A stretch of DNA of 64,000 nt from Schmidtea nova (taxonomy: Eukaryota), in the NCBI GenBank assembly GCA_044892505.1, contig CM097882.1, forward strand, positions 278,690,001 to 278,754,000, written 5' to 3'. The position numbers and the translations under genes are program-made. This document shows, piece after piece, positions 1 to 64,000 of this stretch (positions are counted from its first letter, which is position 1; the number at the start of each line of letters is the position of its first letter). Under the pieces are notes generated by a model, which did not search any database, was not told where the DNA came from, and saw nothing but the letters and a program-made list of their open reading frames with translations.

Positions 1-159
1 ATTACATAACAAAATATCTGAAAATATATGTTATATCATCACAAATATGAAATATTATCATATACAAAGGATATAATCACATACAAAAGTTCATTACACA
101 TACAAAATATACTATCATATATCAACATACCTTAATGTAACAGTAATAATTGTTCAAGT

Positions 160-1140
160 AATAAGCTGTTGCACATAAAAACCATCACAAAAGATGTTCT
201 GATACTAGGGTTCTGCTACTAAATGTTCTGCTAGTCATGTTATGCTACAGTATAAAATTAATGAAAGTTATATGAATGGAAATAAATGTTTCAAACATTA
301 CAGTAAATTATACTTTAAAATGAGGTTGAATGCATGAAATATCGTCATACTATAGTGCAAATACATTAAAATACTCACAAAATGATATTAGATACATCAA
401 ATATTATCTTACTGTAGTTTGATAACATATTAAAAATAGATCATATAAAATTTCATCACAAAATACATAGATATTCATATACAAATTATCACAAAAAAAG
501 AAAAAAAATACAAACATACACAAAATATTATCACAAAATATCACAAATACATTAGAAATACATATCAAATATATATGAAATGTCATCACAAAGTATCATT
601 AAATATATGAAATATCATAATTCTATAGCGTAATTACAAGAAAATATCCACAAATTCTCACAAATACTATGAAATTCATCAAAGATACATTGAAATTCAT
701 CAAACAAGAAATATTCACATAATAATTGTCATTAAAAGAGTATCAGTAATTGTAATATACTTTCACAATTTGCCTGTTACATTGATCGAAGCTCATATGC
801 TAATGATTGTTATTTTAGTACATGTGTGAATAATAAGCTTTTGCACATAAAAACCATCACAAAAGATGTTCTGTTACTAAAGGTTCTGTTCGAAATGTGC
901 TGCTAGTGGATAAATTTAATGAAAATTATACGAGTGACAATAATTTGTTAGAGTAAATTCTACATTAAAATGAGGAAAAACAATAGAGAAATTATTAATT
1001 GGTGAAAATATTAGAACAAATGATGCTGAATGAATTAGAATAAATGTTCGAGTAATAAGCTTTAGCAGATAAAAACCATCACAGAATAGGTTCTGATACT
1101 AAATGTTCTGTTCGCAATGTTCTGCTAGCATGAAATTAAT
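160..1140. repeat. Three dispersed copies of the AAAACCATCACA-(GTTCTG)n module
   Basis: Copies at ~160-330, ~830-975 and ~1055-1140. Homologous to ~10975-11085 and ~23310-23410 (TIRs) and ~12517-12600. Confidence 0.8.
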
Positions 1141-1474
1141 ATAATAATAAAATGATAGTCTGTGACAAAATAAAATGTTGAAATAGTTATTGGAAATATA
1201 TAGTCTGTAACAAAAATGTGAAATAATTATTGGAAATATATAGTCTGTGACAAAATAATTATTGGAAATACGCACGAAAATAAATTAAAATAATATCAAA
1301 CTGTACATCATAGTTTTAATTTCTTGTAAAAAACAAAGCGGGTTATCAAAATTCATGTTCTAAATAAAATTTTACAATTTAAAATACCACAACGTAAAAT
1401 ATTTATAAAGTACCACAACGTAATAAAAGCTGGTATATAGCTATTACAATTTTATAAGTAATTCATTTTTAACT

Positions 1475-1795
1475 ATGAATTCTGAACAATATAATGATAA
1501 TAAAGTTAATGAACCTATTTCAATAAAGGGAGTTTCGATGCCTGAAAGTCCTAAACTTTCAAGAAAACGTACAAGTAAATTTATATTTATTTTTATAAAG
1601 TTATTATTATTATTATAATATTTATTAGAAATTAACAGTCCAATTGAAGAATTACAGAACATAATATATTCTTATTTGGATTCGAAAGAAAGATTAATTT
1701 GCAAGCTTCGAAAAAAGAATATAGAAATAATCAAGCTGAAAATAGAAAATGAAAGATTGTTAAATCAAGTCAGAGAATCGAAAGATGATCAATGA
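1475..1795 (+). CDS. Two-exon 88-aa orphan protein with C-terminal leucine-zipper-like coiled coil; join(1475..1574,1629..1795)
   Basis: ATG at 1475; 54-nt GTAAAT...TTAG intron (1575-1628); open spliced frame MNSEQY...SPKLSRKRTKINSPIEELQ...KLKIENERLLNQVRESKDDQ*; AATAAA at 1796 directly after the stop; TATA-like sequence at ~1435. Confidence 0.65.
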
Positions 1796-2065
1796 AATAA
1801 AATATTTTTAATAGTTTTTTAGTTATTTTTTCTTCTATAACATTTGAGTTAAAATTTTATTAGTATAGTTGTTGTTGTTGTTGTATTAAATAATAAACAT
1901 TTTAATTAATAATCTTTTTCAATGTACAGTAAAGCTATCGAGTTTTTGTTTTATATCATCCTAGTTAAAATTTTATTAATATAGATACATAATTTATAGT
2001 AAAGCTATTGATGACATATATGAATATTTAAAGATATGAAGAGGTAAAATAATTAATATCATATT

Positions 2066-2099
2066 TCAGACCATGTGCACATCTCAATTACCTTTTGTT

Positions 2100-2137
<38 letters not shown>

Positions 2138-3060
2138 AGGTTTGAATAAGGATTTGTAACACACACACACTCGTCTGGCAAATTGTAACACATACACCAT
2201 AATTACCTTTCGAATGATATGTATATTATAAGGTTTGGATAAGGATTTGTAACACACACACACACGTCTGGCAAATTGTAACACACACACACACTCATCT
2301 CACAATTACCTTTTGTTTGATATACATATTATATAGTTTTAAAAATTTGAACCTTGGACCCTTCAAGGGTATGACCTTTGAAGGTATGACCATTGTGTGC
2401 ACATTTCAATTACCTTTTGTTTGATATATAACTTATAAGGTTTGAAGGTTTTTGACCCTTTGAAGGTTGAGCACCCACCATAGACCTTCGAGGGTATGAC
2501 CAGCATACCTACCTCTCAATTACCTTTTGTTTGATATATATATTATAAGGTTTGAAAAAGATTGAAGGTTTTTGACCCTTCGAAGGTCAAGGACCCTCCA
2601 TACACCTTCAAGGGTATGACCAGCATACCTACTTCTCAAATACCTTTCGAATGATATATATATATATAAGGTTTGTAAAAGGTTGAAGGTTGAGCACCCT
2701 TTGAAGGTTGAGCACCCTTTGAAGGTTGAGCACCCACCATAAACCTTCGAAGGTATGACCAACATACCTACCTCTTAAATACCTTTCGAATGATATATAT
2801 ATTATAAGGTTTGAAAAAGGTTGAAGGTTTTGCACCTTTTGAAGGTTAAAGACCCTCCATAAACCTTCGAAGGTATGACCAACATACCTACCTCTTAAAT
2901 ACCTTTCGAATGATATATATATTATAAGGATTGAAAAAGGTTGAAGGTTTTGCACCCTTTGAAGGTTAAAGACCCTCTATAAACCTTCGAGGTTATGACC
3001 ATTGTATAGACCTCTCCAAGACCTTTCGAATGATACCCTTGTTTGAAGGTTTGACCTTAT
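2066..3060. repeat. Complex ~120-bp tandem repeat array (subterminal repeat of the second element)
   Basis: Repeated units CTCAATTACCTTT...ATAAGGTTTGAA...GAAGGTT with embedded ACCTTCGAAGGT palindromes (2743-2754, 2863-2874) and 19-bp subrepeats TTGAAGGTTGAGCACCC(T). Confidence 0.9.
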
Positions 3061-5689
3061 TTAACCTTTGGAAATTCAAATTTAAAATTTGAATTTGAAA
3101 TGAGTCATCGATGACGTCATAAAATTCAAATTTGAAATGAGTCATCGATGAGTCATAAAAATGATGAGTCATCGACGAGTCATAAAAATGATGAGTCATC
3201 GATGACTCATCAAAAAAAATTTTTTTCTACCCCCCGGGGGGGGTCTTTGTTTTTTTTTTCCGCCCACGCATGAGTCATAATGTCTTTGTTCCCGGCTCCA
3301 CACATCTACCTACTGTTAATGATTATTCAAAAAAATAATTAATTGAATCACAGGTTGAAAAATCAACATATTTCAGGCAGAAAAAGTGGAAACAGAAGGT
3401 TGTTAAATATATATGAAATATTATAAAATTGAAAATGCGTCCATAGAAAGAATTAATACAAATTAATTAATTATAAATTTTAATGAATCCATCAATTATT
3501 GCGAAAAACAAAAAGTTGGTTTTAATCCCTCACTAAATCATTTATATGCAAACTGTCAAACTAAGACCGATCGGGTTTCCGAGAAGAAGCCCAAAATAGA
3601 AGAACAGTGGTATAACAAAGAAAAATTTAAGTAAAAAATTACCATTTCGAGCCATCAAGAGATATCATAGTTAAGGAAATTATTTGACTTTGAAAGATAT
3701 TATTATAATAGCGGAAAACTTATAATATTTTATAGCAATAAAGATTTAATTGTTTGGTTTGTAATACTGACTCATATTAAAAAGAAAGACCGGAGTCAGA
3801 ACGTTTCTGATAACCGGCCAACTTGAATATAAACCCAACAAATCTTAGATGCTGAAAATTTATAAAATCTGCAATATTAAACAAATTAGCATCCATTATC
3901 AACCATAAACAAAAATAAAATCTCTGCCACGAGGTAATTTTATCAATACCGTGAACATCAGCTCAATCATAAAAATTCCAGTGTTTATCATCGTTTATGC
4001 AAAAGTAGCAACAACGACTTCATACATCCTACACGAAAATGAAAATGGTGACGCGCACCAATCAAATTCACTTGTGTGTGTCAACCGCTATAAATATAGA
4101 CGTTAATAAGAATGCGTTTATTTTGCTTGGAAATCGTTATCTCTTAGAAATGAACTTGACCGTATGACTTTTTTTCTATTGATAGATATCCCGTAACTTA
4201 TTAGAAAAAAATGAATTGCAAATAAGTGCCACGAGATTATAAAACCAACAGCTTAGCTTACGAGACAAATCAACAACCCTATGATGTCAGATTTTTATTC
4301 GGTTTTTCTAATTTATAAGCTCAATTTGATGTACCAAAGGAGAAGTTATTAGGGACACAAGGAATATCTATCAATTAAGGAAGAGTTAATACCAACCAAG
4401 ATATTGAAAAGAATGTTAAGCGACCACGGTTACTTGGTAATCGAATATGGGGATAGTTTATAGCTTATTACAACATAGGAGTATCAGAGTGACAAAAGTG
4501 GAATGTGATCTTAAAGAAAGAACCTCATAAAACAATATAATCGAAAATTTCTGACAGCCTATACTACATAAAGTTTATTTCAATGGGACTACTATCGAGT
4601 CAAATTCGACTCCAGATAGGTTTTGTCTTCCCTAATATAACTTGGAACTATAGATTCGATATCCAACCATAGTTAGTCACATCTCTACAGACGCATGGTT
4701 CTTCAAACTTGCCTAAACAAGTTCTACAGCAAGTCAGCTGCATAATGATTTTTTTTATTTTTCGCTGTGTTATTCTATTTTGTATTAATCCTGTTTGTCT
4801 TTTTCTTGTGTTCCATTTCTTTGGTAGATTTCCGGCTAATTGCGACTGTAATATCCTTTGATAAAATTACATAAATATTCTAACGAATTCATTATTGTAC
4901 TCTATTAGTAAATGTAATTACTAGTCAATATATTGTTTGATTGATACAAGAAGTTTGAGAGATAGATATGAACGAATTTCGAATATTAAAAGTTTTCTTC
5001 AGCCTATGGATAGTATTATCGACTCTTTGAGAGCGGATCTAGGAGAAGTCTTGAACAAGAAAGAAGTGACTCAACAACACGCGGACTTTTTGTTGCAAAG
5101 ACATCAGAAGTTGGAGCACACTTGGTTTCGGCACGAGCAAATGAATCATGCTAGGAAACAAATACGTAGCTACAAAATCATGAGCAGAGGGATATGAACA
5201 ATTAAATATTTACTATGAATTTTTTGATTTTTGATATTTTATGAGATTCAAGTATATAAAATACAATAGATAAAATAAGCTTAAATGACTTAAGGAAAAC
5301 ACGTCTAGACCAGTTTGCCGGTGTCTGAACAACCTGCAAATTTTGTAATCTGAATCCTTTATCAATACTTCATGCTCAGGGAGTTGAATGATTAGTGTAA
5401 ACCAAAGGAAATAAAAGTGATAAAATTTTACGAACTAAACGAAGATATTTTTTTTGAATGGTTTCTGGAATAAAGTTCGAATATGCTTGTAGATACAAAA
5501 TTTTCAATATGTGGTAAATTATATTCAGATCAGAGTACAATATAATAGGTGTAGTGTTTTGATTTTTTTATTAACTTTGATAATTTTAGGTGCCTGTGCG
5601 GCACAAGCACCTAAAATTATCAAGGTTAATAAAAAAATCAAAACAAAATTAGAGTGCGTACACTACACCTATTATATTTCAAATATTAT

Positions 5690-7291
5690 ATATCAAATTA
5701 CTGTAGAAGAACATTTTTTGGGTTTTGTAGAAATAGCTGATTCTACTGGAGAAGGTTTGTTTAAAAGCATAGTTGTTAAGTTAGAAGATTTAAATATAAA
5801 TTTAAAACCTACGTGGACAGGGCTATGATAATGGCTCTAACATGCGTGGTAAACACAGCGGTGTTCAAAAACGCATTTTGGATAAGAACCCTCGAGCATT
5901 TTGTGTACCATGCGTAGCTCACACGTTGAATCTAGTAGTATGTGATGCTGCTAAAGTTAATACAGAAACTATAATTTTTTTAGTGCTTCCACAAAACGGT
6001 GGGATGTTTTAAAACAATATAGCAAAATAACGCTTAAACCTTTATCGGATACACGATGGGAATCAAGAATTGATGCTCTTAGCCCAATAAAAACAATATT
6101 GGTGATTATTTAGACGCTTTACTTGCCATCCATGATAATGACAGAAATGACAACAACACAAAATCTGAAGCTAAATCTTTGGCATTGAAGCTTGACTACG
6201 AATTTGTTTGTTCGCTGATAATTTGATATGACATTTTAAGCAGGATTAATGTTGTGAGCAAGATGTTTCAATCTTCAAGTACCAACCTAAATGAATCAAC
6301 AAATAGTTTAAATAATTTAATAACTTTTTTTAAAGAATTTCGTTTAGATGAAAATTTTAATAATATACTTAAAAAAGCTACAGTTTTGGCACATGATATT
6401 GACATAGCTCCTCAATATAAAGAAAATCCATTACATAGGCGTAAAAAACGTATGTTTAACTACGAATGTCGAGATGAAAGTCTGGCAGACCCGGAAAAAA
6501 GCTATAAAATTTCATTTTTTCTTCCAATTGTTGACAGTGCAATTAACTCAATAGTCAAAAGATTTGAACTTATGAATAGTCATGCCGAAAAGTTTCAATT
6601 TCTCATAAATTTTAATGAAATTTATAATTTGGATAATGAGATACTAAGAAATAAATGTACAGATTTACATAATGTGTTGACTGATGGTGAAGATATAGAT
6701 ATAAGTTCTTCAGAATTATGTAACGAACTGTGTATATTTTAAGACACCATAACTCAACTTAATAGTTTTGATCCATTAGATATATTGCAGTATATTTATT
6801 CAAATGATTTATTTGATATATTTCCAAATATAGTTGTATCTTTGAGAATATTATTAACACTACCAGTCTCAGTAGCAGCTGGCGAAAGATCATTTTCCAG
6901 ACTTAAACTAATTAAGAATTATTTACGATTAACCATTTCTCAAGAAAGACTAGTTGGCCTGTCTTTGATTGCTATTGAAAGCGATATCTGTGACAAAATC
7001 AAAATTAATGATGTATTGGATGAATTTGCTTCCATAAAAAAGCAAGAAAAATAAAATTTTAAATGAAACATTGTGGTTTTCTAATTTATATATATATATA
7101 TATATATATATTTATAAGATTTCTGTTTATTTTTTTTATGAATTAATGTTTAATTATACAGTAAATCTTTTTAATAATAAAATTATAATACTTTACTGTG
7201 AAATTTGAGTTTTATTTATGACATAATTTCCTATAAAAAGCGCTTAACAGAAAGTTGCATCAAGGCGCCAGCACCACTAGAGCCGGGCCTG
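5690..7291 (+). mobile_element. 5'-truncated hAT (ZMYM1-like) DNA transposon with frameshifted transposase and 3' TIR
   Basis: Motifs EEHFLGF, (G)YDNGSNMRG, CVAHTLNL, LKPLSDTRWESR and the hATC dimerisation motif LPVSVAAGERSFSRLKLIKNYLR, split across frames. Terminus AGAGCCGGGCCTG at 7279-7291. Confidence 0.88.
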
Positions 7292-10200
7292 CCTGTGCCA
7301 TTGTTATTTTTGACTCCCCTATTTGGCTTGGTTGAATTTTTTGAGTTATAATTATGATAATGATAAAATAATAAAATCTAAAAATAAATCGATATAACAA
7401 TTTCTATAGTTAACTAAAATAACTTTAGAAATTGCTAAGCACAAAAATATGAAAAATTTAAGAAACTATGCCAAATGTGTAATATGCTAAACAGTAGAAA
7501 ATAGAACTTTGAATAAATTTATATCTTACTTGAGTATATTTTTTATATTTTATCCTGTTATATTAAATAAAGTTTGAATATTTATTCGTCATAAATTTGT
7601 TATTTATTTCTGCATAAAAAATTATATACACACGCATACATCTATACACTTATATAGCATTCACCCCAACAGTCCCGAAACAAATGTTACTGGAGACTTT
7701 TTTGGGCTCTTCAAACACCCACAACCACATACACTTACTACAACATCATTTACTATAATTTAATTAGGAATTCACAATAGTAGGCATTATCTTTATTGTA
7801 CTTTTGGGTTAGAAAAACCAGTCTTTTAAAAATAATAAGAAAATCCAGTGCAAAAGTTAATTAAAAATACATACACAAGACATTAAACGAGAAAATAAAA
7901 GGGAAATACATCATTTAGAGGAAAAAGAATAAGTAAAACAAAGAAAATAGGTAGAATAACCATAAAACAATAAAAAATGGTTAACAAGAAATAAAAAAGA
8001 TAAAAGTATAAAAAATCATGATGGCGACCAAAATTAATTAAAAAAGAAGTTCAGAATGTCAAATCGGCCAAACAAAATAATGAGGTTACAAAGATAAAAC
8101 AATTTGTTGATATTTTAGAAAAAACTAAGAAAATGTGTGTAGAACGTCACTGAATGGTCGAAATCACCAACACAATATCCTGAGTGTAGTATAAGGACTT
8201 AGTTAAATTACTCACATTAGAATTACAGAGCAAGAATTAAAATCTTTCACACATTACCATATCAGAGTTCATCGAAAGCCAGCATATCGGCATGAGTGGA
8301 TCTTTATGCCAGATGGAAAGGATACATTCCTGGTAGGAGGAATGGCAACAAACGACCATCCTGAATGACTGAGTAACTCTGGGGTAAACAGTTACTACCG
8401 AGCGGAATGCGGGTCCACACTATTGAAACCACTGAGAAGGTTCTAAAATCACTTAATTGCTCATATTACATGCACACTCTGAGCGAAGCTTATTGTGTAA
8501 CCCTAAAATTAAGGTAACGAATATATTGTTGGGTTATTAGGTTGTCCGTGAAGTTTAAAAATTACCACTCAAACTTCTAACTAATTATTCTACTAATCAA
8601 TAGAATAACAATTACAACAGGAATTTTTATTGATATCACAACTGGTTTCACAATTACACTGATATACTAAATCAATAATATGAAGCAATTATACAATACT
8701 TATTAGAACACTATTGTGAGGAATAACACTTGTGTACAATTTCTATCTAACGATCACCAACTACTGATTTATATTTATTAAAGGGTAAACAACTATTTGT
8801 TTCTTTCGCTTTGACTTGAAATTCGGCTTACAAACTTTTCAACAAATTTATCAATAATCAACTTCCAATACATTTTCAATAATCAATTTCACAATAAACT
8901 TTTCTCAATCAATTTTTCTCCGCAAATTTCTTCACAAACTTCTGTTACAAAATCGTTTCACAAAGACTTCTCCCAAAAAAATTCTGTCTAAAACTGTTGT
9001 ATCTTCCTTTTTATAGTTTTCTATTCACCGGCACTTGTGGTGATTTACTTTTTCTCCCATTCTTGCCGCTGTCATTTCCAAATTTCTTTTGCTCCGGTAT
9101 TGCCCATAGCCGTTCGGCACTCTGGGCAATTTATTTTTTCCTTTTTGTCGCTGGCTTTTCCCAATGTTATCTTTCCTGTGTTATCTTTGACATCTGTCAA
9201 GATACCGGTTTTGTTTTTGTTTTGTTTTCCCCAATTCAGGAATTCCATGTTATTTTCTTGCTCTTATTAATTATACATGATTTTATCTGTTTTATTGTTT
9301 AATTTCTATTATTTTGTTACTCTTTCCTCATTTCTCAACTTTTTGGTTTTCCGTTTTCTTCCTCAAGTTATTCGAATTATTTATAATATTATTTATTATG
9401 TTGGCCCCGCCAAATCACCTAAAAACACAATAAAAGAGCGAAAACACAAAACAATAAGAAAATAATAAACATAAAAATAACAAGAAAAACAAATTAAAAA
9501 TAACAATAAAACGACAAATAATATTTGATAAAATTTCAGTAAAAGGAAATTTTGAAAATAAGCCGGTAAACAACAGCAAAAGGGGGCCTGAAATAAGAAA
9601 AGATAGAATTAAATAAAATAATAGTGCAAATAATTAATTAATTACTCGAAAAATCAGGACCACCCAGCGAGAAACCGGAAAAGGAAACAAAATAATGTTT
9701 AGGTTAGAATAAAATAATAAAAATACTTTGAAGGACGGCCTGATCCTGATTGGTCAATCCAACCAGACGGATCAGTATAAATACCGATCCAAAAATCACA
9801 ACAACAGACTTTTTACTTTTAACTTACAATCAAGACTAAACTTTGATTTTAAGAAATATTTTATCTAACGGAACGATACTTTTTCAAGAAACAGATTTAC
9901 TGCAAAGCCAAGGAAACCTACAATAATACATTCAACTACGGAACGTAATATTTTATTTTTGTTTCTTTTATGATAATAATGTACCCATGATTTTTACTCA
10001 ATTATAATTTTGTATTTTAAAGTTACTTTATTTTTGATATTGATATTTTAATGCATATAGTTATACTTCCTAGGCTGCTCACGCGGCGAGGGAGTCCGAG
10101 TCGTCGTTGTGGGGCCACACGGTCTCACATGGCGGTTCAACCTTTTTATTCTCTTAATTTTTAGATATAGTTCGAGGAGGATTAAAGATACTAAATTATC

Positions 10201-10416
10201 ACTAATAAATTTTTGATTCACATCTAGTTATTTGAGAAACGTTTTCATGATGATTTATGGAATTTTTTCGACGAATTGCGAACTAAAATTAAAATATCGC
10301 ATAATCGGTTGCACAGAGGGCATGTCGTGGGGCACAGTGGGAAAGGCGGAAAGAGCTACCAGAAGGTAGGCAGCACCAAAGGAAAGTCAGGTATTAGCCT
10401 CCCAAATCCTGAGATC

Positions 10417-11312
10417 AGTAGGTAGATGTGTGGAGCCGGGAACAAAGACATTATGACTCATGCGTGGGCGGGAAAAAAAGAACAAAGACCCCCCGGGGGG
10501 TAGAAAATTTTTTTTGATGAGTCATCGATGAGTCATAATTTTTTTTTGATGAATCATCGATGAGTCATAAATTTTTTTTCAAAATTTTTTTTCGCGCCAA
10601 ATTTTTTTTTTCAAAATTCTTTTTCGTGGCACATTTTTTTTTTCAAAAATATTTTTCGCGCCAAATTTTTTTTTCAAAATTTTTTTTAGACAATTTTTTT
10701 TTTAACACTAATTTTTTAACACAAATTTTTTAACATAAATTTTTTATTTCAAGTCAAATTTTTTAACACACAATTTTTAACACAAATTTTTTAACATAAA
10801 TTTTTTATTTCAAGTCAAATTTTGTAACACCAAATTTTTTTACAAAAAATTTTAATTTAACACAACTTTTTTATAACTAAAAATTAGAGTCGTCAAAAAT
10901 ATTTGCAACAGGTGTGCAAAATAAACAAAGACATTTTTATATGTGTGCATGTTTAATTAATTATTATTTGTCAAGTATGAAAATTTTGCACTTCAAAACC
11001 ATCACAGAAGGGGTTCTGCTTCCAGGGTTCTGATCGCAATGTTCTGCTTCCAGGGTTCTGATACTAAATGTTCTGCTACTATTGTTGTTATTTAATTATT
11101 ATTATTATCTGTCAAACTAAACAAAGACTTTGCAACATGCGTGCAAGTTAACAAAGAAATTGCAACACACGTGCAAGGACTTTGCAACACGCGTGCAACA
11201 TGAACAAAGACATTGCAATACACATGCAAACTAAACAAAGACACATGCGTGCAACACATGTGCAACATAAACAAAGACATTAAAAAGCCAAAATTTATTT
11301 ATAAATATATCG
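10417..11312 (+). repeat. Left terminal inverted repeat (at least 896 bp)
   Basis: Reverse complement of 23056-23988, with a few substitutions and small indels or homopolymer differences. Confidence 0.95.
10453..10665. promoter_or_regulatory. AP-1 (ATGASTCAT) array and double-overlapping E2F sites in the left TIR
   Basis: ATGA(C/G)TCAT at 10453, 10517, 10528 and 10560. TTTCGCGCCAAA at 10590-10601 and 10654-10665, with a degenerate copy between them. Mirrored in the right TIR (23734-23745, 23797-23808). Function is inferred. Confidence 0.6.
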
Positions 11313-11864
11313 TTGTGTACGTGTACAAAATTTAGTTTCAAAATTATTACTCGGAATATTATTCATAGGAATATTATTATTCATTGTAATATTATTCATC
11401 GGAATACTAGTATTTGTCGGAATATTATTCTTTGGAATATTTGAAATCTTCTCCAGCCGTATGGATGCCGATAACATCAGTATTATTATTAATATAAATA
11501 AACTTATATAATGTAATACAATTGCTGTTTTTTCGTTTTCAACTGTTTGATTTTGATATCTGACTTCATATTCTTTTTTAACAAAGGTTTGATTGATACA
11601 TTTTAATCGTTCGACTATTTTCATCATTATTTTGTTAATCATTTTTTCAATATCTTTATTAATCACATTATTTTTGGAAGGACATTGATTACATTGTAAT
11701 TTTATTTGATTGCATTCAATGTTTGAGTAAAGACATATATCGTTATAACTCGCGCAAGTAAGATCTTGTTTTCGAAACGGATGGGATGATTGACAATCTT
11801 CCAAAGCTTGTTCTCCTTCAGTATTGTCAACACATAATAATAAAATAACTATAATTAATTTCAT
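11295..11864 (-). CDS. 189-aa putative type I membrane glycoprotein (signal peptide, Cys-rich ectodomain, TM, Asn-rich tail)
   Basis: Hydrophobic N-terminus MKLIIVILLLCV; six clustered Cys plus one more; two NQT sequons; TM AIVLHYISLFILIIILMLSASI; IPxNN repeats. The stop codon and AATAAA lie inside the TIR. Confidence 0.75.
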   Translation of the reverse strand: MKLIIVILLLCVDNTEGEQALEDCQSSHPFRKQDLTCASYNDICLYSNIECNQIKLQCNQCPSKNNVINKDIEKMINKIMMKIVERLKCINQTFVKKEYEVRYQNQTVENEKTAIVLHYISLFILIIILMLSASIRLEKISNIPKNNIPTNTSIPMNNITMNNNIPMNNIPSNNFETKFCTRTQRYIYK

Positions 11865-11928
11865 TTTAAAAACAAAAACTAATATAAAAACTAAATTTGT
11901 TCATACTAAAATATTTATTAAAAAACAA

Positions 11929-12345
11929 TTATGCGTATCTTGCATTGTCAACTCTCCAAATCGGAGTAACAACATCTTTTTTATCAATCTTGTACCCTTG
12001 AATAATAACTGTAACGAACCAGTGTTCTTGATCCATGAAATCAATAGTTTGAAAAGCATCATGAAACCGAGTTTTTCTGTTATTGATGTACATGGTTTCT
12101 TTACATGTCAAATTAACATTGATCTTTGAAAATAATCGATTTAATGCGATAATATCTGCTTTGGAAATAATTATAGCAAGACTGTCATATAAAGATTTTG
12201 TTAACTTTACTGGAAATGATAATCGATACGGTATTTCATTAACCAAAAAATAAAGTCGGCTGTCATAGTACATCTGAACTGGTTTTACCTCTGCCTGATA
12301 GATTTTTTCATCGCTTATATCTAGATTTTCTTTTCGTGATTGCAT
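11929..12345 (-). CDS. 138-aa hypothetical protein, possibly an OB-fold single-stranded DNA-binding protein
   Basis: Clean ATG-to-stop ORF. The beta-rich C-terminus WFVTVIIQGYKIDKKDVVTPIWRV resembles viral gp2.5-like SSB tails (pattern recognition only). Confidence 0.55.
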   Translation of the reverse strand: MQSRKENLDISDEKIYQAEVKPVQMYYDSRLYFLVNEIPYRLSFPVKLTKSLYDSLAIIISKADIIALNRLFSKINVNLTCKETMYINNRKTRFHDAFQTIDFMDQEHWFVTVIIQGYKIDKKDVVTPIWRVDNARYA

Positions 12346-12806
12346 GTTGTAAATTGTGACAATATTTTATAAAATGTCTTTGTATTTATACTGATTACTG
12401 GATGTCTTTGTCCAATCATATTCATGCATTTGTTTTGCACACACTATGCACATGTATTGCAATGTCTTTGTTGTATGTGTGCATGTTTAATTAATTAATT
12501 ATTATTATTTGTTATGTATGCAGCTTTTGCACATCAAAACAATCACAGAAGAGGTTCTGATTCCAGGGTTCTGTTCGCAATGTTCGGATACTAATGTTCT
12601 TATTTATTTATTTATTTAATAATACTACTACTTTCTAAATAGTATTTAATAAAAAAAAATTTTTTTAGCTTTTATATACAGTTAATAAAAAACTACTACT
12701 ACTAAAAATATTTTAATAAAAAACTATTACTATTATTATTATTATTTTTTAAATAAAATTAATAAAAAACTATTATTGAACTAAAAAAGACAAAACAAAA
12801 ACTAAA

Positions 12807-13654
12807 ATGAATAAAAAAACTTTTATTCAACTAAAATAACAAAACTAAAATATAACATCAACAACAATAATAATAATGGCCATCTGAATGTTCCAACTCA
12901 CACAATTGATCCTGATATCGAATTGTGGCAACGAGGTGGAAGAATATTTCTCACGTGTAATGTTGTTCCGTATACAATTACATTTAATGATCTTGAGATA
13001 GCAAAACGAATGGGAAGTAATAAACTGACAATAACATGTAATCAAGAAGAATGTGAATTCAAAGTTATGCAAAACTTGGCCAGTAGCGATGAAGAAATAA
13101 TTACTTTTACTATATCGTATGATCGTGAAGAAGGACATGTATTCACATTCAAGGAGGAGTTGTATATAACGCATCTAGATGAATTACAGAAATATATTAG
13201 CGATAATTGCTCGGATATTTTTACAGTTGTCGAATTAAATAAATTGTTCAAATTCAAACTCAAAGAAAAAATCACTAAAGTCAGATTTGATAAATACTTG
13301 GTCAATACATTGGGATTAGATAAGGATACATTTACCGATAAAAATATCATTTCTGGTGTTCGTCAACCGAAAATATCTAAACTTCATCAGCAATTATTCG
13401 TGTATACAAACATTATCGAACCCATTATTGTTGGTGATTCCTTGGTTCCTTTACTAAAATCGGTATGGATTGAAAAATACGAGCCAGATGAAATTGTTCA
13501 AATAGTAATGGATAATCTAATGTATTTATCTGTTTCAACATCCTGTATAAACAATATAGAAATAAATATCCGGGATGACAGCGGAAGATTTATAAAATTT
13601 CCAAAAGATTCAAAAACTCACTTAACTCTACATTTTCGAAAAAACGATGAGTAA
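12807..13654 (+). CDS. Minor capsid protein (penton); 5' end disrupted by a 14-nt duplication
   Basis: The C-terminus LFVYTNIIEPIIVGDSLVPLL...IEINIRDDSGRFIKF...LTLHFRK is typical of Polinton pentons. The frame has no ATG of its own, but removing 12837-12850 joins ATG 12807 (MNKKTFIQLK) in frame. Confidence 0.85.
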
Positions 13655-14030
13655 TCCCGATATAGTTTCAATGTACAGTGATAGCCAAACTGGTGGCGAA
13701 TTACCGTATTTTGTCGGTAAACAGTATGGATCAGGTTGGTTAAAAACTATTGGGAGATTTGCACTTCCAATTCTTAGACGACTAGGTAATTTCGGAATGA
13801 ATACTGCCAAGGACGTTATCATGAAAGATAATAAAATATTACCGTCATTGAAAACCAATGCTTTGGCCGCAGTTAATAAAGCTATACCTGCTGTAACTCA
13901 AATGCTTCCTACAATTACAAGTATGTTTACAAAAAATAAGGAACCGGAATCTGTACCGGTAGGACCAAGACGTAAACGAAAACGTATAAACAAACGAATG
14001 AAAGGACATGGAACTATATTTGAAGAATGA
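13647..14030 (+). CDS. PZ-like small virion core protein (QxGG / QxGxG motifs, amphipathic helix, basic tail)
   Basis: SQTGGELPYFVGKQYGSGWLKTIGRFALPILRRLG and C-terminal PRRKRKRINKRMK. Lies between the penton and MCP genes with overlapping start/stop codons. Confidence 0.8.
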   Translation: MSNPDIVSMYSDSQTGGELPYFVGKQYGSGWLKTIGRFALPILRRLGNFGMNTAKDVIMKDNKILPSLKTNALAAVNKAIPAVTQMLPTITSMFTKNKEPESVPVGPRRKRKRINKRMKGHGTIFEE

Positions 14031-15248
14031 TTTGCGGTAAATCTGAATTATGTCTTTTTGATCGACCATCACCTCAAGCAGTTATTGAATATGGGGCGTT
14101 TGAAGATGTGTTTCCAATGAATTCAATTACAGATAGTAGAAATGATGTTGAATTTTACATTAATGGTTCTCAAACCGAATATTTGGATTTGAACGATACA
14201 TTATTGTCCGTTACAATCAAAGTTGTAGATAAAGATAAAAAAGCTCTAGCCGATGCGAGTGATGTAGTTCCTAATAATTACCTGTTTCATACACTTTTCA
14301 AAGATGTAATTCTCGGATTTAATAATATAAAAATCGAGGGTGGAAACAATACATATGCACACAAGGCAATAATCGAAACTATTTTAAACTATACGAATGA
14401 TGCGAAAGAAACATGTCTTACTCCAATGGGATATGGTTCAGCTGACGATCGGAAAAAAATGGATCAAGGGATCTAAACTTTTCAACATGTGTTCGTCTTT
14501 ACAACTGGATTTTATGGATCAACCTAAATACTTACTTCCCGGAGTTAATGTACATATTAGATTGAAGCGATCTGATTCTGCATTATCATTGAAATCGGTA
14601 GGTGGGAAACCTGTTATCCAAATAGTTGATGCAAAATTAATGGTAAGAAGAGTTCGATGTGATTCTTCAGTATTGGCCGGTCATCAAATTGGTTTAAATA
14701 AAAAACATGCAATTTATCCATTAAAATCAAAAGAAATCGTATCGTTTGCTATCGGTAAAGGGGCATCGTCATTTTACAAGGAGCAAATATTCGGAGATAG
14801 ACGAATGCCTAATTTCATTCTTGTGGCTTTTCAATCCGAAAATCAATATAATGGGTCTTATACTGAGTCTACATCTACATTCAAACATTTTAATGTGACT
14901 TCATTAACATTGTCGAAAAATACCGATTATCGTGAAACATATACCCAGGATTTTGAAAATGATAATTTTAGTGCATCATATATGCAAAGTCTTGTCCGAA
15001 ATCTAGGTTATTTGGATAAAAACTTGAATTGTGGTATTGGTCTAGATGAATTTAAATCTAGTTATCCATTCTTTACATTTGTTCTGGCTCCCGATTTTGA
15101 TTTGAATCAAAGCCAAATCCCTCAAAACGGAAATTTACGACTCGATATAAAGTTTGCCAAACCTATTGATGAACCGGTTCATGTAGTTATTTATGGAGTT
15201 TTTGAAAATGAAGTTCAAATTACTGCCAATCGAACGATATTAGTTTGA
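14027..15248 (+). CDS. MCP: Major capsid protein (double jelly-roll), frameshifted in an A7 run at 14453-14459
   Basis: N-terminal GKSELCLFDRP..., VEFYINGSQTEYLDLNDT; later LDFMDQPKYLLPGVNVHIRL and C-terminal GNLRLDIKFAKP. Deleting one A joins ORFs 14027..14476 and 14397..15248 (DDRKKWIKGSK). Confidence 0.92.
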
Positions 15249-15327
15249 GCAAAGTTTAAACATTACTGGTTTGAACAGAGATCAAACAGTATAAATGATC
15301 AAAGTTATTATTTTTATTATTCTTATT

Positions 15328-15705
15328 ATGGAGTAAGATTTTTAATTGATTAGTTATTTATTTTTAATTAGTTCTTTTCAGGTATTACAACAAGGTAAAA
15401 AACTATTGGGAAATCAATTTATTGGAGTATTTCCTCTGGATAAAATACCTTATTTGAAAATGAATCAAGCCATCATTGTAAATACTCAGACATCTACGTT
15501 GGGTGGTGAACATTGGATTGCAGTTTATGTGAAACCAGATCGAATACATGTATTTGATCCCTTTGGATATTATTATCCGAATTTACTTGTTCGAAAACTA
15601 CAAACTATCGGTAAACCTATTGTGTATAATAGAATTCGATATCAGCATCCTTTAACAATCACTTGTGGTCAACATTGCCTTGCATGGTTGAAATCAATGT
15701 TATAA
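15328..15705 (+). CDS. PRO: Adenain-like cysteine (maturation) protease, 112 aa; join(15328..15332,15372..15705)
   Basis: Catalytic motifs GEHWIA (His), FDPFG (Asp) and Q...TCGQHC (Cys). A 39-nt GTAAG...TTAG intron gives the N-terminus MDSFQVLQQG...FIGVFP. AATAAA at ~15718. Confidence 0.9.
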
Positions 15706-15737
15706 ACAATTTATTTTAATAAACTTTATTTGAAAAA

Positions 15738-16130
15738 ATGTCTTGTTATTTTATCGATTTTTATGGATATAATGAAATGGGTGGAACAACAATTAAGGAA
15801 TTATGTATTATGAATGTCAATAATATTTTCACACCCCAGTATTATATATACAGTGATTTATCTTTATGGCCTGATCGTATAGAATCGTTTGAAGGACAAG
15901 ATTATTTTTGCCCAAAATGTATAATGGATGATATCACAGATAAAGGAGCTATTTTCTATGTAACAGATAATGAAAAGATGTATGTTTTGAAGAAGTATTT
16001 CCCCAAATTAAGATTAATTAAATATAATTTTAAAGAAGTTGAATATGTTCCTGAAAACATTTCATGTCCCTATAAAGATCATTGTATGTGTGCCTATAAA
16101 GGGTGCTTGTCTGCTGTTGTTGATTATTGA
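15738..16130 (+). CDS. 130-aa protein, probable degenerate DEDD/DnaQ-like nuclease-fold with Cys/His-rich C-terminus
   Basis: IDFYG...IKELCI, IFYVTDNEKMYVL and SCPYKDHCMCA resemble a family I recall from animal Polintons (not database-checked). AATAAA follows at 16135. Confidence 0.55.
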   Translation: MSCYFIDFYGYNEMGGTTIKELCIMNVNNIFTPQYYIYSDLSLWPDRIESFEGQDYFCPKCIMDDITDKGAIFYVTDNEKMYVLKKYFPKLRLIKYNFKEVEYVPENISCPYKDHCMCAYKGCLSAVVDY

Positions 16131-16289
16131 AAGCAATAAATATATTTTATTATTTTTATTAATTATTATTTTTATTATTATTATAAATATTATTATTTTC
16201 ATCACAAAGGCATGACCAGTGCGTGATCAATGCGTGATAAGCACATGATAAAACATGTCATGTCATGTCTTTGTCACGATACAAAGCAA

Positions 16290-16410
16290 TATCGTGACGT
16301 CAAACACACATAAACAAAGGTATATTATGTGTGCAGTATGTGTGCATGTATTTGCCTATCCTATCTCGATTCTGATTGGTCGGTTAATAAAATTCACCTT
16401 TATATAGTAT
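16290..16410 (+). promoter_or_regulatory. Putative Pol II promoter of the polymerase-side unit (CRE, inverted CCAAT, TATA)
   Basis: TGACGTCA at 16295-16302, ATTGG at 16375-16379, TATATA at 16401-16406; ATG at 16486. Confidence 0.55.
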
Positions 16411-16485
16411 ATACTTGAATTATTTCGTCACTTTTTACTCACAAAATTTTTAATCAATTTTTAAAACTATTTGCAAGAAACAACT

Positions 16486-16911
16486 ATGAACAATTTAAAT
16501 TTAAATATGAAACCACGGATCGCTGGAGGCCAGAATGGTAAGAATCTTATTATTTTATTTTATTTACATTGTTTATGTTTTCAGTTGTTAATTTATCCAA
16601 CAATATAGCCGGACAATCGAGAAATGGACTCGGAAAACCAAATAGAATTATTGGTATAATTATTATTTTATTTATTATTATTATTATTATTAAAATTTTT
16701 AGAGAATAATAATATGAATAATGTTGATATCGATGCCTCGATTGATGTCCCGAATATGATGATGATGACGAATGATGTCCCGAGTAATGATGCCATGAAT
16801 TTCAATCGACAGAGTTTAAAAAACTCAAAATGTAATTTATTATTTTTATTTATTTATATAATAATAATAATAATATTTTTATTATTTTTAATTAAATCTT
16901 TTAATATTTAA
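16486..16911 (+). CDS. Three-exon Asn-rich small ORF (109 aa), or the 5' exons of pPolB; join(16486..16537,16585..16653,16703..16911)
   Basis: Two phase-1 introns (47 nt GTAAG...TTTCAG; 49 nt GTATAA...TTTAG) give an open frame MNNLNLNMKPRIAGGQNVV... that runs into track ORF 16714..16911. Confidence 0.65.
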
Positions 16912-17686
16912 TATAATAATAACTTTTAAAAATGATTAAATTACTATGATAAAATACAGAATTTGTTATTATGATATAATGAAAAGAATTATTATGACGA
17001 TGAATAATGATGATGAACAATAATATGAAATGATGAAATGCAGAATTTGTTATAATGAAGAAAAATTTGAAGAAATAATGATGAACAATAATATGAAATG
17101 CAGAATTTGTTATAATGAAATAAAGCAGATGAATTATTATGACGAAGAATAATATGAAGAAGAAGAAATAATGATCAACAATAATATGAAATGATGAAAT
17201 AATGACGAATTTATTTTTTTATTTATGAATAATTATTTTATATTAATTTTATATTTAATTTTTTTTTTATATTGAATTTTTTATATTGAATTTTTTATAT
17301 TGATTTTATATTAATTTACCTTTTAACTTATTAAGTAATTTTTTTTTAAATATGTTACTTAATATGTGAAAAGATAAATTACCAAGATGAACAAGACTAA
17401 TTTAGATGTTATATAATGACTATGATAATTTTTTTTAAATAACTAAAAAGAAGGCTAATATGACGAAAACTTTTATATTACTATGGAATTATTTTATATT
17501 AATTTATCTTTAACACATTAAGTAATATATTTAAACCAATTACTTAATATTTTAAAGATAAATTAATATATTAATAAGATGAATATTATTTTTTTAACAA
17601 TTTATAATTATTTTTTAACAATTTATAATTATTATTATTTAACCATTTCATTTAAATTATATTTTAATTTTTTATTTAAAATTCAG

Positions 17687-20600
17687 GTTTAACATATATC
17701 AATTTTTGTAATAGTCGTTTCCATAATGACTGTCATGTCATTATGGAAAAGTACTATACCTATAAATATAATGGTGTCACCCACCTCCTCTGCCCAACAT
17801 GTAAAATTATTTCTACAACCTCTTATAAAGAATTTTTTCTTTCGCATAGGAGTCACCTTTCCCAATTCATGCCTTCGAAAAAATGTCTTTTTAATAGCAT
17901 ATATGCTAATTATATCACTAATATTAACAACAATCTTAATATTTATAATACAATTAATCAAAATACTCTAAATAATAATCTACAAAATAATAATCTACAA
18001 AATAATAATCTACAAAATAATAATACAAATAATCAAAATACTCTAAATAATCTACAAAATAATAATACAAATAATCAAAATACTCTAAATAATATACAAA
18101 ATAATATTAATAATAATAATAATACAAATAATCAAAATAATATACAAAATAATAATAATAAAATAAATACATCTAATATAAATAAAAGAAAAAATACAAC
18201 ATTAACGGATTCAGTTCCTAAAAAACTGATCATAATCGACATCAGCGATGATGAAGATGAAAATAATATTTCTAATAATAATAATAATAATAATAATAAT
18301 ATTTCTAATAATAATAATAATAATAATATTATATCCCTCATCAGTGATGATGAGGATGATCTTATTTATAATAAAAGTAGTAATATCGCTATTATATCTG
18401 CCGATGACATAATCGTCAATGATGATGAATTTGACGATTATGTTAATATTATAAATAATAATAATAATAATCAAATTGGAATGGGTATTGTTGAAGTTAC
18501 TTCAGACTTGAACGATACCCATTTTATTATAAAAATGGACGTATCTAATTTATTATTAAAAACGGTCTCTGTGCCGGATATATTGATAGATAAATTAAAA
18601 TCTTATATAATTAATTTAAAATCAGTAAAAATTCAATTTTGTCTCAAGGTAGAATTTGAGAAAGATGATCAATTACAATCTTTCGTCATCTCAAATTCTG
18701 CCAGAGAGTGGAGTGATACCTTTATTGAGGAAGGTGTCACTAGTTTAAATGAGAAGATTGTCCAGATTAACGAAAAGGGGAGTAATTGGACAATCTCCAA
18801 AATAGAATATATTAGTTTTTTAGTGACTAAATTTTCTGAAATTAGTCGATTGAGCGGCAGCAGTTATATCGAAACGCCGAATACTTTAAAAAATTTAAGT
18901 TGTTTAGTTAATGTTCAAAATAACGACACCTATTGCTTTCTTTACAGTTTCTTGGCAGTAGTTAAATATAATAGTATTGAACGCCAATACAGGCATAGGA
19001 CTACTTCTTATGATCTTTCCCAACTTGTTTTTGACCCCAACGACATGCCCATGAAATTAGTAAATATTAAGAAATTTGAGAGACAAAACAGTGGCTATAG
19101 TATTAATGTCCTTACATATGACGAAAAGGCCCAAATTGATGTAAGCGACAATGACAATGATGATAATGTCGTCCTTAAACACCCCTTTATCGATATAGTC
19201 TACCGTAGTAAAGTAGTCGGGGCTATTCCCATAAATTTACTTCTTTTGGAGAAAAAAGAAAATTTTCATTATCTTGCGATTACCGACCTGAATCGCTTTT
19301 TGAATTGTAGAAATAGTGCCATCACCCCAGTTAGGATTTGCAGTCAATGGTGCCCTCGTTGCTTGAATGGGTTTAGGAACGACGAAGCCTTTAATCGTCA
19401 TAAGGGTCTTTGTAACAAAAATCAATTGGGTACCACACTGTACACATTACCAAAAAATAAATTTTTAGAGTTTACTGATTGGAAGAAAACAGTAACTCCT
19501 CCTTTCGTAATATATGCGGATTTCGAGGCAATATTACCGAAAGACGCTGTTCACCATCAAAAACATCTTCCTATTGCTGCAGGTCTCCTTCTTATTAACA
19601 ACTTTACTGGGGTGAGAATATACAAATCTTTTGTAGGGCTAGACTGTGTTGATCAATTCCTAAGAGAAATTGAGTCAATCAGTCGGTATATAGTAACACC
19701 TTATTATTATAAAAATTATCAAAAACGCATGACGATCACTGCGACCCAACAGCGACAATTTGATAATAGCACTAATTGCTATTTATGTAAAAAGCTTTTA
19801 GTTGCACCTGTTAGGGATCACGACCATTTCACCGGTCTTTATATTGGAGCAGCCTGCTCAGAGTGTAACAAGTCCCGACAAATACGCCACTCTTTGCCTG
19901 TAATTTTTCACAACTTGAAGGGTTACGATTTACACCATATCTTAAAATATGGCCTTTCCAAATACAACACTTGGAATATCAGTTGTATTCCCTTGACAAG
20001 CGAAAAGTTTTTAAGTCTTTTCGCGTACATCGATAGTCTCACTGTTAAATTTATTGACTCCTACCAATTTGTTAGTGAGTCTTTAAGTAACGCGGTAAAA
20101 ACCCTTACATCTTTACCATTAACACACTCTGAATTTCGCGGCACTATAGTCACTGCCAAGGGCATTTTTCCTTACGACGCTGCCACTTCTTTAGAGGTTT
20201 TAAAATCTACCTTGTGTTTACCCCCCAAATGGAAAGATATAACTGCTGTCGAGTATGCTGCTGCCCATAAAATCTGGCAAGAAACATCATGTACATCACT
20301 GTACGATTACATGATGGTTTATTTAAAATTGGACGTTTTTTTATTAGCCGATTATTTCCAACAATTTCGGGTAAAATCAATTAACCATAACAGGCTTGAG
20401 CCTTTAAATTTTCTCGGAATTCCCGGCATGTCGTGGAGTTCCGCTTTATTTACTATTGACTCTCCTATCGAGCTCCTCACCGATATTGAGATGTATAACT
20501 TTTTCGAGGGCGGTATTCGCAGCGGACTAACGTTTGTCAATAAACATTATGTCAAGACGAGCCCGGATACCGCATTACTATATATTGACATAAATAATTT

Positions 20601-21964
20601 ATATGGGTGGGCCTTAAGCCAACCCCTGCCATGTGGTAATTTTGAGTGGGTCACTGATGACCAATTATTAAATAACATCGTTTGTGAGTGCACATCGGAA
20701 AATCTCGATACACTTCATTATGGTTACACCATAGAAGTGGATTTGGAAATTCCGGCATCGATTCACGACAAACTGGATGATCTTCCAGTTGCCGCTGAAA
20801 AGATGTGTGCACCGGGATCCAAGGTTGAGAAGCTGTTGCTAACGCATCTTCCAAAGAAGAATTATGTTCTTCATTGGCGGCTTCTGCAACTATTTATTAA
20901 AATTGGTGTGAAGGTAACGCACATACATCGCGCAATTAAATTTTCGCAAAATAAAATATTTTATAATTACATTAAAATAAACACAGAATTACGAGCTGCA
21001 TCTACAAATAAGCTCGACAAAAATTTCTACAAACTTTTAAATAAGTCTCTACGGCAAAACCGTAGAGAACTTAAAAAAAAGAATTAATTCACGACTGTGT
21101 AACTCGGCACAAAAACTGCTGACTTACACGTCAAAAGCTAATTTTAAAAAAACTAATAAAATCGACAATGACCTCATCTCCGTATTGCTTCAGAAGGAAT
21201 CAGTATGTTTGGATAGACCCAGCTACATTGGACAAACCGTACTGGATTTATCCAAACTTCGTATGTACCAGCTGCAGTATGAAGAGTTACAAAAATATCG
21301 TAACGACTTCAACTGTGAAATTAACATCGTTGCTGGGGATACTGATTCCTTCTTCTTGGAAATCAAAAATCTGCCTTTAAATACTCTTTTGACCGCAATG
21401 ATTGACGATAGGCTTTTGGATACCTCTAATTACGACACTCATCATGCATTGTATAGTAGGACCCTTGATTCTGTGATTGGTAAATTTAAGGATGAGAATA
21501 AGGGTCTACTGTATGATGAGTGGGTTTTCTTAAGACCTAAGTGCTATAGTCTTATGGGAGACGAGGCCTGCATGAAAGCCAAGGGGATCTGTTTGAAAGA
21601 TGCAGGTCTCACACACCAGTCTTACCTTGACTGTTTTTTAAACGACAAAATATACAATGTCCCCCAGTTCCGCATTACTTCGAAAAACCACCAACTTTTC
21701 AGTATAAAAAGCAATAAGAGGGCCTTATCTTGTAGGGATGATAAGAGGAACTGGGTGGAAAAAAATAAAAGTTTGGCGTATGGCCACTATATGGGGGGTG
21801 ACACCAATATATTTATAGGTGATCGGGATGTCCAAGAGCAACAACTTTATCAACAACAACAACAACAACAGCTTCAACAACAACAACAACAACAACAACA
21901 ACAAGGTCCCTCAGATGACCCATATGATTTTTACGATCCCTCAGCTCGGGATTATTTTGGCTAA
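17687..21964 (+). CDS. pPolB: Protein-primed family B DNA polymerase (terminal-protein region, 3'-5' exonuclease with endonuclease-VII-like insert, polymerase); frameshifted at ~21049
   Basis: GSSYIETP...VNVQNND.YCF; ExoI YADFE; ExoII FHNLKGYD; CYLC...RDHDHFTG...CSECN; motif A YIDINNLYG; motif C GDTDS; LRPKCY; DDKR. ORFs 17743..21087 and 21185..21964 are joined by restoring 2 nt in the TC repeat at 21046-21050 (NKSLYGKTVEN). The frame is open upstream to a splice acceptor at 17686. Confidence 0.96.
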
Positions 21965-22083
21965 TGATGAAGATGAAGATGAAGATGATGACGATAACAA
22001 TGAGGAGAAAGATATAAATACCGAAAAAATAAAAATAAAAAAAAATCCAAAAAAACCCAAAAAAGATATGAGAATGCATAATC

Positions 22084-22099
22084 GGCCCTCTTCAGGGCC
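22084..22099 (+). other. Histone-mRNA-type 3' stem-loop 1 (GGCCCT-CTTC-AGGGCC, then ACAA)
   Basis: Perfect 6-bp stem and 4-nt loop matching the GGYYYU-NYUN-ARRRCC histone hairpin; 120 nt after the pPolB stop. Confidence 0.65.
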
Positions 22100-22231
22100 A
22101 CAATTTATGATCGTATAAAAAATAATAAAAAAAAAAATTTAGCTCACAGATAAAGAAAAAAAAAGATTACAGAAACCGAAAATGAAAATAATCGGAAACA
22201 GAAAGCCGAATCAGATTGTGAACGAAATAAC

Positions 22232-22247
22232 GGTCCTCTTTAGGGCC
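22232..22247 (+). other. Histone-mRNA-type 3' stem-loop 2 (GGTCCT-CTTT-AGGGCC)
   Basis: Same geometry with one U-G wobble pair; preceded by AAC. Confidence 0.6.
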
Positions 22248-22548
22248 TATACATTTTGATTGTATAATAAATTGCGCAATCAATTAAAACTATGGAATTA
22301 TTTTTTAGTTTTTTGATTAAAATTTTTCTTATTTATTTTTTTTTTATAAGTTATTTTTANNNNNNNNNNNNNNNNNNNNNNNNNNNNNNNNNNNNNNNNN
22401 NNNNNNNNNNNNNNNNNNNNNNNNNNNNNNNNNNNNNNNNNNNNNNNNNNNNNNNNNNNNNNNNNNNNNNNNNNNNNNNNNNNNNNNNNNNNNNNNNNNN
22501 NNNNNNNNNNNNNNNNNNNNNNNNNNNNNNNNNNNNNNNNNNNNNNNN

Positions 22549-22591
22549 TTATTATTATTATTATCATAAGTTATTATTATTAATATTATAA

Positions 22592-22636
<45 letters not shown>

Positions 22637-22697
22637 ATTATAAGTTATTATTATTATAAGTTAATATTATTATAAGTTATTATTATTAATATTATAA

Positions 22698-22735
<38 letters not shown>

Positions 22736-22837
22736 TATTTTTATTATAATTATTATTATTATTATTAATATTATTATAAGTTATTATTAATATTAATGTT
22801 ATTTTTATTTTTATTATAATTATTATTAATATTATTA
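22549..22837. repeat. (TTA)n-rich low-complexity repeat between two assembly gaps
   Basis: Repeated TTATTA/TAAGTTATT units visible in the sequence. Confidence 0.9.
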
Positions 22838-23055
22838 NNNNNNNNNNNNNNNNNNNNNNNNNNNNNNNNNNNNNNNNNNNNNNNNNNNNNNNNNNNNNNN
22901 NNNNNNNNNNNNNNNNNNNNNNNNNNNNNNNNNNNNNNNNNNNNNNNNNNNNNNNNNNNNNNNNNNNNNNNNNNNNNNNNNNNNNNNNNNNNNNNNNNNN
23001 NNNNNNNNNNNNNNNNNNNNNNNNNNNNNNNNNNNNNNNNNNNNNNNNNNNNNNN

Positions 23056-23988
23056 CGATATATTTATAAATAAATTTTGGCTTTTTAATGTCTTTGTTTA
23101 TGTTGCACATGTGTTGCACGCATGTGTCTTTGTTTAGTTTGTATGTGTATTGCATGTGTATTGCAATGTCTTTGTTCATGTTGCACGCGTGTTGCAAAGT
23201 CCTTGCACGTGTGTTGCAATTTCTTTGTTAACTTGCACGCATGTTGCAAAGTCTTTGTTTAGTTTGACAGATAATAATAATAATTAAATAACAACAATAG
23301 TAGCAGAACATTTAGTATCAGAACCCTGGAAGCAGAACATTGCGATCAGAACCCTGGAAGCAGAACCCCTTCTGTGATGGTTTTGAAGTGCAAAAGCTTC
23401 ATACTTGACAAATAATAATTAATTAAACATGCACACATATAAAAATGTATTTGTTTATTTTGCACACCTGTTGCAAATATTTTTGACGACTCTAATTTTT
23501 AGTTATAAAAAAGTTGTGTTAAATTAAAATTTTTTGTAAAAAAATTTGGTGTTACAAAATTTGACTTGAAATAAAAAATTTATGTTAAAAAATTTGTGTT
23601 AAAAATTGTGTGTTAAAAAATTTGACTTGAAATAAAAAATTTATGTTAAAAAATTTGTGTTAAAAAATTAGTGTTAAAAAAAAAATTGTCTAAAAAAAAT
23701 TTGTCTAAAAAAAAAAATTTTGAAAAAAAAAAGTTTGGCGCGAAAAAAATTTTTGAAAAAAAAATGTGCCACGAAAAAAAATTTTGAAAAAAAAAATTTG
23801 GCGCGAAAAAAATTTTTGAAAAAAAATTTGACTCATCGATGACTCATAAAAAAAAAAAAATTTTATGACTCATCGATGACTCATCAAAAAAAAAAATTTC
23901 TACCCCCCGGGGGGGGGTCTTTGTTCTTTTTTTCCGCCCACGCATGAGTCATAATGTCTTTGTTCCCGGCTCCACACATCTACCTACT
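23056..23988 (-). repeat. Right terminal inverted repeat (inner boundary hidden in the N gap)
   Basis: Reverse complement of 10417-11312. Confidence 0.95.
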
Positions 23989-24516
23989 GAGATCATATGG
24001 TAAAAAGTTGAGGTTCTAGAGCATATGCGAGATGATCTAAATTAGAAAAAAGGGTAGTAAATCAATCGAAATGTCGATTTTCATTTCGGGTCAAAGTGCG
24101 ACTCGATGAGATTTAATCAGAATTTACAAACAAAAATACGTCATTACATTCTTGATGATACAGACGAAACAGCCACGATCACCCGATGAATAAATTCCGA
24201 TCGCATTAGAATGCGTCGGAAATCCAAATTAAATTAAACTAGTTTCTAAAAATAGACCGATCGTCGTATATGGCGCGGTTCCTCAAGTTATCCTCCGATC
24301 GCTGTATATAGCGCGGAAATCTTTATTAAATTCTATATGTCCTGAATGCTGTACATAGCACAGGATTAATTATGAACCCCTTATCTCGACCGTGGTAGAT
24401 CGCGGCGAGACAAATCAATATAACTATATTATTAAATTAAATTCGGTCGATTTTACATGTTAGTAGTAATTCTCTTACAATTTTTTCAATAAATCTTATG
24501 GTTTACATTCAATAAA

Positions 24517-25005
24517 ATGATACAGATGCCGATCGCCGAAATTTTAAACCAATTAGCTCAACTCCGGAATGTAGAACAAGAGAATACAGACAAGGGAACG
24601 ATCTCGCAACTCAAGGATCTACCGGCACCGATATTACGAACCCTCAACTGCCAGATGTACAAGTGGCGACATGGGTTTGGCCGAAAATGCCCGTTCTCGA
24701 TATGGACAGGAGGAAGTGACCAAGTACTTTACCGTGGAGGACCGAACTGGCCAATTACCCAAAGGCCTTATTCAAATAAGTTTGGCCGAATGATCATACT
24801 AATAAAGAACACCGATGGACGAACGAGCCGTATAATTTATTGGGGGCATATCCCTCGACGAGAACTATGTCAACTAGGCCTGCACGAATTCCTACCACGA
24901 AAACCGTTCGGCAAGGAATGCCAGAAAGGACAACCCTCATTCTCTTGGGCTCATCTTCGTCGGAGGCCGATTAACAGCGAATTACATAGCTTGTTTCGGA
25001 GATGA
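24517..25005 (+). CDS. 162-aa orphan ORF
   Basis: ATG-initiated, GC-richer than its surroundings; no recognised motif. Confidence 0.4.
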   Translation: MIQMPIAEILNQLAQLRNVEQENTDKGTISQLKDLPAPILRTLNCQMYKWRHGFGRKCPFSIWTGGSDQVLYRGGPNWPITQRPYSNKFGRMIILIKNTDGRTSRIIYWGHIPRRELCQLGLHEFLPRKPFGKECQKGQPSFSWAHLRRRPINSELHSLFRR

Positions 25006-25188
25006 AAACTGATTGACAAATGTTTAAATTGTGTTAAAATATTAATGTTCATTAGTGATTTTTGTTTTGAGTTTTCTTGTTTGGTATTATTAAGCCGGTC
25101 ACATTTTGAATTCTACTAAGCATGTATTCAGATTTTGAAATTTTCACATAACTTAACCATCAAGTGATTATCATAAATAAATTATAGA

Positions 25189-25785
25189 ATGACCACCGAT
25201 TTGGTACAAAGGGAGTTAGAAAAGATGTGGCGGATCCGGAGAGCCCAGGACAAGGAATTGGGTCTCCTCAAAGCACAATTGGTCAAAGCCGAGGCACAAG
25301 TTGCATACTTGCGAAAAAGCTGGTTTGCTCCAGCCAGAATGAAAGAGCAAATCAGTAAAACCGAACGCGCCCAACAGACTGCAGCCGATTACCAAATGGA
25401 ATGGGAGGCTACAAAGATAGAACTCCGAAAATGCCTCCATTCCGTAACTGCCTCATATATCGAGAAAGAACTCAGAGACCAAATCCGTCCCATTACGTAT
25501 CAGGAATGGACATCGGAGAAGAAAACCGTAAATTCCATTGGTACTGATGCCGCCGATCTAATCGAAAGCCAAAATGAGCCGGTTTCAGCAGTAATTCCAT
25601 CCACCTCAACGGCAAACGCGCACCAAAAACGCAAGCGCATTGGGCAGAAACGGCGAAGACAGAGGAAATTATTTGCCCAGCGATTACAGAGTCAAGTAGA
25701 TGGTCTACATCGGATGACCGAAGAAGAATTATTGACGGAGATTTTTCCTCCGGCTGGAGTTTTTACGGAATTAATTAAAACTTAA
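25189..25785 (+). CDS. 198-aa orphan coiled-coil protein with basic NLS-like stretch
   Basis: Helical heptad-like N-terminal half; HQKRKRIGQKRRRQRK; GC-richer than its flanks. Confidence 0.55.
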   Translation: MTTDLVQRELEKMWRIRRAQDKELGLLKAQLVKAEAQVAYLRKSWFAPARMKEQISKTERAQQTAADYQMEWEATKIELRKCLHSVTASYIEKELRDQIRPITYQEWTSEKKTVNSIGTDAADLIESQNEPVSAVIPSTSTANAHQKRKRIGQKRRRQRKLFAQRLQSQVDGLHRMTEEELLTEIFPPAGVFTELIKT

Positions 25786-28700
25786 ATAAAATTTTCGTGT
25801 TAATTTAAAATTGTTATCGTTCTTTTAAATGGATTCAGTAACTTGACAAATAATTATATAAATGGAGTATAAAAGTATAAATTCATAAAGGTAAATAAAT
25901 AATTAAGCGAACATTTGTTAAAACACTTCTTGCAGAATGAGCAAAGTTAAAGATAAAATTGCTGAAAGATTATTGTGGAATACCTAAGCGGATGATTAAA
26001 GCATAAGTCCTTCTAACGGCAGCAAGGAACCCGTAAACATAAATGGGGAGTAGTACTAGCGATAGTGCTCACCTGCCCATCATTGTTTAACCACCCTGCG
26101 CATCACCAACTTGATTATATAGGGAGATAATCAAGGGCGCTTGAGTGTAAAATTGCAATTTTATGTATGATCATGGATGAGGGAATCCCTAGTCGTTGTT
26201 AGAGCATTTTTCATCTAACCCCTCCATGAACCCAGCAATTATTTAGATATCTTCAACAATATCAAGTAAAATGTGATCGAGAACAAGAGGAAGTAAAATT
26301 GTATGTTTAATATCATATATCGAGTGATGAGCTGAAGTTCAGAGAGTATTATACGAGATGCGATCTCCGGAGCAAAGTTCGCGTAGAGTCTGAGATCGTG
26401 AACCTCATTATATTGAACTTTCAAATTCTTGTCCTCGATACATTAATAATGACACTTTTAATAGGGCCATAATTATGTTATAAATGACGACCGACAATGC
26501 AGTTTATTAGTGATCAATTCGAGTGACTTTCACATGTTTATAAATCATTAAGGAGTCGAAGATCCCCCAGCAAAAAAACTTTTACTTAAATTACCTACGT
26601 GAGTACCATTTAACTAGATATACACACCATCATCAAATTTACCATGTTGGCAATCTACGATAAATATTTCACGGATAACCTCGGGATTTCATTGTTTATA
26701 AGGATTAATGGCAATCAATTGAATCCTACAAAGAAAATCAATAGGCTATCAGTTGGTCAATAATAATGTCTACATAACTAAAACGAATGAAATAAATCTA
26801 TGTGGATTATATCCTAGTCGCAAAAGAAACCACTCACTTCAAGCTACATCGTTTCAACAGCAAACAACACTTAATTAATTAGTTTCATTTAATCACTGAA
26901 GGGACTGCTAAAATCTATATTACAATTGTGGAACTCAATATGAGAACTCAATATAGAAACCAAAATATAAAGTGAATCAGAAAAAAACGGAGGAAATGGG
27001 TCATTTATGAATATTGATGTTAACGATACCTCGATCGAAACACATTATTTTAATTGACGAATTATTTTTACCTAAGTGTGAACAAATTTCTAAAAATTCA
27101 CACATTATAAATAAAAAACCATTTAATATGAACAAATTGCTTGAGGATGAAAGTTTGTCCGGCTTACATCCGCCATATAAAACTCATACATAATACAAAG
27201 ATCGTCACCAAGCTAGTTCTTAGTAGTTATAGATTAACTTAAACAGTAGAAACCATATCTTATCGAACTTAACTCCCCATCAACCCTCCAGTGTCAGATC
27301 CAGTATCAAAAACTCTCACGTTAGAGCAAGCGCTTATTGAGGTAAAAAACGCGCTCCTACTTTTACCATAGACGAGAAGAATGTTCTATAAGTGCTGATT
27401 TCGCGTAATCGTAGGAGAAGAAGAATACTCGATTCTCGTGGAACACTACCAATTTCAATCAGACCCGAAGATATTCTTCATCAAACGAGAACCAACGGAA
27501 CCGGAATTGACTAAGTCGAATGTTGAGTTACAAGTCGCAAACAAATGGAAAAGACTAAGACAAATCCCAAACCCACCAGAATAAATAGAATAAACTCCGC
27601 CAAGAAAAAGAACAAGCCAGGAAAGCTTGCATAAAAAGGAAAAAAATATTATTACAAAAATACCAACAAAATCCGAATAATCGAACACTACTTTAGACTG
27701 ACAAGCTAGATTTTCGTAGTATCAATAAATATTTCCTTTCATTAACATCGTTTTCACTGAGTTATAATGTTTATTTTAAGAAAAAACATAGCAAACAATA
27801 GAACTTTGCTTTTAAGAATTTTACACACTATTGATAGTACGAGGATAATTCATAAAAATAAATGACTGATAAAATTTACAAAAGAGAACAATGTTTTTAA
27901 GTTAAATAAAAATATCTTTAAAATATTAGAAAAATAAATAAATGTATTTTATGGGTAATAAATATTGGAAAGACTAGTTTAAAAAAATAGTCAATTGATA
28001 CAACAAAAAAATTAACTTTGACGGGAACCCTTGTATATAGTAATTAAAAAAATTCAACTTTCAAATTAAAAAATTTTATAAGAGCATTTAAAATACTTCC
28101 GAAAATTTGAGTTCGTTTAAAATTGACCTAGAACGAAAAATCAAAATATTTTTTTTTCCAAAATAATACTGACAGCGGCTTGTCAAAAATTTTAAAAATA
28201 TATAAGTAGAAAATATTTTCATTAAATTATTAACATTATTTGTATGCTATCGGATAAACGAGAGCAAACCAAGTATCCTATTTTAAAGTTTTACACTCTC
28301 TACCAGCCATTCCCGACTTTACCTATTCCTGTTGCACTGTATCGATAGCCACACGACTACAACAAAGCAATTGAATGGAAACAAATGCAAACTGAATTGT
28401 AGATAATAAAATATAAACAATAAATAAATAATTGTACGTTGATTTTTAATAACATATTTTAAAATTATTTTGTAAAACGATTTAGTTTAACATTAATCAA
28501 CATCTATCAATTGTTATGGCAGTTAAATCAATACCCTTTACAATATTTTTATATATAGGTTATTACAAATTGAATTTAATTGCACTATTTACTTTAATTA
28601 ATCATTGGGGTTGGCCAGCCGAGATCTAAGATAATAATTTCCAAATTTAAAATAATTCATATTTTACATTGAAAGCCATGAATTTAATAAAAGTAAAATA

Positions 28701-30684
28701 ATCAATTTACAAATAAAGATATTATGAATATTAAAACACCTTATACCATATTGTATTTATATTTCAAACATAAAATAAATAAAGTTTGCTTACAATTATA
28801 AATCAATACTTGAAATTTGAATAATGTTCAAATTTTATAGGAATCTATTATTGATTATAAAAGTAAATTTTAATTTTTAAAAAATAATATTAGCTGCTAT
28901 TTAATATAAACACACATTTATTATTACTTTAACCAAATTCATTATTGTTTGAAAAATAAATACAATATTACAATGACTTTCTTTAGTTGTTTTAATATTC
29001 ACTTGACCTTTATTCTGACTGGTATTATTCAAATTCTTTACTGTTATTAATCCATATCAATTATGAGTTCTGACTTCCAGTGTAAACTATGGACCATTCT
29101 AACTTTGGAAAACATAGTTTTAGATTTCGGCCGACCAATCGCAATGGTTAATTAAATTATCAATTATTTATTATGACAAATGTTATAATTTAGATTTACT
29201 TTCATTCAGATAAATATTTCCCTCTGAATTTACCTAGCATTGGTGATTATTTTCATATGTTATACAATGTTATAACAACATTTTGCTTAGTTCAAGTAAA
29301 TACAATTTGATAAATTAAATATAAAATATTATAAACGTTATGAATTCATTTGGTATAATAAGTAACAGATATTAAGTGCTGATAAAAATATTTTTTTTTT
29401 CAAGCGTTAATTCTAATAAATTTAAATAAAAACTAATAAAAATTTATTAATTTCAAAGAGAGAAAACAAAGAACCAACTTGGAAATTAAAAATAGCATTC
29501 AAAATTACCATTATACAATTCTAAAATTCATACATATTGTTTCCTGATATCGATTCACAATAATAATAACAAAAATTTTTGCAGTATTCTGCTAACTTGG
29601 AAAATAATTAAAGTTGGCTGGCAAGTAAGAAGTTGAATTGATAATTTTAGCGTCGCATTTATACTGTTTTGTATGTTACACTCTTGCACAATGTTCTCGG
29701 CTTTCGTGTGCGGTGTTTTAAAATTTCTCTCACATGCAACATGAATTAAAAGAGTTTAATAACTTCAGTAATATAAAAAATACTTATAATAACAGTTTTT
29801 ATCTTTAACAAAACTGACATTAAATGGGAACTCATACGCCGCATTTCATACATTATGAGATTCTATAATATAAGATAAAAATTATTATAAATTGTAAACT
29901 TAAGTTGATGTTAAAATTTTACTTTACATATTTTAAGAGATTTATCATGTGATACACGAAATAGCATAAATTAAGGACCAGTTAGGCAACAATTAAGGTG
30001 TCTATAATAACAATTTGAATTATATATAGAAAACACTATACATATCTACTTCAGATAAGGACAAAAATAAAAAGTACAGTCATAAATTACGGGCCTATAC
30101 TATAGAAGAAAAGAAAAATAAATTAGGTAAAAAAACACACACAACACACAAAACCCTATAATAAACACACAAACTGTTTGTAACAAACACATGGACATAA
30201 ATTAAATGACAATCTTTAATTAAGGAATTTTAAAATTAAAAAATAAAATGATTTATGAAGACAATTTAGAAGTTTCGTCGGAATCAAGCATGCCATTCAT
30301 AGGAGAGAATCAAGGAGAAATGTAAATTTAAAAATATAGAAATTTAATAAAATTTTTTTTTGAAATGAAGAAAGTGAAGTTAATTTGCATCAACCAGTTG
30401 AACCTGTAGAAGGGAAACATGGAAAACGTAAAATAAATTAGAATTTTTAATTTTCAACTTAATTTTTAAAAGATATACAGAACATTACAAAACATTCCTA
30501 ATTGAAGTAATGGAACTGGGTGAAGATTTTTAAGAATTTGGCTGTCAAATGAGTTTTAAACCTTTAAGTATCCGAAACATAGAGTTGAGCTAAAAAAATT
30601 GGGCTTCTTACAATCAGCCTAATAAATGAAAAAAAAGGAACACAGTTATTGTCAAAATTTTTTTTAACGACTTAATTATTTCAG

Positions 30685-30728
<44 letters not shown>

Positions 30729-30962
30729 GATCCCGCTTAAGACGAACCTCTTGGGGAAGGGGGAAAAATTCGTATTAACCGAACTTTGTCTTAACCAAAT
30801 AATAGAGAAATGGTCACAAAAACCATTCAATTCATGCCTCTTGCAAATGCTATCATTACTAAACATAATAATACAATTTAAAGGGTCTATTATTAAAACT
30901 TTGACAAGTATAGTACAAACTGTGCATTCACAAACAAAATTGAAATACAAATTACATATCAG

Positions 30963-32103
30963 TCATGCATGAGAGACGCTGTTCCAGGATTCAACCAGTA
31001 GCATGATTGCATGGAAGAGAGAAAATTTGGAAGAGAAGTCCTGCACAGTCTCCCACAAATCGATCATATCCACAATGCGTTGAACCAGTTCTCGCCTATA
31101 AGTGCATTTCACAGCAGCTATAATACCTTGATCTAGAGGCTGCAGCTTGTTGGTTGTTTTGGGGGGGGGGCAGAAAGGCAACACGGATGTTAGACAGCTC
31201 CTGACCACTGGGATGGGCCGCAAAATTGTCAATGAACAGAAGAATATGTCTGTTCTGTCGATGGAAGTCTGCATTTATCATCTTCAGCCATTCTGAGAAT
31301 ATGGACGATGTCATCCAAGCCTTGCGGTTATGCCTGCATGAAAAGACAAAATCATTTCACAATTATAACCGTTACCTGTATATCACACTTTGGACTTTCA
31401 ATCCTTTGAAACAACGGGGTCTTTCGAACTTGCCAATAACCAGGGGCTTAAGGCGTTCTGTACCATCCATATTGCATCCGAACAAAACAGCAATTCGATC
31501 TTTGCTCCTTTTTCCACCATGGCATTTCTCACCACGAAAAGCAAACGTTCTGTAAGGTAGCATCTTCCAGAAAAGAGCTAATTCATCAGCGTTGAATACA
31601 TTTCTTGGTTGCATGCCAGCGAGCATTGTTGGAAGGATATTCTCCAACCACGCGTTAGTGTCACACTCCTGTACACTTCCTGATTCACCTGCGGCTTCTT
31701 TAAATATGATGTTGTAACGCTCCTTGAAGCGATGCAGCCATCCATTGTTACATTTGAAATCGGTGATCCCAAGGTCAATGGCAAGATTGTCAGCCTTTTT
31801 CTGTAGAATGGGGCCTGAGATAGGGATATTGGCTGTCCGTGCATTTTTGAACCACAAGAAAAGACATTCTGAAACATCGTCATGTTGGGCATATCGCATT
31901 CTTTTTCTCTTGCATGAGAATGTGGATGTGTTTACTGCCTCCATGATCTACTCCGTCTGCTTCAAGATCGTTGACAATGTGTTTGCGGGGATGTTGAACT
32001 CTGCAGCAATATCTTTCTTCTTATCTCCTTTATCAACTGCAGTTAAAATATAAAACTTCCTTTTCAATGGAATGGATATCTTACTATGATGCTTTTCAGT
32101 CAT
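30963..32103 (-). pseudogene. Tigger (CENP-B-like HTH plus DDE_1) transposase with a stop and frameshifts
   Basis: IAAEFNIPANTLSTILK; WFKNART...ISGPILQKKA; FKCNNGWLHRFKERY; VFNADELALFW; KLQPLDQGII. In-frame TAG before 31944. Confidence 0.92.
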
Positions 32104-32671
32104 TGTGTGTAAATCTGAATAAAAACATGAGAAAATGGAAAGAATAATGTTTTATCACTCTATTTCTTTTTTCAATTCACAATGTTACATGTACACAACA
32201 CCTTTTAAAGACCAAATTTAAAAACGTTACATTAATTTTCATGTTCAGGAATTTAGGACCATCACTGAAAAATTTATGTAAAAAATGAATTTAGGACCAT
32301 ATTCTCCACTGTTACCACTATGCCAAACTCATGTATAGGCAACATTGCATTCCAACAAATGCGCTATTTAATTTTTTTGGAATTACTTTAATTTGTCTTA
32401 CAGCAGCTTTAGAATTAATAATAACAGGACAATAAATCATTCTTACCTATACATATCCACGTAAACAGCGTTTTAAAATTTTCTAAAATTTTCCATTAAT
32501 TAAACAAATGATTATCTGTCCTACATATCGTTACTTCATGTTGTACTTTTAATTTTCTGCACTCACGTGAATGTAAAGGCACAGTCGTTCACCGCTATCA
32601 TGCGAAATATGACCATGAAGAGTAAAACAATATGCAGTTCTATGCAATAATTTTTTCATTTACCATACGTA

Positions 32672-32899
32672 CCGTATTTTTTGTCGTATAAGTCGCTACT
32701 TTTTTTTCGTTAAAAATACAAGTGCGAATGATATAAAGAAGCGACTTATATGATAATTTTTATATTTTTTCTAACCAAACCAACAAATGTCCAGCCAAAT
32801 TTCCAGAAGAAATAACAAATAATGACTTTTTAGAAAAAATCGAAAAATTAGGTTGGTGCGACTAATACCACAGTGCGACTTATACCCAGGAAAATACGG
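32672..32899. mobile_element. 228-bp Tc/pogo-type MITE nested in the Tigger element
   Basis: TIRs CCGTATTTT...TATAAGTCGC / GCGACTTATA...AAAATACGG; TA duplicated on both sides. Confidence 0.85.
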
Positions 32900-33219
32900 T
32901 ATTTCTTAATTTTTAATTTCATCATCTACAGTATATACAATACTGTATAAATTTTTCCACGATTTTTGTACAGTATGTTCTTCTTTTTCTTTTTTACTAA
33001 AGTCATAGAAATGGGAAAAGTTGACTTCGTCTTAAGAGGTTTTTTTGCCTCATGGGACCACAATTTTATTTCGTATTAACAGAAAATTCGTATTATCTAA
33101 CTTCATATTATCCGATTAATTTCCGCATTCTTTAAATAGAGGTAAATTGGGGGAACAGGAACTATTTCGTATTAACTAGAAATTTGTCTTATGAGAGTTC
33201 GTCTTAAGTGGGTCAACTG

Positions 33220-33294
<75 letters not shown>

Positions 33295-33312
33295 AATTTA
33301 TATTTAACTTAA

Positions 33313-33532
33313 CCCTCTAATGCCACAATTTTTTTCTATTTTCTCTTAAAAAATGCACTTCGAACTGATGCACTACTATAACGGACCGTTATACAAATTA
33401 AAAAAAAAGCTAATGCATAGCCTACTATTCGACTACAATGTGGCAAGGAAATTTTATGGATAACGGTTTAGATGTTCAGGCTATCATATTTTTGGGAAGG
33501 CCCGCCTTGAGGCGGATTTAGGTATTAGAGGG
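33313..33532. mobile_element. 220-bp piggyBac-type MITE
   Basis: TIRs CCCTCTAATGCC / GGTATTAGAGGG flanked by TTAA on both sides. Confidence 0.85.
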
Positions 33533-33894
33533 TTAAAATATTAAATAAATTTAAAATATGCAAAAATAACTTAAAAACATAGTTTAAAACTTAATACGTA
33601 GTTATTACTGACCAACTGCCTGTATTAAATGTCTCTGTGGTCCTTAATTACAGACTGTAGGCGTAGACAAAGTGGAAGCAAAAATAAATAATGCACATCA
33701 ACACACACACAGTAAAATGCATGCTAACTCGACATTTTACGCGATTAAGAGATCTATCATAAATTTATTTATTTTTGATCTAACTCTGTTTAACTCTTTG
33801 TTAATAAATCGAAAATAATTACTAAAAATATAATATAAAAATCTTATTATTATAAAATGAAAACTAATCATAAAATTTCAATTAAAATAAATTA

Positions 33895-34444
33895 CCGTAT
33901 TTTCCGCCAGATACCATGCGCGTTATTTATACAAAAAATATAAAAATCGAGTAAATGTGACTATGAGGGTTATTCGGTGGAAAAAAATTGTATTTTAAAA
34001 CGAACGTTATTTGGTTGTAATTGTTATGCTGTTCGTATAGTAATGGAAATTTACAACAATTCAACACATTTTAAAAACACTTGCAAACGTTCTTTTCATC
34101 ATATGGTAATTTAAATTATTTCCTAGCGAAAATAATTATCCAATTAAAATTACAATTTTTACCACGTAATTAAAGCATTTCCATATTATATAATTTCTCA
34201 CCCTTAAGATTGACAGTCCTAGAATTAGGGAGATCAAAACTAACCGAAACATCGTCCATGTTTCCGAAATGTTGACGATATACTTCACAAAGGTTTTCGT
34301 TGACGAACAATCTAAATTTCGCCACTTTTGCTTCCCGATTTAAGGGTAAATTTTGTCTGCGCGTTATGTATACACTTTTCAATTCGATAAAATTATTAAG
34401 ATGTTTGTTATCTTCTGGTGCGTGGTATCTGGCAGAAAACATTA
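33895..34444 (-). mobile_element. pogo-type internal-deletion derivative with a transposase fragment
   Basis: Inverted TTTTC(C/T)GCCAGATACCA(T/C)GC ends; fragment FGNMDDVSVSFDLPNSRTVNLKGEK resembles the pogo DDE motif GNMDET..FD....TV..KG.K. Confidence 0.7.
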
Positions 34445-35639
34445 TATGAATAAATAAAAAGCTATTAATCCATATCAATCATGTCTTCCGACATTCAGTC
34501 TTATTATGAACCATTCTAACTTTGGAAAACATAATTTTAGATTTCGGCCGAACAATCACAAATATGTTAAATGTTATTGTAACGGTTGATACAAAAAGAT
34601 AATATAACAAGAATTGTACCAAGCAAATTTAAACATTTGCCTATTTGATATTTATTTAAAAGTTAATATGAAAAAATTTGTATGAATATATATGTTTATA
34701 GATGATGCCTAAAACTGCTAAGCAAATTTCATCAAAAGTCTTTTGTCTTTTATTGACATTGTTTCTCATGGGAGCGACAATGCATCTAGTTGGTGACTCT
34801 ATTAATCACCGATTAGCACTATTTGGATATCAGCATCATTTGTCCCTTGAAGATAACGAATTAATGAAAAATCTTAAGCCACCAGAAATGGTTAGAATTT
34901 ATAAGAGTTATTTGTTAGATAAAATATACAAATATAAAATAATAATAATATAAAATTTGTATTTTGTAGCAGTAAAACGGTTTTAAAATAAAATTATGTA
35001 ATTTAAAATTGTAAGCATTTTCCGCAATGTTTATTTGTTGAAATATTTTACCTGGAAAAGGTCTCGATTACTCAAATACGAAATTCCCTCTAATAGACTT
35101 TTAAATTCTTTCTGTTTTGCATTATTCCACAATTCATTTAACTATAAAAATTTAAACAAATTAAAATTTTTCATTAAAAATATTTTTAAATCTAATTTTA
35201 ATTTTGATATTTAAGCACATTTTATTTCAATCGATATTTCAGCCTTGCTTTGACTTTTGTAAAAGTATAAAACTTTTTTTTGTCGGAGCGAACTAGTTTT
35301 AATATTGTTGGGTTATTTTATTTAACTACTAGATCGGTCCAACATCTGATTGTACTTTTATTTATATGAAATCAATAATACCCAACACAGAGCAATTTGT
35401 TAAACTGATGCCACAAGTTACAATTTGTCATTAATTTGCACTTTCTATTCAATAACAAATTTTGTTAAACGCAAGGCAGGTAACCCAAGGGACAATCACC
35501 TTTCTAGTACGTTTAATTTGTATAAGATTTTAATTCAATGATTTCCTGTCTAACCTCTTTTGGTCGCTTAAAATTTTTTTCAATTAGATCTTTAACTTTT
35601 CTTCGGCAAACATGCGGCTCATCTATTTATAATTGAGAG

Positions 35640-35960
35640 AATAATTGAGATAATTAAGGAAATATTTTTGGGAATTAATTGGGACAATAACAATTAAATT
35701 GTCCCATTTTTCATGGCGCCTGGGTTGGTTTATCATTAATTATTTGCGCAATTAATCTCTCAGCTCTCAAATGCGCTTCGGGTTTTCCTCATCGCTTGGC
35801 TTCCCATTGAGAGGTTAATTAATTTTAATTAATTTGTTATTTCGTAATAATTTTTCCTACAAAAATTTTACTAAGTTTTTATTACTATTTATTTTTGCGC
35901 TTGTCTTATAATTTGGCGTTCAACCATTCCCATTTACCCGATCAATATGAATTTTTGATA
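35640..35960 (-). repeat. Dispersed repeat (possibly LTR-derived), homologous to ~56400-56860 (+) and ~59000-59400 (-)
   Basis: Shared AAATGGG(T/A)ATGGTTGAA(T/C)GCCAAAT and repeated AAACCCGAG-like motifs. Confidence 0.55.
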
Positions 35961-36104
35961 AGTTTTCATTAATTTTTGCACTTTTATTATTTTGATATTT
36001 TTTTTATATTAACAATATTTATTGTGCTTTCGTTTTGCTTATATGGCTTTAATACTAACCCTGACAATATATAATGATGTAATTCAAAATGATAAACCTT
36101 TTTG

Positions 36105-36183
<79 letters not shown>

Positions 36184-36184
<1 letters not shown>

Positions 36185-37327
36185 CTAATTCTGTTTTTAC
36201 ACGAATTTGATTTAACACGAATTAAAAATAATATTTTTTCTCTTTTTACACGAATTGCTTTGTTTTAACACGATTTTCAATATTCTATGAATTTTTTTTG
36301 ATGTTCTATTAATTTTTTTAGTTTCATTTTTCACAAATTATGTATACACACATTTTAACTTCGCATTATATTCTTCAGAATTCAGTTAGATTATGTCGAT
36401 TATATGCGAATGTTTTCTCTTTGGGTGGGATTCCCCGAAATATACATAAAGTAAAAACGTAATGTACTTTGTATGCAATTTAGTTTGGTTTTGAGAATTA
36501 AAAAGAAAATACGTTTAGTTGTTGTGAATGTTTAACAAGTTATAAGTAAAATAAGATTAGGGTTAGGGCTAGGGTTAGTTGATAAAAGCTTGAGGGAAAA
36601 TGAAATTATAGACCTCACCTTTGAGACTCATCATGACAAGGAACATGCGATAATGACGAAGAGGATCCTCTTGTTTTAAATGCAACTCTAATTAAAGAAG
36701 GTCTTGATCTTGCCAGGAAATTAGGTAATCATTTTGAACAACATGATCCTGATGAGGAACGAGCTAAAGAATTTCAACGTGAACTGAAATCAATAATGGC
36801 ATCTTACAGAGAACTTTATAATGGTTTACCACGATACCAAACACAATCTTTAATAACTGATTTCGTTCTAAATATTTCTGAATTATCAACACAGGAGACT
36901 AGTGATAATAATACAAAAATAATTTCCCAAGACGATGAACAAAATAATTCGAGTGATAGCAGTGATATTACAGTCTTACGCAAACGTATACGTGTGTCAG
37001 AAAATGACAATGAATAAAAATTTGTTATGTTTATATTATTTTTACTTTTTTTATATTAATGAATTTCTGATATTATTTTCTTTTTTCCAAATCATAATTT
37101 CTTTTTTTTATAATATATTTAATGAATTAAAATGTGTAAGCACGAAAAATAAATTCTTTTGTGAACTCTAACAAGGATTTTTTTATAATTATTATTATAC
37201 TTTTGTTTGTTTATTGTACGTTTGTTGCTTTTTTAGGTATGGAACCAATCTACTATTTTTCCATTCAGCCAATATCTTTTTTTACACGAATTTTTTAGGA
37301 ACGTATCTATCGTGTAAAAACAGAATT

Positions 37328-37330
<3 letters not shown>
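36184..37330 (+). mobile_element. Tigger-like internal-deletion derivative flanked by (TA)n
   Basis: TIR CCTAATTCTGTTTTTACACGA at both ends; transposase C-terminal relic HDPDEERAKEFQRELKSIMASYRELY. Confidence 0.85.
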
Positions 37331-37413
<83 letters not shown>

Positions 37414-38424
37414 TGAAATGACAAAAATAAATCTAAGCGAATAGCATGTTTTGTGGGTTTTATTTTGAAAGTACCTTTATTACCAGAGCCGGATTAATCC
37501 ACTTTGGAGGCCCTAGGTATTTTCTTCTTACCGGGCCCCTACCTCTCCCACAAGAAATAGAAAACATAAAACAATATAAAATAATTGATAAAACAAAACT
37601 AAATAATGTAAAAAACTAAAAAAAAGTATTTTAAGTTTTTTTAATAAAAATTTTAGATTAATTTAAATTGCAACAATTTCTCATCCAAATCTTCAGTATC
37701 AATATCACCACTGTGTCATTTTTATAGCAATGCGGTATTAATTGATACGTCCTCATTGTTGCCATCATCTGTATTTATATGAAGAATTTTAAACATTTCA
37801 TCAGTATCTTTGTAACTTGTGCTTCTAACATTTAATTCAAGATATATTTTATCACAAATTACGTAGAAACAATTTCTTTTAAATAGTTCTCAATGAAAAC
37901 ATAATACATTTCCTTTAGTTTTTAGATATTAACAATAACCTTATAAAAAGTAATATGCTTTTGTTTATTTGTTTTTTATATACAGTTGTCCAACAGAAAA
38001 GTAAGCTATCTTATTTACAAATATTTTCGAAATTAGACAGTTTGACCTGGTCCTAGACATTTGTCTATGATGCAACCTTCTAATCATTTAAAATTTTTAC
38101 ATTTAAAAATATTGTGCAAAATCAATACAGATGATTCGTTAGGCAAAAGTATTATTGAAACCATAACTTTTCATATTTTTTTCATTTGGAAAAAACTATT
38201 TGTTGAAAGGTTTTCTTGATTTTTCATGTTTCCTAAAAGAAAATTTCTTATGGAAAAATTACTGGATAATATGAATTTTACAGCAAAACACTGTCATGTC
38301 GATCTTAGATATCCATAGTTTAATGTTATACTACTGAAATGGGTAAATCAGTTTACAATTCAACAGCATTACTTCACTTGATTAAATTCTTCATAAATAA
38401 ATACGAAGGCATAGAGTCCCACAT

Positions 38425-39190
38425 GTGGCCCGCCTTGAAAATTTTCCTGGCCCGCGAGATTCATCACACTTTTACAAAATATATTTATTTTATAATGCTC
38501 GGGGTAATTTAAACATTCTTATTATATCAATAAACAAACATTTTTATTGTATTGTCGGTAATATGAAGTATGACTGCAAAGAAAAGAAGAATAGTAGACA
38601 AACAGTATCATCATCATTATTATATTATCTATGTTTACATGTAAGAATAATAGTAAACACAATAATAATAACTCATTATGTTTTAATTTTCTCTCCAAAA
38701 AATGTTTACAGTGTATATAAATCTAATCTGGGGATATATAATTTTATGTGGCTGGCGGAGTTATGATGCATTTCCAAAGTAGCCCACAAGATCATTTGGG
38801 TTGGCCGCTCTGGCATAGACATTACGTTTAGAAATTAATGATTCTCTTGATTTTTTTTAGTGTAAAACATTTTAAATTTCAAAGATTTATTAATACTCAA
38901 AATTGCTCATAAGAGCACCGATCTCAAAAATTGTAAACTTTAATAAATATATAATTTTATAAATATATAATTTTATAAATATATAATTTTATATGTGGCC
39001 GGCGGAGTTATGATGCATTTCCAAAGTGGACCACAAGATCATTTGGGTTGGCCGCCCTGGCATAGACATTATTTTTAGAAATTAATGATTCTCTTGATTT
39101 TTTTAGTGTAAAACATTTTAAATTTCAAAGATTTATTAATACTCAAAATTGCTCATAAGAGCACCGATCTCAAAAATTGTAAACTTTAAT
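38425..39190. repeat. hAT-type MITE remnant with a ~250-bp tandem duplication of its end
   Basis: GGGTTGGCCGC(T/C)CTG followed by GCATAGAC at both 38812 and 39059; GGCCCGCG subterminal motifs at ~38425-38460. Confidence 0.6.
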
Positions 39191-39231
39191 AAAATAGAAC
39201 ACCATATATAATATAAATCGATATACACACC

Positions 39232-39798
39232 CAGAGCCGGATTTACCCTTGAGGCGGCCAAAGGCTAAAAATCTTATGGGGTCCTTTTATAATTTTTTTA
39301 AACAAAAAGGTTAATTTGTTTCCTGCTTTTATATAGTTAAAATAATAATTTAATTTCCAAAATAATATTACATTTATTCATTTATAAATGATATGAACAT
39401 GAAGTATAATTCATAAATAAAAAACATTAATTTAGAAACGTTTTCTTCTAGATTTTTTCTCTGCAAAATCTTCAACAATAAAATCAAAATCCATTTCGCA
39501 GAGAAGTTCAGATTCTATAGCTATTAATGATAAGGTATTAAGTCGGTCTTGCCCAGTGCAGCTTCTTATATGATTTTTAACACGAGATAATGTTGAAAAT
39601 GATCTTGTGCTTTCGTGAAATTTTTACTTTAGAATAATATTATATTAAATATAATCAGTAATATAATTAAATAATATAATTAAGTAATATAATTAAATTC
39701 TTTACTTATATTACATACATATAATAATCTGCAAATAATTAAAAGATGTTGGGGCCCTAGGCTTCAGCCTTGTCAGCCTAAAGGTAAATCTAGGCCTG
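39232..39798 (-). mobile_element. 567-bp non-autonomous hAT element carrying the transposase dimerisation-domain tail
   Basis: TIRs CAGAGCCGGATTTAC / GTAAATCTAGGCCTG; 8-bp TSD TACACACC (39224-39231, 39799-39806); minus-strand RSFSTLSRVKNHIRSCTGQDRLNTLSLIAIE. Confidence 0.92.
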
Positions 39799-41849
39799 TA
39801 CACACCATAATAAATAAAGAAATGCTAAAATTTAAAGTTCAAAAACAGAATTTCAAGTATATGAACAATCATCAGTATCTTAAGAATAGACTCATACGTT
39901 CAAGTTATAAATATTGGAAATATAATTGTCTTTTATGAATTACCATAAATTTTATTTTTAATCAACACCAAATTTTTATTTCAATGTTATCTGAAAATCG
40001 ATTTTACTCTTCCACAAAATGTCTAATTTCTTTTACTGCATCAAGTATTTCTATTCAAACTGCCATTTTGGAAAATGTTATATTTCAAAGCCAATTGAAA
40101 GAAAATATCTCTAACCTGCAACTCATTTGCCGGCAAATGTAATATATCAAATCAAAAGCCCGTGATTTTCTCTAATATCTGTTTTCCTTATATCGCGATG
40201 AAATTTTATAAGTTTCACGTAATTTGGAATCAATAAAAGGAAAAACTTTAAAAACAAATATATAATCAAGTAATCATAACAGTTATTTTAATTTCAACAA
40301 TAATATTTTTTGCAATATTAAAAAACAACATATTTTTCAATAAACAATAATAATTTTGCCAGTTTTTTTCATATTCTAAAAATAAATAAGCATTTTTTAT
40401 TATGTCTTTAAAAAGTAATCACAAGTTTTTATTATTAAAGTTTAACTTTTCCGAAAATCGTTTGTATCGCTTCATACATTTTTTTCAAATAATGACTTTA
40501 ATTATTCTATTTGGTGATGTATAGGTCGTTACGTTTTTTTGTTTCTACGGCTTCTGTAACCTCGACATCTTGACAACTCTTAATGACGACCTCACTCGTG
40601 TACCCATAGTTACTCTTTGATAATTACTTTTGTTAATGTACTCAGTGGTATGATAACCAACGAACAGGCGAGCTAAGTTACCAAAACTAATCCTCACTAC
40701 TTTCTTCTTTTGGATTCCTGGCCGACAATAGAAGGTCTTACACATACGTTTGCTTTACTTTTCCATAGCATATTCAATTTGTCTATTATTCTTTCCTCAA
40801 ATATTGCATATAGTTTTCTAGCATGTACAGTGTACTCTCATTTTTATGCGTTTACACCCATATTCCTTTCAAATATTTGCACAGCAATCCGCTCTTATTT
40901 TTTAAATGTTTTTTCTGTTAAATTATTTGTTCCGAAAATTTGTGCCTTATTTTCGGGCTTGCTTTATAGAATTCATATTTTTTATTACTTTGAAAATTTT
41001 CCGCAGGGATCTATCAATATTTTCTGGCTAAAATTCCCTGGAAATCAATTTGATATTTTTTCTTGTTCTCCACCTTTATTAAATCTTTAAAATTATTTTT
41101 ACTAAACCTTTTATGATATATGAACTAGATCAGGATAAAAATCATTATCAAAGTCCCTTTTATCCAAACCCGAAAGAATTTGACGCAACTAAGCAAAATC
41201 CATCTCCTTAATAGAAGTAAAGGCGCCGTACGATTTAGTAACATACGGCATACAGCAGTGCCCATGCCATGATATTTACAGAAAATGGAATCTACCCTTA
41301 ACTCTTTCAAATCACTCAAGAATCTACCACTAACTGATTTTAATGATTTTATTATTCTTGTAATGAGGTTGACCTCTAGCTACAACCGAGTCCGAGCCAT
41401 GTCACCAATCAGAACAAGAATCTCTACCGGCCTTTTCAGGTCACCGGAGTTCCTAATCCTTAGCGATTTTAAATGAATAATACAAAAATAATGAAAATAA
41501 AACAGCTTTAAAATATTTATTTCAAAAATTAACTTTTAATTATGAATTACAACAGAAATAAAAAGGTACTTGTCCTTTCTGAAAAGCAATACAATAAATA
41601 AAAATTTTCGCGGAATTCTGCCTATAAAACTCGGATGTTGACAACGAAGTTAAATTAATGATCTCAGCATCATATTTATACTAAATTTTAAATAATACCC
41701 ACCTACTCCACTGTCAGGTTTCACGTGAGGCGTACGGAATTTTTGATGTTGTAGTTAATCTTTGTTGCCGCGTAATCGGAGTTTAGTACCAGATACGATT
41801 TCAGCTGGTGATGGTGAATTATATGAGTTGAAGCTGCTGCGTAGACCTA

Positions 41850-42590
41850 GTAATACTGTCGGAAGATCATAAGCCCATGTTTTTTGGCATCTTCAGCATG
41901 AGCGTTGAGCGATTTCTTAACACTTCTGTGCCTCTTTTCATCCTTTCCTTTGCATTGTGGATGATACACTTCTTATGCGTTTCTTCTATGTTAAATATTA
42001 AGACATCATCTACATAAGCGACACAAAATGATTGTAAGTCTTTGAGGATGCTGTCAATGTGTCCCTAGAATATTTGAGTTGCATTTCGTATACCAAATGA
42101 CATTGTATTATATTGTAATAAACCAAATGGAGTTATTAATGGTGTTTTGTGCCTACTTCCTTACGCAGTATTTGGTGATAGGTCTTTATCATGTCTAATT
42201 TTGCGAAGTATTTGCTTGTAATTACGATTATACTATATCCTCGGAAGAGAGTATTTGTCTGGAACTGTAACATGATTGAGAAGTCTATAGTCGCCACATG
42301 GTATACATGTGCCATCTTGTTTTTCTACGACAAATAATGGTGAAGATTGACTGCTGTTACTGATTTGAATGACTTGATAGAATTTCTTTCAGTAGTTGAT
42401 CGAATTCTTCTTTGGTTGCTCCTAATCTTTTTCCGAAAAGCTTTGTGGTAACCTTGTGCAAATTCCGAGGTTGTAAAATTGGAAATTTTTCTGTTTTTGA
42501 CTTGTAGATCACAGTGAGCCAGTGAATCTGCTTCTACGATTGATCTGTTGATATCTGCTTCTTCAAATGTCCATTTGAATGTATTCTAAA
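41850..42590 (-). pseudogene. Decayed Ty3/gypsy reverse transcriptase
   Basis: Minus-strand GDYRLLN..TVPDKYSLP, ITPFGLLQYNTMSFGIRNA and FCVAYVDDVLIF, with stops and frameshifts. Confidence 0.85.
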
Positions 42591-43241
42591 AACATTTAAC
42601 TTATATTTCAAATTTAACTTATATTTCTCTGTCAATATAATACTCAATAACAGTGCTGTTGTACTGACTGATGTCCGATTTCCATTCTACGAAATATTGG
42701 GTTAAAATTTCTAAAACTTCTTAACTTCTTGTATTTTCGACTGAAGAATCTAATCCTTAGATTTTTCAGTCGAAAATACAAGAAGTTAACAAGAGTTAGA
42801 AATTTAAATCCAATTAGATTCTAAGGCATTTCTGATACCTTTATTAGTACATTAAAATCAGTTATAATTTGAAAGGTTATTATATGCAATTGAATTTATT
42901 AAAAAAATAAGATTTGTTTTAAATTTAATAAAATTTGGAATTAATTACCGAAATTCATTAATTTCGTAAATAAATCTAACAATATTGAATTAAAAATACA
43001 ATCTATGCATGGAGCGTTAGAAGATGGTGCTCGAAGTAAATGCTCGAAGTAATTAACACCTTTTATACGAACTCCTTGTGTCCGATATTAATATTGTCAT
43101 TAGTTGTATGAAATAAGAATATATGAAAATGAAAGAAAATATGAACAATTATATAAGAAAAATTGATTTTAAATTCATCAGAGAATTATATATTTTAATT
43201 GATATTTATAGAAACATCTATCATTTTTGACATCTATCATT

Positions 43242-43282
<41 letters not shown>

Positions 43283-44535
43283 ATAATAATAATAATAATA
43301 GTAAATAAAAAAAGTTTCAATTAAAAATAATTATGTTTATATTATTATCATTTATAATAACTTTAGTTAATAAGAGTTGTCCAAACTGATCTTTTTTACT
43401 TTATAACATTGATTATGATATATAAATTGTCTTTTAACTTTTTCTTTATTTAAATAGTTTTTTACGAACAAACTTCCGGTAGTTACAAAGTTAAATGAAA
43501 AATTATTGATTTTTCTAAAATTCCTAAATATTCTTTAAATTTTCAATTAGAATATATTATTGACATTTTTCATTTAATTGTTATATTATTTTTTTTCAGA
43601 TAAAAATTTTTGAATTATTATACTTTTATGATGAAGTTCTCGGGCATTATCTATGGTAAAGGTTTTTTTTATTGAATACAAATTGACATTGGGCTAATCT
43701 ATCAAGGTATTTGCCGCTTTTTGTCTACTATCTGATTTATTTCAATTCATCATTTACCAAATTATCGCTGAAACGAGCCTCTCGATATTATTACTTATTA
43801 GTCATTCTAAGTGGATTATATAATTGGTAATTTCTTTCCCAATTATTTTTTTAGTTTTGAAAAATGATTATATATAATCAGAAATGTTCAATATTTATTA
43901 TTTGTGTATAAATTCACCCGCTTAATAAAATGACTAGCAGACGATAGATGCATTAATTAGTTAGGAATTTTCCATTGAGAAAGTATAATTGAAGTAACGA
44001 TAAAGTTTTTAAAAAGATCTATTTTTATATAATCATTTGAAATAAGATTTTGGTGTTTTAAAGGAATTCTTAAATGAAAAATTATTTATAAATAGTAAAT
44101 ATTGTTGGGTTTCAGGTGAATAAAAGATAATTAGAATATATAACCTTAAGTTAAGAAGTGTTACCCAGCAATATACAAAGTGCTTTATTTAAATTAATGA
44201 TAATAAAAATTAATAATAATATCTATAAAACATATATTTTGGGCCCTATCCATATATGAACAATAAAATAAATACAATAAAAATATCACTATAATAATAG
44301 TTAATTAGCAAGATTTTGAATTTTTATTACAAAATGATCCCAGNNNNNNNNNNNNNNNNNNNNNNNNNNNNNNNNNNNNNNNNNNNNNNNNNNNNNNNNN
44401 NNNNNNNNNNNNNNNNNNNNNNNNNNNNNNNNNNNNNNNNNNNNNNNNNNNNNNNNNNNNNNNNNNNNNNNNNNNNNNNNNNNNNNNNNNNNNNNNNNNN
44501 NNNNNNNNNNNNNNNNNNNNNNNNNNNNNNNNNNN

Positions 44536-44727
44536 ATGACTATAGATCAAAATTTTTTTATAAACAATAACACAATATTTCGGTACAGCCTTTATCAAGT
44601 GTGTATTTCAGAAATACACACTTGATAAAGGCTGTGCCGAAATATTGTGTTATTGTTTATAAAAAAAAATTTTGATCTATAGTCATTATGAGAATTATTG
44701 ATAATAATAATAAAAAAAGATCAAAGG
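44536..44727. repeat. Foldback palindromic element, copy 1 (centre 44610, flanked by gaps)
   Basis: At least 74-bp near-perfect inverted arms around a 1-nt centre. Confidence 0.9.
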
Positions 44728-46830
44728 TNNNNNNNNNNNNNNNNNNNNNNNNNNNNNNNNNNNNNNNNNNNNNNNNNNNNNNNNNNNNNNNNNNNNNNNN
44801 NNNNNNNNNNNNNNNNNNNNNNNNNNNNNNNNNNNNNNNNNNNNNNNNNNNNNNNNNNNNNNNNNNNNNNNNNNNNNNNNNNNNNNNNNNNNNNNNNNNN
44901 NNNNNNNNNNNNNNNNNNNNNNNNNNNNNNNNNNNNNNNNNNNNNNNNNNNNNNNNNNNNNNNNNNNNNNNNNNNNNNNNNNNNNNNNNNNNNNNNNNNN
45001 NNNNNNNNNNNNNNNNNNNNNNNNNNNNNNNNNTCAATTATTTTAATTTATAAATTTGTTTAAATTTTTCACATTCATAAGAATGTTATCACACAATTAC
45101 ATTTCCTAAAACATAAGTAAATTGTAACATAGCGTATGTAAATAATTACGTTATTAGGTTTTTACATGTAAAATTGATAAGAAAATTTTCAAACTATTAA
45201 TTTTACAATAATTCAAACGTAAAATTAAAAATGAACGTTCTGTAATATTTCTAATTAATCATAATTCAATTTAATATCTAAGTGAAATGAATCCACTTAT
45301 AAAGGTTTCCTTTACTAATTAATTTAATTGATATCATTTTTATAATTTAAATGAAATATGAATTTTTAATAATTAATTATTAAAATTAAAAATAATTTTA
45401 CCAAGAAGATCAACTTATAATTAAAAAAAAATATGCCAATTTTTTTTATTTTCTCGTCAATCTGGAGGCTTCTGTCGATTTATCTGATTTAGAAATTGAC
45501 AGAATTGAAATTTATTCAAAAAATGAAGATTTATTTTCCGTAAAAAATACCTAAATTTTATCATCATATTGACCAATGAGTTTCTTATGTAGAAATAAAT
45601 TCTGATTAATCATGGTAAAATAATGATTACAAATAAGTCAAATTTGAGCATAACCAGGCAGTCTAGGAGACTTGTAATAATGAAATATTTACATGATAAT
45701 ATGCAGATTTCGTACATTTTATGAAATTTTGATTAATTACCTTAATTTTTTATCAAAACTTTTTAATATTATTATTTTGAATTTATATTACAAAGTTCAG
45801 ATTAAACCATTTGAAATATTTTTACGCTATTTTATTATTCTTATTTGCATTATCTAGCATATTTGGATTATTTTGTTTTTATTCTTTTATGACTTATCAT
45901 TGACAAACAATTTAAATTATTTTAAATTCCTTAATATGATTATTGAACGATTGGGAGAAATTGAATGACGAAGAAAATTCAATTGTGTTTAGTATTCGAG
46001 ACACACACACACACATTAGTGAAACACAGTCAGAACCACGGGACTAGAAGTTAACACGGATATCAAAAACATCCAGATCTATTCACACTCGTCAAACCTA
46101 TAAATGAAATTTCAAATATATTTTCTATTCAACTTAAAACTTTTACGTGAGCGTAAAATTGAGTTGGTAAATGGTGTAAATTAAAAAAAGTTTTTTCATT
46201 TTATATTTTAAATTCCTTAATATGATTATTGAACGATTGGGAGAAATTGAATGACGAAGAAAATCTTAAGTAATTCCTTATAAATAATAATAATCAATAA
46301 AATAAAGATAATGTCAAATGCAAATTGCGATTGTATATTTGTTATGAAGTAATTTAATTTAAATAATAATTAATTTCAAATTTAATTAATATATTATTAA
46401 TTATACGTGATGCGTTCAATAAATAATCAAACTACCCCATAAAAATAATATTACTTTAACAATATTCTAATGAATTCATAATATATTATATATGGATTTT
46501 GTATGAAATTTATTTGAATTGTAAGGATATTTTATCGTTTTAAAATTTATGATAATTTTAAATAAAATTTTATATTACATTTTTAAAAGTTATAAATAAT
46601 TGGTTTAAAATCAATCAATCAATTTATTTGATTTATATTGGAATGTTTGACTGAAATGCATCTGATGATAAGAAAAACTTTCTAAAAATATATCGTGCGG
46701 AATATAATTACGAATTGGTGTTTGCTTTCAGTAATGTAATGATTATTAAAAAAACAATGTTGTTTAAATAATCAACAAGAAGGAGTTGTTTTTAAAAATA
46801 AATATTAAGTTGTTCAATTGTTTATTCTTG

Positions 46831-47804
46831 ATGTCTGATATTAAGATAGTTACTGGCGACCACGCCGAAATTAACGCAGTTAAAACACTTAGCCAAGATA
46901 AGAAATCTGCAAGAGATGTTTTACCAAAGAAGGCTCAAGAAATCTTAGACTTTGAAATTCGTAGATACGATGGAAGATGCGCTAAGGAAGCAGAAAAAAG
47001 GATTAAAGCGATCGATGAGTGGATTATAAGAAATGATCTAAAACGGACGGAAGCTTTTGATTTGTTGTTATCGGAAGAAGCGTCAATCTTGTGGAAGAAT
47101 TTCAAAACCGAAGACACATCAGAGGATGATGCTAGAGAATGGTTTATAGAAATATTCACTATAAAAAAGTCAATATTAGATAAAATCAAGGATCTTGCAA
47201 CTATCAGACAAGATGACAACGAACGTTTTGCGACTTTCGAGGATTGTCAAAGGAAGAAATCGTAAGTGAGATTATAATGCACAGAGTGAGAGATAAAAGA
47301 TTAAAAGAGGTACTTACGACAAAACCTAAGATGGATCACAAAGAGAGAAATGATTTAGCAAAAATTTATGAGAAAACAGAGGACAGATCTGAAGAAATTT
47401 TGGCAGTGAAACCAATGTCATATGCGGAAAAATTCAAAGAGGGTCTAAGGAATCGAGAGGAATTGGAGAGAGGAAAGCAAAGACCATATATACGGAAAGA
47501 ACCCAGAAGTTTCGAAAACAAAGTGGAATACGGAAGATATGAACAACCAGAGTCCCAAAGATGGAAAGGACAGCAGACGGGCGAAAAGAAGATGCCAACT
47601 GTATCTCTGAAACATATAGCCAAACGGTTATACAACAGACATATGGGGTTACCAGAACCAAGGCCATGCGAACTCAAATCAGGTCAATGTTTTTGTTGCG
47701 GAGAAGAAGGACATAGGCGTTGTGAATGCCCTTTAAAGGATAAATGTTTGATTTGCGGGAAGAACGGACACAATTTTAGAAATTGTAACCTTCTGAATGG
47801 ATGA
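46831..47804 (+). pseudogene. gag: Gag with two CCHC zinc knuckles; frame break near 47240
   Basis: CFCCGEEGHRRCEC and CLICGKNGHNFRNC; ORFs 46786..47265 and 47244..47804 are in different frames. Confidence 0.85.
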
Positions 47805-48019
47805 CGAGGTTACAACACCAACGTCAAGAAGATATCATGTATACACGAAGAAACGGAAGATCAGCAGATAAATAGTTATGATTTTAGAGACGAATACGGA
47901 AGTGAGTGTCAACCACATGAAGTAGAAGTAAGAAAAAATGCCAACGATCCCATCGCACACATTTCGTAAATGGGATCGCAGATATAAATGAAGAAAATCG
48001 AAATGACAGGAGAAGAAGC

Positions 48020-50241
48020 ATGAAGTATCAGACGAGCGATGGAAGAGAATGGAGTAAGATGGTTATTAATACGGTTGAAGTAGAAATGTTATGGGATTCG
48101 GGGGCATCAATATCAGTAATGAATGAAGAAACATGGATAAACATCGGAAAACCGAGGTTAGATGCAAGCGATTTGACGATTTCTGGCGTTTTTCCAGGAA
48201 GTAAAAGACTACTGGGACGTACGATGGTAGAGGCGAAATGGAACCAAAAACAGAGGAACATATGTATTGTTGTTATGAGGGATATTCGACCAGAATTTAT
48301 TGGTGGAGTAGATACAATGAAAGCGTTCGGCATACAACTGGTTGAAGTGAAAAGTATTGAAGACAATGAGATCAAGACAAACATCAATGACAAAGACCGA
48401 CTATTAAAAGCGAAAACAGACTTGCTGAAAGAGGAAAATACCGAGCTCGAGAAATTAATCACGGATTTTGCTTCAATATTTATGGCAACCAAATTCGATT
48501 TAGGATATACCACGACGGTAGTACATAAAATTAAAACGACTGGTAATCCTGTGATGCAATATCCACGACGACAACCGATGCATCTGGAACGGAAGGTAGA
48601 TGACTTAATACAAAAGTTAGTAGAAGCAAGGGTGATCAGGCGATGTCAGAGTCCATGGAACGCACCATTAGTCATAGTAGGAAAGAAAGACGGATCGATC
48701 AGAATGTGTGCGGATTATCGGAGTCTAAATAGTCTGACAGAGAAGGAATCTTTTCCGATGCCGAATATCACACAGCTACTGGATTGCTTGGCCGGAGCGA
48801 AGACCACAAGGCGCTTGTATTTATGAATACGACAAAGAAAGCGATAAGTCCACAATTCCAAACATGGATAGTGAACTTATCAGAATATAATTTTAAATTG
48901 CAGTATCGGAAAGGAGTAGAACATGGGAATGCCGATGGATTGTCGAGAATTGGAGGAATGTTGTGCGCACAATGTCAAACACAACACGAAGAGCCGAAGA
49001 AGGAGAGAGCTAGGGTACGATATATTAATTCGATACAAAAAACTGGCACCATGATGAAAATTATGGAAGAACAAAAGAAGGACAAGGGATTTCAAGGAGC
49101 ATGGAATTATATCAATGAATTTTTGAATGAGGAAGAAGATTTTTTCAAGAAATCTTTCCTATATGCTCACAAAGACAGATTGAAGATCAACGATGACCTA
49201 ATTACCGTAGAGAGAGAATCCAATGATTTAGTAGCAGTTCCAGAGAGCCATCAAAAACAACTGGTTAAGAAGATTCATGAAGAATTATGTCATGTGGGGG
49301 GAAAACAAGTCCTTCATTACATGGAAAATAGTTTTTTTCTGGCCAAAGATGTGTGAAACAGTAAGACACGTTGTAAAAGAATGTAGTATTTGTGCGAGAA
49401 GGAAAATAGATCAAGGAAGAACGAAAGAACTTTTTATTCCACGGGAAGTAACGGGTTTCTGGAACAAATCGTAGTTGATGTAGCACACATGGAAAAGACA
49501 TTGTCCGGAAAGAGATATGTGGTTGTCATAATAGATCGGTTCAGTAAATTAGTATGCCTAACTGTGACAGAGAAGCAAGACGAAATGACGATATTCCGGA
49601 TTATACTTCATAATTGGATTTATAAATATGGAAAGCCAGAAAGTATTCTTTCAGACAGAGGAAAAAATTTTGAAGGCAGATATATGAAAGAGAAATTCGA
49701 AGTTTTAGGGATTCGTCAAGAATTCTCAGCACCATATCAACATCAATCAAATGGATTGGTAGAAAGAGTAATTCGCACGATGAGAGATCTACTGGTGACT
49801 TCAATTCTTAGTAACAACAGGCGATATGAATGGTGCGAGATACTTCCAAGGGTGGAATTCAGCATCAATGCGACGTTTCAAAGCGCAACTAAATATTCTC
49901 CATTTGAGATTGTGTATGGACGGAAAGTGTCACTTCATGCCAATGGACAAGGATCAGAGATCAAAGGCCAAAGAGTTGACGAGAAAGTGGTTCAGAATGC
50001 TAAGTTAGCGGTGGATAGAATGAGAACTTTAGAAAAAGATCGAATAGGTAAACTTTCTTTTGAAGTGGGGGAGGAAGTATTGGTTCGACGGGAGCCACAC
50101 AGAAGGAATACGAATGACATACAATACGACGGACCATATAAGATTGTTAGATTTTTGTCGGAACACCAGGTCTAGCTACAATTTCCGGATGCTAGACGAC
50201 CGAGACGGATAGAATGGCTGAAGAGATGGCATCAAAGTTGA
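48020..50241 (+). pseudogene. pol: Pol: aspartic protease, RT N-terminus, RNase H tail and integrase (frameshifted, internal deletion)
   Basis: LWDSGAS; SPWNAPLVIVGKKDGSIRMCADYRSLN; jump at ~48810 to DHKAL...YRKGVEHGNADGLSR; HHCC (HEELCH...CSIC); DDE (VVDVAH, ILSDRG, SNGLVER). No YxDD motif. Confidence 0.92.
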
Positions 50242-50659
50242 GGAGGGGAAAGTAATGTAATGATTATTAAAAAAACAATGTTGTTTAAATAATCAACAAG
50301 AAGGAGTTGTTTTTAAAAATAAATATTAAGTTGTTCAATTGTTTATTCTTGATGTCTGATATTAAGATAGTTACTCTTTCTATTAATTCAGTATCATGTT
50401 TGTTTTATTATATATTATCCATGGTTGTGTTTTCTTGAACCTGAAATCAATTATGATTTTAATAAAACACATGCAATAGTTAAAACGAAAATTTCATCCT
50501 TTAATTGAAAAACTGTATCCGTTCTCGATATTTTATTAACACGTTGACGCACACTATTTTACCAAGTCACTCCTAAAACACTTAATTAATATTTAGCACT
50601 AGTATAGGATATTAAGCATTAGCTACAAATTGAAATTTGAAAATTATTACGCATTTTTG

Positions 50660-52105
50660 TCCACTATAGCTGTCGTAACGTCGACGTATTAAATAAATTA
50701 ATGTTAGGACTAAATGGGGTCAACAAAAATTCAATTTTCTTTGAATATTGACTTTGAAAAAGATGACGAATTATAATCATTCTTTATCTCAAATTCTATC
50801 AGACCCATGAATCATACCTTCATAGATGATTTTATCACATTATTCAATGAGAAAATAAAAAAAGTAAACGAATAAAGGAGTAATTGGGTCTTAAATAAAA
50901 TGAATATATTAGTATTTTATCACAAAATACTCTGAAATAAATAGATTGAGCGGTCATAGTTTTACTGATACTACTAAATTTTCATCAAATAAAAATTGTA
51001 TAGTTTGAATAACTAATAGTGACGATTTATGTTCTATATATCACATTTTAGCTATTTGGAAATATAACGAAGTTACATTTTTTCAAAACAGACCATCGTT
51101 GTTTAATCTTGCCGATCTTAATTTTCACCCTCTCGATCTCCCGATGCACCTTTGTGACATACCTATATTTGAGTAATAAAATCTGGGGTATAAATTAGTA
51201 TATTTTCATATGATGAAAATACTTTAACAGGAATCACAAACAAGAGTGAAGTATTGAAACATTTTTCTTGATATAATATATTGATCTAAAGTTGTATGAA
51301 GGACTGCAATCAATTCATTTTTATTACAGGAAATTGACAATTTTCATTTTATCGAAGTAAAATTTATTTATAGACTGTTGAATTGTAGGAATTCTAACAC
51401 AACTGCTGTTAGGATTTGTAGTAAATGCTGCTCAAGATGTTTGAATGGGTTTAGAACTGACAATTCTGGTTTATACCATAAAAATCAGTTAAGAACTATG
51501 TTATACAGTGTATAATATAAATTTCTTTCCTTCAAATATTGGGCAAAAACCATTTCTCCGCCTTTTGTAATTTATACAGATTTGAAGTAATTTTGCCTAA
51601 AGATTATAAATGTTATCAAAATCTTTTGCCAATCTCAGATAAGGTTCTTGTTTCTAAATAATTTTACCTGTCAAAATTTCATTATACTGTGTTGATGAAT
51701 TTCTTTTTGAAATTCAACAAATTTGTAAATAAAGAATTGTTTGTTGTTTTAATCGATATTATAATGAAGAAAATGATCTTTAATTGGTATGATCATTTAC
51801 ACTTATTGTTATCTTTGTAAGAAAGCTTTAGTTGATACAGTTAAGGAACACAATCACTTATCTTGTTAATTTTTGGGTACAACTTGTTCAAAATGCAAAA
51901 TTTCATGGAAAATTCCTCATAATTTATCTGCTGTATTTCATAATTTGAGGGAATATTATCTCCATCATATTTTAAAATTTGGTTTTTCTAAATATAAATC
52001 TTGGAATATAAGAATCGATGGAGTAGCAGTCAAATTTATCGATTCTTCCCAATTTGTTAATGATTCACTAAATAATGAGGTAAAAACACTGACATCTTTA
52101 TCTCT
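50660..52105 (+). pseudogene. pPolB: Heavily decayed pPolB fragment of the same Polinton family
   Basis: Collinear nucleotide similarity to ~18580-20120 (e.g. AAAATTCAATTTT...TTTGAAAAAGATGA; GTTAGGATTTG(T/C)AGT; VIFHNL..Y.LHHILK.G.SKY..WNI; KFIDSSQFV), with many stops and indels. Confidence 0.9.
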
Positions 52106-53309
52106 TCTGAATTTACGAATTATTGTATTTTATTTTTGTAAAGTATGGAAAAAGGGTGTAAAAAATACGTTGTTTATTCAATATATACGTTCTATTAAAG
52201 GAGAAAACTTTTTTTTAATTTGTCTAAATTAAAAATACACGACCGTTATTTGACTAATGTAATAATAACACTAGCTTAGTGCTTAGCAGAATCGCCGATG
52301 AAAAGATGAACTGCCGAAATAACTAAAGGGTTTCAAATTTATTGTGTTTGTTTGTGAAAATTTAATCAAATATTTTATTTGTAAATAAATCACAATAATA
52401 CAATCACTAATAAAAATAATAGAAATAAATTTTAAAACTTTTCAAAAAAACTAATTGAATTAATCTTTTGAAGTAATATCATTTACATCTTATATTTTTT
52501 CACTTTTCATTTTTTTTCTTTTTTAGAAGTTCCCAATAATATTTTTAGCGCACGAATTTTCGGTACTACACTCTTAAAAAGAGTTTGTCGAATATTCAAA
52601 AAGGTTGGGAGTCACTGATTTATNNNNNNNNNNNNNNNNNNNNNNNNNNNNNNNNNNNNNNNNNNNNNNNNNNNNNNNNNNNNNNNNNNNNNNNNNNNNN
52701 NNNNNNNNNNNNNNNNNNNNNNNNNNNNNNNNNNNNNNNNNNNNNNNNNNNNNNGGCACCGAAGGTCAAATAACTCCTCTGATGATTAGTGTTTGGGTTA
52801 TAATGATATCAATAATGTACAAAAAATCCAGAAAAGGGTTTAGACCGGATTATAATGCTCGTTTTCTATTTTTGATTTGGTCTATGGGCCTTGGATTGAC
52901 ATTGTGTTGGAGTATTTGCCTATCAAGTGACAAAGTTCTGAGATTGAAATATCCTCAGACATTATATGTTCCGGAACCATGGAGCGTTTATAGCCTTTAT
53001 TTTGGCATTGTGTAATTATTACTCTATTTTATGCGTAAATTAGTAGACGTTTCTATGTTAAAAATATTGAAAATGAATAGTGAAATAGCTTTAAATTGTT
53101 TTTTTAAAATTTCATATTAATAAATATAAAAAAAGAAAACAAGTAATTTTCATAGATTAATAGAAAAGTAAAAATAATATCAAATTTGGAGAAAAAATTA
53201 ACAACTAATAAATTACGATTAAAATAATTTATCAATTGAATTTATTTGGGAAAATTGGCAGTCCTAAACTGGAAATACCAACACAGATAGGCAGTGATGT
53301 ATTAACCCT

Positions 53310-53502
53310 GTCACACCGCGCATTTCCGCCAGCACTGTAGAAGTTCTAAAATTGAATTTTGGAAGAAATCCGGACTGCGTTTCATGAAGAATTCCTCGAT
53401 TACGGGCTGTAAATTTTTGGTGCCTGTAAATGATTGTCCTCTTAGATCCTTCTTAAAATATATGACGAGATAAAAGTCACTGGGTGCCAGAGTGGGAATG
53501 GT
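53310..53502 (-). pseudogene. mariner transposase C-terminal fragment
   Basis: PTLAPSDFYL...LRGQSF...FFQNSILELLQCWRKC matches the mariner YSPDLAPSD...RW.KC pattern. Confidence 0.75.
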
Positions 53503-53715
53503 AAATTAGATTAAGTTTGCTTTCCTTTTTATAGGGCCAACTTGACATCAATTACTTCAATTTGCGAGCAATATTGCTCTTTTCTCTAATTCTTTCATCT
53601 GAAAAAATAAAAGAAATTAAAATTCTTTTACTTTCATTTTCTAATGTGATTTTCCTAAAGAAATAATTAATCAAATTTAATTTTAGTTAATTAATTCGTA
53701 ATTTTGTATTAACGT

Positions 53716-55200
53716 CAGTGCCGCATTAAGGCATAAGCCAAATAAGCCATGGCTTAAGCATTCAATAGGGGCCTCAAAATTATGTGATGTCGTAAAAAAT
53801 TATATCGACCTTTTTTAATATTGTTGAAGCAATGTTATAGGCCTATTCTACATTGATATTATTGCTTTAGTAAATGTTTAACAAATATGTATGATTAATG
53901 ATTTATAACTTTTGTCGTAGGTTGCATAGTTTATATCGTCTAGTTTCAATAATTCCTTTTAAAAGTTTGATTGTATAATAGCAATTATCAAACTCACCCC
54001 GTAGACGCAATACAGTTTTATCCGTTTAATATAAAGATATTTTAAACAAGAATTTCGTTCGTGCAATATTAAACGATATTATAACCAACCACCCATTTAA
54101 TAACTATAATATTTAATGTGAAAATAAGTTTGGTTTAATAATTTTTTTGGAAAAAATTATAAGATATTTTTTTAATTATCAATCATTTTTTTAAATCATT
54201 TTTTTAATTTTTTGTCTTTCTTATTTTTTTCAAAATTATTATCAGAATTATTTTTGTTTAAAGTTCATCTTTACACCGTTTAGCATTTAAAATGCTAACT
54301 GTTCATAACAAATTATGCAAATAATTTCACATGCTACCTTTTCAAGTTCTCAGTTTTTATACATTAAATTAATTGTTCATGATAATCTCATTTAATTGAA
54401 ATGATTTGATAAAGTCATTTAAAATTTTTGTGATAATTTAGTAATTCCGTAAGTTTCATAACAATTTCAAGGATTAGACCTGACATCTTTTTTATGAAAC
54501 ACAACTTTTAGTTCATGATTCATGTATAGACATTAGCATTGCTTATTTTCGATAGCCGTATATGGACATTTACATTTCTACGTTTATTTAACCTTAATAA
54601 GCCACGCACACCACGCACACCACTCAAATCATAAACATGCACAAATGACCAGCGAATCATGAGGCTTGCATCACGCAACCTCGTTTTCCTAGAATGACAT
54701 GTCACTTTTCACTCATTAAGTGTACAACGATGTTAACATGAGTAATAAAGCATATCGCCAGTGTTATTTGTGCTCTTCCTCTGGATTTATTTGTGTTACC
54801 GTCTCGTCTCAAGTTATTCAAAATATCATCTATACTCAATTTTTGCCAGTGAATTGGAATCCGTCATTATTTTTTACCTATTCCTTATCGTTTGTACGTT
54901 ATTAACGATCGAAAACTACTAACCACAGTGTTTTTTATCCATTCGTCGAACTATAACATTAATCTTCGGACAATTTTACTTATATCGTGCGCCATACCAT
55001 TTATTTATTCCTTACAATTACTACAGTACAAGTGAGTGTATGCAATGATTAATTTGCAAATATGCTTTTATATATCTCTTTTTTATTTTGCAGGAAATGA
55101 AACGTACATTTGAAAGTGGACATCAAAAGCGTAAGAAAATGGATCAGTTTGCTGTTGTCCAAAGTAAGCTTCCTAAACTGGATAAATTCCTATCAATCTC
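53716..55200 (+). mobile_element. 5' part of a hAT element (TIR plus transposase N-terminus)
   Basis: Start CAGTGCCGCATTAAGGC...GGGGCCTC; downstream MKRTFESGHQKRKK resembles hAT transposase N-termini. Confidence 0.55.
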
Positions 55201-55644
55201 CCCATTATCACCTTCCACACATCATCACCTGCTTGAAGCAACAGCACTACCACTACCATTGGGTTTAACGTTGTCTGTAGATCATCAATTTATGTTATTC
55301 GTCTTCAAATTGTTATTCGCTCATACCTTTTCTCCCCTAAAAGTTAATTTTTTTATTATTTTGCACATAAATTTCTTTCGAGTTTTAAATTAAATTTGGA
55401 AATTTTAAGAAATATTGAAATCTCATGTTTTTAGTTTTATTTTTAATTTAGTTATGAAAAATTATTTGAAGTTTTTAAGTTTTTCAATCAATCCAGTTGC
55501 AAATAGGGTAATGTAATTAAAGGAGGCAATTTAAAAATGATAATGAAAGATTAAAATTTGAAATTGGATTTAATTTTTTTTAATTATAATAAATTCTTTG
55601 TTTTTCAACCCTTGGTTTAAATTTTTTACTGAGATAAAAACAAA

Positions 55645-55905
55645 ATGGAAAAAGATATTACTTTTTAGTAATTGATAATGTATTTTATATATGTAAAGCT
55701 GAATTTGCTTGAAATATTGTTCCAAGATCTGTGTTTCTATCAATTTTTGGTTGACAAAGACATCAAGGTGGTATGGTTGGCGTTGGAAAAAAATATTGTT
55801 ATGATAGTAATAAGGCTCAGTCTAAGAAATATTTTAACTTTGAAATACTCTATAGAACACGGTATTGTGATAAATTGGAAAGACATGGAATTGATGTGAC
55901 ATCAT
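55645..55905 (+). pseudogene. ACT: Actin pseudogene fragment (~N-terminal 87 codons)
   Basis: MEKDITFLVIDN..ICKAEFA*NIVPRSVFLSIFG*QRHQGGMVGVG...KAQSK / ILTLKYSIEHGIVINWKDMELM*HH aligns by eye to actin [41 protein letters not shown]...[25 protein letters not shown]. Confidence 0.93.
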
Positions 55906-58900
55906 ATAAGGATTTCTCAATTTTTTTATTTAACCTCACTCTCTAGGTGAACTTCTTTGCTTAGCCTTTCTCACATATGCAAACAGCTGTTAAGGATACC
56001 TAAATATTAAAATAAATATTATCACAAATAAATGAAATTATTGGGGAAGATGGACAGGGTAAATGATGTGATGTTTTGAAATTCGGAGAAGGAGGAAGGA
56101 ACAGCAAAAATTGAGAAATGAGAAAAAATAAAAGAAATCGAACAATTTACAAGAAAAGGTTATTTCTAATTAAAAAATATAAAAAGGGAAAATAAATTCC
56201 AAAATTGAAAAACAAAAACAAGAAAATTCATATCTTGATAGTTTGTCAGAGATATCGGGAATGCAGAAAAAAGTGAGGAATAACAAAAAGAGAAGATGTC
56301 AGTTATAATGCAGGAGTTAGGAGAAAATGTGAAGTATGCCAGAGACATAAACAGGAAAAAATTCTCTCGTGAACCAGAAAATGGCGAGCTATAAAAGGAA
56401 AAACCACAGTAGTTGAATAATAAGTTTTGATTCAGAAGTGTTGGGGTTATTATAAAAATCACAAAAGTGACAAGAAATATCAAAATAAATAAAAGTGCAA
56501 AAATTAATTAAAATTTATCAAAAATTTTAAATTAATATTCATCGGGGGAAATGGGTATGGTTGAATGCCAAATCAAAAGACAAACCCAAAAATAATAACA
56601 GAAATTTAGTAAAGGGTCCCCAGAGAAAGTTATTTAATAAAAACAAACTAATTAAAATTAATTAATCGCTCAATAGGAAACCTGAGACAATGGGAAGCCC
56701 AAGGCAATGGGAAACCCGAGTGATGAGGAAAGCTCGAGCGCAGTAAAGACCCGAGAGATCAAAGTCGGGAGATTGATTGTCAAGAAAACTCTAAAAATCC
56801 AATTGACGGAGAAGCGGTTAGCAATTTTATTATTAATCAATTAAATTAAGAAGTGTAAGCTTGAGAGACGCCTGCCGGACAGCCTGATCGGATAAGGAAA
56901 GACAAAAGTTAGTTAAATATTTGCAAGACGAGAGGTCTTGAATCAGCAGCAGTCAGAATCAAATTAATTCTTATTAGCGTATCAGAAAGGGAGGTTTTCT
57001 TTGGGAGACTTATCCCTTTGCTCAATCGGAAAAGCAATGAGAATTAAAGTTCTTGAAATTTCATACCAAGATTTATTTTTATCAAAAGTTGTGTCAAATA
57101 GTTATTGAAAATACTTTCAAATAAATTGTACTGTTTTGGGTTTTTTTTCTTGAGTCAATCCTATAAGAATACCAAGAAGTCAGATAAACAGCTCCGACTA
57201 ATTGATAAATTCCTAACAAAATTATATTAGAGAAAGGAAATTAACTTGGATAAATTAGATACACATTATTGGAAAACTTCTATTGAGAAGATAAAGTGAA
57301 CAAAACAAACGAGAATTAAAAAAGAGTCAAATTACATTGAATATAGTATCAAGTCAAAACTCAAAAACAACCAAAATCGATTTACCAATAATTGAATTTA
57401 AATCAGTGGTCAAGGACTGTTGTATTCTAGGCATTATACATTTGGGCAATTCCTCAGGAAGTGTTTTAATAAGCTCTGTATATTTGCCTATTTTGGTGTT
57501 GAATCGATCATGTAATTGTTAATTATGTAATCAACTGTGATAATCAAAAAAAGTTTATATTATCTGAAAATTTTGGTTTAGTGGATTAGATAAAGTACGC
57601 TTTGGACTCATAGAATTAATTGGTAAATTTAAAATTTCACCAACAACCCAAGAAATTATAAAGAAATTATAAAATACCATGCTTTACTTTAAATATAAAT
57701 TCTTCTAATTTTATTGGCCAATTTTACAGTTTTGTCTTATAACACTTAAAAATAAAACTATGTTACAGTTTTACAACTATAGGTAAAAAAGATATCGTTC
57801 GAAATATCGAAAATAAATTGTGTCATATTGCTCTGTATTTTAAGTAAGAAATGAAAACTGCAGCCGCTTCATCAACGCTTGTAAAGAGGTATAAAATACC
57901 AAAATAAATTAGAAGAGAATTTTGTTAATCTGATAGCACTCGAATATTTGTACAAGAATTTGTTTTTGCCTTCATTGACATAACAATAAAAAGAACATCA
58001 TAGCGATGATTTCTTTAATTTGAATCAACATTTTTAATTTAACCGTATTCGTACTGCGATTTTTTAAATTTGAAATTCATAACATGTGTCTGTAAGACAC
58101 TCAATTATATCGATAATTTATATCAGCCATTTATTCATTATTTAGTTGATTTTTAATGATTTTTATTTTTTTTGCTTGTATATGTCATATAGTCACATGC
58201 CAGGATGAATAGGGTTAAACTGTACTAACAAATTTGAAATGCTAAAAATATAATTTAGTTTTTTTATATAATATATTATTATTTCAGAAATTTTCCTTTT
58301 TTTATTTAAGACAATAGAGCCAAAAATTTTTTTAACGCAAAGCATATAAAAGTTAAAAATTTAAATAGACAAAAACTAATTAAAAATTAAGTGAAATTGA
58401 AAATCAAAATTTTAAGGCGGCAAAGGTATGAGCGAATAGCAAATGAAAAATTAAAGATAAGGAAATAATAAAAATTTGGCGAGGGTCCACAGGTAAAGAT
58501 TTTTAAAAATAAAAATTAAATAAATATCTAATTAATTATGCAAAATAAATCTACGATAATCTTGATGTGTCGGAAATATGATTTTGCGTTGTATTATTTT
58601 GGTTAAGACCGTAAGGCATTTGAATGTTTTCTCTTGTGTTATTAACAATTGAATTAGAATATTTTTAATGTATAATATTTTAATTTTGATGTATCAATCA
58701 TTGGATAATGAAATCGCCGTAAAGTCTTAGAGTTGAACAGAGAAGAGAATTACGAAGAAATTTACAGTAAATCATGTATATAATATTAATTTAGACAATG
58801 GTACACGAAATCAAACGAAAACAACCATGTATACATTACTAACATATTAGACCATCTAGTGAGCACCGGTTTACAGATGATGACCATTACCACCAAACAG

Positions 58901-59782
58901 ACCCAACATTGTCTAAACATTAAATAGGTCATTTTAGATTTTGGTTTCCTTATCACTCGGGTTTTTCTTTTTACTACAGAATTTTTTGATAATCAATTTT
59001 GTCGGGATAATTGGGTTAGCTGTTATTTACCCGGGCTTTCTCTAAATCATCCAAATTTCCTTGGTAATTAGATGATTTAGTTGATGACTCGGGTTTTCTA
59101 TGCCACTCGGGTATCCCAGTGGCATGGGCCTCCTATTAGCTCGGGTTTCTCATTAGGTAATTAATTTTATTTTTCTTAATATTCTTTTCTGGGAACCCCC
59201 TTTAAATTTTATATTACTATATTTAGATTCGTCTCATCATTTGACATCCGCCCATACCAGTTTCTCTCGCAAAATATTATTTTTTAATTTTCCAAATTTT
59301 TAATTATTTTTAATATTTTCGTTATTACTTTTTTAATTTCATGTTTTTATTGATTTGCATTTAGTTTTTACGCTTTTAATTTTATTTCGTTCTTGATTAG
59401 ACAAACCCCAACAATCGAATATGGTGCGAAGCACTATAGAAGAATAGGCCAATTATGACAAGTATCACATGAAAACTTGGATTTCAAGATAAAACAGACA
59501 GAGTCCAAAGTCAGAGAGAATAAAGATTTGAGAAATAAATTAAGCCAGAAAGTGTTTTAAAGTAATAATTGAGAATTATAAAGAAAAGTAATTGTTCTTT
59601 CCAAAACAAAAGTGGGGACTTGAAAAAAAATTTCATTCAAGAAATAATAATTTATTACAATTTGTTATTTATTAAGTTCAGAATAGTAACGAAAATATTT
59701 AAATTAATTAAAATAAATAAAAAAATTTCAAACAAAAAACTTTATAATTTTGACATTTTTATTTATCATAATTATCTTTTTT

Positions 59783-59993
59783 CACCTTTGCTCTTTTTTT
59801 ATTATTATTATCAATAATTCTCATAATGCTGACTATAGATCAAAATTTTTTTATAAACAATAACACAATATTTCGGCACAGCCTTTATCATGTGTGTATT
59901 TCTTGATAAAGGCTGTGCCGAAATATTGTGTTATTGTTTATAAAAAAAATTTTTGATCTATAGTCAGCATTATGAGAATTATTGATAATAATA
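59783..59993. repeat. Foldback palindromic element, copy 2 (~88-bp arms, 13-nt loop)
   Basis: Arms 59803-59890 and 59904-59993; nearly identical to 44536-44727. Confidence 0.92.
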
Positions 59994-61299
59994 TTTGAGA
60001 TTTAAATATGCGGGACAAAATCTCGAAATTGAAATAAAGAAAAAAACACATAATTTGAATATTTCAAATATTCAATGTATTTATATTATTATAATATTTA
60101 TTATAGTCACAAATAATAAAAAACTAAAATAAAAAAAAATTATAAAAAACTAAATAATAAACAAATATATGCTTAATGAAAAATAAACAAATTAACAAAA
60201 CATAACGAAACAGAAAAAAAGGAATACAACTGGCAAATGTACTTTTAATGTGCATTAATAATATTTAATTAAATTTTTACCTATTAAATATTTACTTGAA
60301 TACTTTTTTTATCATTTGTCTTTGACCACAAGGACGAGAATAACGAACTGTCATCACAATTCAAAAGTCCCAGTAGGCAATTTGTACTGCACAAAATATC
60401 CCAACTCGTGAAATAAAAATCCAAATTAAAACAAACCCCACTAAACAAAATAAAGTAACAATTTTCGTTACAGGGCTTGTATATTTTTAATTCAGACGTA
60501 TAATTAATTTTGTTTTATGTGAAATCTTTTAAATTCGTTTTAGAGAGACGTGCGGGAAAATTAGTTTGCGTGTGGGACGCGGGAAATATCTTAGGTGTGT
60601 GGGACAATCCCACCTAGGGAGGGACAGATGGTAACCCTGGTTTCCACAGAAATACTAGTATTATTTTATCAATTCTACATACATGGATTTATCATTTTCT
60701 CACATGTTTTATTGCAAATCCATTAATAATGCCATCATAACTTAAACTTTTGGCTAATTGAGACTCAATAGATAAAATTTCGAGAGATAAAACGTTCTTG
60801 ACTATTAGTCGATTTCAAATAATTTTTTATTATTTTCAATTTTGAGAAAGATCTTTCTCCAGATGCGACGGTACTAGGTAAAGTTAATATTATATTTAAA
60901 GTAGAACAAAATTTGGATACAATTTGAATAAATTATTTTTAAATAAATATTGCAATATTTGGAAGGCAAAACTCTTACAAATTTTGATTTCAATATATAA
61001 ATCAAGGAAATGAACATCGTCTTGTAAGATCACATTTAAGTCTTTGTAACATTTAAGAAGATCTTTTACTGTCAATTTTTGAATATAATCGGAATTAAAT
61101 GGAAAACATAAAATGTATCATGTTCTTGATAAATTTCGAATCCTTTCTTAAAAGAAATAATCGCACTATCAACTATGACTAAAGAATATTGAATTCGGAA
61201 ATATTCTTTGACATTTTGAATAGGTTCATCGGCTTCTTCATTACAAAACTGACTTGTTTTTTATCCAATTTTTTGATTCAGATATTACTTTCAAATTTT

Positions 61300-62470
61300 C
61301 AGCTATTTCCTTAGCACTTATTAAAGAAGATTTAAATCCTGATTCAAGAAAATTTAAAACGCTCTTTAATAAAACGTCTATTAGAACTTTGAAATGTTTT
61401 GCTCGCAAAATTTACTTCATTCAGTATTTCATAACAAATGATCAAACTTACTAAACATTCAAAGGAAGTAAGTTTAGTTTCGATTGATTGAATTTAAGAT
61501 TTCGTTTTCAGGTCACTGATATGTCCATAAACGTCTTTCAAAGCTAGAGAAAACTTTGGTAATTGTTGTCTCACAGATATAACATTTCCAGGGCGACATT
61601 CCCACCTGACAACAGTTTTGGAGTTAAATATTCGGTATATTCTCTCAATATTCTCCACCGTATTACAGAACCAGCAAACATTTTGTATATGCTTTATATA
61701 GTGCCATAAAATAAGATGGCTAGATAAGACGATTTCGAAATGTCTCATAGAACTAAATTCAAATTATAACTTCCGCAGGGTATATAATGTACTTTGGAAT
61801 TCTTTTGCAGAATAAGTGCTTGCATACTTTTATATAAGCCTCTCATATTAGCTCCGTTATCATAACTCCGTTCTCGGCAGTTCCATAAATCCAATTCCTT
61901 CTTTTCTAAAATGTCTTCAATTATGGCTGATAACTCCTTCCCTGCTGAGTCTTTTACTGTTTCAAAACAAATAAATCTTTTTTGTATACTAACATCCGTT
62001 TCAGAATCATCTACATTAACAAATCGTAAAATAAAAGATAATTGTTCTTGATGGCCTACGCCTGTAGTGCAACCCATTAACATTGTGAAATATATAGCTT
62101 TCTTATTACCTTTATAACTTTTTGCCAATAACAAAAATCATTTCCTTTTGTATTCTATACTATAAATAGGAACGTAATGTTGATTCCACGCAACGATTCA
62201 AGTGTTGCTTAATAATTGGGTCCAACTTTAGAGTAACTCTATGAGACCAAAAAGATTTCCCTTACGTGATTTATATAAAGAATCACTACTTTCTCTGAAT
62301 GCTAAATTATGATCTGATAAAAATAAAATTGCCGCCACTGTTCGTTTACAAACACAGTTTAATCTCTGTGTTTTATTTTTAATAATATTTTTCATGTTCT
62401 TTGTCAAATGTGTAGTCATCAAGTAGTCACAATTTGTAGATAGCTTGTAAATAATGTTCAGATCTTTCAT
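61300..62470 (-). pseudogene. Decayed hAT (ZMYM1/DUF4371-like) transposase
   Basis: AILFLSDHNLAFRE...GNLFGLIELL; HQEQLSFILRFV; SYDNGANMRG; HYIPCGSYNLNLV; split over several frames. Confidence 0.85.
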
Positions 62471-62959
62471 GACTTTGTATTAGCTAACTTAAATTTACCC
62501 AATCGTTANNNNNNNNNNNNNNNNNNNNNNNNNNNNNNNNNNNNNNNNNNNNNNNNNNNNNNNNNNNNNNNNNNNNNNNNNNNNNNNNNNNNNNNNNNNN
62601 NNNNNNNNNNNNNNNNNNNNNNNNNNNNNNNNNNNNNNNNTTCCAATAGGGTTTTAGTTGTATGGTACAAATGTTTATGGAGAGTTGTGTGAGGGAAATA
62701 CTGAAGAGCCCGAGAGAGTCTTGCGATAATTGTGTGCAGACACTCGGGGTGTATGCTATGTTATGTAGTGTGCTGATGTATGCGATAAAACAAAACAAAC
62801 AAGATAACTAAATTAAATTAATATCACAACCGTACAACTGTATATAAAAAATTACTTCAACTTTTGGAGGGGATATATCTGTCTTTTAGTATATTGACGA
62901 ACTGGTCTCTTTGATAACTAGCGGTTTCTTGCAGGAAACTGGGGAACTGCTTTTTTATA

Positions 62960-63650
62960 TTGTCCAATAGTTCGTTTGAGAAATGTTGTCCAATTCGTAT
63001 AATCTCGAAAAAGTCTGTGTTGTTTATTGGTTGTTTAATTTTCTAAAGTTCCGGATTTTTTAATTTTGTAGGAAATGGACTTTCGGCTAATTCTAAATTC
63101 GGGATATTGAAAGATAGTTCTATAGTTCGTTTAAGAAATATTGTCCAATTCGTATAATCTCGAAAAAGTCTGTGTTGTTTATTGGTTGTTTAATTTTCTG
63201 AAGTTTCCGGATTTTCTAATTTTGTAGGAAATGGACTTTCGGCTAATTCTAAATTCGGGATGTTGAAAGATAGTATTTTCAATTCTTTATCTTCTTTAAT
63301 TTTGGCTGTTCGTTTCTCTGTATTCACAATCCAATAGTTGTGTTTTCTAAACTTTTCAAATCGCCAGTTCCTTTAGTAAATTTTATTTTTCTTCTGTTTT
63401 TATTGCTATAGTTAATTTTCAAATTCTATCTATTTTATTGATTTTTTTTTCATTTTCATTTTCAATTTTTTGAATTTAATTTTAATAAGGTTAATTATTA
63501 TAATAATAATTACTCGCAAGAAAAAAAAAGGGGGGGCCCCGGTTACCGTGAAGGCACCGACCATAACAATGACGGCGATTACCATATAATAAGCGAATAA
63601 CAACATAAAAATAACAATAAAATATAACATTCACATAACTTCCCCCTTTA
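62960..63650 (-). repeat. Probable 3' LTR region of a minus-strand retrotransposon, with an internal ~155-bp tandem duplication
   Basis: Minus-strand polypurine tract AAAGGGGGA followed by AGTTA at 63640; duplicated block at ~62960-63115 and ~63120-63270. No second LTR is visible. Confidence 0.45.
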
Positions 63651-64000
63651 AAACCGGAGGTTAACAAATAGAACGAAAAATTTACAGATTAACAATGTTG
63701 ACAACTTGTTTTTGTTGTTTTGTTTTATTTTGTTTTGTTTTTGTATTTGTTTTGTTGTTTATAACGTCTTAACCATAACATTTACATATTTACACGAAAA
63801 TAAAACTGTACATTTCACTGTGTTGTGCTTGTGTTTTGCTTGTGTATGTTAGTGTATTTTATTTGAGGCATTCGCTGTATCGTTTTATGTATAGGGGTGT
63901 GATTATTGAATCCTTGTCGAAGAGTTTTATTGTGTTTTTGTGGTTGAATGTGATGTGTTTGTGGTTTGGTTGTGTTTTTGTTTGTGTCGGTGCTTTGTCT

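What the first reader, a model, noticed from the sequence alone, without database searches (positions are those of the whole stretch)
10417..10670. TIRs carry DHFR-type double E2F sites plus an AP-1 array: candidate cell-cycle-responsive origin/enhancer
Seen: TTTCGCGCCAAA twice per TIR (10590, 10654; 23734, 23797) with a degenerate TTTCGTGGCACA copy between, in ~32-bp units of otherwise poly-T DNA. There are also four ATGA(C/G)TCAT palindromes and a CCCCCGGGGG palindrome within ~150 bp of the end. Established: TTTCGCGCCAAA is the overlapping double E2F site of the DHFR promoter, adenovirus E2 (replication gene) transcription uses E2F and ATF sites, and adenovirus ITRs recruit host factors. Inference: together with the CRE/CCAAT/TATA promoter (16290-16410) and the histone-type hairpins, this points to an S-phase-coupled replication programme.
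Basis: partly seen in the sequence, partly recalled or inferred. Interest (0 to 1): 0.8.

Follow-up and report, generated by a model that had tools for sequence, protein, structure and literature searches.

The report
Factor-site arrays in Maverick ends
The ends of a defective virus-like Maverick transposon in an animal genome carry repeated look-alikes of host transcription-factor sites: the AP-1-type ones are shared with a sister element and probably matter, while the E2F-type ones are confined to this lineage and remain unproven.

Summary
TTTCGCGCCAAA occurs exactly twice per arm, with a degenerate copy between, in 32-bp poly-T units. Each arm also has four perfect ATGA(C/G)TCAT palindromes, a fifth one-mismatch site and a C/G palindrome.

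The interval is the outer quarter of a TIR of at least 0.9 kb. The TIR belongs to a 13,572-bp defective Maverick/Polinton (adintovirus-like) element at 10417-23988. It has a 6-bp duplication (GAGATC) and AGT-type ends, and sits in an unidentified AT-rich animal genome.

A third, independent end lies in the same window (3083-3314). It shares the outer ~175 bp, including all bZIP-type palindromes; it has more of them, plus one CRE-spaced variant, and its spacers are diverged. It has no E2F-like unit.

So the AP-1-type array looks constrained. The E2F-like sites trace to one duplication in a lineage-specific tandem array.

The S-phase idea has one independent hint: two histone-type hairpins just after the polymerase gene (Rfam 29.5 bits, below the curated threshold).

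No binding, expression or origin evidence exists.

The parts
10411..10416 (.). Left copy of the 6-bp target-site duplication GAGATC
10417..23988 (+). Defective Maverick/Polinton-type element, 13,572 bp, with ends 5'-AGTAGG...CCTACT-3'
   Evidence: gene homology
23989..23994 (.). Right copy of the target-site duplication GAGATC
10417..11312 (+). Left TIR. The length is a lower bound, because the partner arm runs into an N run that was not filled.
23056..23988 (-). Right TIR; abuts N run 22838-23055
10417..10571 (+). Conserved terminal module shared by three ends: end motif with GTAG-GTAG reiteration, two AACAAAGAC words (10441, 10481), solo bZIP-type palindrome (10453-10461), GC box (10462-10472), C6G6 palindrome (10489-10500), and two pairs of bZIP-type palindromes (10517-10536, 10549-10568)
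10572..10703 (+). Lineage-specific 32-bp poly-T units holding the E2F-like dodecamers (10590-10601, 10654-10665) and the degenerate copy (10622-10633)
10698..10873 (+). Array of 14-bp units (T6 followed by AACACAAA-type words), 11.5 copies; part of a strand-asymmetric T-tract zone
11120..11281 (+). Inner-TIR repeats of about 30 bp that reuse the AACAAAGAC and ATGCGTG words
23710..23826 (-). Right-arm E2F-like units (dodecamers 23734-23745, 23797-23808)
23826..23988 (-). Right-arm copy of the conserved terminal module (bZIP-type sites 23828, 23839, 23865, 23876, 23944; C/G palindrome 23903-23917)
3083..3314 (-). Third, independent end of a sister lineage: same outer ~175 bp, 7 perfect TRE-type palindromes, one CRE-spaced variant and one one-mismatch site, C/G palindrome, no E2F-like unit
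2406..3035 (.). Tandem repeats of about 120 bp that occupy, in the sister end, the place of the E2F-like units
17743..21964 (+). [quoted passage not shown]
14027..15248 (+). Homologue of a conserved ~409-aa gene of relatives (probable virion protein), broken (one frameshift)
12923..13654 (+). 5'-truncated copy of a ~330-350-aa gene that relatives carry as three tandem paralogues
15346..15705 (+). Adenain-like cysteine protease ORF (Peptidase_C5, 26.8 bits against a cut-off of 21.3)
16290..16410 (+). Internal promoter-like stretch upstream of the polymerase: CRE at 16295, inverted CCAAT, TATA; shares the ATGCGTG and ACAAAGAC-like words with the TIR
22079..22124 (+). Histone-type 3' stem-loop (hairpin 22084-22099), 120 nt after the polymerase stop
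22232..22247 (+). Second histone-type hairpin (one G-U pair)

Best explanation
The interval is the outer quarter of the TIR (at least 0.9 kb) of a defective Maverick/Polinton-type, adintovirus-like element in an animal genome.

The outermost ~175 bp form a conserved terminal module. I infer that this is the cis-acting end, recognised for integration and for protein-primed replication. It carries five bZIP-type palindromes that most likely recruit a host AP-1/ATF/CREB-type dimer, which would act as an enhancer or auxiliary end-binding factor.

Immediately inside lies a rapidly evolving, 32-bp-phased, nucleosome-unfriendly poly-T array. In this lineage it happens to carry two DHFR-type E2F dodecamers. 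They may add an E2F input but have a single evolutionary origin.

Shown: the anatomy, the kinship of the element, and the conservation pattern. Inferred: every binding and functional step.
For: - Element identity: 6-bp duplication and AGT-type ends (PMC8097293). Polymerase 53-57% identical to metagenomic proteins carrying PF03175. Peptidase_C5 hit. Collinear homologues of five further genes in relatives that also carry an rve integrase.
- Conservation: the first ~100 bp are nearly identical at three ends, and the bZIP-type 9-mers are retained at the sister end. There the copy number rises from 5 to 9 and the spacers change from T-rich to A-rich.
- One sister-end site is CRE-spaced, as expected for bZIP half-site recognition.
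- A conserved solo 9-mer lies 36 bp from the tip, which shows that the 9-mer is the unit.
- 16 of 20 TGASTCA in the window lie at the three ends.
- The internal promoter shares a CRE, ATGCGTG and ACAAAGAC-like words with the TIR.
- T runs of 6 or more: 45 per kb in the array against 4.8 per kb in the window, and strand-asymmetric.
- E2F-like units are absent from 1-3314.
Against: - No binding, expression or chromatin data.
- Only three ends from two lineages.
- The copy is defective, so its ends need not be under current selection.
- Spacing between modules differs by 1-5 bp between the two arms, which argues against strict helical phasing unless these are homopolymer read errors.
- Genes next to both TIRs read towards them, so no promoter target is adjacent.
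- Two distant relatives (about 50-57% polymerase identity) show no ATGASTCAT in the stretches held, but their true ends are mostly not in hand.
- The host is unidentified, so its factor repertoire is assumed.
Confidence: 0.45

Rival explanations
1. The dodecamers are working E2F sites that, with the AP-1 array, make the TIR a cell-cycle-responsive origin or enhancer, as part of an S-phase-coupled replication programme.
For: - Exact 12-bp identity to the DHFR E2F double site (PMC3205837, PMC2784457).
- All 8 TTTSGCGC matches in 64 kb lie here.
- The cores are identical in all four copies, while six substitutions and several indels separate the arms nearby.
- Independent S-phase hallmark: two histone-type hairpins 120 and 268 nt after the polymerase stop, against 0.01 expected; Rfam Histone3 E = 2e-4 for the whole window.
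- Adintoviruses are reported to encode candidate Rb-binding 'Oncoid' proteins upstream of PolB (PMC8502044).
Against: - Absent from the sister end.
- One evolutionary origin: a 64-bp duplication plus arm-to-arm copying.
- Not promoter-proximal to any gene, and none in the polymerase promoter region.
- The Histone3 score of 29.5 is below Rfam's gathering score of 34.
- The single LxCxE found in an element ORF is not conserved in its homologue.
- Post-hoc motif picking: the same 100 bp also resemble GC-box, HMG-box and E-box sites.
Confidence: 0.15
2. The repeated words are binding sites for the element's own proteins (integrase, the terminal-protein part of the polymerase, packaging proteins). 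This would be as in the subterminal repeats of TIR transposons or the packaging repeats of linear dsDNA viruses. On this reading the likeness to host factor sites is incidental.
For: - AACAAAGAC: all 16 exact copies in the window lie in the element or the sister end. All but the internal one at 12464 lie in the termini and point inward. They are present at the tip and again in inner-TIR arrays.
- Each lineage has its own subterminal tandem array.
- The polymerase has zinc-finger-like and Endonuclease VII-like segments.
Against: - Perfect ATGASTCAT, with a CRE-spaced variant, is the textbook bZIP target (PMC8805717).
- No bZIP domain is recorded among the gene products of the two relatives.
- The same bZIP-type word class recurs in an ordinary-looking pol II promoter inside the element.
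Confidence: 0.2
3. No function. The motifs are by-products of satellite-like tandem duplication in a repeat-prone TIR of a dead copy, and their likeness to known sites is chance plus post-hoc selection.
For: - The outer 260 bp hold 6 of the 9 substitutions and most indels between the arms.
- Arrays differ completely between lineages beyond ~175 bp.
- The element lacks integrase and ATPase genes and has two frameshifted genes.
- Many different factor-like words can be read in the same DNA.
Against: The 9-mers are maintained at an independent end while spacers diverged and copy number changed. The first ~100 bp are almost invariant among the three ends. This reading fits the E2F-like units better than the AP-1-type array.
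Confidence: 0.2

Closest known systems
Maverick/Polinton elements and adintoviruses (PMC8097293, PMC8502044)
   Same: Protein-primed PolB, adenain-like protease, long TIRs, perfect 6-bp duplication, AGT-type end motif. Relatives carry an rve integrase, an A32-like ATPase, and Bcl-2 and TBP homologues.
   Different: This copy lacks the integrase, ATPase and accessory genes and has two frameshifted genes. Its polymerase lies downstream of the virion-gene block and faces the right end, an order not seen in the two relatives. Arrays of host-factor-like sites in the ends have not, to my knowledge, been described for this group; the two papers consulted do not mention them.
Adenovirus inverted terminal repeats and E2 early promoter logic (established knowledge; no sequence was fetched or used)
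   Same: Identical inverted ends of a protein-primed linear replicon. Host factor sites next to the core end. E2F plus ATF-type sites are associated with the replication genes.
   Different: Here the E2F-like sites are in the TIR, not in the promoter of the polymerase gene. The factors differ. Nothing is known about binding.
DHFR-type overlapping inverted E2F site (PMC3205837, PMC2784457)
   Same: The 12 letters are identical.
   Different: In DHFR the site sits at the transcription start. Here no start is known nearby, and the flanks are homopolymer T and A runs that supply half of the motif for free.
AP-1 sites in enhancer-origin regions of small DNA tumour viruses (established knowledge)
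   Same: Clustered TRE-type sites beside a replication start, on a virus-like genome that depends on host factors.
   Different: Those origins are initiator-helicase driven and circular. This one would be protein-primed and terminal.
Subterminal repeat arrays of TIR transposons such as Ac/Ds and En/Spm (established knowledge)
   Same: Short words repeated in fixed orientation inside the TIR, with lineage-specific turnover.
   Different: Those arrays bind the element's transposase. Here the best-conserved word is a canonical host bZIP target.
Replication-dependent histone mRNA 3' stem-loop (Rfam RF00032)
   Same: 6-bp GC-rich stem, 4-nt pyrimidine loop and ACA after the stem; full-length model match.
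   Different: Below the curated threshold. It follows a polymerase gene, not a histone gene. It is present twice in tandem, and an AATAAA follows the first hairpin.

Membership tests
Maverick/Polinton (adintovirus-like) element | [quoted passage not shown] | tested here: met
   Exo and Pol motifs are visible in the translation. The protein is 53-57% identical over residues 400-1100 to proteins with PF03175. The window ORF itself gave no PF03175 hit at E <= 0.01 and no PDB hit.
Maverick/Polinton (adintovirus-like) element | Retrovirus-type (rve) integrase gene | tested here: not met
   No rve hit in the element's ORFs. The integrases of L001 and L002 find nothing in the window. Relatives have the gene. 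I therefore file this copy as a defective derivative, not as an autonomous member.
Maverick/Polinton (adintovirus-like) element | Adenain-like cysteine protease | tested here: met
   Peptidase_C5 at 26.8 bits, cut-off 21.3. Weak adenain matches in the PDB, E = 0.03.
Maverick/Polinton (adintovirus-like) element | A32/FtsK-type packaging ATPase | tested here: not met
   The relatives' ATPase-like genes find nothing in the window.
Maverick/Polinton (adintovirus-like) element | Jelly-roll capsid genes | tested here: inconclusive
   Homologues of the conserved ~409-aa and ~330-aa genes are present, but there are no family or PDB sequence hits. No fold was predicted.
Maverick/Polinton (adintovirus-like) element | Long TIRs, 6-bp target duplication, AG(T)-type ends | tested here: met
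   end-motif types and 6-bp duplications as in PMC8097293
E2F-regulated (DHFR-type) control region | Overlapping inverted TTTSGCGC sites | tested here: met
   The consensus is from my own knowledge and occurs in the literature.
E2F-regulated (DHFR-type) control region | Position close to a transcription start | tested here: inconclusive
   No inward-reading gene starts within about 2 kb, and the neighbouring genes read towards the TIRs. No transcript data.
E2F-regulated (DHFR-type) control region | Conservation of the CGCG cores among related copies | tested here: not met
   Absent from the one independent related end.
E2F-regulated (DHFR-type) control region | E2F/DP binding and cell-cycle-dependent output | not testable with these tools
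   No occupancy or expression data available.
bZIP (AP-1/CRE) site array | Clustered palindromic TGASTCA cores with matching flanks | tested here: met
   15 ATGASTCAT against 0.67 expected; pairs at 11-bp spacing.
bZIP (AP-1/CRE) site array | Sites conserved among related copies while spacers diverge | tested here: met
   (three ends, two lineages only)
bZIP (AP-1/CRE) site array | Binding by a bZIP dimer | not testable with these tools
   -
Protein-primed terminal origin of the adenovirus/phi29 type | Identical inverted ends with a short terminal reiteration that would allow sliding back | tested here: met
   GTAG occurs twice in tandem at positions 2-9 of both ends. Its use in priming is an inference.
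Protein-primed terminal origin of the adenovirus/phi29 type | Terminal protein linked to the 5' ends; origin activity | not testable with these tools
   -
Replication-dependent histone-type mRNA 3' end | Stem-loop matching RF00032 at the curated score | tested here: inconclusive
   29.5 bits against a gathering score of 34, with E = 2e-4 for the window. The second hairpin was found by pattern only.

The most novel reading that the evidence does not exclude
A Maverick lineage has tied its replication module to the host's S phase with two borrowed host signals: DHFR-type E2F double sites in its terminal repeats, and histone-type 3' hairpins on its polymerase transcript. A family-wide bZIP site array serves as a general enhancer of the ends.
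Probability: 0.12. Interest if true: 0.75.

Novelty: new member of a known kind. Interest (0 to 1): 0.4.

Why it matters
Almost nothing is known about how Mavericks and adintovirus-like elements are switched on in animal cells. A conserved terminal module with canonical bZIP targets would give a concrete, checkable hypothesis for their control: stress- or growth-responsive activation.

If the E2F-like sites and the histone-type hairpins both prove real, the element would show a virus-like replicon borrowing two separate host S-phase signals.

If not, the case is a useful caution. Repeat-rich TIRs can be read as almost any factor site.

Tried and rejected
- **Window protein look-ups.** Exact look-ups of two window proteins found nothing on record.
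- **First polymerase search.** It was swamped by the low-complexity N-terminus. Repeating it on residues 400-1100 worked.
- **Host identification.** A search with a Tigger-like ORF failed to name the host. The best hit was 54% identical, and the named hits are almost all animals.
- **Structure and RNA family searches.** The PDB sequence search gave nothing for the polymerase or the ~409-aa homologue. Rfam at gathering scores gave nothing.
- **Rb-binding motif.** The one LxCxE in a real ORF is not conserved in its homologue, so I rejected it as chance.
- **Motif counts in L001 and L002.** They were negative. This is weak evidence, because their true ends are mostly outside the stretches held and their non-coding DNA does not align with the window.
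- **Bacterial promoter scan.** It is irrelevant here.
- **Common origin of the units.** Aligning the six 32-bp units to ask whether the E2F-like units derive from the bZIP-pair units was inconclusive.
- **Steps not done.** I did not predict folds of the virion-gene homologues. I did not fill N runs.

Full report
**Observation**

- The dodecamer TTTCGCGCCAAA is exact at 10590 and 10654. Its reverse complement is exact at 23734 and 23797. It occurs nowhere else in the window.
- A degenerate copy lies between the two at 10622.
- The units have a 32-bp period, 3.7 copies.
- ATGASTCAT occurs four times per arm. The window total is 15 against 0.67 expected. Each arm has a fifth site with one mismatch.
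- The C/G palindrome is at 10489-10500.
- The dodecamer is letter for letter the DHFR promoter E2F site used as an EMSA probe (PMC3205837) and listed in Transfac (PMC2784457).
- All eight matches to TTTSGCGC in 64 kb are these units.

The statistics need one correction. The four copies go back to a single unit that was duplicated with a 64-bp period and then copied between the arms. The independent sample is therefore one.

**What the element is**

The repeat arms end exactly at 10417 and 23988. The ends read 5'-AGTAGG...CCTACT-3' and are flanked by a perfect 6-bp duplication, GAGATC. This is the Maverick signature: 6-bp duplications and AG/AGT-type end motifs (PMC8097293).

The arms match over at least 896 bp. 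The right arm runs into an N run (22838-23055), which I did not fill, so the inner edge of the TIR is unknown.

Inside the element are:
- a protein-primed family B polymerase with visible Exo and Pol motifs, 53-57% identical to unnamed metagenomic proteins carrying PF03175 and PF02945;
- an adenain-like protease (weak PDB support);
- homologues of four further genes conserved in two relatives, namely those of about 110, 114, 159 and 409 residues;
- a 5'-truncated copy of a ~330-aa gene that relatives carry three times.

The copy is defective. The polymerase gene and the ~409-aa homologue each carry one frameshift. One gene is truncated by deletion. The integrase, packaging-ATPase, Bcl-2-like and TBP-like genes of the relatives are absent. 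I give no positions for these breaks.

The host is an unidentified AT-rich animal. Neighbouring Tigger, hAT and LTR-retrotransposon fragments have animal relatives only, at 54% identity or less. The nearest named polymerase relatives are insect proteins at about 33% identity.

**Anatomy of the end (left-arm coordinates)**

- 10417-10440: GC-rich tip (54% GC over the first 84 bp) with GTAG twice in tandem.
- 10441 and 10481: AACAAAGAC.
- 10453: a solo bZIP-type palindrome.
- 10462: a GC box.
- 10489-10500: C6G6.
- 10517-10568: two pairs of bZIP-type palindromes, 11 bp centre to centre within a pair and 32 bp between pairs.
- 10572-10703: 32-bp units with the E2F-like words.
- 10698-10873: 14-bp units, each T6 followed by an AACACAAA-type word.
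- 11011-11281: further repeats that reuse AACAAAGAC and ATGCGTG.

Between 10500 and 10880 there are 17 runs of six or more T and one A run. That is 45 per kb against 4.8 per kb in the window.

**Tests by comparison**

1. *Left arm against right arm.* There are nine substitutions and about nine indel events. Six substitutions and most indels fall in the outer 260 bp, largely as homopolymer length changes. The dodecamer cores are untouched. One bZIP-type site is hit in each arm.

It shares the terminal 34 bp exactly and the first ~100 bp almost exactly. It has both AACAAAGAC words, the GC box, the C/G palindrome and the solo palindrome.
   - Its paired array is larger: seven perfect TRE-type sites, one CRE-spaced site and one one-mismatch site. 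Its spacers are A-rich where the main element's are T-rich.
   - Beyond ~175 bp the similarity stops. In place of the E2F-like units there are ~120-bp tandem repeats.
   - No TTTSSCGC occurs anywhere in 1-3314.
   - The bZIP-type array therefore behaves like constrained sequence. The E2F-like units belong to the fast-changing subterminal zone.

3. *Two distant relatives (L001, L002).* They have no ATGASTCAT, and one TTTSGCGC inside a gene. Their ends are mostly not in hand and their non-coding DNA does not align with the window, so this says little. L002 does have a C10G10 palindrome, tandem repeats and A/T-phased repeats upstream of its polymerase gene.

**Context for the S-phase idea**

The stretch 16290-16410 does hold a CRE, an inverted CCAAT and a TATA ahead of small, apparently spliced ORFs and the polymerase gene. 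This stretch shares word types with the TIR: the bZIP/CRE class, ATGCGTG, and an ACAAAGAC-like word. That favours a transcriptional role for the TIR words.

Two histone-type hairpins lie 120 and 268 nt after the polymerase stop, on its strand. They are the only two matches to the hairpin pattern in the window, against 0.01 expected. The first is a full-length match to Rfam Histone3 at 29.5 bits, E = 2e-4 for the whole window, below the gathering score of 34. This is an independent S-phase hint and the main reason I keep the E2F reading alive.

Against the S-phase idea:
- there is no E2F-like site in the polymerase promoter region;
- the genes next to both TIRs read towards them;
- the single LxCxE in an element ORF is not conserved, although adintoviruses are reported to encode candidate Rb-binding proteins (PMC8502044).

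**Explanation**

Most likely (0.45), the outer ~175 bp are the working end of this Maverick family. On this reading the bZIP-type palindromes are real binding sites for a host AP-1/ATF/CREB-type factor. The E2F-like units are a lineage-specific addition of uncertain value inside a nucleosome-unfriendly, repeat-prone spacer.

Rivals:
- working E2F sites within an S-phase programme (0.15);
- sites for the element's own proteins (0.2), best supported for AACAAAGAC, whose 16 exact copies all lie in the element or the sister end and, in the termini, all point inward;
- no function (0.2), which fits the E2F-like units better than the bZIP-type array.

**Comparison with known systems**

The element works like, and is kin to, Mavericks and adintoviruses. 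As a copy without integrase it is a defective derivative rather than an autonomous member.

a. Before I could see what they were, I fetched two metagenome contigs by look-up. Their gene tables look like whole Maverick/adintovirus-like genomes, probably of animals. On seeing this I fetched no more relatives by look-up or pattern. I used the two loci only for counts, bounds and reading two short non-coding stretches.

b.

c. The IUPAC consensus patterns for E2F, AP-1 and CRE sites are from my own knowledge or from the finding. Two of them were then found in papers.

d. Tool tables and my scripts and notebook entry 1 show per-frame ORF or alignment bounds of the two frameshifted genes.

Noticed in passing
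window 22079-22124 and 22232-22247 (+): Two histone-type 3' hairpins directly after the polymerase gene. The first is a full-length Rfam Histone3 match at 29.5 bits (gathering score 34). An AATAAA follows it.
   Followed up: partly
window 1-3314: End of a sister Maverick lineage whose body would lie left of the window. It has ~120-bp tandem repeats (2406-3035) rich in a CCTTCGAAGG palindrome, and it shares short inner-TIR repeats with the main element (146-232, 835-1126).
   Followed up: partly
window 50714-52085 (+): Degraded fragment of another polymerase gene of the same family, 31-50% protein identity and 72-80% DNA identity in patches.
   Followed up: partly
window 16487-17700 (+): Small ORFs with short introns of the GTAAG...TTTTCAG type between the internal promoter and the polymerase gene. 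They were not joined or searched.
   Followed up: no
window 11295-11864 (-): 189-aa ORF with a signal-peptide-like start, cysteine-rich middle, one membrane-span-like stretch and a repetitive tail. Its 3' end lies inside the left TIR.
   Followed up: no
window 17743-18900 (+): The polymerase ORF begins with about 250 residues of Asn-rich low complexity and acidic runs, preceded by a zinc-finger-like segment. This swamped the first protein search.
   Followed up: no
window 42704-42806, 44559-44662, 59851-59943: Long near-perfect hairpins that hit unrelated miRNA models on both strands far below their thresholds. They are probably palindromic transposon remnants.
   Followed up: no
window 4937-7054, 30963-31944, 46786-50175: hAT-like, Tigger/pogo-like and LTR-retrotransposon fragments. 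The window is a transposon-rich region of an animal genome.
   Followed up: partly
L002 1-6315: Two diverged polymerase genes head to head, separated by 625 bp that hold five ~32-bp tandem repeats, a C10G10 palindrome, A/T-phased repeats and a TATA.
   Followed up: partly
L001 12382-13431; L002 7583-8161: Relatives encode Bcl-2-like and TATA-binding-protein-like genes. Both are absent from the window copy.
   Followed up: no
L001 1-120: ATCGAT occurs three times within 120 bp of the contig end, upstream of the polymerase gene. The same hexamer is the centre of the paired palindromes in the window.
   Followed up: no

What the first reader, a model, noticed from the sequence alone, without database searches (positions are those of the whole stretch)
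22084..22268. Twin histone-mRNA-type 3' stem-loops directly downstream of the Polinton DNA polymerase gene
Seen: GGCCCT-CTTC-AGGGCC-ACAA (22084-22103) and GGTCCT-CTTT-AGGGCC (22232-22247) are GC islands in an otherwise A-rich tract, 120 and 268 nt after the pPolB stop. The single stem difference between them still pairs (U-G). Both are followed 8-9 nt later by TGATYGTATAA, roughly where a histone downstream element would sit. Established: replication-dependent histone mRNAs end in a 6-bp-stem/4-nt-loop GGYYYU...ARRRCC hairpin bound by SLBP, which restricts them to S phase. The loop normally starts with U, but a C-first loop is the known C. elegans variant. Inference: this element may use SLBP-type 3' processing to time its polymerase mRNA to S phase, while its protease and ORF130 genes are followed by ordinary AATAAA. 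I am not aware of this being described for Polintons.
Basis: partly seen in the sequence, partly recalled or inferred. Interest (0 to 1): 0.92.

Follow-up and report, generated by a model that had tools for sequence, protein, structure and literature searches.

The report
Histone-type hairpins behind Polinton polymerase gene
Two small hairpins almost identical to the ones that end histone messages in nematodes sit just after the DNA polymerase gene of a virus-like transposon, which hints, but does not show, that this one lineage ties its polymerase message to the host's histone (S-phase) RNA pathway.

Summary
GGCCCT-CTTC-AGGGCC (22084-22099) and GGTCCT-CTTT-AGGGCC (22232-22247) are the only two matches to the histone hairpin pattern in 64 kb (0.06 expected). 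They lie in sense orientation 119 and 267 nt after the stop of a protein-primed polymerase gene, inside a 13.6-kb Polinton with 99% identical terminal repeats.

Rfam Histone3 scores the first hairpin 29.5 bits, below the curated 34 (window E 2e-4), and the second 13.3 bits. Each is 15/16 identical to the C. elegans histone hairpin, and both have that hairpin's C just before the stem. Each is followed by a shared 14-nt block and then AATAAA, an order like that of C. elegans histone genes.

Against a working signal:
- None of 86 loci with related polymerases has such a hairpin, and the five closest relatives read carry AATAAA or a variant of it soon after the stop.
- Two AATAAA lie between the stop and the first hairpin.
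- The distance from the stop is 2-9 times the histone norm.
- This copy is defective.
- The host, an animal with a CLN6 gene, could not be identified, so its own histone hairpins could not be compared.

Verdict: a lineage-specific, histone-type 3' module. Its function is plausible (about 0.4) but untested.

The parts
10416..23989 (.). Polinton (Maverick/adintovirus-like) element, 13,574 bp, flanked by AGAT on both sides
   Evidence: Inverted repeats; termini CAGTAGGTAG... read; gene content.
10416..11312 (.). Left terminal inverted repeat, with internal short subrepeats
   Evidence: arms 10666-11229 / 23150-23713 and 11214-11312 / 23056-23154 are 99% complementary; outer parts 84-87%.
23056..23989 (.). 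Right terminal inverted repeat; an N run (22838-23055) lies at its inner edge
14027..15248 (+). Major capsid protein gene, read in two frames in this copy (one frame change)
   Evidence: 68% identity to the 409-aa product of relative L001, in 2 aligned pieces; two overlapping ORFs.
15346..15705 (+). Adenovirus-type cysteine protease ORF; AATAAA follows within about 15 nt of its stop
   Evidence: Pfam Peptidase_C5, E 4.9e-6, 26.8 bits against a cut-off of 21.3. Sequence.
15738..16130 (+).
   Evidence: 41% identity, E 1e-29; sequence.
17743..21964 (+). Protein-primed family B DNA polymerase gene, broken once by a frame change. It has an N-rich low-complexity insert near the N terminus and a Q-rich C-terminal extension not seen in relatives.
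   Evidence: 2614 homologues, the best 59-60% identical and carrying PF03175/PF02945. Endonuclease_7-like stretch..
22028..22039 (+). Two adjacent AATAAA hexamers in an A-rich tract, 64-70 nt after the polymerase stop and 45-51 nt before hairpin 1
22079..22129 (+). Module 1: C + hairpin 1 (22084-22099, GGCCCT-CTTC-AGGGCC) + ACAA + shared block (22104-22118) + AATAAA (22124-22129)
   Evidence: (Histone3 29.5 bits).
22227..22271 (+). Module 2: C + hairpin 2 (22232-22247, GGTCCT-CTTT-AGGGCC, third pair U-G) + shared block (22254-22267) + AATAAA (22266-22271)
   Evidence: (Histone3 13.3 bits).

Best explanation
The two hairpins are genuine histone-mRNA-type 3' end modules of the C-first-loop kind known from C. 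elegans. Each consists of a hairpin, a short shared downstream block and an AATAAA. One lineage of this Polinton family acquired them in the 3' region of its polymerase gene, either by copying a cellular histone gene 3' end or by convergence on it, and then doubled them.

Proposed mechanism (inferred, not shown). Polymerase transcripts that are not cleaved at the AATAAA pair at 22028-22039 run into module 1. The host's stem-loop binding protein binds the hairpin, the transcript is cut a few nucleotides after the stem, and the resulting non-polyadenylated message is translated and degraded on the histone schedule, that is, with DNA replication. Module 2 and the AATAAA behind each hairpin serve as back-ups, as the AATAAA behind C. 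elegans histone hairpins may.

Shown: the sequences, their sense-strand-only pairing, their likeness to histone hairpins, and their restriction to this lineage. Inferred: binding, cleavage and timing.
For: - Only two matches to the histone hairpin pattern occur in 64 kb, both here and both in the sense of the polymerase gene.
- Histone3 is the only Rfam family hitting the site: 29.5 bits, E 1.6e-6 locally and 2.2e-4 for the window.
- Both hairpins have the G-C second stem pair and the loop-3 U that the literature calls diagnostic.
- Each is 15/16 identical to the C. elegans histone hairpin GGCCCTCTTTAGGGCC printed in PMC1924863. Both also have the C just 5' of the stem, and hairpin 1 has the ACAA 3' flank. 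A match with at most 1 mismatch is expected 3e-5 times per window.
- The two differences between the hairpins are a U-G pair and the fourth loop base, which is also the position that varies among C. elegans histone genes. Neither disturbs the structure. The U-G pairs only in the + strand RNA.
- The hairpin is 14/16 identical between the two modules and the downstream block 13/14, while the surrounding sequence is about 50% identical. This pattern fits selection on these two blocks.
- The order hairpin, conserved short element, AATAAA 19-25 nt later resembles C. elegans histone genes.
Against: - The score is below Rfam's curated threshold (29.5 against 34). Hairpin 2 alone scores 13.3 bits, E 1.8.
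- No histone-type hairpin occurs in 86 loci with related polymerases: 83 loci, 501 kb, were scanned and 3 more. Fifty of the first 83 hold the polymerase stop plus at least 150 nt.
- The 11 closest loci give no Histone3 hit even at E up to 10. Of the five closest relatives read past the polymerase stop, four have AATAAA and one the variant TATAAA within about 65 nt.
- Two AATAAA lie upstream of hairpin 1 and could end the message before it.
- The distance from the stop is 119/267 nt, against a metazoan median of 30 nt and a range of 25-60 nt said to matter for histone mRNA regulation.
- Hairpin 2 lacks the ACA-type 3' flank. The 5' flanks are not the usual A-rich CCAAA, and both flanks can pair into a weak lower helix.
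- The downstream block is not the AATCC element of C. elegans, nor an evident purine-rich U7 site.
- The host has a CLN6 gene whose named relatives are molluscs and vertebrates. It may therefore not be a nematode, and an animal with U-first histone loops might bind a C-first loop poorly.
- There is only one copy, and it is defective: polymerase and capsid genes each have a frame change, and there is no integrase or ATPase.
Confidence: 0.4

Rival explanations
1. Passenger relic. A short piece of a cellular histone gene 3' flank (hairpin plus downstream signals) was picked up by recombination, from the present host or an earlier one, and doubled. It has no role for the element. Polymerase messages are polyadenylated at the AATAAA pair 64-70 nt after the stop.
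For: The hairpins are nearly identical to a cellular histone hairpin type. AATAAA lies upstream of hairpin 1 at a distance from the stop more like that in relatives. The hairpins are absent from all relatives, so they are not needed by the family. They are too far from the stop for histone-like control. This copy is defective.
Against: No histone coding remnant lies next to either hairpin. The two modules have diverged around the hairpins yet both hairpins remain perfect, and the one stem change is a U-G that works only in the sense RNA.
Confidence: 0.27
2. A G+C-rich hairpin with a role unrelated to the stem-loop binding protein. It could be a 3' UTR stability or pausing/termination structure that helps stop transcription before the terminal repeat. 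It could also be a palindromic DNA site for a DNA-binding protein. In either case its likeness to the histone hairpin is coincidental.
For: The hairpins are G+C islands in an 18% G+C tract between the last gene and the right terminal repeat. Each is followed by AATAAA. The Rfam score is below threshold. A chance match within 1 mismatch of the C. elegans hairpin is expected about 0.5 times per Gb of such sequence, so one seed event in a large genome is not excluded.
Against: The match extends to the flanking C and to ACAA, and covers every position called diagnostic. As a DNA palindrome the second site is imperfect, and the - strand RNA does not fold. No similar hairpin follows any other gene of the element.
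Confidence: 0.2
3. No biological meaning: a chance palindrome copied once by local duplication in a decaying element, or an assembly artefact near gaps.
For: It is a single copy. N runs begin 90 nt downstream. The element is defective. Folding z-scores of the 46-nt contexts are modest at -1.8 and -1.5.
Against: The pattern is expected 0.06 times per window and is seen twice. Histone3 has window E 2.2e-4. 15/16 identity to a known histone hairpin is expected 3e-5 times per window. The region is read without ambiguity.
Confidence: 0.1

Closest known systems
[quoted passage not shown] 2007, PMC1924863)
   Same: The 16-nt hairpin is 15/16 identical for both window hairpins. Both window hairpins share its C-first loop and its C just before the stem; loop CTTT is in hairpin 2 and the ACAA flank behind hairpin 1. 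The order is also alike: hairpin, short conserved element, then AATAAA some tens of nucleotides later.
   Different: The gene upstream is a viral-type polymerase, not a histone. The hairpins lie 119/267 nt after the stop. The 5' flank lacks the conserved CCGAACCCAAA stretch. The downstream block is TT(T/A)TGATYGTATAA, not AATCC. There are two modules in tandem. The host may not be a nematode.
Canonical metazoan histone mRNA stem-loop bound by SLBP and processed with U7 snRNP (Rfam RF00032)
   Same: 6-bp stem, 4-nt loop, GG...CC base, G-C second pair, U at loop position 3, sense orientation in a 3' region.
   Different: Only 12/16 and 11/16 identical to the Rfam consensus. The scores of 29.5 and 13.3 bits are below the curated 34. 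The first loop base is C. There is no evident purine-rich downstream element. The hairpins are far from the stop and behind a non-histone gene.
Polinton/Maverick (adintovirus-like) elements with the most similar polymerases (for example locus L001, a 16.3-kb contig with integrase, A32-type ATPase, Bcl-2-like and TBP-like genes)
   Same: Polymerase about 60% identical, capsid protein 68%, and homologues of three further products.
   Different: In relatives the polymerase stop is followed by AATAAA or a variant of it and no histone-type hairpin. The window's copy has no match to the integrase, ATPase, Bcl-2-like or TBP-like genes, and it has a different gene order.

Membership tests
Histone 3' UTR stem-loop (Rfam RF00032) | 6-bp stem with a 4-nt loop, formed in the sense RNA | tested here: met
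   both fold so on the + strand; hairpin 2 does not fold on the - strand.
Histone 3' UTR stem-loop (Rfam RF00032) | G-C at the second stem pair and U at loop position 3 | tested here: met
   Read. The criteria are those of the 2026 preprint 10.64898/2026.10.14.759114.
Histone 3' UTR stem-loop (Rfam RF00032) | Score at or above Rfam's curated gathering threshold (34 bits) | tested here: not met
   29.5 bits (window E 2.2e-4) and 13.3 bits (E 1.8 in 461 nt).
Histone 3' UTR stem-loop (Rfam RF00032) | First loop base U (C in C. elegans), matching the host's binding protein | tested here: inconclusive
   Both loops start with C, as in C. elegans. The host and its histone genes were not available.
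Histone 3' UTR stem-loop (Rfam RF00032) | Conserved single-stranded flanks (A-rich 5' side, ACC(C)A/ACAA 3' side) | tested here: inconclusive
   Hairpin 1 has ACAA and both have the C. elegans-like C before the stem. Hairpin 2 has TATA on the 3' side. The 5' flanks are TAATC and ATAAC.
Histone 3' UTR stem-loop (Rfam RF00032) | Lies 25-60 nt after the stop codon of a replication-dependent histone gene | tested here: not met
   119 and 267 nt after the stop of a polymerase gene; norms.
Histone 3' UTR stem-loop (Rfam RF00032) | Downstream element that pairs with the host U7 snRNA (or, in C. elegans, the AATCC element) | not testable with these tools
   A shared 14-nt block follows both stems, but no host U7 is known. 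No U7 match is listed in the window at E up to 10. There is no AATCC.
Histone 3' UTR stem-loop (Rfam RF00032) | Bound by SLBP; the mature RNA ends a few nucleotides after the stem without poly(A) | not testable with these tools
   No expression or binding data are available here.
Polinton/Maverick element | Long terminal inverted repeats enclosing the element | tested here: met
   arms of about 900 nt, the inner 660 nt 99% complementary.
Polinton/Maverick element | Protein-primed family B DNA polymerase | tested here: met
   the best homologues carry PF03175. The gene has one frame change in this copy.
Polinton/Maverick element | Adenovirus-type protease and jelly-roll capsid genes | tested here: met
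   (Peptidase_C5). (capsid module homologous to L001). The capsid fold itself was not modelled.
Polinton/Maverick element | Retrovirus-like integrase and FtsK/A32-type packaging ATPase | tested here: not met
   no match in the window to the integrase or ATPase of relative L001. The only rve domain in the window belongs to a gypsy-type element at 49390-50175. The copy therefore looks like an internally deleted derivative.

The most novel reading that the evidence does not exclude
A lineage of virus-like Polinton elements has taken over the cellular histone mRNA 3'-end pathway (hairpin, binding protein, non-polyadenylated end). Its DNA polymerase message would then be made and destroyed in step with host DNA replication. 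This would be the first case of a virus-like element using this pathway for a non-histone gene.
Probability: 0.3. Interest if true: 0.85.

Novelty: new variant of a known kind. Interest (0 to 1): 0.55.

Why it matters
The histone stem-loop pathway is regarded as almost private to replication-dependent histone genes. A virus-like DNA element that replicates with its own polymerase has an obvious interest in S phase. If it borrowed the histone 3' end to time its polymerase, that would be a new way for mobile DNA to read the host cell cycle, and a natural case of the signal working on a long non-histone message. The full-text searches made here found no paper linking histone stem-loops with Polintons, and none describing a natural virus message that uses this pathway. 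If the hairpins are only a captured relic, they still record an exchange between a histone locus and a Polinton, and perhaps a clue to a past host.

Tried and rejected
- **Rfam at curated thresholds on the window:** no hit. The hairpins appear only with E-value thresholds.
- **Sibling copies in the window:** a second polymerase fragment at 50714-52085 is only 40-50% identical and lacks the C-terminal part, so it has no second 3' end. A one-mismatch match to the downstream block at 53965 has no hairpin beside it and is chance.
- **Sibling copies elsewhere:** a pattern joining hairpin and downstream block found nothing in metagenome or viral contigs. Ten window ORFs are not in the 15-billion-protein collection.
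- **Hairpin plus its 5' C in viral contigs:** 16 hits, none next to a related polymerase. The one read in full (L102) lies antisense inside an ORF; the others were judged from G+C content and flanking sequence only. Rejected as chance.
- **Host identification:**
  - There are no tRNA or rRNA genes in the window.
  - A Pfam scan of 137 ORFs gave transposon domains and one host exon, CLN6.
  - Its relatives with names are molluscs and vertebrates at about 50-55% identity.
  - Searches with a hAT fragment and a gypsy integrase gave no named close relatives.
  - Ten guessed ORFs scanned for CLN6 were all blank.
- **An intron between the two polymerase ORFs:** rejected. The sequence reads through as coding in a shifted frame.
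- **A 148-nt tandem duplication:** not supported beyond the roughly 45-50-nt core.
- **Papers not held:** Michel et al. 2000 and Lopez & Samuelsson 2008 could not be read.

Full report
**1. The observation**

The + strand reads GGCCCT-CTTC-AGGGCC-ACAA at 22084-22103 and GGTCCT-CTTT-AGGGCC at 22232-22247. These are the only two matches in the 64-kb window, on either strand, to the generic histone hairpin pattern GGYYYTNNNNARRRCC. Shuffles gave 0.06 matches on average and never two. Allowing three mismatches to the specific pattern adds nothing.

Both fold as 6-bp/4-nt hairpins in the sense RNA. In the antisense RNA the second hairpin is lost, because its U-G pair becomes C-A.

The polymerase reading frame ends at 21964, so 119 and 267 nt lie between the stop and the stems.

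**2. The setting**

The hairpins lie inside a 13,574-bp element (10416-23989). It is bounded by terminal inverted repeats of about 900 nt whose inner 660 nt are 99% complementary, and it is flanked by AGAT on both sides.

Its gene content is as follows.
- It encodes an adenovirus-type protease (Pfam Peptidase_C5).
- It has a capsid module and a homologue of a small gene found in relatives.
- At the right end it has a protein-primed family B polymerase at 17743-21964, whose best homologues are 59-60% identical and carry PF03175.

It is therefore a Polinton of the animal 'adintovirus-like' kind. A related 16.3-kb contig (L001) also carries an integrase, an A32-type ATPase, a Bcl-2-like gene and a TBP-like gene.

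The window's copy has no match to that integrase or ATPase. Its polymerase and major capsid genes each read in two frames, with one frame change each. It is thus a deleted, defective copy, or partly mis-assembled, despite near-identical terminal repeats. Between the hairpins and the right repeat lie AT-rich simple repeats and two N runs, which I left alone.

**3. Likeness to histone hairpins**

Rfam's Histone3 model is the only family that hits the site. The first hairpin scores 29.5 bits, with E 1.6e-6 in the local 461 nt and 2.2e-4 for the whole window on both strands. The second scores 13.3 bits with local E 1.8. Both are below the curated 34 bits, so neither is listed at Rfam's own threshold.

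Both hairpins have the G-C second stem pair and the U at loop position 3, which a 2026 survey of 37,587 metazoan hairpins treats as diagnostic.

The model penalises the C at loop position 1, but that is the known C. elegans form. The C. elegans histone hairpin printed in Keall et al. 2007 is GGCCCTCTTTAGGGCC, preceded by C and followed by ACAA.
- The first window hairpin differs from it only at the fourth loop base.
- The second differs only at the third stem base, where U-G still pairs.

Each is therefore 15/16 identical to it, against 12/16 and 11/16 to the Rfam consensus. Given the window's composition, a 16-mer within one mismatch of the C. elegans hairpin is expected 3e-5 times per window. 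That is about 0.5 times per Gb, so a single seed event somewhere in a large genome is not impossible.

**4. The modules**

The two hairpins are not independent. Each sits in a unit of about 45-50 nt made of:
- a C;
- the hairpin;
- 4-6 nt of spacer;
- the block TT(T/A)TGAT(C/T)GTATAA;
- AATAAA, 25 nt after the first stem and 19 nt after the second.

Between the units the hairpin is 14/16 identical and the block 13/14. The rest of the 148-nt spacing is about 50% identical, which is near what A-rich sequence gives by itself, and no 148-nt tandem period is detected.

The order hairpin, short conserved element, AATAAA resembles what Keall et al. describe for C. elegans histone genes, where the middle element is AATCC. 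Here the middle element is different.

**5. Distribution in relatives**

This is the strongest evidence against an old or necessary function. I fetched 86 loci that encode related polymerases:
- five ENA contigs with 57-60% identical proteins (L001, L002, L084-L086);
- one IMG/VR contig;
- 80 contigs from the metagenome collection, 25-51% identical.

None of the 86 has a hairpin meeting the strict histone pattern on either strand. The first 83 loci, 501 kb, were scanned and the last three. Fifty of the first 83 include the polymerase stop plus at least 150 nt downstream.

The 11 closest loci (63.6 kb) give no Histone3 hit even at E up to 10. In the five closest relatives the polymerase stop is followed by AATAAA, or in one case the variant TATAAA, at distances from overlapping the stop to about 65 nt.

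A pattern joining the hairpin and the downstream block has no match in the metagenome or viral collections. Sixteen matches to the hairpin plus its 5' C in viral contigs are chance hits; none is next to a related polymerase, and the one read in full lies antisense inside an ORF.

The modules are therefore specific to this lineage, possibly to this copy. The region from the Q-rich C-terminal extension of the polymerase to the hairpins has no counterpart in relatives.

**6. The host**

The window is 28% G+C. Besides the Polinton it holds pogo/Tc5-type, hAT-type and gypsy-type transposon fragments and one recognisable host exon, CLN6 at 34702-34890. The named relatives of that exon are molluscs and vertebrates at about 50-55% identity; none of the 20 clusters looked up was a nematode or an arthropod.

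The named polymerase relatives are arthropod proteins at 32-37% identity. Inside the element, some genes show short intron-like intervals (GTAAG...TTTTCAG, about 46-55 nt), read by eye only.

I could not name the host. I therefore could not make the comparison that matters most, with the host's own histone gene ends.

If the host is a nematode or another lineage with C-first loops, the modules are close copies of its histone ends. If the host has U-first loops, a C-first hairpin may bind its protein poorly. That expectation rests on the title of Michel et al. 2000 as cited and on my own recollection; the paper itself is not held. In that case a foreign origin or a relic becomes more likely.

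None of the fetched contigs looked human. One cluster look-up listed human and other primate CLN6 proteins by name, and I used the names only.

**7. How it most likely works, and rivals**

My best reading (0.4) is that these are functional histone-type 3' end modules acting on polymerase transcripts that pass the upstream AATAAA pair. The host's stem-loop binding protein would bind and the transcript would be cut just after the stem. The resulting message would follow the histone schedule, with the second module and the trailing AATAAA as back-ups.

In its favour:
- the strand-specific U-G pair;
- the conservation of just the hairpin and the downstream block between diverged modules;
- the match at every diagnostic position;
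- the histone-gene-like order of signals.

Against it:
- the sub-threshold score;
- the upstream AATAAA pair;
- the long distance from the stop (the norm is 25-60 nt, median 30);
- the imperfect flanks, and a weak lower helix that could hide them;
- the absence from all relatives;
- the single, defective copy.

The rivals are a captured but idle relic of a histone gene 3' flank (0.27), a hairpin with another role such as pausing or termination before the terminal repeat (0.2), and chance or artefact (0.1).

In C. elegans no U7 is known, and histone 3' ends are thought to depend on CSR-1-bound small RNAs near the hairpin. So even the 'histone pathway' would differ by host.

**8. Known or new**

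The hairpin type is known and the element type is known. The combination is not in the literature I could search: no paper holds both 'histone stem-loop' and 'Polinton', and none describes a natural viral message using SLBP. The 2026 survey found no histone 3'-end machinery in giant viruses. I file it as a new variant of a known kind, with moderate interest, because the function rests on one copy and on sequence likeness alone.

**9. A slip to report**

That goes against the instruction not to locate breaks. I recorded no place in notes, scripts or this report, and I give only counts (one frame change in the polymerase gene, one in the capsid gene) and outer bounds.

The consensus lines printed by the alignment tools were not used. 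The Rfam Histone3 (cellular RNA) consensus hairpin printed was used only to count identities.

Noticed in passing
window 50714-52085 (+): A second, diverged fragment of a protein-primed polymerase gene: 40-50% amino-acid identity to the main copy, residues about 292-786 only, in 3 aligned pieces. It lies just after a gypsy-type element. It is a different Polinton lineage and has no C-terminal part or 3' end.
   Followed up: partly
window 146-232, 835-1126, 3100-3315: Short stretches 77-88% identical to parts of the Polinton's terminal repeats, so the family or its repeats occur elsewhere in this genome.
   Followed up: no
window 10416-23989: This copy has no match to the integrase, packaging ATPase, Bcl-2-like or TBP-like genes of the related contig L001. 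Its capsid genes lie upstream of the polymerase on the same strand, unlike L001. The terminal repeats are nevertheless 99% identical in their inner part.
   Followed up: partly
window 16480-16830 (+), also 15330-15382: Intron-like intervals of about 46-55 nt (GTAAG...TTTTCAG / TTTTTAG) that keep a small reading frame open between ORF130 and the polymerase gene. A CCAAT-like and a TATA-like motif lie at about 16370-16410. Read by eye only.
   Followed up: no
window 16920-17230: Six copies of a roughly 60-nt repeat (core ATGAAATGCAGAATTTGTTATAATGAA) upstream of the polymerase gene; function unknown.
   Followed up: no
window 17900-18480 and 21830-21960: The polymerase carries a long N-rich low-complexity insert near its N terminus and a Q-rich C-terminal extension that relatives lack. 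This fits strong AT pressure in the genome.
   Followed up: no
window 19729-19875 (polymerase residues 663-711): Endonuclease VII-like stretch in the polymerase (PF02945, 22.6 bits against a cut-off of 23.6). The same domain is precomputed for many relatives.
   Followed up: no
window 34702-34890 (+): Exon of a host CLN6 gene (the Pfam CLN6 hit, E 3.8e-17, came from a pooled scan of 137 ORFs and I assigned it to this ORF by eye; the homology search agrees). It is flanked by TTTATAG and GTTAGA splice-like sites and by long AT-rich stretches. It is the only clear host gene piece in the window.
   Followed up: partly
window 42706-42804, 44559-44662, 59852-59943: AT-rich near-perfect palindromes that Rfam reports as sub-threshold miRNA-like hits, two of the three on both strands. 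They are probably foldback or MITE-like repeats, not miRNA genes.
   Followed up: no
window 5806-7051, 30963-32151, 46786-50175, 60768-62137: Fragments of hAT-type (Dimer_Tnp_hAT, DUF4371, DUF659), pogo/Tc5-type (HTH_Tnp_Tc5, DDE_1) and gypsy-type (protease, integrase) transposons, with frame changes or in-frame stops where the ORFs were compared.
   Followed up: partly
L088, L089, L090, L097, L102 (IMG/VR contigs): Five contigs of about 32% G+C share the 16-mer of hairpin 2 followed by ACCACCC. In L102, the only one read, it lies antisense inside a 280-aa ORF, so it is a chance likeness and not a histone-type signal.
   Followed up: yes
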